From: Craspedostauros australis | Lineage: Eukaryota | Reading direction: 5' to 3' | Assembly (NCBI GenBank): GCA_030167865.1 | Contig: JALAGF010003917.1 | Location: forward strand, 1-61,270 | Length of the DNA: 61,270 bases | Shown here: positions 1 to 61,270 of the stretch, piece by piece | Layout of the letters: the number at the start of each line of letters is the position of its first letter | How positions within the stretch are numbered: position 1 is the stretch's first letter | Notes under the pieces: generated by a model | Database searches by the model: none | Told to the model about the DNA's origin: nothing | What the model saw: only the letters and a program-made list of their open reading frames with translations | Translations under genes and position numbers: made by a program

Positions 1-1
1 G

Positions 2-3000
2 CAGAGCGATCGCGGCTTCGGGAAAGATGACAGTAGCAACAAGGATGACGAAGCCAACGCATTGAAAACCACCGCAGCTGTTGGCGTGGCTGCAGCAGTC
101 ATTACGGCGGCATCTGTGGCAGCTGCAGCTGCAGCTGCAGCCAAACCCACGACCACTACCACAGCCACAGCCACAGCCAAACCCAACGTCACAGCTGATG
201 GCAGCCCTGCAGTCAGCGTGGCGACGAGCGCAAGCGCCAAATCGAACCCTGTCGATGGTAGCTGCACCGACAACGCGTCTGCGGTCTCAACAAACGATGG
301 TACCGACGCCGTTCAAGATGCATCGGCAAGTGTTTCGACTGGTCACATCGAGCGTAACTCATCCCACAAGTCGGTCAGCACAGAGAAGTCGTCATCGGAC
401 GATGTCACCAAGAACGCCCGGACTGGAGTAGCCACAGGTGCAGCAGCTGTCCTTGGGGTTGGCGCAGCGACCATGACCAAGTCTTTGATGAATGCAGAAA
501 AGGATTGCGACAATGCTGATGTTGGTGGTGCTCTGGCTGAACATGACCCAATTGATGTCACCGACCACGGAAGCCATGGTGGTGTGTCACCTGGGAATTC
601 CCCCATCGAGCAACAGCCCCCAGCAGAGAGCGCCTCCCGCTCGCGAAATGTGGAAGAGATCATAGTGCTCGACGACGAAGATGACCACTGCTACGGTGAC
701 AACGAGGGTAAAGATGATCACCAGCAGAATCTACCATCGCAGAGTCATTCCGATGGCGTCATCGTTATCAGCGACTCCATGGAGGAGAAGCATTCGTACG
801 AGGATCCATGTGGAGACGACGCCCTTCCATCACGCGATTCGGCACAGAGCACTGGCACCGACAAGTCCACCAGCAACCCAGCTGGTGCAGCACCAGTCAT
901 CGACCTCGTGAACTACGACAGCACAAGCTTTGAGGTGTACGATGGTGAGAGCGGCGATGTCATTGTGTGCCACGAGATGGATCCCTATGAAGTCGTGGAC
1001 AACCCGGCCCAATCCGCGACGGCCGCAGCCACAAGCTCACAGGCAAAACAAGGCCCAGTGGTGTCTGAGGAGAGCAAAGGTCAGCAGAAGGCGGGCATCA
1101 CCTCATCACAGCTGTTGGCCCCGGCTGTTGCATCGTTGGCCACCATTGGGGTTCTCAGCACCATGGGACGCGCAAGAGACAACGCGCAAACGAAAGAAGC
1201 CGACGCCAGTACCAAGAAGTCTGCACAAACAAGCATAATTTCGGAGACAGAATCTGCATCTGCATCTGCGGTGCCCACTCCACAAGAAGAGATCAGCGCA
1301 AGGACTCGATCATCTTCAGCACAAGATGATCCCAGTCAGGTAGTGAAGTCTTCGTCAACACGCGATGGCAGCGAAGAGATGGACCCTTCTGCAGCGAAGG
1401 AGCAAAGCATCCAATCAATGCAAACAGGACAGGAGGCCAAGCGAAACGAATGCGAAGATCATGGCAAGGAGGACGCGACAATCAACGAAGAGGCGTCCAA
1501 TGGCGACGCACCCAAGAGACAGGAAGTCCAATCTGCTCCATCTAGCAAGCCCGAAGAACTGCCACCTACGCGAGCCATGGAACGTGAGATCATTTCCGAA
1601 TCAGAACAGCAAGGGGCAGCGACTGACGAGAACAAGACAGGCAGCGCCGACACTGTCGCGAAGACGATTGTGGCAGCTGCAGTCGTTGGCATCGCTGGTA
1701 TCGCAGGAGCAGCAGCCATGTCCTCCAAAAGGGCATCCAATGGGGATGAGGACGAGGAAGATGAAGATGAAGATGAAGCCAGTGACAAGGCCGAAGAAGC
1801 TGTCGGTGAGACGCAGCAGAAGACAGACGCGACGACGTCAACACCCGAAGCGCACACGGCAGTAAGATCCGAACAGATGGAAGCCGACGAACACTTGAGA
1901 GCCATGTCCAATCCTACCTCCAAATCAAGCAGCACCATCCATGCACCGTCTTCGTCTGACCGCATGGAAGTGGACACGATCGTGGATGACGAAATCGTGG
2001 ATGACCACGTTCCCGTTGTGAACTCGTTTGGAGTCATGGAGCCATCGCACAGCATGAAGTCCGACGGTGCGAAAAACAGCGCGTCTTCTCCAAGAAGTAC
2101 CAACACCCGGACCATCGCAGCGGTCACCGCCATTGCAGCTGCCGCAGCCGCAGCCGTGGCTGCATCTGGCCCAGCGCATGAAGGCAACGTTGACGCATCA
2201 GAGCATGAGGAAGACGAGCCAACCGCCTCGAAGTCCCACACAGCCTCCGCCTCAAGCGGAGACAGCAGCGATGTGCAAACTTTCGACAGCCCCAACGCTC
2301 TCGACTCGGAGCAGGACGGCATCGAAATATCGCTGTCCCAAGATCTTGTGCGAAGGCAGGACTATTGGCCAGTAAACGCAACTGGTCTTGCGATGCAGCA
2401 GCGGAGCGAGGCAATTGACCCTCCACAAGATGTGTCCAACGTAGGTGTATCCTATTCATCGAGCTCTCCGTCCGTGCCACCATCAGACCCGTCGGGTTCA
2501 TCTCAACTGTCGCAGCTCTTGCAGTCCTCCGCGTCGTCGCAGCCATCACAATCCGTGGGGATTTCAGCAGCATCTGCAACGTCCAAACCATCCGCAGGCG
2601 CGGACCCGCCTTCCGCTGCATCTCGTGCTGATGTTGGACGTGCGGCCACTGCGGTGGCAGCCGCTGGTCTGGTGGTATCAGCAGCAGCAGCAGTAGTAGC
2701 AGCAACTGCCAGCAAACGGGGATTGACCTCTTCATCCAGTGATTCTTTCAACACTGCCGTCGGCTCACATCAACAACAGCAACAGCAAACGCAACAACAG
2801 CGACAGCTGCGGTCGATCTCCCGTGATCCGCTGCCATCTTCCAGCTTGGAAGGCGAAGGTGCGGCGCCGCCAGCGTCGTCATCCCGACGCGCATCCGCAG
2901 AAGTGAACGATGCCAGGTCCATTGATCGTGTTTCAAAGAAGGCATCCGCAGAATCGCAATCGATCCATGACACCACAAAATCGAACGCAGCAGTTGCCTC

Positions 3001-6000
3001 CAACGAAGCGCACGACATCAGCCGAGGAACTGGGCGTTCAAAAAACGAAGGGGCCGCCGACGATGACCAGTCTGTTGCAAGCAAGCAATCTTACGCATCG
3101 AGAGCATCCGCTGGAGGCAAGTCGGTGTCATCCAGAGCCACGACACGAAGTGCTCGATCCCGAAGCAGCAGAATGAGCAAGCCCACCCCCGAAGACATGC
3201 GCTCAACGCATTCTCGTGCACGAAAGCCGAAACCCGAAGCATCGGTGGTGTCCAACACAAGAGGCATCGACACGATCAAGGAGAACATGGTGATCCAAGT
3301 CGCCGCCGCCACTGTCGGAGTTGCAGCTGCCACAGCCGTCATTGCAGCAAGCGGCCGACGGGATGACGCAAGTGCACAGACCGAAAGCCGGTCAAAATCG
3401 CGATCACTCTCGCAAGCCCAATCTGGACATCTCGCAGCTACAGGAATCCCGGTGCTTGACACGGTCCACGTGGGCAGCAGTGACATCGACCAAACGATCG
3501 AGCTAATTTTGTCCGATGAACAGACAGCCAAGGACAGCAAGGGCAGCAATGGCGATGGACTCACAACGATGCTGACATCTGCCTCGACCGGAGAGAATGG
3601 AAGCAAGTCTGCCAGTGCGAGTCGCAGCCAACAAGTGGGATCTGCCATCGGGCAACGTCACATCCCCGGAATGGGATTTGCAGCCGGTAGCCTGGTGTCT
3701 GGGAGCAGAAGCTACACGAGTGCCATCCAAGTGAACAAGACAAACTCCAGCATGTCACGACAGCATTCGCAAGCCCAACGGGACCGAGTAGGCATGATGA
3801 GCCGGACGTGGTCCTTGTCCAACATGACAGGGACCAAGAGCAATCTGAAATCATCTGTCAGCGGCAAAGACAGCAACACGACCGAAGGCAACTGCCAGGA
3901 CGGAAACGAGCACGGAGACAAGAACGAGAACACAAGCACCTCGCGTCTGGGACGAGGTCTGGCTCTTGTTACAGTCGCTGCAGCCGTGCCTATGATGGCG
4001 CACAATCATCAGCAGTCTCAACATGACCGTTCTCACAACCAGCGCACAGTGGCCAGCAACCCAGGCACCAGTCACAACATGCACTCTGCCGGTACCGAAA
4101 GAGCACAAACTGACGCCAATGCGAATGCTGCGCACACTACGCGAGCTGCTGCGGATATCAGTGGAGGCTCCACCGCGACGCGGCCACTTGGCACACAGAC
4201 TTTCAGCAACGACGCTGATCCTCAAGGCACCAACGGAATCAGTAACGACGGTGTCGACGATTCTGGGACGAATCCATACAGCCCGACGAGAGCCATGTTA
4301 CGATCCATGAATTCCGATGACTTCATACCCAGCAACGGCATGGCCGGGCACATGCTCGACGACGACGATGCGTACTGGGATACTCTGTCAACCATTGCAT
4401 CCACCAAGGACAAGAGCATGACCTCTGGCCTTCGCAACGGCCGACGGCATCGATCTACTCCCGCACCAGCTCCCATTCCAAGCGAGATTACCACGAAGGA
4501 TGCACAGCCCGGTAGCACCTCGGCAGGCGTTGCAGCTGTGGCGGTAGCGGCAGCCGCAGCCACCGCAGCGGTGACAGCAGCCGTTTCATCGTCAGCAACA
4601 TCAGCATCATCCGAGGGTGAGTCTGGAACAGCCGCGACCATCCCGGTGCAAACAAAGTCCCACGATGCATCTTTGCGAACGAAGAGCACTGACAGAGCCA
4701 ACAGTGACAAGATGCGAGGAGTGAGCCACACTGACGACATCAACCAAAGCAGCGCATTGGAACAATCTCGCGACACTCAGCTGCAATCAACAGAGCGCGA
4801 ACCATCCGTGTCCGTATCTGCAGCGGCAACAACGACGACTCTGGGCTTGGTGACAGGAGGTGCGGCAATCGCAGCTGCGATGGCATTGAGATCATCGTCG
4901 TCAGGCGGCGACAATCAGTCAAACAAGGGCGACGATCTTGCCAAGGAAATCACGAAGACTTGGTCGTCATCGCTTGATCCGAGTCGCTCCAAGTCGAAAT
5001 CTCTCCATCCATCGATTTCGTATGCCACAGCTGAAACGGATGCGAAGTCAGGGTGGAAATCGTCCGCCATCCATGCATCAACGAGCAGCCACAGTCAAGC
5101 CAGCATCTCCAATCACATCAAAGCGCAATCATCAGCGGCTTCTGCTTCACAATACAGCACCAACGCGTATCCCGCATTGGTCACTGGCGCCAAATCCATG
5201 CCCATTGCTGGAGTGGATTCGAGATCGACAGAGGGGCAGCAGCATGGTGAAACTTCATCCTGGCCGCGCTCAGGAACGACGAATATCCACGCGGATTCCT
5301 TGCGAGCGGACACCGGTTCGCGTCCCACCGTCGGCAATGGTGTACGAAGGCGATTTGGACGAGGAGACGAGGACAGAACAGCTGTTGAGCTACAGACGTC
5401 TGAGACTTTTGTGTCGGCTGCCTCATCAGTTTCGGGAGAAGCGGTGGGGGCTTCATCTGGAATGGTGTTGGGAGCTTCTGCTGCAGCTGCCGTGACCGCG
5501 GGCTCCATCGCTGCTGCCCGCCCTAAATTCCGCCAAATGAAGGTGATCCCGTTGCCAATGGCAGTTCCTGTCATTGGGTCGTCGCCTTCCACAAGCGACG
5601 CAAGCAACGCCGCGAGCGAGGACAATGTACTACATGCACCACCACTGAAATCGGATGACAGCAGCGATGCCAATAAAGGGGTGCTTCAAGAACGTGTCGG
5701 TCAGGTTGATAATGATGATGATGATGATGATGCACGTCCTGACAACGTGAAGGCAGTGGAGCTCACCATGGCCAAAATCGACTCGTTGATCGACACCATC
5801 GGAACGAACGTGATTGACGATGTCAGCGATGTCGACGATGGTAGGAGCACTTCGTCGTTGTCCTACAGTCTCTCGAAGTACGCCGCAAGCGTCATGACAG
5901 CTCCGTCATCGTCAGATGCTGGGGGCAGCGAGGGTGCACTATCCAAGAGAAGCAACTCCGCCCACGCAATGCGCATCCTGAACAGCTGCCTCTCCCGGGA

Positions 6001-9000
6001 TCCGTCTGGTGCCGTCTCTTCTGAGGCAAGTTCGAGCGGCGAAGAACGTAGCAAGACGGAGTTGAGGAAGAGTGCCTCGGCCCATTCGCAATCTTCACTG
6101 GTTCACAACATGAGCGGAAGCGCCGGCTCTGCTCTCGATGGTTCAAGGGCCACAGACGGGTCTTCAACGATCATGCCAACAGTGTCGCAGCTCAATATGG
6201 GACATGGATCCAGGAGCATTGGCAGCTCGCAGAAGTCCATTATGTCGAGCTCCACACAAGCGCCGTCCGCCACTTCTGCAGTGGATCGAGCAGTTCATGA
6301 AACACCAAGCGCAACCAACGATGCCGCCGATGGGATGGATCTCCAGCATCACCAAGAGCAGCAGCAACAGCAGCAGCTGCTGCAGGGTCCAGTTCCTTCT
6401 TCTGCACTTGCAGGAGTGAACCTGGACAACCAGTACCTCGTCGATGAATCGGTACAGGGATCGGACAGCTTTGGGACGGAAGACAACAGCGCTCTGTTGT
6501 TGACGGTGACGAGATCGGACATGGAGGAGAATTCGTCCTCCGCCAAGGCTGCAAGCGAAGGTGGGAGCGCTGATGGGAAAGCACGCAGCTCAGACCACGA
6601 GGAAGCTACCCGCACAATGGACCAGCAGCCATTCCATGCCGACGAAGACCAAGCGCCACAACAGCCAGGTCAAGCCATCGATGGCGCTGAGCGAACGCCG
6701 TTCAATCCTCTCGTTGTTGGTGCAGTTGCAACTGCGGCAGCTAGTGCAGCGGGTGCTGCCGCAATGATTCTTTCGAGACCACGGGATGCCTCGGAAGACG
6801 GTGGTGACGAAAACACTTCCGGTGAGATTCGCCAAAGAGAAGTCATGTGGGGATACGAGGAGGTTTTCGATGCCGAAAGTCGTCGCAGTCAAACATCATC
6901 CACAAGGAGCAGAGCATCACTCCCCGCTTCGGCATCCTCCACAGCATCTCAAGCAGGAATGGATTATCCGCCGATGTACGCACACTCCCACGTTCATCGT
7001 GATCATCTCAATCAACACCAGCAGCAGGACTACGGCGTGTATCAGAACAGAGGCCACTTTGCGTTCCACCAACCCGCAGAACGTTCGTTGATCGATCCTC
7101 CTGAGGAAACGAACGAGGTCATCGATCTGTCGCATGCGTCGTGGGATGGTGCGGTCATGGTGGAGGATGTGATGGAATTCGGAAGCACCATGGCAGCAGC
7201 AGGCATGAGCTCCGAAGACCAAGTGTCCTCATCGGCGTCCAGCTCTTCCCGAAGCGACGTCGACACACTAGCCGCGATGATCAGAAAGCGGCAGCTCGCA
7301 ACCAGTAGTCAAGCCGGCGCAAGCGCCAACGAGAACGAGAACGAGAACGACCCACCGGGTGAATCGGCCGAGGGCCGACGCGAAGCTTCGTTGTACGAAG
7401 TCTTGCTTGGTACTTTGGGAGTTGCAGGGTCAGCTGCTTTCATTGCTGGGAGGAGTCCACAGGGACCACCTTCCGAGCCAGCCAAGCAGGACGCTCCCGC
7501 CGATTGCGATCAAATCGAGCTACAGGCGGCTCGCACAAATTCAGCCGAAGAACAACCATCAGGCGCGTCACAGAGCTCGTCCGATGCTAGCTCTGCCAAT
7601 TGGCAGAGGGAGCTTGGATCCAACCTGGCGTCTTCAACGAGACACGGGCCTCAAGACGAGGAACCACGGCAGCAGCAACAGCATCAACCGCAGCATCAAT
7701 CACAACAACAGCCGCATTTCAAGGTCATGAGAGACCCATCCATCAACAACTTGATCCACAAGATGGACAGAATGAACGAATCTTCGCAACGGCACAACGC
7801 CAACGAGCCCAGAAGTTCGGATAGCAACGCAGTCGTCGGCCCATCCCATCTACGCGGCACTCAGCAGGAATCTCAGCTAAGAACCGTTCCCAATACCAAC
7901 CGTGCGGTCGTCCATGATGACAACAGCAGCATCATGAATGAAACCACGGCGAACCGGGATTTGCTCGCCACCATGGCACTCACAGAGCAAGAGCTAGATG
8001 ATCTGTCTCCCGAGGAAGAAGAGAGGCTGATTTCACGCACGCTGGAACTGTCGAAGGCATTGCTGGCATCGATGAACACCAATCCGACCTTCGATTCAGC
8101 GTCGGATGAGGACATGGTGCGTTCATTGGCGTCTCGTGCCGCACAGCAAGAAGGTGATGCAAGCGCCTCATTCAGACAGTCAGTCGATCCAGAATCGGCT
8201 GCAGCATCGCGCTACGGAGATGACGAAAGTACGGCAAGATCTTTGGCCACTGTGACCAGGTCCAGGGCGAGTCGAGCACCCCGTCCTGAACACTTCACTG
8301 GAGCAGCCCTCGTGGAACAAGAGCGAAGCGTCGCGAATTCGCCGAACGACGAAGGCACGATCTCGACAGCCCCGACACCCCAACTGTCCAACGCAAACAA
8401 CGAGACCATTGTCCCACTCTCTGTGTCTTTCCACCAGCGCCAGATGCTCGCCGCGAAGAGCAAGGGCTTGAAGCTGGAGGCATCTGCAAGCGTTGCAGAT
8501 TCATCGTCGATGCCCGGGGATGAGGACGAGAACGAGGACGAGCACGAGGATGACAGCAATGCAAGCAGCAGTCAACATCCACAGATGGTACCAGCCGCAC
8601 AGCGACCAGGCTCTCAGAGCAGGAGTTCGTCGCACACACATGTGAGCGATCTTAGCCCCGAAACACCGATCGAGTTGGATCGTCTGCTCGCGCAGTTCCA
8701 GCTCCTCACCAGACAGCTAGTCGATGCTCCCGAAGTGCCGAGGGAGGACTACGACAACACCAGCGGAAGCGTCGCGAGTCGGCAGGATGCGAACGAACGC
8801 AGCAAGCGCACTGGTGATAAGCCCATTGCGGGCATTGCTCCGAGAATCGGTCGAGCTGCTGAAACTCAGTCGATGATGGATGCAGTGTCAACATACCAGA
8901 GGTTGGAGCAGCTTGAATCGTCCGCAAGGCCGGTGCAGTTTGGTTCGTCAGCTGCCCATCACCAGACCGCCAACCGCAATCCGAGCGTGACTTCTGAGCA

Positions 9001-10120
9001 GCAACAGGCAATGGAGCACACCGGCGTTGCCCCGCCATTGCAGCAAATACCAACGCAGCAGCTGCAACAGCAGCCTCAAGAGAGGTTCGCCACTCGTCTG
9101 CAACGGCCATCTATCCGAGAAGCAGGCGGACGAATTGGCCATGCCGCGCAGCCAACCAAAAACACAACCATGGTGGGACCGCCCGGAGACAACGACATGG
9201 ACAGCAGTGCTGGCCGTGTGCAGAGACTCCGCCAACAGAGACAGAATGCGCTGGACAGGCTCCGGGCATCAAAGACCACAAGTGGCCGTGACTTGTCGAC
9301 AAATGCAAGCGGTGATGCTGTTCCACTTTCTGGAAGCGATCATAGTCTTCGTCAAGTACGCTCGGAGGTGGGTTCTGCTGCCGCTCCATCACCGCGGGCT
9401 CCCCGACAGCGCACGCCCCGTGCATTTCAGGACCGAGATCTTCCTCATTCCTTCTCAGAGTCGCAGATGTACTCACAGGCATACACGAGAGGTACTCGGC
9501 AGCATGAGAGACAGCATCAACAGTATCAACAGTATCCACGGCAGCAGCAGCAGCAGCAGCAGCAACCATTCCCGGCCCTGCAGAATGCACGCCGTGCTCC
9601 TCAGCCGATACAGAGAGTGCAGCCACGCCAACGTGATCGATTCTCACAATACCAAATCACCAACACGCTGTCATCGGACACGAACTTGGCGGCCGGATCG
9701 TCTGCTGCCAATCCAGTCGATCTCGATCATTTTTCGGATCAGTTCGATAGCGACACCAACACGGATGCAAGTGAGAGCGTTGGCATGACCACCCAGCAGG
9801 CCAACATGGATACCATGGACATGCACGTGAGGATGTCGGAGTCATCAGATTCCGAGACGACCACGCCATCGACGAAGGCTCGCGATTTGCAGAAGCAGAT
9901 CCAAGACGTTCTCCAGGCATCGAAGGAGCTGAAATCGACGCAGGAGAAGCTAGGAAGCGAACTCACATCGTTCAAGAGCCGCTACCACCAACGATCCAGC
10001 CATCTGGAAGGCAAAGCCATGAGGATGGTGGGCGAAGTCCAATCGCTTCGTGGCGGAAGCAACAGCCAAAGCAGCGGCTTCATGGCTTCCTCTTCGTCGC
10101 AGTCTCATCAGGCTCCATAA
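2..10120 (+). CDS. Giant low-complexity, probably disordered S/A/D/E/Q-rich protein (>3,370 aa, open at the window's 5' edge) with about 13 Ala/Gly/Val-rich hydrophobic blocks and a C-terminal coiled-coil-like segment
   Basis: Uninterrupted 10.1-kb reading frame that stays open back to base 2, so the true start lies outside the window; TAA ends at 10120. No recognisable catalytic domain. C-terminal heptad-like segment KARDLQKQIQDVLQASKELKSTQEKLGSEL. Confidence 0.9.
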   Translation, partial: QSDRGFGKDDSSNKDDEANALKTTAAVGVAAAVITAASVAAAAAAAAKPTTTTTATATAKPNVTADGSPAVSVATSASAKSNPVDGSCTDNASAVSTNDGTDAVQDASASVSTGHIERNSSHKSVSTEKSSSDDVTKNARTGVATGAAAVLGVGAATMTKSLMNAEKDCDNADVGGALAEHDPIDVTDHGSHGGVSPGNSPIEQQPPAESASRSRNVEEIIVLDDEDDHCYGDNEGKDDHQQNLPSQSHSDGVIVISDSMEEKHSYEDPCGDDALPSRDSAQSTGTDKSTSNPAGAAPVIDLVNYDSTSFEVYDGESGDVIVCHEMDPYEVVDNPAQSATAAATSSQAKQGPVVSEESKGQQKAGITSSQLLAPAVASLATIGVLSTMGRARDNAQTKEADASTKKSAQTSIISETESASASAVPTPQEEISARTRSSSAQDDPSQVVKSSSTRDGSEEMDPSAAKEQSIQSMQTGQEAKRNECEDHGKEDATINEEASNGDAPKRQEVQSAPSSKPEELPPTRAMEREIISESEQQGAATDENKTGSADTVAKTIVAAAVVGIAGIAGAAAMSSKRASNGDEDEEDEDEDEASDKAEEAVGETQQKTDATTSTPEAHTAVRSEQMEADEHLRAMSNPTSKSSSTIHAPSSSDRMEVDTIVDDEIVDDHVPVVNSFGVMEPSHSMKSDGAKNSASSPRSTNTRTIAAVTAIAAAAAAAVAASGPAHEGNVDASEHEEDEPTASKSHTASASSGDSSDVQTFDSPNALDSEQDGIEISLSQDLVRRQDYWPVNATGLAMQQRSEAIDPPQDVSNVGVSYSSSSPSVPPSDPSGSSQLSQLLQSSASSQPSQSVGISAASATSKPSAGADPPSAASRADVGRAATAVAAAGLVVSAAAAVVAATASKRGLTSSSSDSFNTAVGSHQQQQQQTQQQRQLRSISRDPLPSSSLEGEGAAPPASSSRRASAEVNDARSIDRVSKKASAESQSIHDTTKSNAAVASNEAHDISRGTGRSKNEGAADDDQSVASKQSYASRASAGGKSVSSRATTRSARSRSSRMSKPTPEDMRSTHSRARKPKPEASVVSNTRGIDTIKENMVIQVAAATVGVAAATAVIAASGRRDDASAQTESRSKSRSLSQAQSGHLAATGIPVLDTVHVGSSDIDQTIELILSDEQTAKDSKGSNGDGLTTMLTSASTGENGSKSASASRSQQVGSAIGQRHIPGMGFAAGSLVSGSRSYTSAIQVNKTNSSMSRQHSQAQRDRVGMMSRTWSLSNMTGTKSNLKSSVSGKDSNTTEGNCQDGNEHGDKNENTSTSRLGRGLALVTVAAAVPMMAHNHQQSQHDRSHNQRTVASNPGTSHNMHSAGTERAQTDANANAAHTTRAAADISGGSTATRPLGTQTFSNDADPQGTNGISNDGVDDSGTNPYSPTRAMLRSMNSDDFIPSNGMAGHMLDDDDAYWDTLSTIASTKDKSMTSGLRNGRRHRSTPAPAPIPSEITTKDAQPGSTSAGVAAVAVAAAAATAAVTAAVSSSATSASSEGESGTAATIPVQTKSHDASLRTKSTDRANSDKMRGVSHTDDINQSSALEQSRDTQLQSTEREPSVSVSAAATTTTLGLVTGGAAIAAAMALRSSSSGGDNQSNKGDDLAKEITKTWSSSLDPSRSKSKSLHPSISYATAETDAKSGWKSSAIHASTSSHSQASISNHIKAQSSAASASQYSTNAYPALVTGAKSMPIAGVDSRSTEGQQHGETSSWPRSGTTNIHADSLRADTGSRPTVGNGVRRRFGRGDEDRTAVELQTSETFVSAASSVSGEAVGASSGMVLGASAAAAVTAGSIAAARPKFRQMKVIPLPMAVPVIGSSPSTSDASNAASEDNVLHAPPLKSDDSSDANKGVLQERVGQVDNDDDDDDARPDNVKAVELTMAKIDSLIDTIGTNVIDDVSDVDDGRSTSSLSYSLSKYAASVMTAPSSSDAGGSEGALSKRSNSAHAMRILNSCLSRDPSGAVSSEASSSGEERSKTELRKSASAHSQSSLVHNMSGSAGSALDGSRATDGSSTIMPTVSQLNMGHGSRSIGSSQKSIMSSSTQAPSATSAVDRAVHETPSATNDAADGMDLQHHQEQQQQQQLLQGPVPSSALAGVNLDNQYLVDESVQGSDSFGTEDNSALLLTVTRSDMEENSSSAKAASEGGSADGKARSSDHEEATRTMDQQPFHADEDQAPQQPGQAIDGAERTPFNPLVVGAVATAAASAAGAAAMILSRPRDASEDGGDENTSGEIRQREVMWGYEEVFDAESRRSQTSSTRSRASLPASASSTASQAGMDYPPMYAHSHVHRDHLNQHQQQDYGVYQNRGHFAFHQPAERSLIDPPEETNEVIDLSHASWDGAVMVEDVMEFGSTMAAAGMSSEDQVSSSASSSSRSDVDTLAAMIRKRQLATSSQAGASANENENENDPPGESAEGRREASLYEVLLGTLGVAGSAAFIAGRSPQGPPSEPAKQDAPADCDQIELQAARTNSAEEQPSGASQSSSDASSANWQRELGSNLASSTRHGPQDEEPRQQQQHQPQHQSQQQPHFKVMRDPSINNLIHKMDRMNESSQRHNANEPRSSDSNAVVGPSHLRGTQQESQLRTVPNTNRAVVHDDNSSIMNETTANRDLLATMALTEQELDDLSPEEEERLISRTLELSKALLASMNTNPTFDSASDEDMVRSLASRAAQQEGDASASFRQSVDPESAAASRYGDDESTARSLATVTRSRASRAPRPEHFTGAALVEQERSVANSPNDEGTISTAPTPQLSNANNETIVPLSVSFHQRQMLAAKSKGLKLEASASVADSSSMPGDEDENEDEHEDDSNASSSQHPQMVPAAQRPGSQSRSSSHTHVSDLSPETPIELDRLLAQFQLLTRQLVDAPEVPREDYDNTSGSVASRQDANERSKRTGDKPIAGIAPRIGRAAETQSMMDAVSTYQRLEQLESSARPVQFGSSAAHHQTANRNPSVTSEQQQAMEHTGVAPPLQQIPTQQLQQQPQERFATRLQRPSIREAGGRIGHAAQPTKNTTMVGPPGDNDMDSSAGRVQRLRQQRQNALDRLRASKTTSGRDLSTNASGDAVPLSGSDHSLRQVRSEVGSAAAPSPRAPRQRTPRAFQDRDLPHSFSESQMYSQAYTRGTRQHERQHQQYQQYPRQQQQQQQQPFPALQNARRAPQPIQRVQPRQRDRFSQYQITNTLSSDTNLAAGSSAANPVDLDHFSDQFDSDTNTDASESVGMTTQQANMDTMDMHVRMSESSDSETTTPSTKARDLQKQIQDVLQASKELKSTQEKLGSELTSFKSRYHQRSSHLEGKAMRMVGEVQSLRGGSNSQSSGFMASSSSQSHQAP

Positions 10121-11171
10121 GCCACCACCCAAATCCAAGGGAGAGACCTGTCGCAGGAGGACATCCAAGCGCAACAATTCCCTCTCACTCTCTGTATCTC
10201 TGTTGGCATGCCCAGCCCAGCCCAGGCGAAGCAGAACGAAACTGTAATCGTGACAGATATCGCAAATGCCAAGAGATGCAGCCCTTCGACAGGGTGAGAG
10301 ATGGAGGGGGCGCCATGTCTCACAAGCAAAGCGATGACCTTGCACGGCGACTTGGTTGCATTTTGGACTTGGATTTTCGCACCACCGAAACAGCATTTCA
10401 TGGGAGAGTCGCTCTCAGCGCAGATCCTCAAATCGTGAGAGGGTTCTACATCTTGCGCGGAACATCAGTTGCATGTCCCATGCTTGTGAGCATGACACCA
10501 CAAGCCGGATGTGCGCACGTGCGCTTGTCTCGGTGTGTGTGAGCCACCGTCGCCCACGGTGAAGCTCACACACATCGCATGTTGCACGTAGCGCATCGAG
10601 TCGATGGATGAATACAGGAAAGCACAACCGGATGTCCAAGAACACAATCAGTCTTCACCTGGCCAACAGGGATCCAAGAAGGCGAGAGGCGGACGACGAT
10701 CAACGCCTACGTCGAACGAGAACGAAAGACAGCCAATGTGTCGAAGCACAAGCAAATCAAAAGCACGATCAGAAGAAACAGAAACAAAAACTCAAATGTT
10801 AAATTAGAATGAATCCATACGAATTCCATATACAAAGCAAAGTACTTTACAATGACTCCAACGTTGGCGTTCCCTCCCATCCAAGTAGCTGAGAACTGGA
10901 GGTTGTGCTGCTGTGGGCGCAAGGAACCAGATGATTGTGTGGTGTCCTCCCGCTTCCAAACTTGTGTGATACTTGTGTGGACCGGCGAATGCTCCGAAGG
11001 CTGGCTGATGGCCATGCTACTCCACTGCATGTGCACAAGTCCAACGACGGGGTCTTCGATCCTGTCATTGACGTCCAAGAGGTCAAACGCAGAGCAGAGG
11101 ATTTCGATACCTGCTGCTCTTGCTCCCGTGTGACGTCAAAAACTATTGAGATCTTTTACCCCGCTCACATA

Positions 11172-11201
11172 CATTGCATTGCATTGCATTGCATTGCATT
11201 G
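11172..11201. repeat. (CATTG)6 microsatellite
   Basis: Six perfect copies, read directly, between two convergent genes. Confidence 0.95.
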
Positions 11202-11342
11202 GATACAGTGTGATGTGATGTGATTCGATGGGTTTCCACACGATTTGGAAACATACTGTCGTGCTTGCAGTGCGAGGGTTCTGATCAATACGGTACAGTA
11301 GCGTGTGTTGGCGTAACATGGCGTGAATCAGATCAGGTGTAT

Positions 11343-13661
11343 CTAACAGACCCGTTCGTTTCCGTCGCTCGTGGTCATGACAACGTGCACGCCACCGAAG
11401 GAATGGGTTCGAGGATTGGAAGGATCGTTGCTGTTGTTGTTAGAGAGGCACCGACGACTCGAGGATGGTGCTGGGTCGTATCGCAAGACGACCGTGTTAT
11501 CGTTGTCGTCGTCGCTGCGTCGTGCTCCATCGCGACGTCGTGATCGTGATCGATGCTTGTTGTTGCTGTTGTTGCCGTTCTTGTTCTTGTGGTTGGAACG
11601 CGATCGGCTGGGACGCACCGACCGCTGGTCGTTTCTGCGCGTCTTGTCTTGTTTGGATGGTGCCAGGTGCTTGTCCGCGGTGGCGGTCCTCCACAGATTG
11701 GACAGCGTCATGCTGATGATGGCGACGATGCTTTCGCTGGCATCCGAAGTGCTTGGATGGGACTGGCGACTTCGCCTGCGGTTGTATCGGGCATCGCTTT
11801 TGTTATAGGAGGCTGGCGCCACGGTCGACATTGCGGTGCCCCATGGCTCTGCCGCATTGATGGGCGCAACGGCTGCCCGTTTGGATGAGCGCTTCGATCG
11901 TCTGGTCTTGCTCTTGGCGTGCGTGTTGTGTCTTTCATGTGGTCGGAAGGAGTCCAAGATGACACGAGCGTCGGGCTGGTACGACTCCTCGACGATGCGC
12001 GTTGCGAGCACGATTTCGCTGGTTGGCACCGCAAGCGGCTGTTCCGCATGGCCAAAGCTGTGCTCGTCTGCAACTGCCGCAGTGGATGCATCAATCCTGG
12101 TCTGTTCAGCGAGCGAGAGATCCGCCTGCGCAGTGGTGGGATGTTCCACGGGCTTTGGCGTTATCATCGTGTCTGTGTTCTTGATAGTGGCGGCATCTTT
12201 GTTCTTGGACTTTTTGGTTTTGGTTTTCTTGGTGCCGATCATGACCATGCGCCGCATGCTGAACTTGCTGCCAACAGCCTTGGATTGAGATGCGCTGTGG
12301 CCTGCATCCTTGGTGGAGAGATCGGGCGAGACCTTGCTGCGCAAGAGCATCACGTTGGCGATGGTCTTGAACTTGGGAAGGTAGCTCTTGGATTTGGTTG
12401 CGGGGCGACCTTCGGCCAGCACCGCGCCGGTGTTATTGTTGGTGTTAGTATTGGTGTTAGTGTCAGTGTTGGTGTTGGTGTTGGTGTTGGTGTGGTTGGA
12501 GAATGGTTCGTGCACCACGATCTCGAGACCGTCCTTGCCTTCCACTTTGGCAAGGAGGGATCCCGACTCATCAATCCCGGTGACGGCCGCTTTCATCACG
12601 TGTTCGTCGACCTCCTCTCTTGGAGCCACGAAATCTTCCGTGAGGATGGTGCTGAGATCCTCGGTCTCTTCGCTCGTGCGGCTGCGACCCGTGCTGCGGC
12701 TGACCTCACTCGGACCATCCACAGAGGTGTTGTCATCGCTCAGAGCGCAACCGCACGGTGCGTTCGGCATCCAGAGCGCCACGTTGTCGTTCCTTGCTTC
12801 CTTCGCAGTGGCGACGCGGATGTCCTTCTCGCTGATGATGCCCACCGCCTTGAGGAGGTAGTCGGTCGTCGCCTCCCATGGCAGCAGATCGTCCACGATG
12901 TCGCCGCCGGTGATGTCGGAAGACGCGCGCTCGTGGCTGCGCTTGTGGTTGTGCTTGGCGCGGCCATCGAGTTCGTGCAAGACGGAGGAGTTGTTGGACA
13001 TGTCCAGGCTCCTCACGCATTCCACGCGACGTTCGTCGTCGTCCGAATCAGCGCTGTGGTCATGGTAAGAGTGGCTGTCGTTGGACTGATACTCAGACCG
13101 CCGATGGGACGGAGACCGTCCTCCAGCTTGTTCCGAAGAACGTCTACCGTAGCGCCTGCGAACGTAGGAATGGCTGTTCGAGGTGGCATCCTGAGCTGCA
13201 GCGCGTTTCGCCAGCATCCGGTGGATGGAGGGATCGATCTCGAACTCCATCTTGTCGCTCTCCTCGTGCGGATGCAGGTAGTTGTGGTGGTGGCAGCGTG
13301 GCTTCCCACCCTTGCTGTGGCTATGATGATTGCTGCCACGCTGATTGTGATGGTTATGATGACTATGACGGTTACGGCTATGGCTATGGCTGTGGGTATG
13401 GTTCCGATGACATGAGTTGGCGCCACTCAATGTGTTAGTGAAAGTGTATGTGAAAGTGGCATAGAAAGTATCACCACCAGACCCATCTGCATTGTGAGTA
13501 TCAGCAAGTGCATCCACACCAACACGGGTATCGTGCTTGGCGCAAGCATTCGCCCAAGCGTGCTGGTAGACGCAAGTAGGGTCGATGCCCCTCATCATGC
13601 TGACTAGGGATTCTGGTGGCACTGTGCGCTCGTCCCACCCTTCGATCTCTTTGTAAGTCAT
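11343..13661 (-). CDS. Hypothetical protein (772 aa) with a His-rich tract, an (NT)n tract and a basic C-terminus
   Basis: 2.3-kb ORF with ATG in a cacaccATG context. No domain recognised. Extra exons cannot be excluded. Confidence 0.65.
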   Translation of the reverse strand: MTYKEIEGWDERTVPPESLVSMMRGIDPTCVYQHAWANACAKHDTRVGVDALADTHNADGSGGDTFYATFTYTFTNTLSGANSCHRNHTHSHSHSRNRHSHHNHHNQRGSNHHSHSKGGKPRCHHHNYLHPHEESDKMEFEIDPSIHRMLAKRAAAQDATSNSHSYVRRRYGRRSSEQAGGRSPSHRRSEYQSNDSHSYHDHSADSDDDERRVECVRSLDMSNNSSVLHELDGRAKHNHKRSHERASSDITGGDIVDDLLPWEATTDYLLKAVGIISEKDIRVATAKEARNDNVALWMPNAPCGCALSDDNTSVDGPSEVSRSTGRSRTSEETEDLSTILTEDFVAPREEVDEHVMKAAVTGIDESGSLLAKVEGKDGLEIVVHEPFSNHTNTNTNTNTDTNTNTNTNNNTGAVLAEGRPATKSKSYLPKFKTIANVMLLRSKVSPDLSTKDAGHSASQSKAVGSKFSMRRMVMIGTKKTKTKKSKNKDAATIKNTDTMITPKPVEHPTTAQADLSLAEQTRIDASTAAVADEHSFGHAEQPLAVPTSEIVLATRIVEESYQPDARVILDSFRPHERHNTHAKSKTRRSKRSSKRAAVAPINAAEPWGTAMSTVAPASYNKSDARYNRRRSRQSHPSTSDASESIVAIISMTLSNLWRTATADKHLAPSKQDKTRRNDQRSVRPSRSRSNHKNKNGNNSNNKHRSRSRRRDGARRSDDDNDNTVVLRYDPAPSSSRRCLSNNNSNDPSNPRTHSFGGVHVVMTTSDGNERVC

Positions 13662-14798
13662 GGTGTGGCCGAATCTGTCGATCTCCTTGCTGAACTCTTC
13701 CGTTCTCCTTCTCTTCTTCTTGTGAAATCAACCACCAGATTCTGTCCTCTGCAGTTGGAGCACTGCTGCTCCTCGCACTGCGATGGTCAGCTGCGACTAC
13801 GATATACCCTGCCAAATCGCTATCGCAGCATACGCCTACGTATGTAACTGCGTTTCGCCAATCTCGCGATGCCGTTCTCTCCGTTTTACTGCCACTTTTT
13901 CCTTTCGAACGACGACAACGATGATGGCACTATGGAGGATGGTGATCGCCTCGAATTGTGGCATGTGGACGCTCTTGGCGAAGATCGCGTTCATCCTGCG
14001 CAGTTGTTCATCTGCATTTCGTCGATCATTAGAATTTTTGGCGTGACAGGCACGGCACGCGAACAGTCCCGGTTTGTGGACGAAAAATGAGGAGAACCAT
14101 GGTTCGGATGTCAGTGTGACGTTCTGTCCACCAAAAATTCCGTTCGGACATCACCTTTCTCAATTTCTCCGATCCCACAGCCAACACATTTTTTGCCTTC
14201 CGATCGATGTGCTGTGTGCAAAAGCTTCGGCTGAGCTGAAACAGGGGTAAAAGGTTCGATCTGTTTCCGTTCGCTGTCCCTTCCCCTTGTGCGCAACGTT
14301 GACGCTGAGCCGAGCCGTTGGCTTCGTAACACATCCCCGACTCCCATCTGTTCACATGTTTCTCGTATCTTTCCTCTTCCGTTCATGCCATCATCGTCAA
14401 CTTCAACAACTAATTTCCGAAACAAGTGGCGAAACAAGTTGCGAAACAATACAAGGCAGAAGAACTGTAGCGGAAACAATCGGTTCTGTTCTGTCGCCAT
14501 CTCCAACCCATGACACTGAGAGTCTCCCGCCGCGTCCACTCGAACATGAAACAAGGGGACGCGGAGTCTGCTCTGCCATTCAGGTCGACACCAAGAAAGT
14601 TCTGCGTTCAATTTCCTCTTGCACTCGTGCTATGCATACTCCATTGGAGTATCATGCGCTTGTCGTCTACTTTTTCATTATTCATTACTGTACGATTGTC
14701 TTAGAGTATTGTACATTCCTTTGCTTGAGACAAAACCAGAGCCTTCCATGCAGCGGCGCATCAATCACATAGCAAGCGCAACGCAGCCGATCGCAGAG

Positions 14799-17700
14799 CT
14801 ACATCTGGACGTCCATCTTCGTTGCGTATTCGACTGCTGCCACCGTCGCTTCATCCATGGCTTGCTGTGGCGCAGCAGACAGCATGGACGGCTCCATCAT
14901 GTCTCCAGAGCCTTGTTCTGCCGTGCCAAGTACATCAACTGGTGCTGGTTGCGATTCAAATGGCCCATGAGCCTGCGTCTCATCGCCAGCGGGCAGAAAC
15001 GTATTGCCTGTTGCAAGCTGTGCAAGTGCGTGTGCATGCTCGTTTTCTTGTGTCTGATGCTGCTCGTGTTGCTGGACTGGAAGTTGGTGCAGCTGTTGCT
15101 GCTGATGTGCTTGCTGCTGCTGAATGTGCCCATGAGCATGGATCTCCGTCTGCTGTGGTTCAGCAGGCGCGATCACAGCGAAGGCGACTTGAGGTTGTGG
15201 TTCCACTGCCGCTGCAGGTGGTTGTTGCTGCTGTTGCTGCTGCTGTTGTTGCTGCTGTGCCTGGTCATGTACATGCACCATTTGTGCTTCGTTCACGGCA
15301 TGCGCCTGCAGCGTGTCTTTCGGTTGCAAGAGTACATGTTGTTGTTGCTGCTGTTGCTGCTGTTGGTCCTGTTGCTGCTCCTGATGTTGCTGTTGCTCCG
15401 TGTGTTGCTGCTTCGATGGTCGTGGAAGTGCATGTAACCCGATGCGTGCCAGTGCTTCCTCATGCCGGCGATCAGACCACTCTCGGAGAGACCAAACGAA
15501 GCCGAGCTCCTCAAGCTGTCGGATTCGGTCAACCGACATGGACGAAGAGTTGCCGGTGGCTTGTCCGGATGCATTTGCCGCTCCTGCCTCGTTTGCCCTC
15601 ATGAAGGAGCGGTATTGCGACCGTTGCGAGGCAACCCACATCCCTAGCTCAGGATTGCGATGGTAACGTGCCGGCACAAGACAGTTGCCATTCTCCGAAA
15701 TGTATGCCTTGAGTTCCTCAAGACGCTGCGCCCAGGATACCCCCGTGGCATCCCTGGATCGAATCGTCCAGGTGAAACCCAGCTTGTCGAGCATTTCGAT
15801 GCGTTCGGGAGTGAGCGGGGACCCCTTCTTCCCTTTTGATGGCGCCACCGCACCATTTTTTGCCTCGCTGGCCTTTTTCTTCAAGCTCTTGTATTGCTGA
15901 CGCTGCGCACTGACCCAGATGCCCAGTCGACGATTGGTAGTGTACCGCGCCGGAACATTGCAGTGTCCATGCTTGGCTTGATATGCTGTGGTTGGGAAGA
16001 GCAGAGGTTCGATTCGATTCGATTCCAAGCATGATCACAATCGCGACAATGCGTGAAGTAAGACGTGCAATTGATGTCCAAGCATAGAAGGAATCAATGG
16101 TATCGGATCGGAGCAAAACAAAGTTGTGGAAGAACGCGTTGAGGAATGTATGTATATACACACACATAGAGAGAGAGAGATAAACAAGCTTACAAGGTGC
16201 AAACAAGAAGCATTCAAGCACAGACCATCCTGCAAGAGTGTGGTGGTGGTATGATCAACACGATGCTGAATATACGTCAATCCCCAACTTGCCATCACTG
16301 CCAATACGACAACATGACACGACACAACTGCCGCCACATAACAGCAACATACCTTTCAGCTCATCGTAGTGCTTTTGCCAATCGTCTCGGACAGACCAGA
16401 CGAATCCCAGTTGATGCAGCCGTGCGATCCTGGCATCTGTTAGGCGACCGATCAGAGGCTTGGGACTCAGGGACGAGCGTTTGCCGGAGAACGGGTGCAC
16501 TGGGACGGTCGGGATGACGTACTCCTTGCCTTCTGCTTCCAGCCGTTTCTTGAGCTTCTTGAATTGCACCCGCTGCGTATCTACCCATGTCCCAAGTTTT
16601 GAGTTCTCCTTGCAACGCTTCGGGACCATGCAGTTTCCGTATTTGGCTTTGTACTCCTGTAGAAGCACGAACATCCGATCCCATTGGTCGTCATATGAAT
16701 TGCGAGTGATGCGACCTCCTGGGATGCCCTTTTCGCCCTCACGTGCCGACCACACGAAACCAACCTCTTCCAGACGCTTCCTGCGTTCGTCGGTGAGTCG
16801 ATATGCAATCTCCTCACCTTCAGTGGGTTGCTGCTGTTGTGATTGCAGTAGCTGTGTGCCTTCTTCTGCCGCAGGCGCGGCAGTTAGCGGCGTGGACCCC
16901 GATGCTTCCATCAATTCTTGTTGTGCGAGCTGGTCCTGCTCCTGCAATTCGCGTTGTTGTTGTTGATGCAGCTGCTGTGAGCCATCGATCACGTCTCCCG
17001 CTGCCGTTGCGAGATCTGCTTGTGCAAGTTCTGTCTCTCCGGTTGATGGCTGCGGAGATGGTGAAAGCGGAGACGGGACGATGTCATTTGTTTGCTGCTC
17101 CCCCATGGCAGCATCCGGTACACCTGCACCTGCAACTGCGCCGGTGGCAGTGGTTTGAGAAGAAGCCGGTGCTGGGTTGTTCGTCCCCGCCATCAGCTTG
17201 CGATACTGGACCCTCTGCGTATGAACCCATGTTCCCAGCTTCAAATCCGGAGGATATCGCTTCGGTACGACACAATGGCCTGTGCGTGACTTGAAATTCA
17301 GCAACCGAGCAAACATCTGATCCCATTGTTTGTCGTAGAATCGCTTCATCTTGTGCTTGACCTTCCATTCGAAGCCAATAGATTCCAAGCGGCGGACGCG
17401 CTCGGCCGTGAGACGCAGGTTGGATGATTTTCCTTTGGCGGGGCCATTTTGTGGCACGAGGACGTTGCCGTTGTTGATTCCGATCGCTGGGTTTACTGAA
17501 TTGACGGTGGGATACGTTGTGGTTTGACCAACATCGGTGGTTGCCAAAGCGTCCATGCCACTGGTACCGGTGGCGTTAACGTTGGCATCAGGCAGCAGCA
17601 TCTCCACCCCACCGACGTTCGTTGCAGGTGCTGGTGCAGTGCCCACGGCCTCAGCTGGCTCAATGGAAGCGGCTGCGCCGTTTGCGGTGATCATCGGGCT

Positions 17701-20700
17701 GGCGGAATTGCTTGCACGCAGTAACTTGGTGTACCCATACCGTTGAGTCTCCACCCACTGTGTTTTTGTTGTTTTCGTGTTGGTTGGTTTTGTTGGTTTG
17801 TTGAGAGGACGCGAGAGACATCAACGTCGAGAGAAACGTGGCATGGGACACTTGTCCGCCAAGTTAGACTTTTGCATGGATTGCTGAGCACACTCATATC
17901 GATTCAGGTGGTCGGTTTGTCAATGCACGGTACGATACTGTGCTCAAAATAGACATCCCGTCGCCTAACTCCGCAAAAGCACAGCACCACAAAACCCACA
18001 ACACCCATCACATACTGCTGACGTTCAGCAACTCACCTTGCCAAGCTTGAGATTCTCCTCGAAGCGGCTGGGGACGAGACAGTCTCCGTGCTTCGCCTTG
18101 TATTCGCAGAGCTGACGGAACATGTCGTCCCAATGATCCTCGATCCTCTTCGTACGCAATGACCAAACAAAGCCAAGGGCATCGAGCCGTTCCTTGCGCT
18201 CCTTGGTGAGTTTTCGTGGGATTGGCATCATGGTTGGTGTCGGTTGGTACATCCCATGATGCATCGTGGCCTGCATGCCATTCATTACCAGCGGTGCTTC
18301 TGTTGGCATGGCACTTGCCTGCTGATTGAGATGAACCTGCTGGAGCTGAATTTCGCTAGATGGTTGTCCTGGCACGAGCTGATCGCTTGTAATACCGGGC
18401 TGTGCCGGTTGCCCATCGTCCGCAAGAGACAGAATCTGGCTTTGGTCGTCTTGTGCAACGCCTGCCTCATCGATTGTATGTTGTGGATCGGGCGATGTGG
18501 TGGGTGACTGGACGACACTGCCTGCTCCGTTGGCTTCGTCCAGCAGTTGTTGCTCCGGCGTCTCCATGGGTTGTCCAGGAACGAATTGCAGTTGCTGTTG
18601 CTGCGGGTGTTGCTGTTGAAAATGCTGCTGTTGCTGTTGCTGGAGCTCGCGCTTGTTTTCTCGGTTCCACAAGATGCGTTGCTGTTCCACCCAGGAGGCA
18701 AGCTTCGTGTCCTGGTCGTACTTGCGAGGCACAAGGCAATGGCCGTGTTGTTTATGAAATTTCATGAGACGCTGGTAGAAATCTTCCCACTGTGCCTCCT
18801 GATGTCGCAACCGTTTTGCTTGCGAGTCATCGATGCGTGCTGCCACGATCGTACCGTTGTGAAGGAGATGGCTGTGGCTATTGTTGTTGCTATTCATCAC
18901 ACCGTTGACGCTGCCAAACCCATGATCGGCCACAGGGACGTTGACAGCGACAGCCATTGCAACTGGACCAACAGTTTGTGGGCTGTTGTGCCCTGTGACA
19001 CGGTGTGCTGAATGCGTGGAATTTTCGGTTATGACGGTGTTGGGAGGCATCAACGGTGCGACCACCGCCATCGATGCATTATAGGCAACAGGTGCTGCCA
19101 CATCCGCAGCAGCAGCATGATGCACCTGATTGACGTGCGCGTGGTTGTCATGTCCATTGGTGTTGTTCGCGTTGCCGAAGAACATATCAACATGTTGTTG
19201 AGGTTGTTGGTGTTGTTGTTGTTGGCCTGGCTGCACTTGCTGATGTTGCACTGGGTGTTGCACTTGCTGATGTTGCACTGGGTGTTGCACTTGGTGGTGT
19301 GACACTTGCGGTTGGTGCGATGATGGTTCCTGCACAAATCTATCTGTGGCATGGGGTGGGTAGCAAGCCGCTGCTGCTGCAGCAGCTGCTGCCGCCGCGG
19401 CTGCACCTGCCGTTTGTCCAGAGGATGCAGCCGCTTTGTTCGATTGCTTTCGGATGTGCTTGGCGGACCAGCAAAATCCAATGTCGTGCAATTTCATGAG
19501 ACGGTCACCATTGAGGCGCTTGTTGGGATGGATAACCTCTTCGCCCGTCGAAGGGTCCACGCTGCGTTCCAATCGCTTGTATTGGACGCGCTGTGCAGGT
19601 CGTGCGTGTTTGCGTGTGCATGATGGGTGTGTTGTTGATGACACGTGAGGGATGAGGGGATGAGTGCCAAAACGTGGAGCCGAAGTGATGCAGAACAAAG
19701 TGTGGACAACAAAGGTCAGACGGGGTGACGTTGTGTCACGTTGGTTGATCCGATCAGGTTACTGCTCAAATGCAGGAGATTCAGAGATGATGCAGCAATC
19801 CACGTGTCGCAATATGGCAAGTATTGGGATCGTGGAAGACTCACCTGCGTCTCCACCCAGGTCCCCAGCTTGGTGTCGGCCTGGTATCTCTTGGGGACGA
19901 GGCAATCACCAAATCTCGCCTTGTAGTCCATCAACCGATTGAACATGGCATCCCATTGCTCATTGTTAATCTTCTTGGTCGGTGGCAGGTCCATCAGATG
20001 GTGGCTGTGACGGAGCTGCTGCTGTTGCATCTGAAGTTGCTGCTGCTGCTGCTGCTGCTGTTGTTGCAGGTTCTGTTGTTGTTGTTGTGCTTGCTGGTGA
20101 TGTGGCTGGACAGTGACATAGTGATGGGCCACTTGTTGCTGCGGCTGTGTTGGCTGGTGGTGGTGCGGTTGTTGAATGTGCAGTTGTGACGTGTCCTGTG
20201 CGACTGTGACAGGCTGGTGGTACGCAGGTTGATGGTGGTATTCTTGCCCTTGCACCTGTGGTTGTACTTCTACCTGCATTTGCTCTTGTGATTGTTGTTG
20301 TGGCTGCATCTGTTGCTGTTGATGTTGCATCTGTTGATGCTGCTGATCCTGTGGATGCTGCAATTGGTTGATTTGCAAGTCGGCTTGGGCAGGAGGAGGC
20401 GCTGGTGGCGGCAAGTGCTGGACCTGTGCTTGCTGGTGCTGATGATGCTGTTGCTCCTGCGTGTGATGTTGCTGTGGATGATCTATTTGGGGTTGCTGGT
20501 CCTGCAACTGCTGCAGGTCCATCTCCAATTGCGCGTCTTCAGACTGGGCCTGCTGTTCAGGTTGTTGCTGTTGCTGTAACTGTTGATGCTGTAACTGTTG
20601 ATGCTGTAACTGTTGATGCTGGTGTTCTTCGTGCTCCTGCACCATTGGAGGCACGTAGTCATTGGTGGCATCGTGGGTGTTTCCAAACGTATGAGCTTCG

Positions 20701-21962
20701 TAACGAGGACGTTTGGCATATGCGACACCTGTGGGCGTGTCCAATTGTGTGAGGCTATCCGCTTGATGCGTCGGTTGATGGTCCACAACTGCATGAGATG
20801 CTTGTGCACCATCAATACCAATGGTTTCTTCGAGTGTTCGTTTCCGGGATGTGCCATCGTTGTTGTTGTGGTTGTTTGTATCGATGGTGGTGATTCTGTT
20901 GGTGGGTATGGCCGCATCTTGAAAGTACTGATCAGTCTGATGCGTTGCAGAGGCAGCCTCCAGTTGCTGTTGCAGTTGCGGTAGTTCTGTCACCTGAGTC
21001 TGCGGTTGTGGTTCGCCTTGCAGTCCTTGCTGGGGTTGAGGTTGTCCGCTTGTGCCGATGCCTGTGGGTCCATCCGTGCCGCCATCGCTGGAGTGCATGA
21101 CTTGTTCTGCCATCCCATTTGTGCTCTGTGCAGAGACTTCGTCGGGGACCTCGTGGATGTTCTGCGGAGGATTCTGCTTGGGGAGGTCATGTTGCGTTTG
21201 TTGCATTCGCTCATGATGATGATGATGATAGGCCGCAGCAGTATCAGTGGCCATGCTCGGTTGCAGTGACCGGTCTTGAACTTGTTCTTGGTTGGTTTCG
21301 TTAGCTACATTGCTTGTCTCAACGGGAATGGTTGCTGCGGTTGCTTCTGCGGTTGTTCCATTCTCCACGCTGGGTGTTGCCGCAGTTGTCTGTGCTTCTG
21401 TTGGTGACACCATCTCCATGACGCCATTGGTAGCCACCGCCGCCGCTCCCACTGTGACCATGTCGGTCATGAATGGAGCCGTGTTGGATTGAGGAACGGT
21501 GGCATTGTCATCGCCTGGCGTAACCTGCTCGGATGTTGGGACGGGTTGCTCATCGGCTGTGGCTTGCAATGGCAGCAGCTGTGTGTCGTGCTGGTCTTGG
21601 CCGTCACGATGATGCGTCACACCGGCTGGTGCCGGGACGTTGCCTCCGACGTGGACGCCATTGTGGGGTTGCGCCTGTTGTTGCCCATGAGCTTGCACCT
21701 GATGATGCTGATGGTGCTGATGGTGCTGATGCTGGTGAGGTTGACCTTCATGGCTGATGAGATGAGCTACGGCTTCAGGTTGGGCCTGAGGTTGGGCCTG
21801 AGGTTGTTGATGTGCATGTTGGTGTGCAGCATGGTTGTGTTGAGTTGGGTTGACTGCGGCGACGGTGACCGCGACGGCGTGGTGAGGATCCTGGTGTTTG
21901 TCTCTGTCAGTCGCAACGACAGACGCTGGATCGGCACAAGGCGGTGGGAGGTGGCTGGTCAT
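14799..21962 (-). CDS. Protein with seven helicase-associated (HA, PF03457-like) domains and Q/H-rich termini, about 2,087 aa. Four exons: 21962-19845, 19590-18037, 17757-16353, 15985-14799
   Basis: Seven copies of the pattern W..m...L..Y/F....G.C.VP..Y.....LG.WV..QR...L...R...L..lGF.W. Three introns (donors GTGAGT, GTGAGT, GTATGT; CAG acceptors) join four track ORFs in frame and restore HA motifs across the junctions (WVETQ|RVQY, KLGK|WVETQ, ELK-A-YQAK). Summed exon length of 6,264 nt is divisible by 3. Confidence 0.9.
19232..19293. repeat. 27-bp coding tandem repeat (about 2.3 copies; QVQHPVQHQ)
   Basis: Unit tgcacttgctgatgttgcactgggtgt repeated inside the HA gene. Confidence 0.9.
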
Positions 21963-24696
21963 GGCGACGGCCCACAAGCCCGTGGGCTGAAAGCGAAGGA
22001 GGCGAGGCAGGGGCGGTGATGGTGACCCGCGAAGGAAACGGCAACTTCTTCCGATTGTTTGCTGTTGTTTGCTTGTCAGTTTCTTCCCAAACACACGCTC
22101 CGCGCGCAAGGCGGGAAATACCGCGGTGCAAGTGCGACTGTTTCTGTTTCCGCCCACGCAAACAGACACAAATTGCACGCTTGAACCATGTGAAAAACAC
22201 GGAGAGCAGCAACTGCTCTCTGTTCCACGCGTGGTATCTCTCTGTCTCTGTACGTAATCGTGCCCAGTCCTCGTGTCGCCAGGTGCGCAACAAACAAAAC
22301 AACACGCCAAGAAAGGCACCAAACGTGTTGTTTGTTCGATGGTGTGGCTGTCTTGCTCTCACATTTTTGACGCGACGTTGCCAAGAAGCCGTAGAAACAA
22401 TACCGAACTGAACGTCGAGGCGAGTTCCTCAAGAACTTGTCCAAAAGTGTCAGAATTGCAGCCAAGAATCATGGCAGATGCATGTCGCAGCAGTGTCGCA
22501 TCCATGCCACAGCGTGCACACTTCCTGCGTCACACTTATGGTCCAATCAACTTTGAATACCCGGAAACGTTCTTTCTCCTGTGTCGATCCGGAAATGCAA
22601 AATGGAACATACGGAGGGACTAATAAATGCCTGCATGCGGTATGCAGAAGTACTGCAAAGTGTTACATGACCATCTGGGACAAAGAGAACTGTGTGACGA
22701 GGCAGGCTCTGTCGCAATGTTGGGGGTTGCGGTAATACGAAAGCGAATCGCCAAACAGGCTATCAATTGAGCTGTATCAGACGAAATAATAATTTGTGTG
22801 CCGCAGCTTTGAAACACGTTCCTTGCACTTGCGCGCACTTCGTTTCAACTGGATGGGAAGCGCGCGAGCGAGCTTCGATTCAACTGGATGGGAAGGGCAC
22901 GAGCGAGTGCGCATGTGGCCACGTACCTCCAACCAATCAAAACGCATTAAGCAGCGTCTGCACACACAAGGAGGTTGTGACGAAGGCAATCGGCGCACTT
23001 TCCGATTGGTCAGAACCATGTCGCTGTCTGTTCTGTGTGTCTGACACGTGTCGTGTTGTGACATCAACATGTGAGAGCGGAATGGTTGTTACGCGCCAGC
23101 CAGCACACGATGCAGACACGAAGCACTGTCAGCCAACCAACCGACACGATCAAATCAACCGAACGAAACCAGTCAACCAAACCCACACGAGCGACAAACA
23201 CGAAGGCAGGCAGACGGCGGAACTTTTTTGCGAAGGGAGGGAAGGAAAGAAACGGCAGCTCCGCGGATGGAGTGTTCCTGGAATGTTGGGTGGTTGTGGG
23301 AGTTTGCGCGTGTGCCTTCTCGCGACAACGTGCGAGCTATTTGTGCCGAATGGTTGGGAACCAGTAGAGAAGTACGAGTACTGGCGTACACGCAGGTTAC
23401 GAGCCACTGGTGGTGGTGGTACGAAATGACACCCAGTGATGTCAAAGGAGACGGAAAGAGAAAGAGGAAGACCCCAACGGGCAACGCTCAAATCGTAACG
23501 CGCAGCGAAGCAACGCGGCGTGACGTCCTCTCGCAACTGTGGTCGTGAGAGGTCTACTAGTACTCTTCCGTGTCACAGCACATCAGCGCGCATCTACGCG
23601 TACTTTACGACCTATTACTATTCGTACGAGCGTTAACAACACGAGCACCTCGTAGCTGTCGACCGTACTCCACGGGTGGTGGCGGTAACGTTCTCGTATT
23701 ACATCTTTGGCACAAGACACAACGCCGCACAGAGAGAGCAGAGTGATTCACTCTCTGGACCATCAAACGACCACCACAGCGCGACAACATCTCACCACGA
23801 CAACAATCGCCCACGCAAACCGAGTTGGTCTCTTCGCCTCTTTGTTCCTTCCGTCTTCTCACGGCCAGCATCACCGGCTCCACCCCACGCAACACCAACA
23901 TCGCCACCGGCAACGACATCCTCCGCGACCTTCGCGAGGCGCGTCACGGACACCTCCAACCAACCAAGCAAGCAAGGAACGAGGTAAGGAAGCAAGCAAG
24001 CAACCCAGCTGAGCTCCATCCAACAAGCAACAAGCAACAAGCAACAAGCAACAACATCCATCATTCTTCCCACACAATCGGTTGGATTGCAAGTCATCCG
24101 TTGCAACCAAGAGAGACAAGAAGAGCAATAGAGAGCAACGGTAGACCACAAGCTAGGTTTTGCGTCCATCATTGCCAACTTCACTCCGCTCCACTCACCT
24201 GCCTGCTCATCTCATCACAGACCTTCCTTTTTGCGCGGGTCCACGCTGAAACTCGTTCTCCTCGAGACGGCTGCACGTCCCAACAAGAGAAGGCACCGTA
24301 TCACTTGAGTGCAATACAAGACAACGACTTCCCCCTCCTCTCTATCCGCACTCCATCATCAAGATAACACATAACACATTTCACAAGGAAGCGCAAGAGA
24401 AGAGCAGACGTCGCCAGGCACTCTGTCGCAGATGCGTGTCACGCAGCACTCGTCGTAGCCCGCAGACCAGCAACGACTGTCCACGCTCTCACATCAGCAG
24501 ACGCTTCAGTAGACGCTTCAGTAGACACTTCAGTAGACACCTCAACAGATACAAGCAAGAAGAGACAGACCAACGAGGTCAGCAACAAACCTGCTGCCTC
24601 GGGTCAGCTCCGACTCCAGCAGCACCGCAAACGCAAGGCGTAGCTGCAAACCCCAAGTCCATCCCCTCTGGCTGCACTCACGAGACGGACAGCGCC

Positions 24697-26316
24697 ATGG
24701 CCTCTACATCCGTTGCTAAGGCTACCGGTGCCGCTGCGACCGCTTGTGAAAATGGTCACAACGCGCCAGCATCATCAACCTCGTCCGCCTCCTCCTTGCC
24801 AACCCAAGATATGCCAGTGCCCACCGCCGTCAGCCTCAACCTGGAAGCAAGTTCCGGTCTCGTCTCCAATCTGCTCACCGACAACGGCATCAGCATGAAC
24901 GTTAACGTGAACTCGAGCATGGACATGAACACTATTGGCGCCAACACTGACAACTCTGCCAACTCTGACACCAAAGAAGTTGGTCGCATCAAGCCCAAAC
25001 CGGTCTGTCAAGATGAGACCATGCGCCGCCGCTCCATGACCCAGGAGCAGCTGGTCAAGTACTGCTTCGCCATGGATTGCCCTCCACCATCAACGACGAC
25101 CACGGCTCTCGCAGCCGCGGCTACGGATGCGGCTTCAACCGTCGCCGCTCTCATCAGCAAGCCAAGCGACGCAGCACTCTCTGTGGCAATGGTATCCTCC
25201 AGCTCTTCCACAGCCTCCAACGCCAGCACCATCTCTTCCTTCGAATGCGATCATGCTGCTACGGGAGGAATCACTGGCACAACCGTGGCCACTGCCGTCA
25301 CCACAGCAGTCACCACAGCACCTGTGTCTGTGCCTCCTCCAGCCAAGGACTGCCCGGCCACTCCCGCGAGGCTGTCCAATCTGCAGTCGGAGCGCATCAA
25401 CCAGAAGGTCACCTCCCGCAAGGTATCTCGCAATGGCCGCAAGACGCAGAGGTGGCACACGGACGGACCCAACAACCGCGTGTGCCGCCTGGTCACGGGC
25501 TGCATTCCCATCCTGGAGAGCGGAAAGATCCTCTTCGTCTCGGCCTCCAGAAAGCCGGAGTGGATCCTCCCCAAGGGAGGCTGGGAGCAGGACGAGCTCA
25601 TGGAGGAGAGCGCCATCCGCGAATCCTTCGAGGAGGCCGGTGTCCTCGGAGTCCTAGGCCCAAGGCTCGCGCAGATCGACTACGAAACGCGCAAGAGCAA
25701 AAAGCGTCGCATGGAGTTCGAGCAGAAACAAAAGGAGCAGCAGAACAACAAGCAACAACGCCAAAAGACCAACGTCTGCGGCGATGCCGTTGCAGATGAC
25801 AACGCATCTCGCATTGGCAAGATCACCACGACTGCTCGTGCAACAGCAGTCAGCCCCATCCCAGAGATGACCCCCGCCACTATTTCCTGCGATATCGTGG
25901 CTGGAAATAGTCGTGCGGGAAGCGTGGCCACCACCCAGTCGCAACTGAACCATCACCAGCAACCAGACATGTGCGCCACGCCATCGTCGGCCTCTTACAC
26001 TTCCGTGCCAACGACCCCGTCCATCAAGAAGACGCTCTTCGACGACACCTTGTCGGTCTCATCGGAGACGTCCACCTATTCCCACGTGCGCATGACACTC
26101 TTCCCCCTCTACGTCTGCGAGGTCAAGAAGGAGTGGCCAGAGAGCGGCCGCTTCCGCACCGCCGTCGACATCGACGACGCCATCAAGATGTGCGAGAACC
26201 GTCCAGAGTTCCGCCAAGCCCTCATCGAGGTCAAGGACCGCAATCTACACATGCGTCAGGACAACGCCAACTCTGCCATCCCACAACCTTCCGCTCCTGT
26301 CGCGCAACAGATATGA
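24697..26316 (+). CDS. Nudix hydrolase, diphosphoinositol-polyphosphate phosphohydrolase (DIPP/Ddp1/Aps1)-like subfamily
   Basis: Nudix box WILPKGGWEQDELMEESAIRESFEEAGV, with upstream SRNGRKTQRW...RLVTGCIP and downstream FPLYV...WPESGRFR, typical of this subfamily. First in-frame ATG (gccATGg) at 24697. Confidence 0.85.
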   Translation: MASTSVAKATGAAATACENGHNAPASSTSSASSLPTQDMPVPTAVSLNLEASSGLVSNLLTDNGISMNVNVNSSMDMNTIGANTDNSANSDTKEVGRIKPKPVCQDETMRRRSMTQEQLVKYCFAMDCPPPSTTTTALAAAATDAASTVAALISKPSDAALSVAMVSSSSSTASNASTISSFECDHAATGGITGTTVATAVTTAVTTAPVSVPPPAKDCPATPARLSNLQSERINQKVTSRKVSRNGRKTQRWHTDGPNNRVCRLVTGCIPILESGKILFVSASRKPEWILPKGGWEQDELMEESAIRESFEEAGVLGVLGPRLAQIDYETRKSKKRRMEFEQKQKEQQNNKQQRQKTNVCGDAVADDNASRIGKITTTARATAVSPIPEMTPATISCDIVAGNSRAGSVATTQSQLNHHQQPDMCATPSSASYTSVPTTPSIKKTLFDDTLSVSSETSTYSHVRMTLFPLYVCEVKKEWPESGRFRTAVDIDDAIKMCENRPEFRQALIEVKDRNLHMRQDNANSAIPQPSAPVAQQI

Positions 26317-27262
26317 CAACAGCCCCATGTGGTTCGCACCGTCTAGCCACTCGTGAGGTTGGCGAAGATGTCGATCAAGACCAATCGCTTGGCTCTTGGA
26401 TGTGTGACCATTGTGCGATCCACATGCGGAGGAGAAGGGACAGAAAGCATAGGGAAGGAAAAGGAGACAGACCACATCATCGCACCGGGTTGAGTGACTT
26501 GGCTTTAGTTGAGTTGAGTTGTGCTGATTCAGCACCTGTAGATGAATAATACAACGCCAGAACCACAAAGGAATACAACCGCAACAGTAGATGCACATCA
26601 TCCCGGTGCCCCTACGAATACCACCCACCATATAAACATAGAAACAATCAAATAAACAACATACGCACAGATATAGACACACAACGCAGGCAACTAATTG
26701 ACAACTCCATGTCCACAACGACATATCCCCAGCGCCACCATGCTGCATACATGTTACGTTGAAGATGACACCTAATCCATTTCTCGACGTCCAACCCACC
26801 CTCGTGAGGCAACGGGACCAACATGAGCGACATCAACCAAGTGCCATACCAGTACAACCAACGAGGATGAGATGCAGCTGAAAAACAGCGCATCATTTTC
26901 CCGGCACGGTGTTTGGGCACCACTCCATGCTACCTACCTACACGAATACTCGCACTCTGCTTCAAGTCGGAGACATGGAGGAGGCCCTTTGCCCCGCGAG
27001 TGCACAGTCGCTCAAGTGCTATCATGCATGCATTGCACAATGGTTGGCACATAATACCATTATTTATAGATACTCATCGCATACAGTTTGCGGTAGAGTC
27101 GAGTGAGCATGGCATTCCAACAGCAGGCAGCTATTACTTTATAGTACAGCGAGTGGTGTGGAGTGAGTATTCATGGTCAAGTTTACATATCTGAAAGCGC
27201 AACCGCCCCTAATAGTGAGTTTGCATGCATCCTCTTCGATTGCGCGCGCACGTGAACGCCCA

Positions 27263-27980
27263 TCATGCGCCCGAGTTGCACAGATGGAATAGGAACCGGT
27301 TCTGCTGCGTGGCCGATGCCACGAACTCCTCTGCGGTTATTCGCTGCACCTGCTTGCTCAGCACGGTCCCGCTGTTGTTCATGGAACGCGACGGCCGGAT
27401 CATCCACTGAAATCGCAGCGCGTTGAGCCGCTCGATGCGCTCCGGTGTGATGGTGGACTTCTTGCCCTGCAGGAACAGCCGGTACTGCCGCCGCTGACCC
27501 TTCACCCAGATGCCCAGCGACGGGTTCGGCTGGTACACCGTCGGCACGTTCGTGTGCCCCGTCTCCTGGTGAAACACCAGCAGATCCGCCAGGCGGTTCT
27601 CCCACGCATCTTCGTGCGTGTCCCACACGAAACCCAGCCGCGTCAGCTTGTCCTGCCGTTCGTCAGTCAGCGTGGAATGCCGACCTTCCACCTTCTGCTT
27701 GTACTGGTACCTCTGGCGCTTCACCCAATGCGACAGCGCCTTCGAGTCCTTCGGTTCCACCAGGCAATGCCGATGGCGTGAATGGAACTGCACCAGCTGC
27801 TCGTACCGCTTGCCCCACTGGTCGGATTGGTACTTGCGGAATTTGATCGACGGAGCAGCTGTGGAGGATGCCGAAGCTGACAGCCGCGTTGCGGGCATGT
27901 GATCGTCGCCGAGCCATGCCGCGTTATTGGGAAAGTCCAGCTCGTCGGCATTTGCTACAGGAATGGTTTCTACGCACGCC

Positions 27981-28023
<43 letters not shown>

Positions 28024-29374
28024 TGATGTTGTTGGCAATGGTGCAGGCATTGATGAGTTCTTGCGTTCCGAGGATGGAGTGAATCAGGTTGTAATCGGGG
28101 GAGTTCATGGTTCCATCACGTTGGAGCTGCTGGGCCGTCGGTTGTGCGATCGGCTGGTGCTGATGTGCCTGTTGGCGATGCTGCGACTGCTGCCGCAGCT
28201 GCTCCTCCTGCTGATCAGATTGCTTCTGTGATGTTTGGAATTTCGGCAGTCCGTCTTGTGGCGGGTATTGATTTTGGTTCGCCTGAGGAATCTGACTGAA
28301 ATGCTCCTCGAACGCTCCAGAGCGAAGCACATCATGCAAGTTGTATGGTTTGGAGAGAATGGAGTCCATCGTGCTGTCCATGCCCTTCACGTTCCATGAT
28401 TTGGTCTGTTTGTGGCATCGCTGTAGCTCGAAGCTCTGCGCTGCTTCCTTCACTGTCATTCGGAGCGGAAAACACTCGTTTACGTCGGCGATAGCGTTGG
28501 CACTGGTATTGATATTGGTTGTTGCATTGGCGCCATTTCCGTTTCCCTTGTTGCTGATATTGTTGTTACAGTTGCGGTTGCTGCTGCTGGTGGCTGAGGC
28601 TGTGGCGGTGGTGGTGGTGGCGCTGGCGTCTATGGCCATGGCTGTGCCTGCATCTGCGCCCATGTTGGAGTGTGTGGTCCGACCATCGCAGTTGCGTTGG
28701 AATCTCCCGTTGTCCAGGGTATTGGCATTGCCAAGTGTGCGACTGTCGGAACTTCTCATCGATGATGCCATTGCCATCGAAAGGATGGACGTCCCGACCG
28801 TGTGTGTGGTCGACAATGGCGTCGGCATTGCTGCTGCCTTCGCTTCCATCAAGAGATGTGCGTGCCTGGCCTTCGGGTCCTCGTCGTGGGGATTTGGAAA
28901 GAGTGTGTGGAGGAAGTTTTCCATTTCGTCAGTTGCACCGAGCTTGTCGAAGGTTTCCGCCGGGTTGACTTTGTTGACAACAAAGATGGAGCTGCTTTGA
29001 ATTGGCGACGGCTCGAGGGCATTGTGATTGTGATTGAGGCTGTCATTGCAGTTGCGGCAGTGGTTGCGGCTGGTGTGATCCTTGGCACTCGCAGGATCTC
29101 TGGGAAAATTGCCTTGTGTGCTGTCGCTTGCCTCGAACAAGAGTTTCCCGTTCGCGTGCGGGTTCATGTTCATCATGTCGAGATTGCCGATGTCGTCGAT
29201 GGCAACAATGTCGCTAAAATCGTCGTCTCCGCCATCAGTGAAATCGTCCATGAGCACCCGGTCAAGTAAGGGGGACCATTCCATTGGGAGACGAGAGCCG
29301 CTGTCATCCCTGAGTGAATCGAAGGCGACGTTGGCTCCTGTGCCAAGGGGTTGGCCTGTGGCCATGCCTTTCAT
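27263..29374 (-). CDS. Protein with two C-terminal HA (helicase-associated) domains and a long low-complexity N-terminus; putative nucleic-acid binder
   Basis: QWGKRYEQLVQFHSRHRHCLV...LSHWVKRQRYQY...LTDERQDKLTRLGFVW and WENRLADLLVFHQETGHTNVP...LGIWVKGQRRQY...ITPERIERLNALRFQW. First in-frame ATG at 29374. Confidence 0.88.
27983..28024. repeat. (GTTGCC)n coding microsatellite, about 7 copies, encoding (GN)n
   Basis: Read directly; lies inside the 2-HA gene. Confidence 0.9.
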
Positions 29375-32300
29375 CTTCGTCTCCAACGTGTGTTTCGGCC
29401 TTCAGAATTGTTCCGTTGTTCTTTCTTTTCTTCCGAAGCTGTGTGCCCTTGGTGACCGTGCTACCACCTGTGCCGCTGTTCCGTTGGCTCTTCCTCCGTG
29501 TTGCCGATGATCAACCGCAGGGTTGCGATGGGCAGGGAGATGGATCGGCGGAGGGATGGGGCGATGGAGCGATGAATGTGTGGATGAATGGGCGAATAGT
29601 GTCGCTATGTCCGTGGATACCAGGGACGTGGGAGAACAGTGAACGGAGGTGGTGGACTTTGTGGGCAGAAGTGGCGGTAGCAGTAGGAGTAGCGCCAGCG
29701 TAAGCGCTTGGGGCTCTCGTGTGGTCGTCGTCTTCGATGTCCTTGTCGGTGGTGTTGCAAATTTGTGAGGTGAATGTGTTGGGCACTTAGCCACAAAGAG
29801 TTTCGCCTGCTGGAGACGGGATTGTCCTTGGGCATTTGCTGCTGGCTGTTTGAGCTGTACATGGCATTCCTCCGACAACCATACATATCAAAGCGTGTCT
29901 GATGTGACACGATTCATAAATGGGAGGAAAGAAGTTACTCCTAAAAACAGGATTGTCACAGACGTGCCCAGTGCCTCGATCGACAAGACAGAACAATAGT
30001 TGAGAAAGAGAAGGCAACGAAGCAAAGAACAGAGACAAGGGATGACAGGCGAACTGCATTCAACCTGGAGAATCCCACACACAAACACACGAAGTTCACA
30101 GAAATCCCTTCGTCCTCAACGTGTCGGAGGAATGACCACGCGGTGGGCCGGAGCCTCTCCTGCCTTCGTCACTCTGTCGGTTATCTGTTTTTGTTGTGCT
30201 GTGGGGAGTCCACTCTGCCGTACACTTATCCTTGCAGCTTCTGTTTGTTTTCATTTATTGTCCCGTGATGAGGCGAACATTCTTTTTGTTTCTTTTGTTC
30301 CCTTTCTGCTGTAAGAAATGTTGTTGAATGGTTGTTGCCATTCCTATCCCGGTCACTTGGGGAGACGACGCACTTCAAATGCTCCTCTTTGTGTTGTCTT
30401 CGTCATCATGGTTCTTCTGGTTGCAGTTGCGACTGTTGTTTGTCCTCATGCCATCGCCTTTCATGTGGTGTTGGCCAGTTGCGCGAGAGGCTGATTGAGC
30501 TCCTCGCCTCGCCACTACTGTGCATTCTGGGTATAGCAGAGTTAAGCTCTCTTGTAGCGCAACCGCCTTTTGTCCGTTTCTCATGCTGGATGATGCTGGG
30601 GATCTTCGGCGCTACAAATTGCACCAGCACATTGTGGGTACGGGTGTACAAGAGGAAACAAGAGTACGAGTGACGCACTCGAAAACAAGGGTCATGTTGG
30701 CCTTATCCATACATAGTAGTCGTATGTGTTGAAAACTTCTGCAAGGGAGGTATTCTATAATATAATAATAGATTGGATGATCACTGGCGATGTCAAGCGA
30801 CGCGCCAACGCTTCCATCCCACGTTAGATCTCGATGCAGATCAGTCCGGCAAAGCAAAATAGACACGAGAGGTAAGTATGTTCGATGCTTGATCCGCTTT
30901 GCTGCTGCGTCTCAAGACCGACATACGTACGCAATGCTGCGTTAACTCGTCTGGCAACCGCCTACGCCGAAGAAACATGGGATTCGAGGGTAACAATACG
31001 CCTCTTTCTCATCCACAGTTACATGCTAGTACGATGTACAATCGGCTTCGTCCTTGATCCATAGCCCCTCGTCAGAATTTCACGAGCCTGAACTTGATGA
31101 TAACAGGACGCCCCGGACCAGAATATCCGTGCGTCCCATACTCCTACCGCACCTACTCGTATTTGGACAATACATCATTTCGCAGAGAAGACATCCGGTA
31201 CGAGTTTCACCACTCAGGAATTAAGCAGGACACAAGTGCGGATAGCATTGGTACTGGAGTAATAATATTTACGAATACAATAGCAGCCAAAGGCGATGAA
31301 GAAGAACGTGAAGGGAAAGCTGAAGCGATCGGGCTTTGTTCGAAGGCTGAGTGGATGGAATGGAGTGTAGAGCAAATCACGATGAGATGCTCTTGATTCT
31401 TCTGGTTGATCGGAGTTTGTGCCACGCACCACTCGCAAACGAAAAAACACGAAGAGACACCGAAAGCATGACTCATCCAACAAGCGCATGCAGACTGTGT
31501 GCAATCGTGTGCTATGCGAGACTTGCACGTTACCCAAGGAGCACTACTTGGTATTCCGCAGGTGCGGTCCTTCATGGATAGTGGAGGATCAGCTCGGCAC
31601 CTCGGCACCTCATGCACTCTTTGATTGTTGGCGCCTTCGCTGGTGCCGTCGCAGCTTTGTGGAAGTTCTCGAACTTTTGCCTCCCCTGTCCTCCCGCGCT
31701 CTTTCTGACAGAAACCGCAGAGGGACAGAACGTTCGCACAACGACGATTCCGATACGCTCGGGTGGAACACATCGCTCTCCATCTGCTCCAGCTGCGCTT
31801 CGCGATGCGTTCATGAACTTGGATGTACGTGTACTCGTACATACACTGGCTGTGCCAGGACACAAGAAGGCAGCTCGTATACTCGCACATGCAGGCATAC
31901 ATGCATAGGAGGCTGGTTGGTTTCATGCCGAGATCAAACAAGATGTCTTCGCTCCCACACGCGTACGAGAGGTCAGTATGATCCACTTCATCGGAAGTCC
32001 ATGCCGCATCCTCCTCCACATCATCATCATGATAGCGCTCTTTGCTTCTCGGCGACAGGCACGACTAGTTTCAGTACACAAAGCACCAACGGCCAGCGCC
32101 AGCGCCTCTCCCTCTCTCTGGGGTCGCGTTCCACACTTGGTGTTGGGTAGAGGCACAGAATTCCACAATGTGGCAAGCATCGAAATGGTGCAGCCGTTCA
32201 AAGAACAGTGAGGGATCTCGAGTTTGTACACGAACACATTTGCGCTCTCATGTCGGTGGAAACGGTCGGAATAACTCACTTGTCTGTCCATTTCATTGCC

Positions 32301-33103
32301 GAATTGACATGTTTGATTGGTAGCGACGTGGAACATGATGAATGGCAAGGACATTCTCAAAACATCACCATCGTTCAAGCGGCAATGGCAATACCGCGAC
32401 TTGGCCTTCGTGCAACCAACAGTGTGTGGATGTTTGCAACAGTCGCGGGAATGTTCGGTACTAGCGAACATCACGCATTCTCTGTTCCTTCGTGGCGTTC
32501 GCCATCGTTCTTTGGGTTCGAGACGTGAACAAAAACGGACGATGAACAGACAATGAGAACTACAAAGAAGCGCCAACAACCACCCATCGTGATGTAAATT
32601 CGGGATCTCCGAGTTTGAGTTTGGTGATGTTGTGTCACTTCACGTGAGCAGGCAAAGAGCGAGAGAGATCTCCTTTCCTGTGATGTTGATGGGCAAGGAG
32701 ACGGAATAGGCAACAGGAACACCAGCCAGAGCAGCGGACAAACAAGAGCACACGTCAGATAGTAGACACACCCACGAGTAGTCGTACGAGTAGTACTCTG
32801 GTGGACCAGACGCGGAACGTCCAGACAGCAAGCAGCGGCACCAAGTGGCATCAATCGCATCTTCATTCGCATCTTCGAGCGGATCTTCGAGCGGATCTTC
32901 CAGTGCAGTTTCCAGCACACCTTTCGGTCCAACTTCACGTGTATCCAAGATCGCATCCAAGGTCGAGAGGCAAGGCCGAGAGGCAAGGAACGTGATAGCG
33001 TTTGCGTGACAGATCAAACACCGACGTACGCGGAGACAGAGTCACAGCGAACAAGAGGATCCCAGAGGGACAGAGAGGGATAGAAAGCCAGCGATCCATC
33101 ATC

Positions 33104-35155
33104 ATGGGAAAGTTCGCAGGCGGAAAGAAGGGTGGCTCTCGTGGCTCATCCTTCCAGAGCACCTCCAAGCACTCATCGCCGTACGCGCCTGCTGCCAACG
33201 TGCTCAACGAGATCTGGAGGACGTCCAAGGGGCTGAAGACCGTCACGTTCTCGCAGGACGGCCAGCTCAAGGTCTCCAAATCCACTTACGCGCAGTGCGC
33301 CAACGTTCTGAAGCACAAGTCCGTCCTGGACGAGGTGCTGTCGTCGTCCGCCGGGAACGGCGATGGCGATGGCAATGGCGCGCAGCCTATTGTCGAGGCG
33401 AGGAACGAAGGGTTGCTGTACGTTCTGCTCTACGAGCTGCTTCTGGGTCCCAACAAGGCAATCCGCGGAGGCGGATCTCTGAAGCGCAAGCTGATGCAGA
33501 AGGAGTCCGATCTTCGGGAGGCGCTGGAGCGGGCATCGCCGGCTTCCAATGGAATGCTGGCATCGGCAAAGACGATTCCGCGGTACGTTCGAGTCAATAC
33601 GCTGCGCACCACCACGCAGGCTGTCGTCGAGCAATTGCAGAAGGATCATCCGGATCTGATTCTGTTTGCAGATGCGCACATTCCAGATATGCTCGTGATG
33701 GAACCGTCGGCCAAAACAAGGGAGCTTTTGCAGGATCTGGTGACATCGCACGAGGTCGTGCTGCAGGACAAGAGCTCTTGCTTCTCGGCCTTGTGCATGG
33801 TACATGGCTTCGATGGCGATTCTGCCGACAAACATCTATCGCAGGTTGCCGCAGCAAACAAAGATGGGACTGTGAACTTCATCGATGCTTGCGCAGCACC
33901 TGGAAACAAGACCAGCCACCTGGCGGCGCTGTTGGACAAAGCGATCGCCAGCAACGGCAGCAATGCCAGCAACGGCAGCAATGCCAGCAATGGCAGCAAC
34001 GACAGCAATACACAATCGAAGAAGTCGTCACCATTCAAGAAGAGCAAGAAGAAAAGCAAGACGAGCAGACAACAGCAATCGGTGGCCGCGACTGTGCATG
34101 CCTTCGATCGATCCTCGTCTCGATTCGCGATGCTGTCGAGGCGGATGTCCGAACTGGTGCCATCGCAAGACTCATCGTCCCGTCCTGTCACCGTGCAGTG
34201 CCACGAAGCCGACTTTCTGGCATCTCCAATCTCAGCCGCCACGAAACAGCAGGCTGACGGCAGCCCCGACGAAATCTACGGCATCCTCCTCGATCCAAGC
34301 TGCTCCGGCAGCGGCATGGCGGCGCATCAGCACAACGCCAGCCACGATCCGACCTACACGGATGAACGTGTCCAGAGTCTGTCGAGGTTCCAATTCAAGG
34401 CATTGCAGCATGCCATGAGCATACCGTCGGTGCAGCGGATCGTGTATTCGACATGCTCGCTATATGTTGCGGAGAATGAGCAGGTGGTGTGCGACGCTTT
34501 GTACGGAGGTCAAACCGATGACGACGATGGCAACGATGTCAACCATAGCGATGATAGCGATAGAAGCAACAGCAGCAAATCGACCGAATGGCAGCTGGTG
34601 GCACCAAAGTGCTTGCAGCATTGGAAACGCCGTGGATTGTCATCCTTCGAGTCCAAGCATTCCCAACAGCTGAGCGAGAGCGATCTCAATGCGCTGATCC
34701 GTGTCAATCCTATCGAGGATGAAACCAATGGATTCTTCGTGGCATGCTTCGAACGCAAGTCGGCCTCCATGAAGCAGCAGCAGCAGCGGCGGCAAGTGGA
34801 ATGGAACGTGGAGGCCCTGGATGGTGTTGCCGTGTACAACAGCGAGTTCGTGCAGGACCCATTGCCACCGAAGAAAGAGAGCAACAAGAAGGCTACAGTG
34901 GCAACCAACACCAAGGCACAGGCACAGGCAAAGACTGCGTCGCCATCGCCAAGACAGAAGCAACATCAGAAGCAACACCAACACGATGGAGATACTTCCA
35001 ACGAGAAGGAAACGCCTACCAAACGAAAACGAGATGCGCCCAACAATGACAAGGTCATGTCCAAGAAACGCGCCAAGAAGCTGGAGTGGAAGAAGCGCCA
35101 GGCGGAGCAGAAACAGAAGCGACTATTGCAGAAGAAGAGCAAGGCGTCGGAATAA
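33104..35155 (+). CDS. NSUN5: Large-subunit rRNA cytosine-C5 methyltransferase, NSUN5/Rcm1 type
   Basis: Motifs IPRYVRVNTL, LQDKSSCFSA, IDACAAPGNKTSHLAA, ILLDPSCSGSG, IVYSTCS...ENEQVV and GFFVACFER, with both catalytic cysteines present. N-terminal VLLYELLLG and a Lys-rich tail. Confidence 0.9.
   Translation: MGKFAGGKKGGSRGSSFQSTSKHSSPYAPAANVLNEIWRTSKGLKTVTFSQDGQLKVSKSTYAQCANVLKHKSVLDEVLSSSAGNGDGDGNGAQPIVEARNEGLLYVLLYELLLGPNKAIRGGGSLKRKLMQKESDLREALERASPASNGMLASAKTIPRYVRVNTLRTTTQAVVEQLQKDHPDLILFADAHIPDMLVMEPSAKTRELLQDLVTSHEVVLQDKSSCFSALCMVHGFDGDSADKHLSQVAAANKDGTVNFIDACAAPGNKTSHLAALLDKAIASNGSNASNGSNASNGSNDSNTQSKKSSPFKKSKKKSKTSRQQQSVAATVHAFDRSSSRFAMLSRRMSELVPSQDSSSRPVTVQCHEADFLASPISAATKQQADGSPDEIYGILLDPSCSGSGMAAHQHNASHDPTYTDERVQSLSRFQFKALQHAMSIPSVQRIVYSTCSLYVAENEQVVCDALYGGQTDDDDGNDVNHSDDSDRSNSSKSTEWQLVAPKCLQHWKRRGLSSFESKHSQQLSESDLNALIRVNPIEDETNGFFVACFERKSASMKQQQQRRQVEWNVEALDGVAVYNSEFVQDPLPPKKESNKKATVATNTKAQAQAKTASPSPRQKQHQKQHQHDGDTSNEKETPTKRKRDAPNNDKVMSKKRAKKLEWKKRQAEQKQKRLLQKKSKASE
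33950..34003. repeat. 18-bp coding tandem repeat x3 (SNGSNA)
   Basis: agcaacggcagcaatgcc x2 plus one variant copy, inside NSUN5. Confidence 0.9.
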
Positions 35156-35271
35156 TGTTGCCACGAACATAGTAGTTGGAATCCAGTGGTAACGAGATTA
35201 ATCAGCCATTCTATTTCGTACCTGCACATCACAACAACAACTACAGAAGCAGCAACTGCCACCGCTGATAT

Positions 35272-37522
35272 TTACTTGAAATCCGCGCGCACCACGTTCT
35301 CCACATCTTCCCGGATGATGAGCTGCGGATCGAAGTCGATATCGTCGGCCATCTGAGCCGAACGCATGCGCTTGCGGACCTCCGTACGGCATCCGGTGAG
35401 GAGCATCTCGCTGATACGGCCATTGCGCTCGCTGCGCCACGACGGCGTCGTCTCATCCTCCATGAGACGCGCGATGAGCATGGGTGTGAGGTCGTCCGTG
35501 AGGTCGAAGCCCTTGGCGTTGGCGAGGTCGATGAAGATCTTGGAGAGCTCGAGGCAGGTGTAGTCGGGAAATTCGAAGTTGACCGGGAACCGTTTGCGCA
35601 GCTCGCCGTTGAAGACGAGGAAGGTCTGGATCTCGACGGGGAATCCCGCCAGGATGACGAGGGGGTGGTTGTCCTCGCCGTTCTTGGAGGCCGACTCGTC
35701 GATGCTGCGGATGATTTCCATGATGGCGTCCGTGCCTGTGTCGACGCGATTTCTCTTGGAGGCCATGCCAAGGGTGTAGGCCTCGTCGATGAAGAGGATG
35801 CCGCCGCGCGCCTCGTCAATGACCTCGCGCGTCTTCATGATGGTGGTCTGCTTATCTCTGGCCACCAGATCCATGCGCTCGACCTCGAGGAACTTTGGTT
35901 TCCGGAGCAGTCCGAGCTCGTGGTAGACCTTGGCGAGGAGGCGCGCCACCGCGGTCTTTCCAGAACCAGGGTTGCCGACGAAGACCATGTGATCGGCCTT
36001 GGGACGGCCGTTGTCCTCTGCCAGCGCCGGTGGGATGATGTTGAGCGGGTGGCTGCGACCGCGCGGTCCTGTCGGGGGGACGAGAGACTCCTTGAGGTCG
36101 CTGATCTCCGCCGTTCGGCGCAGTCCACGCACCTGCGACTTGATGTGATCGAGGCTGATGATGGAGGATAGGAGGTCCTCGACGCGATCCTTGGGCCCCG
36201 TCTGCATGCGGTCGTAGGAAGTGGCCATCGGTATGCCTCTGGAGTCTCTGGTGACGAGACGCGTGCGCTTCCGGATGGCGTCCATGAGGATGTTCTCGGC
36301 ATCCACCTGTCCCTTGCCACGGCCATCCTCGAGCTGGTCGGAGAAGGCGATCTCGAGCTCGTTGGGGTCCATGCCGGCCGAGTAGAGGGCGTGCGGGAAA
36401 CGATCCGCGAGCTTGCGCACGGCCGCGAGGGCCAGCTTGAGGTCCTTGTTCTTGGCACCTCCCGAGTTGCGCATGCCGCCCAATCTGCGCTCCAGGGCGT
36501 TGGCCTGCTCGTCGAACCTCTCCGCTTTCTGACGGCGCGTGAGCTCCGGCGGTGGCGGACGTCCCTCGAGCATGGCGACGACCTGCTCGTTTGGGTTTTC
36601 GCTGGCGACGATGAGGTCCAGCGGCGTCATGCCTTCATCGTTCTGGAGGTGGAGGGCATCTGGGTAGGCCTCGATGAGGAGGCGCACGACCTCTGGCTCC
36701 GCGCGCTTGGCGGCCGCCATGTGGAGGGGCAGGGATCCGTACTGGTTGCGCACGGTGGCACCTTCGGGATGGCGTCCCAGCAGGACCTCGACGGTCTCGA
36801 TGGGTGCCTCCCACATGGCCGCCTGATGGATGGGGAGGTTGCCCACTCCGTTTGGTTGCGATGCGCCGCCTGGGTATGCCTTCAGCAACGCCTCGATGAC
36901 ATCCGCGCTGGCCTGGAAACTGCAAGCCGCATGCAGCGGCAGGTTGCCTCGCTCATTGAGGCGTGAAGCTTCTTCCGGGAACGATGGTTGCTGTGATGCC
37001 AATGCCAATGTCAGTGTTCGAGTTGATATAGATAATGTCGTCGTTGTCGTCGTCGTCGTTGGTGGTGGTGTTAAGGATGATGGTGATGGTGAGGTTTGAG
37101 AATTGAAGACGGAAGTATTATATCACACGAAGAGTTGAAAATGTGAGGCCAGATGGGACGAAATGGAGAATGCGAATCGAGCACTCCATTGATACTTGCG
37201 AAGAATGACAACACTGCGCTCCGCCGTCCTCTCGAATGTGGTAGGTGGTAGAGTAGCATTAGTGCCGTGCCCTTCCTTCAGCATGAGAGAGGATCCAGCC
37301 ATCCATGCATCCATCCATGCATCCGTACTCATGGCATGGCCGAGCATATGCACCATAAAAGCACCGCACCCTGCAATTGCACCCGCAGCTGCATCCAGAG
37401 ATGATGCCAAAGATGATGATTGTAGATGATGATAATCTAGCAGTGTTGTTTTGACGTACCTTGCTGCGAGAGAGCAAGGCTCCGAATCCCTTGCAGAGAT
37501 CGTGAAGCTGCGTGTCGGACAT
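35272..37522 (-). CDS. Ankyrin-like repeat + CbxX/CfxQ/SpoVK-type AAA+ ATPase, paralogue A (catalytically intact), about 593 aa. Exons 37522-37460 and 36990-35272
   Basis: Four GxLPLH/TPLD ankyrin-like repeats; Walker A HMVFVGNPGSGKT, Walker B GGILFIDEAY, sensor 1 region VILAG, Arg finger LRKRF, FEFPDY and RNGR. Exon 1 (MSDTQLHDLCKGFGALLSRSK|GTACGT) splices in phase 0 to cacag|CAA and aligns without gaps to paralogue B. Confidence 0.9.
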
Positions 37523-38661
37523 GGTGACTGTCTTGTGCAGGGAACGTTTTGGTGCTGATAGCTGCTGTACTCAATGCTCGTGCAGCGTCGGCTCTCCAAT
37601 GTGGTTGGTTACAGTGGTCACAGTGGTTGCAGTCGATGCCTGGAGGGTCAACAAGGCTGCTTCGTCTTGCTGCCTTCTTGGCTTGTTAGCTTGTCAGGTT
37701 CTTGGCTTGTTGGTTTGCTTCTGTTGAAGGACAAGGTGGGATCAGTCTGGGATCAGTCTGGGAGCTGTTCCGAATAGAACGCGCAAGCCACAAAGGAAGG
37801 AGTTGACAATGATGATGCTCAACTCAACTGTACGGCAATACTCTGCCTGTTGAATCTCTCTTCGCTCCACCTTGCTCCACCCGCCAAGACAGACAACCAA
37901 GGGCAACGACCACAACAGAGACAGCAACAACCGAAGACCATGGCGAACGCGCCTGTCCCAACAAGACACCACAACACGCCGCGCCAAAAAAAGCCAACTC
38001 GTTGCAACTCGCACGATCCAGCGCGACAACGGGGAACTGCGCTGTTCGTCACGCATCTTCGGCCAGGAGGATCCGTTGAGTGGCGAAATCCTTCGATTTT
38101 TCGATTATTTGACTACTCAGACTCGGATTGATTAAGCGAGGCACATGCAACATAACGGTTCTGCAACCTGAATCGACAAAATAAATGGACTCAACAGAAG
38201 ACACGAGGTCACGAAAACAGGCGCAGACACAACCGCGGGCGTTACCGAAGAGGCAAGGGAGGAAAGAAACAAACAAACAAGCCAGCCAACCAAGCAACAA
38301 CAACGACCGCATCTTGTGCACGCTCCGAAGTTGCGCCATCGTTGGTGTCATCGCCATTGTCGTCGCTGCTGTCGGCATCTTTCAAGTCGCAAGATCAAGC
38401 ACCGCAACGGCAACGACAATAGAGCACCAACTCAACGGCAACAGATTGAAGCAAAGCAAAGTCATCTTGCTGACACTCCGCACACCATCTTGATCATCAC
38501 GAATCCGGGGCGAACATCGGACGAAGCCAAACGAAGTCGGAAGCAGATACTGTCGCATACCGCACGATACTGCACTACTATACGCTGCACGAATATCGCA
38601 CAGTCCGCACTGTATAGCACCAAGAGCACAGCAAGAAAAGGAAAGAAAGAAGAGGATGACA

Positions 38662-40838
38662 ATGGCAGCATCCGGAGAGTACACCGATCTGCATGAGGTC
38701 GCCAAAGGATGGAAGGCGGCCATTGCGAGGTCCACAGACCCAGCCACCAGGTATGTAAGATTCATTCCAATGATTGCTCAGCATGTCATACAATGCAATA
38801 TAATGCAATGCAATGGAATGAAGCAAGAAAGCAAGCAAGAATGGCGCCATGCAGGACACACGTCTCCTATCACTCATACGATAGCCTTGCATCCCGTCTC
38901 CCACCTCACCTGACCTTACTTGCTCTACCTTCTCCCCAACCTCATCAACACAACTTCCACTATCGCATACACCAATACACATCCATTGCAATCACTGCGA
39001 TCGCCGCAATCACGGTAATCACTCGACCTGTGTCCATTGGTGCACGACTACTTGCATGAACGCAACAATACCATCATGCGACACAATCATGCACTATCAC
39101 GAATCATACATCACATCATGTATCTTGTATTATATCGTATTGTATTACATCGTATCGTATTTATATATATGTATGTATGTATCATGCATGACACGGCAGG
39201 CATGAGGCACAGGTAAAGAACGACCGTGGAAACCTGCCATTGCACACGGCAGCATCCTTCCGCGCACCCCTCGAGGTCACGGAAGCGCTGCTGGAGGCAT
39301 ACCCGGAGGCTGCATCCATCACCAACAACTACGGAAACCTGGCGCTGCACTTCACTGCGTGGAAGAAGGGACCGCTCGATGTGGAGAAGCTGCTGCTCAA
39401 GGTCTTCCCAGAAGGAGCGGCGCAGAAAAACAACCACGGCAATCTGCCGCTGCACTACGCCGCGCACTACAACGCCCCCCTCGAAGTCGTCGAAGCGCTC
39501 TACAATGCTTACCCGGAAGGCGCCACGCAGAAGAACAACGACAACAACACCCCGCTCGATCTGGCCATCGCCGACGGCGCCTCCCCCAACGTCGTGGCCC
39601 TGCTGCAGGGCAAGTCCGTCCCACCCACCGACGACGAGATCCTGGCGGCCTCCCAGCGACGCTTCGAAGCGCTCGAGAAGGAGATGAAGAAGTACAACCA
39701 GCGCAATCAGGGCACCAGCGAGGAGATGGAGACCGTCCTCTCCGTCCTCATGGACATCAACGAGGGCCACCGTCACGCCCTCTACTCGGCCGGCATCATC
39801 CCGGAGAAGGCCACGGGCATCGAATCCATGCTGGATCAGGTGCGCAAGGCCGCTGCGGCCGACGTGGCTCCCTCCGTCATGGGCGAGGACACCTTCATGG
39901 GCCGCAACGACAACGAGGATGAGGCGCAGCTCATCGAGGACGCCCTCTGTCCGCCGGATGACGTCGTGGAGATCGCCCTCTCCAAGCTCGTCGGTCTCGA
40001 GTCGGTCAAGAACCAGGTGCGCGGGCTGCGACGCACCATCGAAATGAACGACCGCGACAAGCCGACGGTCCGCATCCCGCCCAACCACCTCGCGCTGCAG
40101 GGCAATCCGGGCACGGGCAAGACCACCGTCGCCAAGATCCTCTCGCAGGTCCTCTTCGAGATCGGCGCCGTCAAGAACCGAAACTTCGTCATCTGCGGGC
40201 GTGACGACCTCATCGATCGCAAGTCCGAGGTCCGCACCATCCAGAAGACGCGACGTGTCCTGGAGCGTGCCTCGGGAGGCGTCCTCATCCTCAAGGAGGC
40301 CTACACCCTCCTGCCATCCACGGCGCGTCCCAGGGGGAGAGACCACGGTGGCGCGGCACTGCGGGAGATCGCGCGCATCCTGCCCTCCGGTAACCCACTC
40401 GTCGTCCTTACAGGATCGCCGCTGGACCTGCAGCGGATCCTCTCCAGCGACATTGGCTTCAAGAACTTCTTCCTCACGCGCGTCGAATTCCCCGATCCCT
40501 CACCGGAACAGGTCGCGCGCATGTTCATGGGCAAGATGACGGAGAAGGGTTTGATCGCCGGCGACGGCGTCACGGTCGAGTACCTCGCGGAGCTCATCGC
40601 CACCAACACGGATGAAGACTGGCGGTTGGAGCGCAACGGCCGCGTCAGCGAGCTCCTCGTCTACGCCGTGCGGTCCGAATTGCGCCGCCGCATCAACTTT
40701 GACGATCAGGCCTCCAAGATGTCCGTCAGCCCCATCAAGCTCATGAGCGGGGGATCGGCGCGTATGCCGGCCTTTGCACCGGAGGAGGTCTTTGTCACCG
40801 TGGAAGATATCCAGAATGCCGTCGTCAACGGTCTTTAA
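38662..40838 (+). CDS. Ankyrin-like repeat + CbxX/CfxQ-type AAA+ protein, paralogue B (degenerate Walker B and Arg finger), about 575 aa. Exons 38662-38750 and 39200-40838
   Basis: Same architecture as A. Walker A GNPGTGKT is intact, Walker B reads GGVLILKEAY, and the Arg-finger region reads DIGFKNFF. Phase-2 intron AG|GTATGT...ggcag|G restores TRHEAQVKNDRGNLPLH. An alternative ATG lies at 38656. Confidence 0.9.
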
Positions 40839-41233
40839 CATTCCAACCAACGCAATCTCTGTTCGTATTGTAGGTAACTCGCTCAATCAAACAATCTCAC
40901 ATAGCCAATACTATCACATTGCAATGATCATGTTTGTTATTGTTGCTGTTTGGTGGCTTGGACTTGGAATCATGGCAGAGCGTTTGTGTGTCTGCCTCAA
41001 TGAGTTCATCTCCTCATGACCGAGAGGATCTTCATTGTGGTGTGTAGTGACGCACAAGGTCTACCAGAAGCTCTCTCCTCATTCCTCTCTAGCCCATGCA
41101 GAATAGATAATAATGATACAATCTCTATCGTTACATCTCCTCACCTTGCTTGCCAAGAAGAGCATGCCACTTTCACGCTAACGCTACTTCTAACGTCAAC
41201 ACCAACACCTCCAGACACTGGAAAAGACACCTC

Positions 41234-42733
41234 TCATGACAACTCTCCCTCGCCAGCTTCCGTCCTCCCTTCCAACACATTCTTCGTGGCCCGGAATATG
41301 GCAAAGGACAGCCCCGTCCCGATCATGTTCTTGAGCACGGCCGGAACGATCCCGCGATAGAAGGACGCGACGCCTTCGCGTTTGTAGATGGCGCGCGCGC
41401 AATCGACCATACCGACGTGAGGATGGGACGCGCTGCTGTGCAACGTGCTGGTGCCGAAGACTGCCTGGGCCTGCAACCGCTTCTTGACCGTGTCCATGGG
41501 ATAGACGACGATCTTGCTCGTGGCGCCGGCGATCGAACCCGCGTAACCCGACACGGAGACGGTCTTGTTATGATCCTGCCGCGTGAGGTACTCGTAGATG
41601 GAGAAGTTGAGACCCATGTAGGGGACGATCTGCAGCACGGCGGGCAGGCCACCTGCGTAGAAACCGCGCACGCCTTGGTTGCGGTAGATGTCGGCAGCGA
41701 ATCCCGCGATGGAGGTTGGCGGGCGTTGCAAGTGTGGTCTGGTCGCTTTTGGTGTTGCGGCGGGTATCGTGTCCGCAAGGCCTCTTGCCGCGAACGCGGT
41801 CCTGCACAGATCGAATGGATACGTGATGAGCGTCGCACAGGTTCCCGCCACAGCGCCCGATAGAAATGCGACCACCGTCTTTCGCTGTCCCAGATTGTGG
41901 ATTTCATTCTTTCCATCTTTACTGCTTGTGGTCGCATTTTCGGGTATGATGGCGGCCGTGATGATCTGCTGCAACCTGCCGTAGACTGCGAACTGGACCA
42001 TGGCGTATCCCGCCCAAAGGTAGGTGGCTGCGAGGTTGCCGCGGAACAGAGCGAAGATGCTGCCCTCCTTCTGCACGATCTCCTTGAGCTGTGACCAAAG
42101 CGAGAATGAAGATCGTAGCGGATACTCAACCGACGATGCTGTGCCGCCGATGCCCGAGCTAGCCGTTGGGGCGGATAGCTGCATCCTTATTCTGATCAAA
42201 TCCAATGGGGCCGTCGCCAATCGCGCTGTTGTTTGTGACATGTTCATCACCATCATGTTCCCCAGCATCGTTGGTGTTAAGATAGGTAGACAGTTATATG
42301 GATAGATAGTTAGATAGATAGAGACGGAGGAATTGTGTTGTCTTGCATTGCATTGCATGCATTGCAGCAAGAGCATGTGAGTTCCATGTACTCTGGAGAG
42401 AGCAGGGCACTTCATCCGAGCGGATGGGATGAATGACTCTGGCAACCAAGTGGAGCATGACAGAGCACAGTAGTGTCGAGCAACTCCGTTCATGCATTGC
42501 ATATAGCATGACAAGAGCTCCAGCAATGCACTTTGCTCCAAGAGCAACAGACGCGATATGAGTCTCCGTTGTAGCGCGCGCAGATGACACACACATCATA
42601 GACCTCTATGGAGCAGCGTGATTCGTAATATGGTATGATATGATATAACACCATACGAGCACATACCTCCAGCTCCCGCTGTGCCGCCTGCAAGTGCGTT
42701 GTGCCACCATGGATAATCGTCTTCGTTGGGCAT
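41234..42733 (-). CDS. Mitochondrial carrier family protein, probably a thiamine-pyrophosphate carrier (SLC25A19/Tpc1-like), about 352 aa. Exons 42733-42667 and 42225-41234
   Basis: Three Px[DE]xx[KR]x[KR]-type signatures (PLDLIRIR, degenerate PFDLCRTA, PMDTVKKR). FRGN...Y..VQF..Y, IVPYMGLNF and GSIAGATSK..YP resemble TPC carriers. A phase-1 intron joins LAGGTAGAG-A-RLATAP. Confidence 0.8.
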
Positions 42734-43719
42734 TCGGATGAATGAGTACGTTGAATGGATGAATGAGTACGTTGAATGAATGAATGGATGAGTCAGCGAA
42801 TGGGAAAGAAGTATCGCGGAGAGTGATCCACTGCGGCTATTGCTCTGCACTCTTCGCCCAGCCGACTTCTTGCTTGCTTCGCCGCTGTTGCGCCTGAGAT
42901 GACAGAATCCGTGGTAGAAGTTGTGCTACTCTCTCTCTTTACAGCTGCATTCCTCAACACTCTACTCTATGTGCATGTATGCGATGGTCGACAAATGAAT
43001 CGTCATACAGTGAGATCTTTCAATACAACCAACGACAAGAATGGAAAAGACAGAGAAGACGCGGAGGCCTCAAACATGCCAATTGGGCTTCGTTTCCGCG
43101 ATGTGATCATCGTGGACGCGTCTTGCTTCTTGTCGTGTAGTTGTCGAAATGAGAATAGGGTGTCCCTCATGTAGGTAAGAGTGTCCATATTCAAATTGAA
43201 TCTGCGCTTGGGCGCACCATCTGGATGTGTAGACAGTGGAAGATCATCGACCGCGACACTCGCAACAATACCATCTCTCTCGCTAACTCTTCAAATTGTG
43301 TTGTTGCAACATCTCATGGGGACATATAATAGAATATAATAGAATAGTAGAGATGATGGAAATGGTATTGTACTTGGATGTCAATGTATAATATTTGCCT
43401 GTGGCTGTGCTTGTCGATGAGTTGATGTCGTGTTCGCCCATGAAACCTCACGAACCAACCGGGCGTCTCGCTCTTCATCTTTAACTCTCTTTCTCTCTCT
43501 CTCTTTCTTTCTGCAGCTAACTCAGCATGTTTGGTTGTTCGCCTGCCCATGTACGAGAAGAACACTTTCCAACTCCATCCCGTTTGTCTCAGTTCCAATG
43601 CGTTGCGTCGCTTGGCGTTGCACGGAGGAGATTCACTCATGACAACTATTCCCCGTTGCCACTGGTGTCAGAACGCTGTCTGTCCATCCATCATTTCTAG
43701 CATGCGCATATTAACGCGA

Positions 43720-45114
43720 TCAGTAGGGACCCACGGACATCTTCTTGCGTTCCCTTCGATTCTTGCCGCCACCTCTTCGACCCACCACGGCGCTGCTCCT
43801 CCGAATTGACGACTGCAGTGGCACCGCGACGGTTCGGCTCGATTGCGGCAGGACGAGATTCCATTCGCATATCCGGGCGTCCTCCCCCGCCGTGACAAAG
43901 ACGCTGGGCGACACGAATGACCAGTCGCGCAGGATGCCGCGATGACCGCTGCGCAGGACGTTCTGTATCGCGATGCCGTGATCGTCGATCTTGAAGAGCT
44001 GCGTGTCGCCGCAGGAGCTGCCGCCGAGCAGGAACAGCTCCTGCTGCAGCACGTCCCAATGGCAGTTGACGAGGTAGTCGACGCGATCGCTTTCGGCGGC
44101 GCCAATCATGGCGGGCACATCCATCATGCCGCGATCGATGCCGGGTGTTTGGGTGGCCTGCGTGGTCAGGTGCGTCAGATGCTGGCGCAGGCCCGGGCCA
44201 AAGTCCTTCTGGCAGATGCTGTTGTCCATCTGCCACAGCTTGAGCGTCTCGCATCCCGTGAGCGTGTAGATGGCCGACGATTGCGGACCGAAGAAGCCGA
44301 GACGACGGATGGACGATTGAGTCGTGAGGACGTTCTGCAGCGCGGCCTCTTCCGTCGGATGCTTCGTGTCGAAGACGTTGACGAGACCGTCCTCCCCGCC
44401 GGATGCAAACACCGACGTCGTCGTCGTGGTCGTCCCGAAGGACGCCATCGTCTGGAACTCCACCTGCGTCACTTCATCCGTGTGCGCGTGCTGGTACGTT
44501 CCCAGCAACCCAGACGTGCCGCGGATGTCAAAGAAGTGCACGCGTGATTTGCTGCTGCCGACTGCGGCGATGGCGCCCTCAAATCCCAACGAAACGGACA
44601 GCGCAGCCTCACCAGCAAGCGGGAGCTTGAGTTGCATCTTGGGAGCAGATTCGCGGATGTCGTAGAGCGCGACGGTGCCATCGTTGGAGGCCGTGACGAG
44701 CACGTGAGGATTGGTGGTGGTGGGATCGCCCGTGAGTTCGTTGACGAAGCCGTGACTGCTGCCTCCTCCCTTGGTGACGATCTTCTGCTTGACATGCAGC
44801 CTCTCCTGATCGTAGATGTGAACCTCCCCGTTGCTGATTGCGCAGCCGATCCAGCCGTGCATCGCCTTCAAACTGAGGACCCAGTCGCCTTGATCATAGT
44901 AGTTGCAGTTCTCCTCCGCTCCATCTCCTGCATCTCCTCCATCCACTCCATCTCCTCCATCCACTCCATCTCCCATGCTGCTCTCCGAGGACGTCGTTGA
45001 CGCATTCGTCAAGGTGGATGCTGAGGCGTTGAAGCGCGAGGCCTTGACCTTCGGATTGAAGCTCGTGACAATCGTCCGGCTCGGTGTGATCTTTCCCTTG
45101 CTCAACATCGTCAT
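43720..45114 (-). CDS. WDR89: WD40-repeat protein, WDR89-like
   Basis: WD-like repeats ending in YD, FD and WN, plus family-like segments HTDEVTQVEF, SGGEDGLVNVFD...EEAAL and DYLVNC. Confidence 0.7.
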   Translation of the reverse strand: MTMLSKGKITPSRTIVTSFNPKVKASRFNASASTLTNASTTSSESSMGDGVDGGDGVDGGDAGDGAEENCNYYDQGDWVLSLKAMHGWIGCAISNGEVHIYDQERLHVKQKIVTKGGGSSHGFVNELTGDPTTTNPHVLVTASNDGTVALYDIRESAPKMQLKLPLAGEAALSVSLGFEGAIAAVGSSKSRVHFFDIRGTSGLLGTYQHAHTDEVTQVEFQTMASFGTTTTTTSVFASGGEDGLVNVFDTKHPTEEAALQNVLTTQSSIRRLGFFGPQSSAIYTLTGCETLKLWQMDNSICQKDFGPGLRQHLTHLTTQATQTPGIDRGMMDVPAMIGAAESDRVDYLVNCHWDVLQQELFLLGGSSCGDTQLFKIDDHGIAIQNVLRSGHRGILRDWSFVSPSVFVTAGEDARICEWNLVLPQSSRTVAVPLQSSIRRSSAVVGRRGGGKNRRERKKMSVGPY

Positions 45115-46621
45115 ACTTCCTCCTTCCTTCCTTTCTTCCTTCCTTCCTTCCTTTCTTTCCTCGTTCGTCAGCAAACAACGATGCACAAGAACTCGACTGA
45201 TACGCCCAACTCAATTCAACCCTTTTCGATGCAATGCAATCCAGTCCAATCCAATACAATGCAACACGACACAGCAGAATACAAGATGGAATACAAGAGA
45301 AGGAACGCAATGCAACGCAACGCAATTCAATTCAATTCAATTCAATGCAATGACAGGAGATGACACGAGATGGAGCGTCAAGAGGCGGTACTTGTTCCAC
45401 AGAAGAGCAATCCAATTCACCAACGAACACAATCAGCACGCGAAACACGTGCACAAACGAGTTGGTCGCGTTGGCGCGGCAATTTCAAATTCACTCTGTT
45501 GGCTGGTGGGACAGAGTGAGTCATGCATAACGGGCCAATGGGAAGCTTGTCCGTATCCTCTGTTTTGGTCTGGACTGCGTGCGGTATTCCATTTTTTGGC
45601 GACGTGTTTGAACGAAGGCGAAGTTGGGGCAAACTATCTCATGGAGTGCAGAGTCAAGACACAATCTCAGATTCCGTTGTTTGGCATCGATAGATCGCAG
45701 GGACGGAAGATGATGCGACGTTGCAGCTTGCAGATGTCCTTGGTGAATGCTTTGACAGAGGCATCGCTCTGTCTTTGGCGGAAGGCATCTTCCATAGAAG
45801 TTGGTCCAATGGCATTGCGATGCTGAATGAAACAGGATTCATAGTTCCGGCTTATATACTGCACGTATTCGACGAGAAAGTGACTCTGCGTCTACACCTG
45901 GAACGCTGATCCCAAGAGCATGATGCTCTGAACTCCATCCTCTGGCTCTATTCTACTCGAAGATGATTTGGTTTGTACAGGAATGAGGTTTACGCTGTTA
46001 TAAATGTGTTTACGGATTTGCGTTTGCATGTCACATTACATGCAGACCCTCATTCTGCGAGAAGTAAGTCAATGAGTTCACTTGGAAGAAAGTTCTGTGA
46101 ACCTCGAATGAGTCTTTCCCAAGGTTGCGGTGTTGTTGGCATAAATGCATGGTTGCGAATGTGTGGATGAAAGCACGTTTCTACTCGTGCTTGTGCATCT
46201 GTGCACATTCTCAGCCACTGTTGCACCTGCTGCGACGAGCATGCGAAGTCGTTGCGTGCCTGCCAGGTGTGTCGCGGAAGTTGTGGTTGAATGTTGGTTT
46301 GCCGGATGGTATCGTTGCTCTTCGGAACGCTGGTACTTGAATGCGCCGTATCATGTCACAATGCAGTTCATTGCATGACATAACGAACGCGGTCGCCCAT
46401 CTCTCCAAGTGACTTCCTCCTCAACAGGAAAGGAAGGGAATGCGAGATAGAGAGCAGAACACCATCCTGTGCTTCTTCGTGATGCTTCGCGCGCAAACTC
46501 ATCAGTGCGGACCGTGCGTCATCGCCGCCATCCAGCTGGATGGGTTGTGATCCAGTCAAGAAATATGAGGGAAAGCTACACGGCCACGCTGTGATGCGCA
46601 CAAGACACTGCGACAGCGAAC

Positions 46622-48134
46622 TTAGCTGAGGCCTGGGAAGTTGTCGGTGATGATGTTGTGGTTGTATGGTCCCATGTAGTCACCGGCGTATGCTGGGATG
46701 ATTCCCTTCAAGGCTGGGACGGCACCCTCGGCCTTGGACTCGGAGAGGAATCCGAAGATGCCGAGCATGGCAAGGCGTCCGTTGTTGATCTCCTTGACGA
46801 GACCGGAGGCCTTGGCTTCCTCGGAGCGGTTCTTCGACCAGCCGAATGGGTCGTAGAGGTTGAGGGCGCCTCCTGGGATGTAGTTGGCATCGAAGGCTGG
46901 GAACTCACCTGGCTTTCCACCGGCCATGTAGTGCTTGTCCGACTTCAGCTCACGCCACTGTATTCGCGTTCGTGAGAATATACGTTGCGATTGAACATGA
47001 CCCCGTAAGCACAGAATACAGTGTCACCATCCACCCAGTTCAACACGAAGGAGAAAGAGCCAATTGTGAATCCCAATGCGTTACATCCCGAGTTGAACGA
47101 GTGACGCAATTGTGGTTGCAACAAGGTGTAGCGTAGTGTATGGTGTTGATTTGCATTGGTGCCCATTGATTTCCAACAGAGCAGTTTGGAACAGTTGAAT
47201 CGAATATGAGGATTGAATTTGATGTGTGAGATGGGAGATGCGTAATGCATGGCAGGTGCTGCAACAAGGGATTCACTCCGATGAAATCAACGTCAAACGC
47301 CAAACGCCGGATGACTGATCAATTTGAACCAGCCAAAGTACAGCAAACCAAACCACAGGTCGAGCAAACCAAACCCGATAGGATGCACTTACGACCTCGA
47401 GGAAACCGATGAAGGTGATGATCTGGTACTTGGCAGCGTCAGAGATGGAGTCCCAGGCCTCTGGCGCGCTGCTGACGGTTGGGAATGGAGTTCCGTCCAT
47501 CTGCATGGCCCATGGGAAGGTGATTCCGTTGGCGTGCACGATGTATCCAACGAAGGCTGCCATGGCAATGCGTCCATGCTGTGAAGGTCAGAAATAAAGC
47601 GTGTAGATCATGTCGGGATGGGATGGGCACGATTGGTTACGGTGGGTGAGCAGAGCAACGGATGAAGTGAGAGTTTGTGCTGCGATATACTACAACGCAA
47701 TGCACTTGTGGCAGATGCAGTAATTCACGATACAACCAATGATCATGGCTGGCAAATCCCCTCATCTCCACACAAATGAAGCAATGACTAAATACGTGAA
47801 AATGACCACAACCGATAACCCGACAGATGACACGACATGAAGCAGCAGCAATAGAAGCAACTGGAGTAGAGCGGAGGAGGTCCGATACAAACGAACGCAC
47901 CTTGATCTCAGACTCGCGAAGGAATCCGATGGTGGCCTCGCTGCTGGTACCCCAGAAGTTCTGCTCCGCAAGTCCGAGCGGATCGAAGAAGCCGAGGATC
48001 GGGTTGCACTTCTTGGCGAGGACGGCGAGGTCCTCCGCGGTCTCCTGGACGGCGACGGAGGTGCGGGCCTGCTTGGCGGCTGGTGCGAACGCAGCGGCGG
48101 AGGCGACGAGGGAGGCGAGAACGGCGGTCTTCAT
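46622..48134 (-). CDS. Light-harvesting complex (fucoxanthin-chlorophyll a/c binding) protein, possibly Lhcq-type, about 251 aa. Exons 48134-47901, 47578-47393, 46957-46622
   Basis: Signal peptide plus AAAFAP motif; FFDPLGL; helix 1 RESEIK|HGRIAM restored across intron 1; LEV|WRE...HYMAGGKPG; YDPFG; helix 3 EINNGRLAMLGIFG. The subfamily call is from memory only. Confidence 0.93.
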
Positions 48135-48556
48135 GGTGGTCGTTGGGTGGGGTGTTTTGCTGAGGGGCTGGTGTTGGTTTTATCCTCCTTCGTTCAGCGG
48201 GTCGGGGTGCCTGAGGACGCAGGATACCTTCTCGTCGTTCGCCCATTGTCGCCGTCTTCCTCCTTGCTTCCTCATCCCTTCGTGCAGTTCGCAGCGGTAC
48301 GACTACGTGCGCTTCTCGTGGTGTTCCGCCAAAGCCTCCGCAAAGATCGGCGCAAACCAACTTCAAGATCCAGCCGTGGTTTTTCTTCCTGCTTGTTTAG
48401 TCAACTTAGTCAAAGAGTACATCCAGTCACGATCACAACAATTACATTCGTGATTTGGAGCACATCGCAAACGTGTGTCGAGTTCTCATACACGGTTGAA
48501 GAGGTCTTTCGTTCGATGCCAGACGGTCGTGATTCTCTTGTCCGTTGAAAGTCACA

Positions 48557-48566
48557 ATGACGTCAT
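48557..48566. promoter_or_regulatory. Palindromic ATGACGTCAT (bZIP/aureochrome-type TGACGT core) about 420 bp upstream of the LHC start codon
   Basis: Perfect 10-bp palindrome in the divergent region between the LHC gene and the 49506 gene; a second TGACGT lies at 49045-49050. A motif this short can occur by chance. Confidence 0.3.
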
Positions 48567-49505
48567 GAATCGGAGTCTGCTTTGGAACTTCAGCCGTTGC
48601 TCGCCGAGGTCGCTTCCGTGTTCGCTTCGTTCGTGGTGGGCTGTTGTTGTGTTGGTGTCAAGCAAATGCGCTGGCGACTGTGGAGAAAGCTCGTATTCGC
48701 GCAGAGCGCACGTTGTGTCCACTTCCCAAGGTGGGTGCGAACATCTATGCTAGCGTCAGCAATGACCTGGCTCAGCTAGTGACTGGAAATTCATAACCGA
48801 AATCCATCGATAGAGTCTTCTTGAGGGTTTGTTATCATAAGCCTTTGATACGTTGTGGAAGGCCCTGGAAGGTTCCATTGGTTGAAGTACATGACCTTCG
48901 CTCCCGTTTTACTCGAGTCAGGAGTCCGCGAACACAATCGAATTAGGCACAAACGCAAAAAGGCAGGCAAAAACGGTCCGACCACCACGCACGCCAACGA
49001 AAAGCCCGTAGCGTGCACGGCGTCGTGTTCTCGTCAAACTGTTCTGACGTGAAAATAACCGCCCACTCAACGCGCTTCTCCCGTGTTGGAGGAAAGCAGG
49101 GTCGCATTCGTGCACAGTTTTCTGTGCGATCCCGAACACGCACCACACACACGAACGATTCGAACAAACCACCACTTGCCACCACGCAGGGCGCTTGCTG
49201 CTTTGCCTGTCACCAACCTGGCGATTCTGCTTGATCGTGTCAACGCCTCCTCGTTTGCGTGCCACCACACCAGTTCGCAACGCTCCAGATCGCATCCGTC
49301 CATCCATCTGTTCATCTGTTCATCTGTTCATCTGTTCATCCATCCATTCGTCATAAAATCCAAAGACACGAAGCAAAAGAAGAAGCCATCATCCCCAACC
49401 AGCCATCACCAGCCATCATCAGCCATCACCAGCCATCAGTCACAACACCGTACAATCTCATATATAATAGCTACTGTTACTTTATACTAACAGAATTGAA
49501 CAACC

Positions 49506-50348
49506 ATGATGCTCACCCAAAACACCCTCGAACAGCAGCAAGAACAGCAGATCCAGAGCAGGATTGAGCCTCAGATGCTCGATGAAGCCAAGGATCAGCA
49601 GCAGCACAGCATCGCCATTGTTCCTGGCTCTGCCTCCGCCTCTGTGGATGCCAGCGTCGGCGATAGTGATGCCAATGCTGCTGGCTCCTCACCCACCAAC
49701 GATCTGGCAGCCACATCCATCGACTGCCTGTCGCAATCCAGCGACAGCGTCACCGACTGCTCGACTTCCATGGCCGCCATGGCCCAAGATGAGACGCAGC
49801 CCATCGTCGGCGACCGCTGCGTCCAATTCGGTTCCGTGGATGTCCACGTTCACCCCATCACACTGGCATTGCCGCCAGCCATGCCCATCCTCGGCGCCCC
49901 CATCCAGCTGGGTTGGAACCGCACGGAGACCTACACCGTCACGGTCGATGAATACGAATCCCAGCACCGGCACAACCACGCCACGGACTTCCACCAGCTG
50001 CGCATATCATCCTCCGTCCGCGAGAACTGGCTCAAGTTCGCTGGCTACAGCCGCGTGCAGATAGAGTTCGTGCGCAATCTGTCCTCCAAGGAGTGCACCA
50101 ACTCGGCCAGCAGCATCTCCAACAAGGCGCTCATGGACAAGATCTACGGCGCCGACAAGACCAGGCTGATGAAGCAGAAGAGCAAGGCTGCCAAGAAGAT
50201 GAACGACAAGGACAACAAGCAGAAGAAGGCACCCGGCAAGCGTTTCGCGAAGTGGATCAGTAAGAGGGTCCTGTCATCATCCAAGAAGGATTCCAAAGCG
50301 ACAACGCCTGTCGCGCAACAGCAGAAGCAGCAGCAGCAGAAACAGTGA
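49506..50348 (+). CDS. Hypothetical protein (280 aa) with an RVxF-like motif and a conserved core of about 85 aa; tandem paralogue 1
   Basis: Core RCVQFGSVDVHVHPI...PPAMPILGAPIQLGW...TVDEYE..HRHNHAT.F..LRISSSVRENWLK.AGYSR.QIE is shared with 52178-52951. Start context accATGATG. Confidence 0.85.
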   Translation: MMLTQNTLEQQQEQQIQSRIEPQMLDEAKDQQQHSIAIVPGSASASVDASVGDSDANAAGSSPTNDLAATSIDCLSQSSDSVTDCSTSMAAMAQDETQPIVGDRCVQFGSVDVHVHPITLALPPAMPILGAPIQLGWNRTETYTVTVDEYESQHRHNHATDFHQLRISSSVRENWLKFAGYSRVQIEFVRNLSSKECTNSASSISNKALMDKIYGADKTRLMKQKSKAAKKMNDKDNKQKKAPGKRFAKWISKRVLSSSKKDSKATTPVAQQQKQQQQKQ

Positions 50349-52177
50349 AAGCGAGAGTGTCATCAGTGATCAGTGATCATGACAAACCACATCCAGACCA
50401 CAACGAAGCAATCATCAATCAATAACAGCAATACATATCAGCAATACATATCAGCAATACATAACCACAATTTTGAGCATACACACGCGCACGAATTCAC
50501 TGCAGTAACATTCGCAAAGCAGATCCAAAAGGAGCATCAGATAGATCGCGACTCCTTTCCATGCTTTCTCGTTTGTCCATTAACGTCAGACCACCTCCAA
50601 TGAGCAGTCGGTCGGGACTCACAGCTGTTTCCATCGGCACGTGAATACAACTTGCACAGAGAGAGAAGAGAGGTTCTGTCTTGTTGGCATCAAGACGTGC
50701 ACTTTCACTCGCACACAATAGTTCGCAACACGCTATCAACCCAATCCATGTTTTTGTCGCTTCGCTGTTCAACAAAAGACATTCCGATTGATCTGTGACG
50801 ATCCAAAGCAATCTTGCATTGGGTGTGCGTGTGCGTGGTCGGATGGAAGGCGTAATGATCCACCCGAGCGTGGCACATGAGAACATCACCAACATCGCCG
50901 ACAATATCATATACAGAAGCCGCTCCGGAGCAGGATGCGCTGTGTGGACATTCCCCTTGGGTTCTGCGCTACTCGCACAGTCCCATGCTAGCTACGCATT
51001 CCTGTCCTGCGCTCCATTCCCTGTCCATTCCTCATGAATTGCACAGGGCAGACACATATTCACATGGTATTCCGAGCCGTCTCTTTGGTTGGCGCAAAGC
51101 CAATGCCAATGTCGAGGCTGGAAACACATTGCCACTTGCGTTGCTACATGCGTTGCTACTTGCATCGCTACATGCGTTGTTCATCAACTCTGTTCGTACG
51201 TATGATGATGCTGGAGCATGCCACATCCGCCAAGGATGATGAACTTTGAAGCCGCTTCGGCAGGTCACCGATGCAAGTACGGTTCAGGTTGGCGGAGTGT
51301 TTAAAGATACGTCCTCTGTGTCTCTCGATCATCGCTGCACGAGGTCCAGTTCGAAGAGTGGTTCTGTCCATATCAAACAGACAGACAATATTGAAAAACA
51401 GACACAACAATCGCAACTTTCATTGTCGACACAAACATACAGACACTCGAAATGATGGAAATGATCCAGTTTCTTGTCAAAATATCCATCATTGTATACA
51501 ATATGGCAAGACGCAATGTTCCAAGAACCAATTCTGTGTGGGTTGTTTTCGCTTCTCGTCGATCTTGATCGGTATTCAAGTTCGGCTTCTTAGGTTCTCA
51601 ATGCAATGTTGGAACTGAGCTCAGCTTCGCTCAACACTTGTTGCGGCCAGTTTCTTGTCGAGATATTTATCATGTGTCGACGACAAAGCGGCTAATTGTT
51701 TCGATGTCCGACATCGCAGTGACTACCATACATCTCTGTGTGAATGGCAGATGTGTGTTTGGGCACAAGCGAAAAGTGGTTGGTGGCGTTGTTCTTGGGT
51801 GTTGTGTGTGCGAGTGAATTCAAGCGAACAGTACCAGCAAAGCACTTTGAGTGTACCATCATTCCCAATGTCAGTATGTCGCAGCATCCCGAGTGACACA
51901 CGAGACACAGTTCGCTGCTGTGGTTGCCTGGAAGTTCGTCATCGCTAGCTGCAACACGGAAGCGGAGGATCATGATCTTGGAATCGAACCAATTACTTGT
52001 TGGTTGCTCGTGTTCGCGACCTGATGGTGAGAGGTGTCACCCAAGAGTACCATGTCATCACTTCAATCTGGAGCTCTTCCACTTGGGTCTGCAATCTTCC
52101 ATAAAATCACAACCAACCGATCCACGATCAATAACCTCGTCACACGCTAATAGAACGCGTAACATACTCTCATCACC

Positions 52178-52951
52178 ATGATGCTCACAGAGACCAACAG
52201 TAAGAACCACCTGCCAAAGGAGCAGAACAAGCAGCAGCCATATACCAACGCTGAGACGATGGACAAGCTCCAGATCAGCACAGCGACGAAGACAGAACCT
52301 GACAGATCATCGGTCAGCACGGCAACCACCGTATCCACCGATCCGCTGTCGGCTTCCGAGAGATCCATCGCTTCGCTCAACATGGAGGACACAGAGAACG
52401 ACGTGGAGGACGCCGTCGTGCACCACGACGCGGACAAGAGCCGCCGCGTTCAGTTCGGTTGCGTTCACGTGCACACGCATCCCATCGTGATGGGCCTGCC
52501 GCCCGCCATGCCCATGATCGGAGCTCCCATCCAGCTGGGTTGGACGAAGCAGGAGTCCATGTCCGTCACGATCGATGAGTACGAGACGGACCACCGCCAC
52601 AACCACGCAACCGAGTTCAAGGCCTTGCGCATCGCCTCATCCGTCCGCGAGAACTGGCTCAAGAACGCCGGGTACAGCCGCATGCAGATCGAGTACGTGC
52701 GCAATCTGGCCTCCGACGAGAGTGCTGACAAGTCCTTCGAAAAGCTCGGCGCCGCTCTGCTCAATCAGATCTACACCAAGAAGGGGAAGAAGTCCAAGAA
52801 GTCCAGCAAGACCAAGTCACGCTCTGGCAAGGCATCGCGCAGTCTCAGCCCGCCAAGACGCCTCGTCAACTGGGTCGGCAAGCGCATGGCTGGATCCAAG
52901 CAGCCGCAGCTGCCGACGATGGCTCCCTTGGATGATAGCGCCTCACTGTGA
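52178..52951 (+). CDS. Hypothetical protein (257 aa) with an RVxF-like motif; tandem paralogue 2
   Basis: Same core (RRVQFGCVHVHTHPI...GAPIQLGW...IDEYE..HRHNHAT...SSVRENWLK), same MMLT start and a basic C-terminal tail. Confidence 0.85.
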   Translation: MMLTETNSKNHLPKEQNKQQPYTNAETMDKLQISTATKTEPDRSSVSTATTVSTDPLSASERSIASLNMEDTENDVEDAVVHHDADKSRRVQFGCVHVHTHPIVMGLPPAMPMIGAPIQLGWTKQESMSVTIDEYETDHRHNHATEFKALRIASSVRENWLKNAGYSRMQIEYVRNLASDESADKSFEKLGAALLNQIYTKKGKKSKKSSKTKSRSGKASRSLSPPRRLVNWVGKRMAGSKQPQLPTMAPLDDSASL

Positions 52952-53937
52952 GGTAGTCATCATAAGAGAGCAGGCTTGGGCAAGGCTGTTCGCTTCGAAA
53001 CAGCTCTTGCCTTGGAACGATGCTGGACCCACTTTTGAAAGAAGCTTTCGTGCCGAGATACGGATCGTGCCGTCAACTCCACCGCCACAATCACGGAACC
53101 TCCATGCGCTTACATCCGCTGGATCGCACGATCTATTACACATCATACCGCTATCATGATGGAACGGCATGCGAGCAGAGAGCAATAAATTGCTCTTGTG
53201 CAAAGACGATGCCATCATCCTGGAGGAAAAACGCACGAAACATACAGCACGAATAGATGATAAACATTTTTGACACTCACGCTTTCCTTGTGGTTGTCAC
53301 TTGTGTATGCAGGCATGATGCGACATGGTGACACGGTCAATTGTCATGATGCCTTCATCGAACGTTGAAGAGGGGAACAGATGTGACCTGTCGAGGAGTG
53401 ACACAGAATCCCTGCCGCGGAGAGGTTGGAGATGCAGCCAGACCGTCTGTCCGTGAGAGTACGATCTGCGATCTAGAGTACTCAACGATCTATGCACACT
53501 TCCACCTAGTGTTACTCGGGCAGCTAGTCATAGCACTGGGCGAGCAGCACACAGCACAGGGCAGCCAGGAGATAGTTCTTCAATCGGCATTGCAGTGCGC
53601 AATGCAATGCCGCAGCGCAGATGATGCCGCCAACGCAAGCAGAACAGAAAGAGAGCAGATCCATCGATTGTTCATCCGTGTTTTCATGTGTCGGACTGTG
53701 TGCTTGGCTATATTGTGACACAGCACCATGCTCTAATGTAATGATGGAGTATTCTCTCCTGCGTTGAGAGAAGCGCATGCACACCATTGCTGCGCTCTGC
53801 TGCACTGCCATGCGCCGAGCAGATCCGACAATCCAAAACTCTGTCTTCCATAGCGACGTTCTCGCTCAACCATCTCTCTCACTCTTGCTTTCTGCGCACA
53901 AGCATGAACCACGCTCCATGCACACTGGTAGACAGCC

Positions 53938-54993
53938 TCACTGCTTCGCTCCACTGGTGCTGCCGCCACCGTTACGAACGGAGACGGGACTTGCCTCCGT
54001 GGATGATATGGAAACATCCGGCGATGCCGCCTTGAGACGACGACGCACCGGCGGGTTGGGACTGAGGGGACCCTCGTCATCCGAAACCTCGTGATGGTGC
54101 TGATGCTTCTGCTGCGCCGCCTGCACTTCCTGCGCCTCTATGGCCCGGTCGAACTGCTTGGAAGTGTCGTCGTTGAGGAGGCTGGTCATGAGCGTGCTGA
54201 GGCGCCACTGCACCGCCTCCACCTGCTCGATGTCGAGGTCGGCGATCTTGCAGACGTTCTTGGTGAACTTCTGGATGGCCCTGGGCGGCAGCAGCGCGGA
54301 ATCCATGCCCTCCATGGCGTTGAGCAGGGCCGCCATGCCCACCACGGAGGGCTTGAGCTTGACGAAGGCGTGGTCGGCCACGGCCAGCTCGGTCTGGTAG
54401 CGCGCGTAGTCGAAGACGGCGACCGTGACGCACTCGTGGACGGTGTCGGGCAGGTACATGAGGTAGTTCTGCACGAAGGATAGCGTGGTGGGGCCGCTGA
54501 CCCTCCACACGAGGGCCTCTAATATCTTCTTCTCCATGTTGGCGAACTCCATCTCCGTGTAGCAGCCGCGGCTGAGGTCGGCCAGCAGCGACGTCTCCAT
54601 CTCCAGGGGCTCGTGCAGCTTGATGGCGATGTAGAGGCAGGTCATGGCCACGAGCTGGTACTCCTTGCGGTCGCTGAGCGCGTGCTTGCCCAGGTCCGAG
54701 CACAGGTACCTGTCCAGGTAGGACATGCCGATGCCCACCGTCTCGCGGCGGAACTTGCAGAAGTCCACCACCTGGTAGCACCATTCGCACATCTTCACGC
54801 GGCAGTCCTCGTCCACGGGCTTGGCCGCCTTCTTGCGCATGGAGGCGTTCACGATCAGGTAGTCGAAGCACTTGTACTCGTGGCTCTCCTGGTGCATCAT
54901 GGTGTGCAGCCGATCCGGGATGTCGCGCAGCTCATGCCATGGCAGCAAGGGCTTCTCCAGGTCTGCGGCGGTTAGATTCAGTGCGCGTGGCAT
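53938..54993 (-). CDS. Cyclin, diatom-specific (dsCYC)-type
   Basis: Cyclin box CRVKMCEWCYQVVDFCKFRRETVGIGMSYLDRYL, YQLVAMTCLYIAIKLHEP, MEKKILEALVWRVSGPT, and C-terminal fold YQTELAV.D..FV..KPS.VG.AA. Intronless, with strong G/C third-position bias. Confidence 0.92.
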   Translation of the reverse strand: MPRALNLTAADLEKPLLPWHELRDIPDRLHTMMHQESHEYKCFDYLIVNASMRKKAAKPVDEDCRVKMCEWCYQVVDFCKFRRETVGIGMSYLDRYLCSDLGKHALSDRKEYQLVAMTCLYIAIKLHEPLEMETSLLADLSRGCYTEMEFANMEKKILEALVWRVSGPTTLSFVQNYLMYLPDTVHECVTVAVFDYARYQTELAVADHAFVKLKPSVVGMAALLNAMEGMDSALLPPRAIQKFTKNVCKIADLDIEQVEAVQWRLSTLMTSLLNDDTSKQFDRAIEAQEVQAAQQKHQHHHEVSDDEGPLSPNPPVRRRLKAASPDVSISSTEASPVSVRNGGGSTSGAKQ

Positions 54994-55597
54994 GTTTCTG
55001 TTCTTATGTTGTAATATAATATATTGCGTCTGTTACAATCTATTGCGTCTGTCAGGGGTCTGTCAGGGGTATAAAGGTGAGTAGAGCAGAGTAGAGTGGA
55101 GCACAGAAGAGTGCTGTTGTTGTGGTTGGTTCTCGCTCTCTTTGCCACAGAACGAAGCGTAGCCCGGAGTGCGGTCCGTTGGTGTTTGCGCGCCATTGTC
55201 CCCCCGAATCTTGGTCCAACAACAACCACACACACACACGCAACCACACACACAAACACATCCACCACAAAAGGCCTCCACGGTCATCGTCTCACCATCA
55301 ACAACCGCCAAGAGTTATCGTCCTTTCACATCTCCGTCACAAAGAACCCTCACCGTCGCAAGAAGTCACAAATCTCCGACCAAAACCGCGAATGGAATTC
55401 ACCAATCAAAACGGATGAGAACGATTATCCTGAAGTCATGCTGGTCGATGAGAAACGGACTACAACACAAAGTTCGAGCGAGTCAATCCAGTCATGCTCA
55501 ACAAACCCCAAATATACTCGATTAGGCCCTTACGAAACAACCAAAACAGAAAACCAACACCAAGACGCAACTCCCACCGCACAATCTGAAGTCGACC

Positions 55598-57051
55598 ATG
55601 GCGCCTCCCACAGGTCAAGCCGCCGTTCCCGTTGCGGGTACGCCGGTGACCATGGCAATTGCGGGGTCTGCTTCCACGCCTTCGGCAGCTGCACCCAAGC
55701 AGGCAGCGAATGCCACAGTCAGTCAGACGGCGGCTGTTGCTGTTACGAGTGCTCATGTGAACACGACATCGAGCAACAACAATGGCAGTGTTGCGAAGGT
55801 GACAGCAACAGCGATTCAAGGCGCTGCGCCGCGGTTGGTGGCTGCACAAGCTCAAGCAGCCTCTGCAACGGCAGCACAGACAACAGCTGCAACAATAGCA
55901 ACAGCGCAAGTGAATGCATCGCACAAGATACAAGCAACAACAGCAAGAACGACACAACCGAAAGATGCCGCCAAAGAGAACGAGATGCCCCAGACGCTGG
56001 AAGGCATGATCCTGCCATCGCTGCACCGTCTCACGCAGGGCATCCCCAACACGGAACTGCGCCTCATCGTCTCCGAGGCCACGAGCTGCGAGCAGGCTCT
56101 GCGCGAAGAGCTGCGTCTTTTGGAGAAGGAGCTGGAACCCAACAACGGGCAACCGCCAAACCCGCTCGTCGACACCATGCTGCAATCCGAATTCACGCCA
56201 CCCGACCTGCACTCCACCGTCAGCGCCTTGCTGGGGCGTCTGCGCGAACCGCTGGCCACGCCGTTGCCGCCCAACTCGTCGCTGCCGGCCCATCGTAACA
56301 AGCGTCGCCAATCCCAGCAGGCGGCTGGGGAACCCAAGAAGAAGAAGGCCAGCACGAAGAGCAACAGCGCAGCCAACGCCACCTTCGCGTCGTTGCTGTT
56401 CAATGATGGCGAGTCGCAGGATCCCTTGCACGTGCTGCAGGAGCAGTTCCGCGTCACAGACCATCCGCATTATCGCAAGTCTCGTGAAGCGCCCGTGCTT
56501 CTGGCCATTTGGAAGAAGATCAACACGCATCGCACGTCGCTGGTCTTTCGGCGTCCCGTGTCGAGCAAGGTAAGATGGGTGGTCAATAACGGTGTGAACG
56601 TGGTGTGGTGTCAACACTGTACAGTATGACACTGCGCTGGTGTTTCTTCTCTCATTCTCCAGCGCTCATTCCTTCCATCTCTCTTGCTGCCTTCACGTTC
56701 ACTGCTCCTGCTGTCTTCTCGCACTCATTGCTATTATGTTTCATTAATTTCCAATACTCCCTCCACTGTGGCACCATCGCCGTGCCAACCAACCAGGACG
56801 CGCCCGGATACGACCAACGCATCCTCTTCCCCATAGATCTGTCCTTGGTCCGAAAGATGATCACATCCAGGGTCGTCTCTAGCTTTGCAGATCTGCACAT
56901 TCGCATCGGCATGATCTGCCACAATTGCATGAAGTACAATGGCAGGGAAAGCGATTACGGTGTCGTCACGAGGGACTTCGAGGCCATGGTGGATGACCTC
57001 ATACTGCAGGCGGTCTACAACGAGATCAAGAAGTCGGCAGCCAAGTCATAG
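55598..57051 (+). CDS. Bromodomain-containing protein, about 408 aa. Exons 55598-56569 and 56797-57051
   Basis: VFRRPVSSK|DAPGYDQRILFPIDLSLVRK...NCMKYN, with the conserved acetyl-lysine-binding Asn, restored across an AAG|GTAAGA...ccag|GAC intron. Confidence 0.85.
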
Positions 57052-57586
57052 ACTACTATAATAGGGACGATTATGATACGCACGATTACGATAGGCATGA
57101 TCATGGGAGGGAGGGAGAGGATGGTACCATACCAACAGAATGGCCAAGCAATGCGGAGAAATTACTCTACTCCACCCTCCCCTGTTTTCGAGTACCAGAC
57201 TACAAACGTGCAATAGATACATGTGGTACATAGTATAATAGAGTCGTAGTATGGAGTAGTATTATAGAGGAGAGGAGATTAGTTTACATCATGAATGATA
57301 GTGAATAGTGCGCATCGTATATATGAAGCTGTGGTGATTGGAGTGGGGGCGCCACCGAGTACCCATGGGCGCATATCATGCGTGGTACCGAGGAGGTTGT
57401 CTTCCTTTCCCTTCTCGAGGTCTGTCTCCCCCTTGGTTTCTGTTGCTTCCACGGCTGTTGCCGCTCGTGACAGAGCAATGCCGGCTGTGTTGTGCCGTGC
57501 CTTGTTGAAAGTGTGTTGTTTGAGCAGGAGTACCAGCCACCTCCAAGTGGCCGTTGCTCTCTCACAGCTCCACACGCATCCACCGT

Positions 57587-60500
57587 CTAATCCCTTCCGA
57601 TCGCCGTCTCCTGCTGATTTCGCAAGAAGCTGACGAAGCGAGTTCGCAAGGAATCATCGTTCGACAGCAGCACTTGCAATCGCTGCAGGGTGGTGACGGC
57701 GCTGCGTCGCAGCACGTTGTCGGTTGGGTAGTTGGTGATGCACCACTCCAGCATCTGGTAGCAGTATGGAGTCCACAGCAGACGGTGGGCCAAGCCGGGG
57801 CTTTGGGAGATGTTGTGAAGCACGAGGCAGGCGCGGTTGAGGATGGTCTCGCTTGCGCAGAAGTTCTTCATGGCGGTCACCACCAACGTAGCGATTGTGT
57901 CCACGTGCTCGTCCAGGATGGTGCGTTCCTTCATGGTATCACCGATGGATGCGTCGGCGGCCGCGGGGTTCGCTGGCTGGCCATCGGCACCGTGCGAGAT
58001 GCCACGGCCGGTGCGGGCTGGCGCCGATGATGACGATGCGGATGAGTTCGAATTTCTCGGTGAGTAAATGACCAGATTGATGAGGGCGAACAACGCACGG
58101 AACTGAACATCGGGATGGAATGGATGTTCTCGCATGGCGGCCACGGTTCTTTGGATGCCTCCCTGCAGGATGATCTGCGACTTGAGGGATGGCGAGAGGG
58201 CCAGGTTGACCATGGCCCAGCACGCCATGGCCTGGAGCGTGGCATCGGACTGGAACTTCTCCATCGATCGCAGCAAGATATTGATGCGGCTCTTGGAATT
58301 GAACGACGTCGGCGGTTGCTTTTGGTTTTCACTGCCTGGCCGTGCTGCGACCGAAGCGGATCCTCTTCCAGCATGACGTGCGTTCGCAGCGGCTGTTGAA
58401 CGGAGACGGATGGTGGATGCCGCTCCGCGAGCGGAAGTGAGCAATGGATGATTGTGCTGACCGCCCATGGAGTTGTCAAACAGCATGCCTTCGCGTCCGC
58501 CCAAGGGTCTTGCGAGCAGGACCATGGTATGGAAGACAGCTGTGTGCAGTTCGACGCTGTCCGGGAACTTGACCATGGCCCGCAGGATGACTTCGGCCAC
58601 GTTGTATCGCTGTGCCGTCAATCGCTGCTGCTCGTCCTCGAGGAGGATGGGCAATGTCTTGATGCACATGGTTTGGATACCAGCGACATCCGCAAAGCCA
58701 ACCATCCAGTTGACGATGGAGAAGATGGCGCACGAGATGGGCAAGTTCACATGCCCTGGCTTTCCCTTGGCCGTCGGACCGAGAAGCCTGGACGTGATCA
58801 TGGAGTTGCCGAACCGTGGCTTCTTCTGGAGCGGTGGTGCTGTAGCTGCGGCTGTAGCTGCGGCTCCTGCATTTGTATTCCCAGTCATGTTTCTCTGCAA
58901 TGTTTGGAGACGAGGTGTGTTGGTTGGATTGGATTGGATTGAATACGATCGATCAATCCATGGTTAAGGAGAGCACAAGGACGATGCGTCATACGTTGAA
59001 GAAGTTTAGTGTAGAGCATGTGTGAGAGACATCGATCAAGATGCGAGGTGCAGATTGAGCATGAACACGGCAAGACACATGAAGCGAACAAGGGAGGCTT
59101 GACTTACCTTGCGGTTGCTGGCCCCAGGAGTCGGTGCTGAGTCTTCCACGGCAACAGCCGCAACAGCAGTGGTGGGTACATTCGGCATTGCTGCCGCTGC
59201 TGCCGCAGCATCGGATGCCATATCGTCGGAAACACCGATCGCTGCACCGCGCATGTCGTTGGCATGGTTGTTGCGCAGGTTCATCTGCTGACGCGCAAGC
59301 GCAATGGCGCCGCGTTGCCGCTGCTGACGTTGCGACTGCAACTCGGCCTCACGCTGTCGTTGGCGCTGCTCAATGACGCTGCGGGCACGCGCCAGGAACT
59401 TCTTGAGGCTCTTGCTGGGATCGAAGTGCGGGAAGACGGTGCCGCCGACGCCTGCTCCTGCGGATGCGTGGGGACGTCCGTTCCGCGCGTTCTCGCGGAT
59501 GCGTTCCAGATACTTCATGCATCGGATGAAGGAGGTGTACATGAGGCGGTACTTGCCGAGCGGCTGGTCCCCGCTCTTCTTGTTCTTGGACTTGGATCCC
59601 TCGCTGCGGTCCAAGGAGCAGAAGGAGGTCTCGCTCTCGGAAGAGTACTCGTCGTCGGATGAATCGATGCTATCCGAGATGATGGCAGCGAAGGGCTTGG
59701 ACGAGCAGAGCGTGCGCCAGATCTCTTGGTGGCACGTGACCTGCTGCCGCCACTGCTTTGACAGCGGCGCCGTGAGGAATCGCAGGGCCTCGGGCGGTTC
59801 CATGAAGGAGACGATAGAGACGAGCATGTCGGATCCGATGAGGAGCAACTGCGAGGTCTGGACCACCATGGGGCGTGGGGCTGGCTTCATGATGCTGCCA
59901 TGGCCAGAGACGCCGTAGCCTTGGTACTGTTGTTGTTGTTGCTGTTGGTACTGCTGGTACTGTTGTTGCTGCGACTGTTGTTGCATTGTCTGGCGTGGCA
60001 TGTAGTGGGGATGGGCAGATCCGTATGCGTGGTCGCAGCCTGTCTTGAGATGTGCCCTGATCATCTGTTGTTGTTGGTGGTGGTGGTTGGAAGAGCGGGC
60101 TGCGGCAGCTTGCTGTTGCTTGTGGAAGATGATGTGGTGTGCCGGGGGCGCCTTGATGGACCGAGCAGCCGATCTTGGCGGGCATTTGGCGGACAAGGAT
60201 GGAGCCAAGGGCATGCGATTGAGCGGCTCCTTCTTGCGGTGCTTTGCCTGGTAGAAGCATGCCATGAGCGCCAGCTGCGCCTTTCCGACGTGGCCTGCTA
60301 CTGGTGGGTAAGCAGACGCTGCGCCGTTGCCATTGTTGTTGTTGTGGCTGTTGATGGTGTTGTTGTTAGAGGAGGAGGCTGCGATCGTAAGGGGCCGCGG
60401 AAGCTGGACTTGCTGTTGCCCTTGTGCCTGTTGGTATTGCAGGACGTACTCTGGATGGTCCGCTTGCTGGTGCTGTCCGCTGTGCAACGCATGGGCCTGA

Positions 60501-60736
60501 TTCGCGCAGTCCTCATCATAAGAGAAGGAGTCGGAGATGGAGTCTTCTTCATCGTACTGAGACGCAGTTGTGCTGTCCCACGAAGACGAGAGGGATTCAT
60601 CGTCGAAGTCTCCGAGGTCGCTGACATCCAGTTGCGGTGAGGATGGTGGTGGTTGTTGTTGCTGCTGAACATGGTGCTGAACATGGTGCTGCTGATACAC
60701 AAGCTGGGCGCGTTGAAATGCTGGTTGGGATGTCAT
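57587..60736 (-). CDS. Protein with a Q-rich N-terminus, an F-box-like motif and C-terminal armadillo-like repeats, about 978 aa. Exons 60736-59108 and 58894-57587
   Basis: F-box-like LLLIGSDMLVSIVSFMEP...LSKQWRQ...IWRTLC; ARM-like LQAMACWAMVNLA...GGIQRTVAAMREHP...VQFRALFALINL. In-frame AAG|GTAAGT...ttgcag|AGA intron. Confidence 0.75.
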
Positions 60737-60926
60737 GTGTTCTGCTGCACGAACGGCAGCCTCTCTCTGGGGCTTCCGGTAAAACGGACTATCGGACTAA
60801 CGAACAGCATCACTATTTGGTTAACGGACGATATTAGTCGTGAATGCGAAATTCTTAGTCATGATTGGAATGTCGTACTTGGCGTTTATGGTTTATGCAA
60901 TCCGTGATTGAATTGTCTCTAGCCTA

Positions 60927-61089
60927 CAGCGAAAAAAAAATGCCCTAAAATAAGGCACCTTTTGAAAAGATGCCCTATTTAGGGCACGTTTTGAAAAGGT
61001 GCCCTATTTAAGGCACGTTTTGAAAAGGTGCCCTATTTAAGGCACGTTTTGAAAAGGTGCCCTATTTTAGGGCACGTTTTGTTTCACAA
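60927..61089. mobile_element. Small foldback/MITE-like element built from five 29-30-bp palindromic units, with inverted ends
   Basis: Units start at 60941, 60971, 61000, 61029 and 61058 (TGCCCTATTTAAGGCACGTTTTGAAAAGG). The left end TGCCCTAAAATAAGGCACCTTTT is the reverse complement (1 mismatch) of the right end AAAAGGTGCCCTATTTTAGGGCA. TA flanks both sides. The repeat is certain; mobility is inferred. Confidence 0.55.
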
Positions 61090-61270
61090 TAGCCCAGCCA
61101 CGATGGGCACATTCCACAAAGCCATCAACGGGGAACGATGTGGACGTCACTGAATGACGAATCAGAACACTAATACTTATCGTCAACTTGGCGTGACATG
61201 CCTTTGATAATCCTCTGTCGTCGCGTTGTTGCGCGGGATTTGCTCTTGCTCTTTCTGTCGTCCAATCGGC

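What the first reader, a model, noticed from the sequence alone, without database searches (positions are those of the whole stretch)
35272..40838. Head-to-head ankyrin-CbxX AAA+ pair: an intact ATPase and a probable pseudo-ATPase sharing one promoter region
Seen: two full-length paralogues are transcribed divergently, with start codons only about 1.1 kb apart (37522 and 38662). Their N-termini align without gaps (TQLHDLCKGFGALLSRSKQPSFPEEASRLNERGNLPLH vs TDLHEVAKGWKAAIARSTDPATRHEAQVKNDRGNLPLH), but they are otherwise well diverged, so the duplication is old and both frames have been kept. Neither has a signal or ASAFAP presequence, unlike the LHC gene in this window. Known: CbbX/CfxQ/SpoVK/EccA-family AAA+ proteins are ring-forming remodellers; red-algal CbbX works as a hetero-oligomer of two paralogues; an uncharacterised ANK+CbxX protein exists in plants (from memory, Arabidopsis At3g24530). 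Inference: a co-regulated, probably cytosolic two-subunit remodelling system in which ankyrin repeats select the substrate. It is probably not a Rubisco activase.
Basis: partly seen in the sequence, partly recalled or inferred. Interest (0 to 1): 0.8.

Follow-up and report, generated by a model that had tools for sequence, protein, structure and literature searches.

The report
Linked diatom ankyrin-ATPase gene pair
Two old sister genes sit back to back here and stay neighbours in distantly related diatoms; one encodes a complete ATP-driven motor and the other a decayed copy with a well-kept binding arm, which suggests an undescribed two-part machine whose target is unknown.

Summary
Observation confirmed. 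Two-exon genes A (minus, 593 aa) and B (plus, 575 aa) start 1,140 bp apart. Both encode ankyrin repeats, a helical linker and a CbbX/SpoVK/EccA-clade AAA+ domain (35% identical). They form separate clades that include pennate and centric diatoms. Both partners were found in 7 named genomes: consecutive gene IDs in 4 (including centric Skeletonema), two apart in 2, same contig only in 1. Orientation outside this window was not seen.
A keeps all four catalytic motifs in 91 of 120 orthologues, B in 7 of 120, while B's ankyrin arm is better conserved than A's.
Corrections: B's Walker B Asp-to-Lys change is lineage-specific (80 of 120 keep Asp); its general lesion is the arginine finger. The CbbX aromatic pore loop is missing (0 of 168 A, 1 of 120 B). 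A red-algal-type alternating 1:1 ring would have no complete canonical site here. Best reading: an A-rich motor with B as cap or adaptor, not a threading remodeller and not a Rubisco activase. Binding and co-expression are untested. No paper found; this scan reported the pair in three other genomes.

The parts
37460..37522 (-). Gene A exon 1 (21 codons; N-terminal helix)
   Evidence: orthologue N-termini
36991..37459 (-). Gene A intron, 469 nt, GT-AG, phase 0
35272..36990 (-). Gene A exon 2 to stop; full protein 593 aa
36568..36948 (-). A ankyrin repeats (about four)
   Evidence: Pfam; model
36196..36543 (-). A helical linker (long helical hairpin plus short helices; pLDDT about 45-65)
35275..36186 (-). 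A AAA+ module, CbbX/SpoVK/EccA clade: Walker A Lys 35956-35958, Walker B Asp-Glu 35782-35787, Arg-finger column 35590-35592, sensor 2 Arg 35416-35418 all intact; no aromatic pore loop
37523..38661 (.). Intergenic region, 1,139 nt; GC and AT skew both flip sign near 37750-37800, consistent with divergent transcription from there (inference); only low-complexity repeats
38662..38750 (+). Gene B exon 1 (89 nt)
38751..39199 (+). Gene B intron, 449 nt, GT-AG, phase 2; same position in 3 of 3 metagenome loci
39200..40838 (+). Gene B exon 2 to stop; full protein 575 aa
39228..39611 (+). B ankyrin repeats (about four), the best-conserved part of either protein
39630..39950 (+). B helical linker
39957..40835 (+). 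B decayed AAA+ module: Walker A intact (Lys 40119-40121), Walker B Asp replaced by Lys (40293-40295), Arg finger replaced by Phe (40467-40469), conserved Lys two residues before it (40461-40463), sensor 2 Arg kept; no aromatic pore loop
32999..35155 (+). Neighbour: open frame of an NSUN5-like RNA methyltransferase, convergent with A (116 nt between the stops)
41234..42271 (-). Neighbour: mitochondrial carrier, convergent with B

Best explanation
A and B are the two products of one duplication that predates the centric/pennate split. They have been kept side by side, probably under one bidirectional promoter, because they work together. SHOWN: the architecture, the two clades, the linkage, A's conserved catalytic motifs, B's repeatedly decayed ones, B's better-conserved ankyrin arm, and the loss of the aromatic pore loop in both. 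INFERRED: A oligomerises with itself to supply the ATPase, since only A-A contacts give complete canonical sites in nearly all species. B joins as a minority subunit. It can receive A's arginine finger but cannot donate one, so it would cap or gate an A spiral or ring, and its ankyrin groove would bind a conserved cytosolic or nuclear partner. ATP turnover would move the ankyrin arms through the helical linker (lever or switch action, as in pore-loop-independent AAA+ systems) rather than thread a polypeptide. The target is unknown.
For: Linkage: consecutive IDs in Mayamaea, a Bacillariaceae MAG, Skeletonema marinoi and Seminavis; two apart in both Cylindrotheca species; 16 exact contig-length matches among 87 A and 69 B records against 0.21 expected, including contigs of only 5,421, 7,765 and 7,829 bp. 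All four motifs intact in 91 of 120 A and 7 of 120 B; cis site intact in 117 of 120 A and 43 of 120 B. Walker B Asp changes state 7 times on the B tree and 0 times on A; Walker A Thr/Ser 10 versus 0; sensor 2 13 versus 1. In 10 of 10 matched taxa, B's ankyrin region is closer to the window's B than A's is to A (87-94% versus 72-80%), and B's AAA core is further. Complete composite sites in 17 matched pairs: A+A 16, B site with A finger 9, A site with B finger 1. Both genes have transcriptome-labelled orthologues (10 of 120 and 11 of 120 listed hits).
Against: No test of co-expression or localisation. Conserved linkage can come from a bidirectional promoter alone. Orientation outside the window was not seen. 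The Discostella tags are 21 apart on one contig. The composite-site logic depends on which Arg is the finger: the basic residue two places before it is Arg in 120 of 120 A and Lys or Arg in 120 of 120 B, better conserved than the canonical column (Arg in only 91 of 120 A), so it may have taken over the role and restored mixed sites. 43 of 120 B keep an intact cis site. The hit sets are the best 120 per search, rich in near relatives and unnamed environmental sequences, so the counts are not independent.
Confidence: 0.5

Rival explanations
1. A and B act separately. A is a homo-oligomeric ATPase, B is a stand-alone ankyrin scaffold or nucleotide-binding switch, and the linkage persists only because they share regulatory DNA.
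For: A has everything needed for A-A sites in 16 of 17 pairs. B's AAA core is relaxed while its ankyrin arm is constrained. The A and B linkers are only 24% identical.
Against: B has kept the whole AAA+ fold (Z 20.4, rmsd 4.8, 257 aligned to CbbX 3syk) with a conserved basic residue and sensor-2 region, which fits retention of ring interfaces. The A-B linkage is kept while B's downstream neighbour changes (CDC45 in L005; one case).
Confidence: 0.27
2. Strict 1:1 alternating hetero-hexamer like the red-algal nuclear/plastid CbbX, with A's sites active and B's silent.
For: Same AAA+ clade; the CmRca 1:1 hetero-hexamer precedent (PMC5385338, passages). B's invariant Lys/Arg two residues before the finger column might act in trans.
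Against: A site plus B finger is complete in 1 of 17 pairs, and neither mixed site is complete in this species. This is the reverse of the proposed torsinA-LAP1/LULL1 logic, where the degenerate partner supplies the arginine (10.1101/2021.12.09.472013, passages).
Confidence: 0.13
3. Sensor/executor pair in the manner of head-to-head plant NLR pairs (recalled): B's ankyrin arm guards or senses a target and releases A.
For: Head-to-head layout with one intact and one decayed P-loop protein. Many long proteins with tandem CbbX-like domains are among the distant hits; conflict-system roles for such proteins are recalled, not tested.
Against: One A and one B in the genome search (4 matches in all) and 88% mean ankyrin identity across B are unlike fast-evolving immune receptors. 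No effector domain was found by Pfam. The fold match is CbbX, and the STAND-type Pfam hits are below cut-off.
Confidence: 0.06
4. Extra Rubisco activase subunits or other plastid chaperones.
For: The best structural match is CbbX; CbbX is second to EccA1 among solved sequences.
Against: TIGR02880 scores 108 and 84 against a cut-off of 459. No Tyr-Ile-Gly pore loop, which CbbX needs. No presequence in 139 of 139 orthologues. Two canonical CbbX-type genes are in the same assembly and branch apart.
Confidence: 0.03

Closest known systems
CbbX, red-type Rubisco activase (R. sphaeroides 3SYK/3ZUH; C. merolae nuclear + plastid hetero-hexamer)
   Same: AAA+ clade and fold; two paralogues as a possible unit.
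   Different: N-terminal ankyrin arm and helical linker; no aromatic pore loop; no plastid targeting seen; both genes nuclear and adjacent; far below the family cut-off; a long separate branch.
EccA (type VII secretion) and SpoVK
   Same: Same clade; EccA1 is the best solved-sequence hit; EccA also has an N-terminal repeat domain before the AAA+ (recalled).
   Different: Scores 121/84 and 152/93 against cut-offs of 467 and 423; ankyrin instead of TPR (TPR recalled); eukaryotic; EccA1 keeps an aromatic pore-loop residue.
Plant ankyrin + AAA protein
   Same: Streptophyte clusters with Ank + AAA score 0.97 and 0.96 by features; At3g24530 is listed as AAA-type ATPase family in a table (PMC12595034).
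   Different: Shorter (407-433 aa representatives). No plant sequence was in hand, so orthology versus an independent fusion was not tested. No linked decayed partner is known to me (recall only).
Skd3 / human CLPB
   Same: Four ankyrin repeats joined to one AAA+ domain; the ankyrin domain is needed for activity (PMC7343390, passages).
   Different: HCLR-clade NBD, mitochondrial, and it needs its GYVG pore-loop Tyr for disaggregation, which A and B lack.
TorsinA with LAP1/LULL1
   Same: A pore-loop-less AAA+ paired with a degenerate AAA+ partner.
   Different: Reverse logic: LAP1/LULL1 supply the arginine finger, whereas B has lost it. Unrelated clade and compartment.

Membership tests
CbbX/SpoVK/EccA AAA+ clade (broad) | Sequence and fold closest to this clade | tested here: met
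   NCBIfam top three hits are SpoVK, EccA and CbbX; Foldseek ranks 1-4 are CbbX; VIA Z 20.4 for B
CbbX Rubisco activase | TIGR02880 curated cut-off 459.25 | tested here: not met
   A 108, B 84.4
CbbX Rubisco activase | Tyr-Ile-Gly pore loop | tested here: not met
   Aromatic residue in the loop window in 0 of 168 A and 1 of 120 B; present in L003 and L004; requirement from PMC5385338
CbbX Rubisco activase | Plastid-encoded or plastid-targeted | tested here: not met
   Intron-containing nuclear genes; no hydrophobic or ASAF-like N-terminus in 139 of 139 orthologues (heuristic only, no positive control)
CbbX Rubisco activase | RuBP regulation and Rubisco reactivation | not testable with these tools
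   needs biochemistry
SpoVK / EccA equivalogs | TIGR02881 422.95 / TIGR03922 466.65 cut-offs | tested here: not met
   A 152/121, B 93/84
Skd3/CLPB | Ankyrin repeats fused to one AAA+ domain | tested here: met
Skd3/CLPB | HCLR-clade NBD with GYVG pore loop | tested here: not met
   definition
Plant ankyrin-CbxX (At3g24530 type) | Orthology on a tree | not tested
   no plant sequence was retrieved; only Atlas feature scores
Catalytically competent AAA+ (gene A) | Walker A, Walker B, arginine finger, sensor 2 | tested here: met
   all intact in the window; 91 of 120 orthologues; activity itself not measured
Pseudo-ATPase (gene B) | Loss of catalytic residues with the fold kept | tested here: met
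   Window B lacks Walker B Asp and the finger Arg; 113 of 120 orthologues lack at least one of four motifs, but 43 of 120 keep the cis site
Hetero-oligomeric AAA+ pair | Physical A-B complex | not testable with these tools
   needs co-IP, native MS or cryo-EM

The most novel reading that the evidence does not exclude
Diatoms have an obligate cytosolic or nuclear two-gene AAA+ machine of a type not described. A pore-loop-less motor (A) builds an open spiral, and a finger-less paralogue (B) terminates it and presents a near-invariant ankyrin groove to one conserved diatom target. ATP then drives lever-like release or loading rather than threading, in a core diatom process. A single-copy A/B intermediate (P0444) would represent the pre-duplication state.
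Probability: 0.25. Interest if true: 0.75.

Novelty: new variant of a known kind. Interest (0 to 1): 0.52.

Why it matters
Gene order is poorly kept between centric and pennate diatoms (recalled; two searches for a citable statement gave none). A paralogue pair that stays adjacent from Skeletonema to raphid pennates is therefore likely under joint control. The pair is a compact, knock-out-ready case of how an enzyme and its pseudo-enzyme copy divide labour. It also gives a clear prediction on ring composition. B's ankyrin arm is an obvious bait to find a conserved diatom target. Database labels such as 'sporulation protein K-like' and 'EccA3' for these proteins are misleading.

Tried and rejected
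Complex prediction of A (exon-2 residues 140-572) with B (135-545), ankyrin arms left out for size: no answer, score 0.00 in 2 of 2 runs, alignments not used, controls not folded. This is no evidence either way.

The look-up of sequencing runs: no RNA holder listed on record; one run guessed as RNA, share 0.16. Laid on 33000-42500 it gave 6 contig pieces at 99%+ identity. One covers 34649-35782 (3' ends of the methyltransferase and A) and one covers 40462-40908 (3' end of B); none spans an intron or the intergenic region. Nothing is concluded on expression.

DNA for synteny: the metagenome scan gave 3 loci with B, none holding A; all three start within 240 bp upstream of B. Viral contigs gave 0, genome contigs gave 4 bacterial AAA-only matches, and phages gave 11 records matching only the AAA part. 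Orientation in other species could therefore not be read.

The 8,277-bp contig-length match (P0070/P0397) is treated as probable chance because the two proteins belong to different lineages.

Co-expression data: the two Seminavis IDs were absent from supplements of PMC12618581 (3 files), PMC6688387 (12 files) and PMC8027222 (9 files). In PMC7335047 they have no piN/piS values, A is listed as 'Dispensable' and B as 'Core', and that file was cut when stored. No diatom gene IDs were found in PMC8119650 supplements. bioRxiv supplements were not consulted.

Paper searches for a prior description: CbbX + ankyrin 0; sporulation protein K + diatom 1, not on this pair; ankyrin/AAA+/diatom/SpoVK, at least 3 of 4 terms, 7 listings, of which one was read (a COG table) and the others were judged off-topic from the listing; CbbX + R194A 0; At3g24530 5 listings, 3 read as single passages. 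Loganathan 2016 is not held. Subscription journals are largely not covered.

The HMMER search of 50% representatives was dominated by multi-AAA and ankyrin-repeat proteins and names no taxa. The careful IQ-TREE run did not finish, so the quick tree is reported. The consensus print crashed after the numbers quoted had been printed.
Full report
1. The observation. The window carries two divergent two-exon genes. A runs 37522-37460 and 36990-35272 on the minus strand (593 aa); B runs 38662-38750 and 39200-40838 on the plus strand (575 aa). Several other splice combinations also give open frames. The chosen ones match the N-termini of orthologues, including a 575-aa protein 94% identical to B, and B's intron lies at the same codon in 3 of 3 metagenome loci. 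One member of that nearest cluster is labelled Stauroneis constricta by its source, and the trees place the window among raphid pennate diatoms. The exon-2 products are 35% identical. Pfam finds ankyrin repeats and an AAA domain in both. AlphaFold2 gives about four ankyrin repeats, a helical linker (low confidence in A) and a full AAA+ module; mean pLDDT is 79.7 and 85.1, and pTM 0.54 and 0.57, so domain orientation is not fixed. GC and AT skew both change sign near 37750-37800, which fits divergent transcription from there, but this is inference.

2. Family. The closest models are SpoVK, EccA and CbbX, all far below their cut-offs. Solved-sequence hits are EccA1 and CbbX; fold hits are CbbX. 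The assembly gave 4 matches to A's AAA domain: A, B and two canonical CbbX-type frames with the Tyr pore loop. On a quick IQ-TREE of 86 AAA domains, all 30 A and B rows lie on one side of a long branch (SH-aLRT 100), apart from CbbX, bacterial and multi-AAA domains. B has a long stem (0.83) and A a short one (0.21), and the unnamed P0444 falls unresolved between them. No plant sequence was included. A full-length FastTree of 242 rows separates A and B cleanly, and both contain Ditylum. Thalassiosirales have both. The duplication therefore predates the centric/pennate split. I saw no named hit that is clearly non-diatom: the Kryptoperidinium and Alexandrium labels nest among diatoms and probably reflect an endosymbiont or contamination (inference). 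The lists are capped at 120 rows, so the range outside diatoms is open.

3. Linkage. Both partners were seen in 7 named genomes. IDs are consecutive in 4: Mayamaea MPSEU_000250500/250400, Bacillariaceae MAG SGBAC_004237/004236, Skeletonema marinoi scaffold5057 models 14/15, and Seminavis Sro1015_g231570/g231580, where A is identified only by its InterPro description. They are two apart in C. fusiformis (scaffold858 models 26/24) and C. closterium (CAJ1942144/CAJ1942142). In Discostella they share a 236,964-bp contig but the tags are 21 apart, so adjacency is not shown. In about 14 further named genomes only one partner appeared in the capped lists, which is uninformative. Among 87 A and 69 B records with a contig of 4.5 kb or more, 16 lengths match exactly against 0.21 expected. 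Four of these are named cases above, one is probably chance, and two groups of three are near relatives. Contigs of 5,421, 7,765 and 7,829 bp force close proximity. Strand was not seen outside the window. In Seminavis, A has the lower number next to a forward-strand B, and L005 has no A in 3.2 kb downstream of B; both fit A lying 5' of B. Three earlier AI notes of this scan report a head-to-head pair in other genomes. I could not check their DNA and do not count them as support.

4. Catalytic anatomy. In the 120 best hits for each gene: Walker A Lys 120 versus 114; Thr/Ser 120 versus 105; Walker B Asp 120 versus 80; Glu 120 versus 116; canonical arginine-finger column 91 versus 10; sensor 2 Arg 117 versus 74. 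All four motifs are intact in 91 A and 7 B, and the cis site in 117 A and 43 B. The window's Walker B Lys is thus a lineage trait (2 of 120), and seven different residues replace the Asp. Parsimony needs 7 changes on the B tree and 0 on A. The finger column is assigned by alignment to CbbX, where both canonical CbbX frames of this genome keep Arg; its identity as Arg194 of R. sphaeroides CbbX is recalled. The residue two places earlier is basic in every A and B and may have taken over the role. Constraint is split by domain: mean pairwise identity in the ankyrin region is 83% in A and 88% in B, and in the AAA core 71% and 61%; the pattern holds in 10 of 10 matched taxa. Neither subfamily has the aromatic pore loop (0 of 168 A, 1 of 120 B). 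That loop is required for CbbX remodelling (PMC5385338, passages) and for Skd3 disaggregation (PMC7343390, passages), whereas CbbQ-type activases work without it through an adaptor. These sets are enriched in relatives of the queries and are not independent samples.

5. Mechanism. In AAA+ rings each site is completed by the neighbour's arginine finger (established knowledge). For 17 matched A/B pairs, complete canonical sites are: A with A 16, B's site with A's finger 9, A's site with B's finger 1. In this species neither mixed site is complete. A strictly alternating 1:1 ring, as in red-algal CbbX, would be silent here, yet A's own site is under strict constraint. The simplest reading is that A-A contacts carry the hydrolysis, and that B, able to receive but not donate, caps or gates an A-rich assembly while its ankyrin arm binds a conserved partner (0.5). 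The rivals are independent action with shared regulation (0.27), an alternating ring rescued by B's conserved Lys (0.13), a sensor/executor pair (0.06) and a plastid activase (0.03). Location is probably cytosol or nucleus, from a heuristic screen of 139 N-termini without a positive control. The target, the complex and the co-regulation are all inferred.

6. Known or new. It works like an enzyme/pseudo-enzyme AAA+ pair and belongs to the broad CbbX/SpoVK/EccA clade, but it is not a member of CbbX, SpoVK, EccA or Skd3 by the tests above. Searches of the held library found no paper on it. [quoted passage not shown] For At3g24530 I saw three single passages: an AP-MS table entry, a seed-expression table, and a label as the cfq mutant. 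From recall, cfq is an ATP-synthase gamma allele, so that label may be a mix-up with the CbxX/CfqX domain name. Papers were seen as listings, passages or supplement rows only; none was read whole.

7. Verdict. The pair is real, old, linked and apparently undescribed in print, with a clear division of constraint and a testable prediction on ring composition. Its mechanism class has precedents, and no function or partner has been shown. Interest 0.52; new variant of a known kind.

Noticed in passing
window 32999-35155; Seminavis Sro1015_g231560: An NSUN5-like methyltransferase flanks A's 3' end here, and in Seminavis a SAM-dependent methyltransferase is numbered next to A; possibly a three-gene microsynteny, identity not confirmed.
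   Followed up: partly
window 14799-22358 and 27263-29401: Cluster of five helicase-associated (HA, PF03457) domain ORFs on the minus strand, four of them in tandem.
   Followed up: no
L005 2460-4928 (minus): A CDC45 gene lies convergent with a B orthologue, where the window has a mitochondrial carrier.
   Followed up: partly
P0444 (unnamed, 545 aa): Ankyrin-AAA protein about 49% identical to A, placed between A and B, with Lys at the minus-2 position like B and Arg at the finger like A; a candidate pre-duplication form or an outgroup lineage.
   Followed up: partly
window 35272-35280 (A C-terminus): A orthologues end in a nearly invariant tripeptide (DFK 116, EFK 37, DLK 11 of 168) and B mostly in NGM/NGL/NGI (87 of 120); a possible docking tail.
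   Followed up: no
L003 and L004 (G000 C5790, C4074): Two canonical CbbX-type frames, probably the plastid and nuclear copies (inferred), are both in the assembly.
   Followed up: partly
window 34649-35782: One contig of run X1 spans the 3' ends of the methyltransferase and of A, whose stops are only 116 nt apart; overlapping 3' UTRs are possible, but the run may be DNA.
   Followed up: no
window 53938-55032, 24250-26316, 43720-45210, 57587-58963: Other neighbours: a cyclin, a NUDIX protein, a WD40 protein and an ARM-repeat protein.
   Followed up: no
ESM Atlas ranks 5-6: Two clusters of about 525-aa AAA proteins with Ank_4 in 37-41% of members and almost no taxonomy (phylum known for 2, commonest Uroviricota); a lead for ankyrin-AAA relatives outside diatoms and plants.
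   Followed up: no

What the first reader, a model, noticed from the sequence alone, without database searches (positions are those of the whole stretch)
40275..40495. Paralogue B has lost both the Walker B Asp (ILFIDE to VLILKE) and the Arg finger (LRKRF to FKNFF) but keeps Walker A
Seen: the Walker B Asp position is AAG (40293-40295). This needs two base changes from an Asp codon, so it is unlikely to be a sequencing error. The aligned Arg-finger position is Phe, while GNPGTGKT and the C-terminal RNGR are intact. Known: the Walker B Asp coordinates Mg2+, and the Arg finger activates the neighbouring subunit in trans. Inference: B can neither hydrolyse ATP nor activate its neighbour, so a strictly alternating A/B ring would be inactive. 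B is more likely an inhibitor, ring cap or nucleotide-sensing adaptor. The Lys might replace Mg2+, as in some pseudo-enzymes.
Basis: partly seen in the sequence, partly recalled or inferred. Interest (0 to 1): 0.7.

Follow-up and report, generated by a model that had tools for sequence, protein, structure and literature searches.

The report
Degenerate partner of diatom ATPase pair
Diatoms keep two sister ankyrin-repeat ATPase genes side by side, and this one is the conserved partner that has lost its activating arginine in nearly all copies and its own catalytic site in many pennate diatoms, which suggests a two-part switch or scaffold with an unknown target.

Summary
B (38662-40838, +) has Lys at the Walker B Asp and Phe at the CbbX R194 Arg-finger position; Walker A and sensor 2 are intact.

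Finger loss is family-wide: Arg in 9 of 120 B homologues, against 427 of 446 clade domains. Asp loss is not fixed: 80 of 120 keep Asp, 2 have Lys, and Asn is one base from Lys, so 'Lys replaces Mg2+' fails. B is not decaying (omega 0.06-0.07).

A and B lie head-to-head on 22 of 22 metagenome contigs with enough flank. Centric-type B keeps an intact site; pennate-type B has eroded. A's own site is invariant, and A's finger drifts only in the pennate-type clade (13 changes against 0), though loosely pair by pair. Neither family has the pore-loop aromatic.

Best reading: a cytosolic 1:1 A/B heteromer in which A's finger served B's site, now a nucleotide-gated scaffold with conserved ankyrin arms. 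Binding is untested because the complex predictor was unavailable. The scan noted this pair before on another genome (e1-7504207).

The parts
38662..38750 (+). Gene B exon 1 (start of first ankyrin-like repeat; an in-frame ATG also lies at 38656; no targeting peptide seen by eye)
   Evidence: GT-AG junction chosen to match P0003 N-terminus
38751..39199 (+). Gene B intron (inferred)
   Evidence: One of three candidate junctions; the only one matching P0003; no RNA confirmation
39200..40838 (+). Gene B exon 2: ankyrin repeats, helical linker, CbbX/SpoVK-clade AAA+ domain
39240..39605 (+). B ankyrin repeats, the most conserved part (83 of 122 columns at least 95% fixed)
   Evidence: Pfam Ank_5 E 3.8e-16; conservation
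39606..39947 (+). B helical linker (two long helices plus bundle), shared with A, found only in the A/B family
   Evidence: AlphaFold2 helices 131-236; linker profile matched only A/B-type proteins among 148
40101..40124 (+). B Walker A, GNPGTGKT (intact here; Lys in 114 of 120 homologues)
40215..40235 (+). B pore-loop-1 region, no aromatic residue (aromatic in 1 of 120 homologues)
40281..40298 (+). B Walker B, VLILKE; Asp replaced by Lys at 40293-40295; Glu kept
40407..40421 (+). B sensor-1 region; clade GY signature lost (GS)
40458..40481 (+). B Arg-finger box: Phe at the finger (40467-40469), always-basic Lys at -2 (40461-40463), conserved Arg at +4 (40479-40481)
40632..40643 (+). B sensor-2 region, RNGR (last Arg in 73 of 120 homologues)
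37523..38661 (.). 1.14 kb spacer between the divergent start codons; candidate shared promoter (inferred)
   Evidence: head-to-head arrangement conserved
37460..37522 (-). Gene A exon 1 (inferred intron 36991-37459)
   Evidence: Junction matches P0123 N-terminus
35272..36990 (-). Gene A exon 2: same architecture as B, 34% identical; Walker A 35953-35976, Walker B 35782-35799, Arg finger 35590-35592, sensor 2 35416-35427, no pore-loop aromatic (35845-35862)

Best explanation
A and B are the two subunits of one diatom-specific, probably cytosolic, ankyrin-AAA+ heteromer (1:1; heterodimer or alternating ring) made from a head-to-head gene pair. AAA+ sites are composite: Walker A/B from one subunit, Arg finger from the neighbour. 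The ancestral state, kept in centric-type diatoms, is one-way activation: A's finger completes B's intact site, while B gives no canonical finger to A's invariant Mg-ATP site. In pennate-type diatoms, including this genome, B's site has eroded (Asp, Walker A Thr, sensor-1 Tyr) to at most a nucleotide-binding pocket, and A's finger has begun to drift. Lys is one of at least seven tolerated replacements. With no pore-loop aromatic in either subunit, the complex is not a threading motor. It most likely acts as a nucleotide-gated scaffold or switch whose near-invariant ankyrin arms hold a conserved partner protein. Shown: residue states, selection, linkage, paralogy, clade-level coupling. Inferred: binding, stoichiometry, location, loss of hydrolysis, switch function. 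Unknown: the target.
For: (1) Head-to-head on 22 of 22 contigs with at least 1.8 kb upstream of B (about 17 distinct; 37 of 59 too short to tell). Window flanks match none of the flanks of the 16 loci compared. Adjacent gene tags in Cylindrotheca and Mayamaea. (2) A+B form one clade apart from CbbX (SH-aLRT 100, quick tree); one copy each in this genome. (3) A site invariant: K, D, E 120 of 120. (4) B site intact in 64 centric-type rows (K 64, T/S 64, D 64, E 63, Y 61) but D in only 16 of 57 pennate-type rows; 16 against 0 changes. (5) A finger Arg in 26 of 26 centric-type rows against 85 of 115 pennate-type rows; 13 against 0 changes, P about 0.011 if changes follow branch length. (6) omega 0.055 for A and 0.063 for B; 0.074 without Asp and 0.056 with Asp. 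(7) Pore-loop aromatic in 0 of 120 A and 1 of 120 B; the CbbX Tyr there is needed for activase function (PMC5437159). (8) Ankyrin domains are the most conserved parts.
Against: There is no direct evidence that A and B bind. Coupling is loose pair by pair: of 8 distinct pairs where B lacks Asp, A's finger is still Arg in 6 (including this genome) and Cys in 2; one pair (Mayamaea) keeps Asp in B yet has Lys in A. The clade contrast is a single phylogenetic comparison on FastTree trees with some duplicate rows. The model leaves A's invariant site without a finger. B keeps the Walker B Glu even in copies with no Walker A Lys, so Glu conservation says little about catalysis in either paralogue. Linkage shows co-regulation at most.
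Confidence: 0.52

Rival explanations
1. Cap or inhibitor: A forms a self-activating chain or ring, and B joins at one end, accepting A's finger but giving none, so ending or damping the oligomer.
For: B's finger is lost in every lineage sampled. A's site is invariant and needs a finger from somewhere. A's finger stays Arg in 93 of 120 and in 6 of 8 pairs with Asp-less B. Terminal clamp-loader subunits (RFC1, delta) lack a finger (recalled, no call).
Against: A's finger is C, N, S, H or Q in 11 of 120 and K in 16 while A's Walker motifs never change; an A-A catalytic interface should hold the finger as tightly. The drift appears only in the clade where B's site erodes.
Confidence: 0.2
2. Substitute finger: B completes A's site with another basic residue (Lys at -2 or Arg at +4), so the heteromer is an active ATPase with half its sites working, like red-algal CmN/CmP.
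For: The -2 position is K/R in 120 of 120 B and R in 120 of 120 A, against 177 of 446 in clade relatives. +4 is Arg in 105 of 120 B. PMC11513918 places the 'first arginine finger' four residues after a conserved Asn, which read literally is the -2 position (SI figure not seen). A half-dead CbbX ring is functional.
Against: A's -2 Arg stays invariant where B's site is dead, which suits a structural role. B has Lys there in 114 of 120. Both genuine CbbX proteins of this genome have Ser or Met at -2 but keep the R194-equivalent Arg.
Confidence: 0.17
3. A and B are co-regulated but act separately, each as a monomeric or homo-oligomeric ankyrin adaptor.
For: Ankyrin surfaces differ between A and B and each is strongly conserved. 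No fused A-B form was seen among 39 longer hits (weak evidence).
Against: It does not explain why A's finger relaxes in the clade where B's site erodes.
Confidence: 0.08
4. The Lys is a specific adaptation replacing Mg2+, or else B is a decaying pseudogene.
For: Lys is shared with a 93%-identical relative and recurs once elsewhere in the tree, with one Arg.
Against: Seven different residues occupy the site in 40 of 120 homologues, Asn being commonest. omega is 0.05-0.08 in measurable pairs. The frame is open and orthologues occur in transcriptomes.
Confidence: 0.03

Closest known systems
CbbX red-type Rubisco activase, especially the C. merolae CmN/CmP alternating heterohexamer
   Same: Closest solved structure by sequence (E about 1e-22) and fold (Foldseek E 4.6e-12). 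Two paralogues with unequal ATPase roles: CmP E138Q stays functional, CmN E138Q is inactive (PMC5437159 passages and Table 1).
   Different: Far below the TIGR02880 cut-off (84.5 and 108 against 459 bits). No pore-loop Tyr, no H198. N-terminal ankyrin repeats and a helical linker. Both genes nuclear. The genome has separate plastid-type and nuclear CbbX genes.
SpoVK / EccA / CbbX higher-order AAA+ clade (PMC11513918)
   Same: Best NCBIfam hits are SpoVK, CbbX and EccA. Variable N-terminal substrate-recruiting domain. GY sensor-1 signature in centric-type B; sensor-2 Arg present.
   Different: The passages read describe narrow-target chaperones with intact sites and contain no mention of ankyrin. 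Here A has GF, pennate-type B has lost the Tyr, and B lacks the finger.
Torsin with LAP1
   Same: One-way activation: an AAA+-fold partner supplies the Arg finger to an ATPase (PMC4358337, abstract). Analogous to A's finger acting on centric-type B.
   Different: LAP1 lacks nucleotide-binding motifs, whereas donor A keeps an invariant site. Different clade and compartment; analogy only.
Skd3/CLPB and plant ankyrin-AAA proteins
   Same: Ankyrin plus single AAA+ architecture (Foldseek E 3e-7; Atlas clusters: Streptophyta 0.96, Skd3-like 0.89).
   Different: Skd3 matches at 12-13% identity with rmsd about 30 A, so architecture only. The plant cluster was not fetched, so its relationship is untested.

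Membership tests
SpoVK/CbbX/EccA AAA+ clade | AAA+ domain best matching clade profiles and structures | tested here: met
SpoVK/CbbX/EccA AAA+ clade | GY signature in sensor 1 | tested here: inconclusive
   Tyr in 61 of 120 B homologues (centric-type); Ser in this B; Phe in A
SpoVK/CbbX/EccA AAA+ clade | Sensor-2 arginine present | tested here: met
   This A and B have it; 116 of 120 A and 73 of 120 B
CbbX (red-type Rubisco activase) | Score above TIGR02880 cut-off and grouping with CbbX | tested here: not met
CbbX (red-type Rubisco activase) | Pore-loop-1 Tyr (Y114) and His sensor (H198) | tested here: not met
   Aromatic in 0 of 120 A and 1 of 120 B; H198 column mostly Arg in B and Thr/Val in A
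CbbX (red-type Rubisco activase) | Plastid location and Rubisco activation | not testable with these tools
   N-termini run straight into the ankyrin-like repeat (by eye; no predictor run)
Active AAA+ ATPase subunit (this B) | Walker A Lys-Thr | tested here: met
Active AAA+ ATPase subunit (this B) | Walker B Asp-Glu and trans Arg finger | tested here: not met
Pseudo-ATPase subunit of a heteromeric AAA+ complex | Catalytic residues lost under purifying selection | tested here: met
Pseudo-ATPase subunit of a heteromeric AAA+ complex | Physical association with the partner | not tested
Pseudo-ATPase subunit of a heteromeric AAA+ complex | No measurable ATP hydrolysis | not testable with these tools
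   Needs an assay

The most novel reading that the evidence does not exclude
A conserved diatom-only AAA+ heteromer changed mechanism within diatoms. Centric types run a one-way machine (A's finger fires B's site), while many pennate types, including this one, have no complete composite site and use the complex as a non-hydrolysing ATP/ADP sensor that positions two ankyrin arms on an unknown partner. This would be a living series from half-active ATPase to wholly pseudo-enzymatic AAA+ switch, with the two halves of one composite site relaxing together across two genes.
Probability: 0.25. Interest if true: 0.72.

Novelty: new variant of a known kind. Interest (0 to 1): 0.5.

Why it matters
Heteromeric AAA+ complexes with dead or half-dead subunits are known, so the residue loss alone is ordinary. 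What is unusual is an apparently undescribed pair kept head-to-head from Corethron-level lineages to raphid pennates while its flanking genes change, with near-invariant ankyrin arms and a graded loss of catalysis. That points to a conserved diatom process with an unknown target. It is directly testable because Phaeodactylum tricornutum and Thalassiosira pseudonana carry orthologues. It also offers natural variants for asking how AAA+ pseudo-enzymes arise.

Tried and rejected

RNA evidence: no RNA holder listed. The one run laid covers only 35100-35782 and 40462-40908, without differences, misses the Lys codon and may be DNA or the source sample; not used.

Prokaryotic source: the GTDB scan gave 38 loci, all matching only the ankyrin part. 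The 11 phage records matched the AAA domain at under 60% identity. The profile search of 1.84 billion representatives was dominated by multi-AAA or multi-ankyrin proteins; among the 148 new ids only 6 carried the linker, all A/B-type. No fused form among 39 longer hits (weak).

No functional clue from conserved neighbours. The pair-by-pair finger/site coupling test was loose. The sensor-2 column printed for A matched the wrong motif and was ignored; one search has the right one. dS is saturated in 9 of 18 pairwise comparisons, so omega is approximate. The careful tree did not finish; one search is the quick tree.

Literature: searches gave 0 papers. Searches listed none on this pair, judged from titles and abstract starts. 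Subscription journals are not covered. Supplements not read that may bear on claims: SI Fig. S3 of PMC11513918 (which residue is the 'first' finger) and Suppl. Fig. 1/Table 1 of PMC8119650 (SpoVK-annotated branches beside CbbX may include these proteins).

Rejected readings: sequencing error, pseudogene, fixed KE, Rubisco activase.

Full report
Setting. The window is from a eukaryotic genome of 65.9 Mb; the closest relatives of both genes are diatom proteins. Two divergent genes, A (35272-37522, minus) and B (38662-40838, plus), each have one inferred intron whose junction matches a transcriptome orthologue. Each encodes ankyrin repeats, a helical linker and an AAA+ domain. They are 34% identical. 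Their best profiles are SpoVK, CbbX and EccA, all far below cut-off, and the nearest solved sequence and fold is CbbX. The genome search gave 4 matches: B, A, a plastid-type CbbX and a nuclear CbbX.

The observation. B has AAG (Lys) at 40293-40295 in place of the Walker B Asp and TTC (Phe) at 40467-40469, with Walker A and RNGR intact. The Phe aligns with CbbX R194, named as the arginine finger in PMC4580454 (passages). In 446 AAA domains from multi-AAA relatives this column is Arg in 427 and the Walker B Asp is kept in 433, so both changes are real departures. One caveat: PMC11513918 puts the 'first arginine finger' four residues after a conserved Asn (passages; SI not seen), which read literally is two residues earlier. 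That column is variable in the clade (K/R 177 of 446) and is Ser or Met in this genome's CbbX proteins, so I follow R194. P0003, 93% identical, shares the Lys, so it is not an error.

Are the changes fixed? I examined the best 120 of 485 hits for B and the best 120 of 722 for A. In B the finger column is H 53, N 39, R 9, Y 5, S 5, F 3, K 3, Q 2, G 1: the loss is family-wide, and the Arg copies sit among K, Q, G and N neighbours in the tree. The Walker B Asp column is D 80, N 28, S 5, K 2, P 2, Q 1, T 1, R 1. Lys is therefore rare, and 8 of 11 other non-Asp codons in the fetched loci are AAC/AAT, one step from Lys. The Mg-substitute idea is not supported. B is not decaying: omega is 0.063 for B and 0.055 for A on the AAA domains of 15 paired loci, and 0.074 for 11 Asp-less B copies against 0.056 for 11 centric-type copies. 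These are approximate because dS is often saturated.

A lineage pattern. On the B tree, 64 rows including Ditylum, Attheya, Chaetoceros, Skeletonema, T. pseudonana and Discostella clusters ('centric-type'; names) keep Walker A Lys 64, Thr/Ser 64, Asp 64, Glu 63 and sensor-1 Tyr 61. The 57 rows including Seminavis, Mayamaea, Fistulifera, Epithemia, Nitzschia, Cylindrotheca and the window ('pennate-type') have Asp in 16 and Tyr in none, with 16 against 0 changes at the Asp. Most rows carry no name, so the labels rest on the named ones. A's Walker Lys, Asp and Glu are invariant (120 of 120), but its finger is R 93, K 16, C 5, N 2, S 2, H 1, Q 1. With locus sequences added, the finger is Arg in 26 of 26 centric-type rows and 85 of 115 pennate-type rows, 13 changes against 0, P about 0.011 if changes follow branch length (some rows are duplicates). 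This is what a composite site made of B's Walker motifs and A's finger would show. Against it, the match is loose pair by pair: A's finger is Arg in 6 and Cys in 2 of 8 distinct pairs with Asp-less B, including Arg in this genome, and Lys in one pair where B keeps Asp (some pairs matched only by dataset name or contig length).

Linkage and origin. Of 59 metagenome loci, 22 have at least 1.8 kb upstream of B, and all 22 carry A on the opposite strand there (about 17 distinct); 37 are too short. In the 16 loci measured the aligned starts are 0.6-1.8 kb apart, and flanking genes are shared only between a few loci, never with the window. Cylindrotheca and Mayamaea gene tags agree. A and B form one long-branched clade apart from CbbX (SH-aLRT 100, quick tree), with a Corethron A and a deep-branching B. 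No protein with the full architecture was seen outside diatom-type sequences; these searches are not exhaustive, and a plant ankyrin-AAA cluster seen in the Atlas was not compared.

What it cannot be doing. The pore-loop-1 span has an aromatic residue in 0 of 120 A and 1 of 120 B. CbbX needs that Tyr for activase function (PMC5437159), so threading is unlikely in either subunit. The ankyrin domains are the most conserved parts: 83 of 122 columns at least 95% fixed in B against 57 of 248 in its AAA domain; 75 of 129 against 122 of 282 in A.

Mechanism. I favour a 1:1 A/B heteromer (0.52). Ancestrally A's finger completed B's site while A's own site bound Mg-ATP without a canonical finger. In pennate types B's site decayed to a binding pocket or less, leaving a nucleotide-gated scaffold that presents ankyrin arms to a conserved partner. 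Residue states, selection, linkage and clade-level coupling are shown; binding, location, activity and target are inferred or unknown. Rivals: B caps or damps an A oligomer (0.20); B's always-basic -2 Lys or +4 Arg acts as a substitute finger (0.17); separate functions (0.08); Lys adaptation or decay (0.03). The complex predictor was not available, so these were not separated structurally.

Known systems and novelty. It works like CmN/CmP (unequal paralogues; PMC5437159, passages and Table 1) and Torsin/LAP1 (one-way finger donation; PMC4358337, abstract only). Rvb1/Rvb2 also have unequal fingers (10.1101/2024.05.13.593962, abstract only). The clamp-loader comparison is recalled. It is a member of the SpoVK/CbbX/EccA clade by sequence and fold, but is not CbbX. 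PMC8119650 (passages) sets SpoVK-annotated branches aside without describing them. Searches found no paper on the pair. The scan noted the same pair on another genome (e1-7504207); my reading was recorded before I saw it, and it is not independent support. Added here are the Asp not being fixed, the centric/pennate split, the coupled drift of A's finger and the missing pore loops.

Verdict. Observation confirmed; interpretation partly supported; new variant of a known kind; interest 0.5.

Noticed in passing
P0044, P0052, P0062, L010: One pennate-type B subclade has lost the Walker A Lys outright (Met in its place) together with the Asp and the sensor-2 segment, yet keeps the Walker B acidic second residue: the end point of the decay series.
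   Followed up: partly
L049:22-1890: Deepest-branching B in the tree, 40% identical in the AAA domain, with Cys at the finger and Asp-Glu intact; may be the partner of the Corethron-type A (P0271), not shown.
   Followed up: partly
L003 (G000:C5790) and L004 (G000:C4074): The genome's genuine CbbX genes: one among plastid-like genes, one nuclear, both with pore-loop Tyr and the R194-equivalent Arg.
   Followed up: partly
Atlas clusters: A Streptophyta ankyrin-AAA cluster (score 0.96, 61 members) and two ankyrin-AAA clusters of about 525 aa whose few labelled members include viruses (0.92); relation to the diatom pair untested.
   Followed up: no
P0563: A 960-aa unnamed protein with ankyrin repeats and two intact clade AAA domains; falls outside the A/B clade, so ankyrin fusion may have arisen more than once.
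   Followed up: partly
P0039 and P0163 clusters; P0532: Model-diatom orthologues: P. tricornutum A (EEC51467.1, partial); its B inferred from shared contig lengths keeps Walker A and Asp-Glu; T. pseudonana B (g2524.t1) has Arg at the finger position.
   Followed up: partly
window 27263-29386 (-), 33002-35155 (+), 41234-42592 (-), 43720-45186 (-), 46622-48134 (-): Neighbouring ORFs look like a helicase-associated-repeat protein, a Sun/NOP2-type RNA methyltransferase, a mitochondrial carrier, a WD40 protein and a light-harvesting protein (labels recalled from motifs, not scanned); none is conserved beside the pair elsewhere.
   Followed up: no
B homologues in the Chaetoceros-containing branch: Sensor-2 Arg replaced, mostly by Tyr (20 of 64 centric-type rows), although Walker A and B are intact, so some centric-type B sites may also be impaired.
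   Followed up: no
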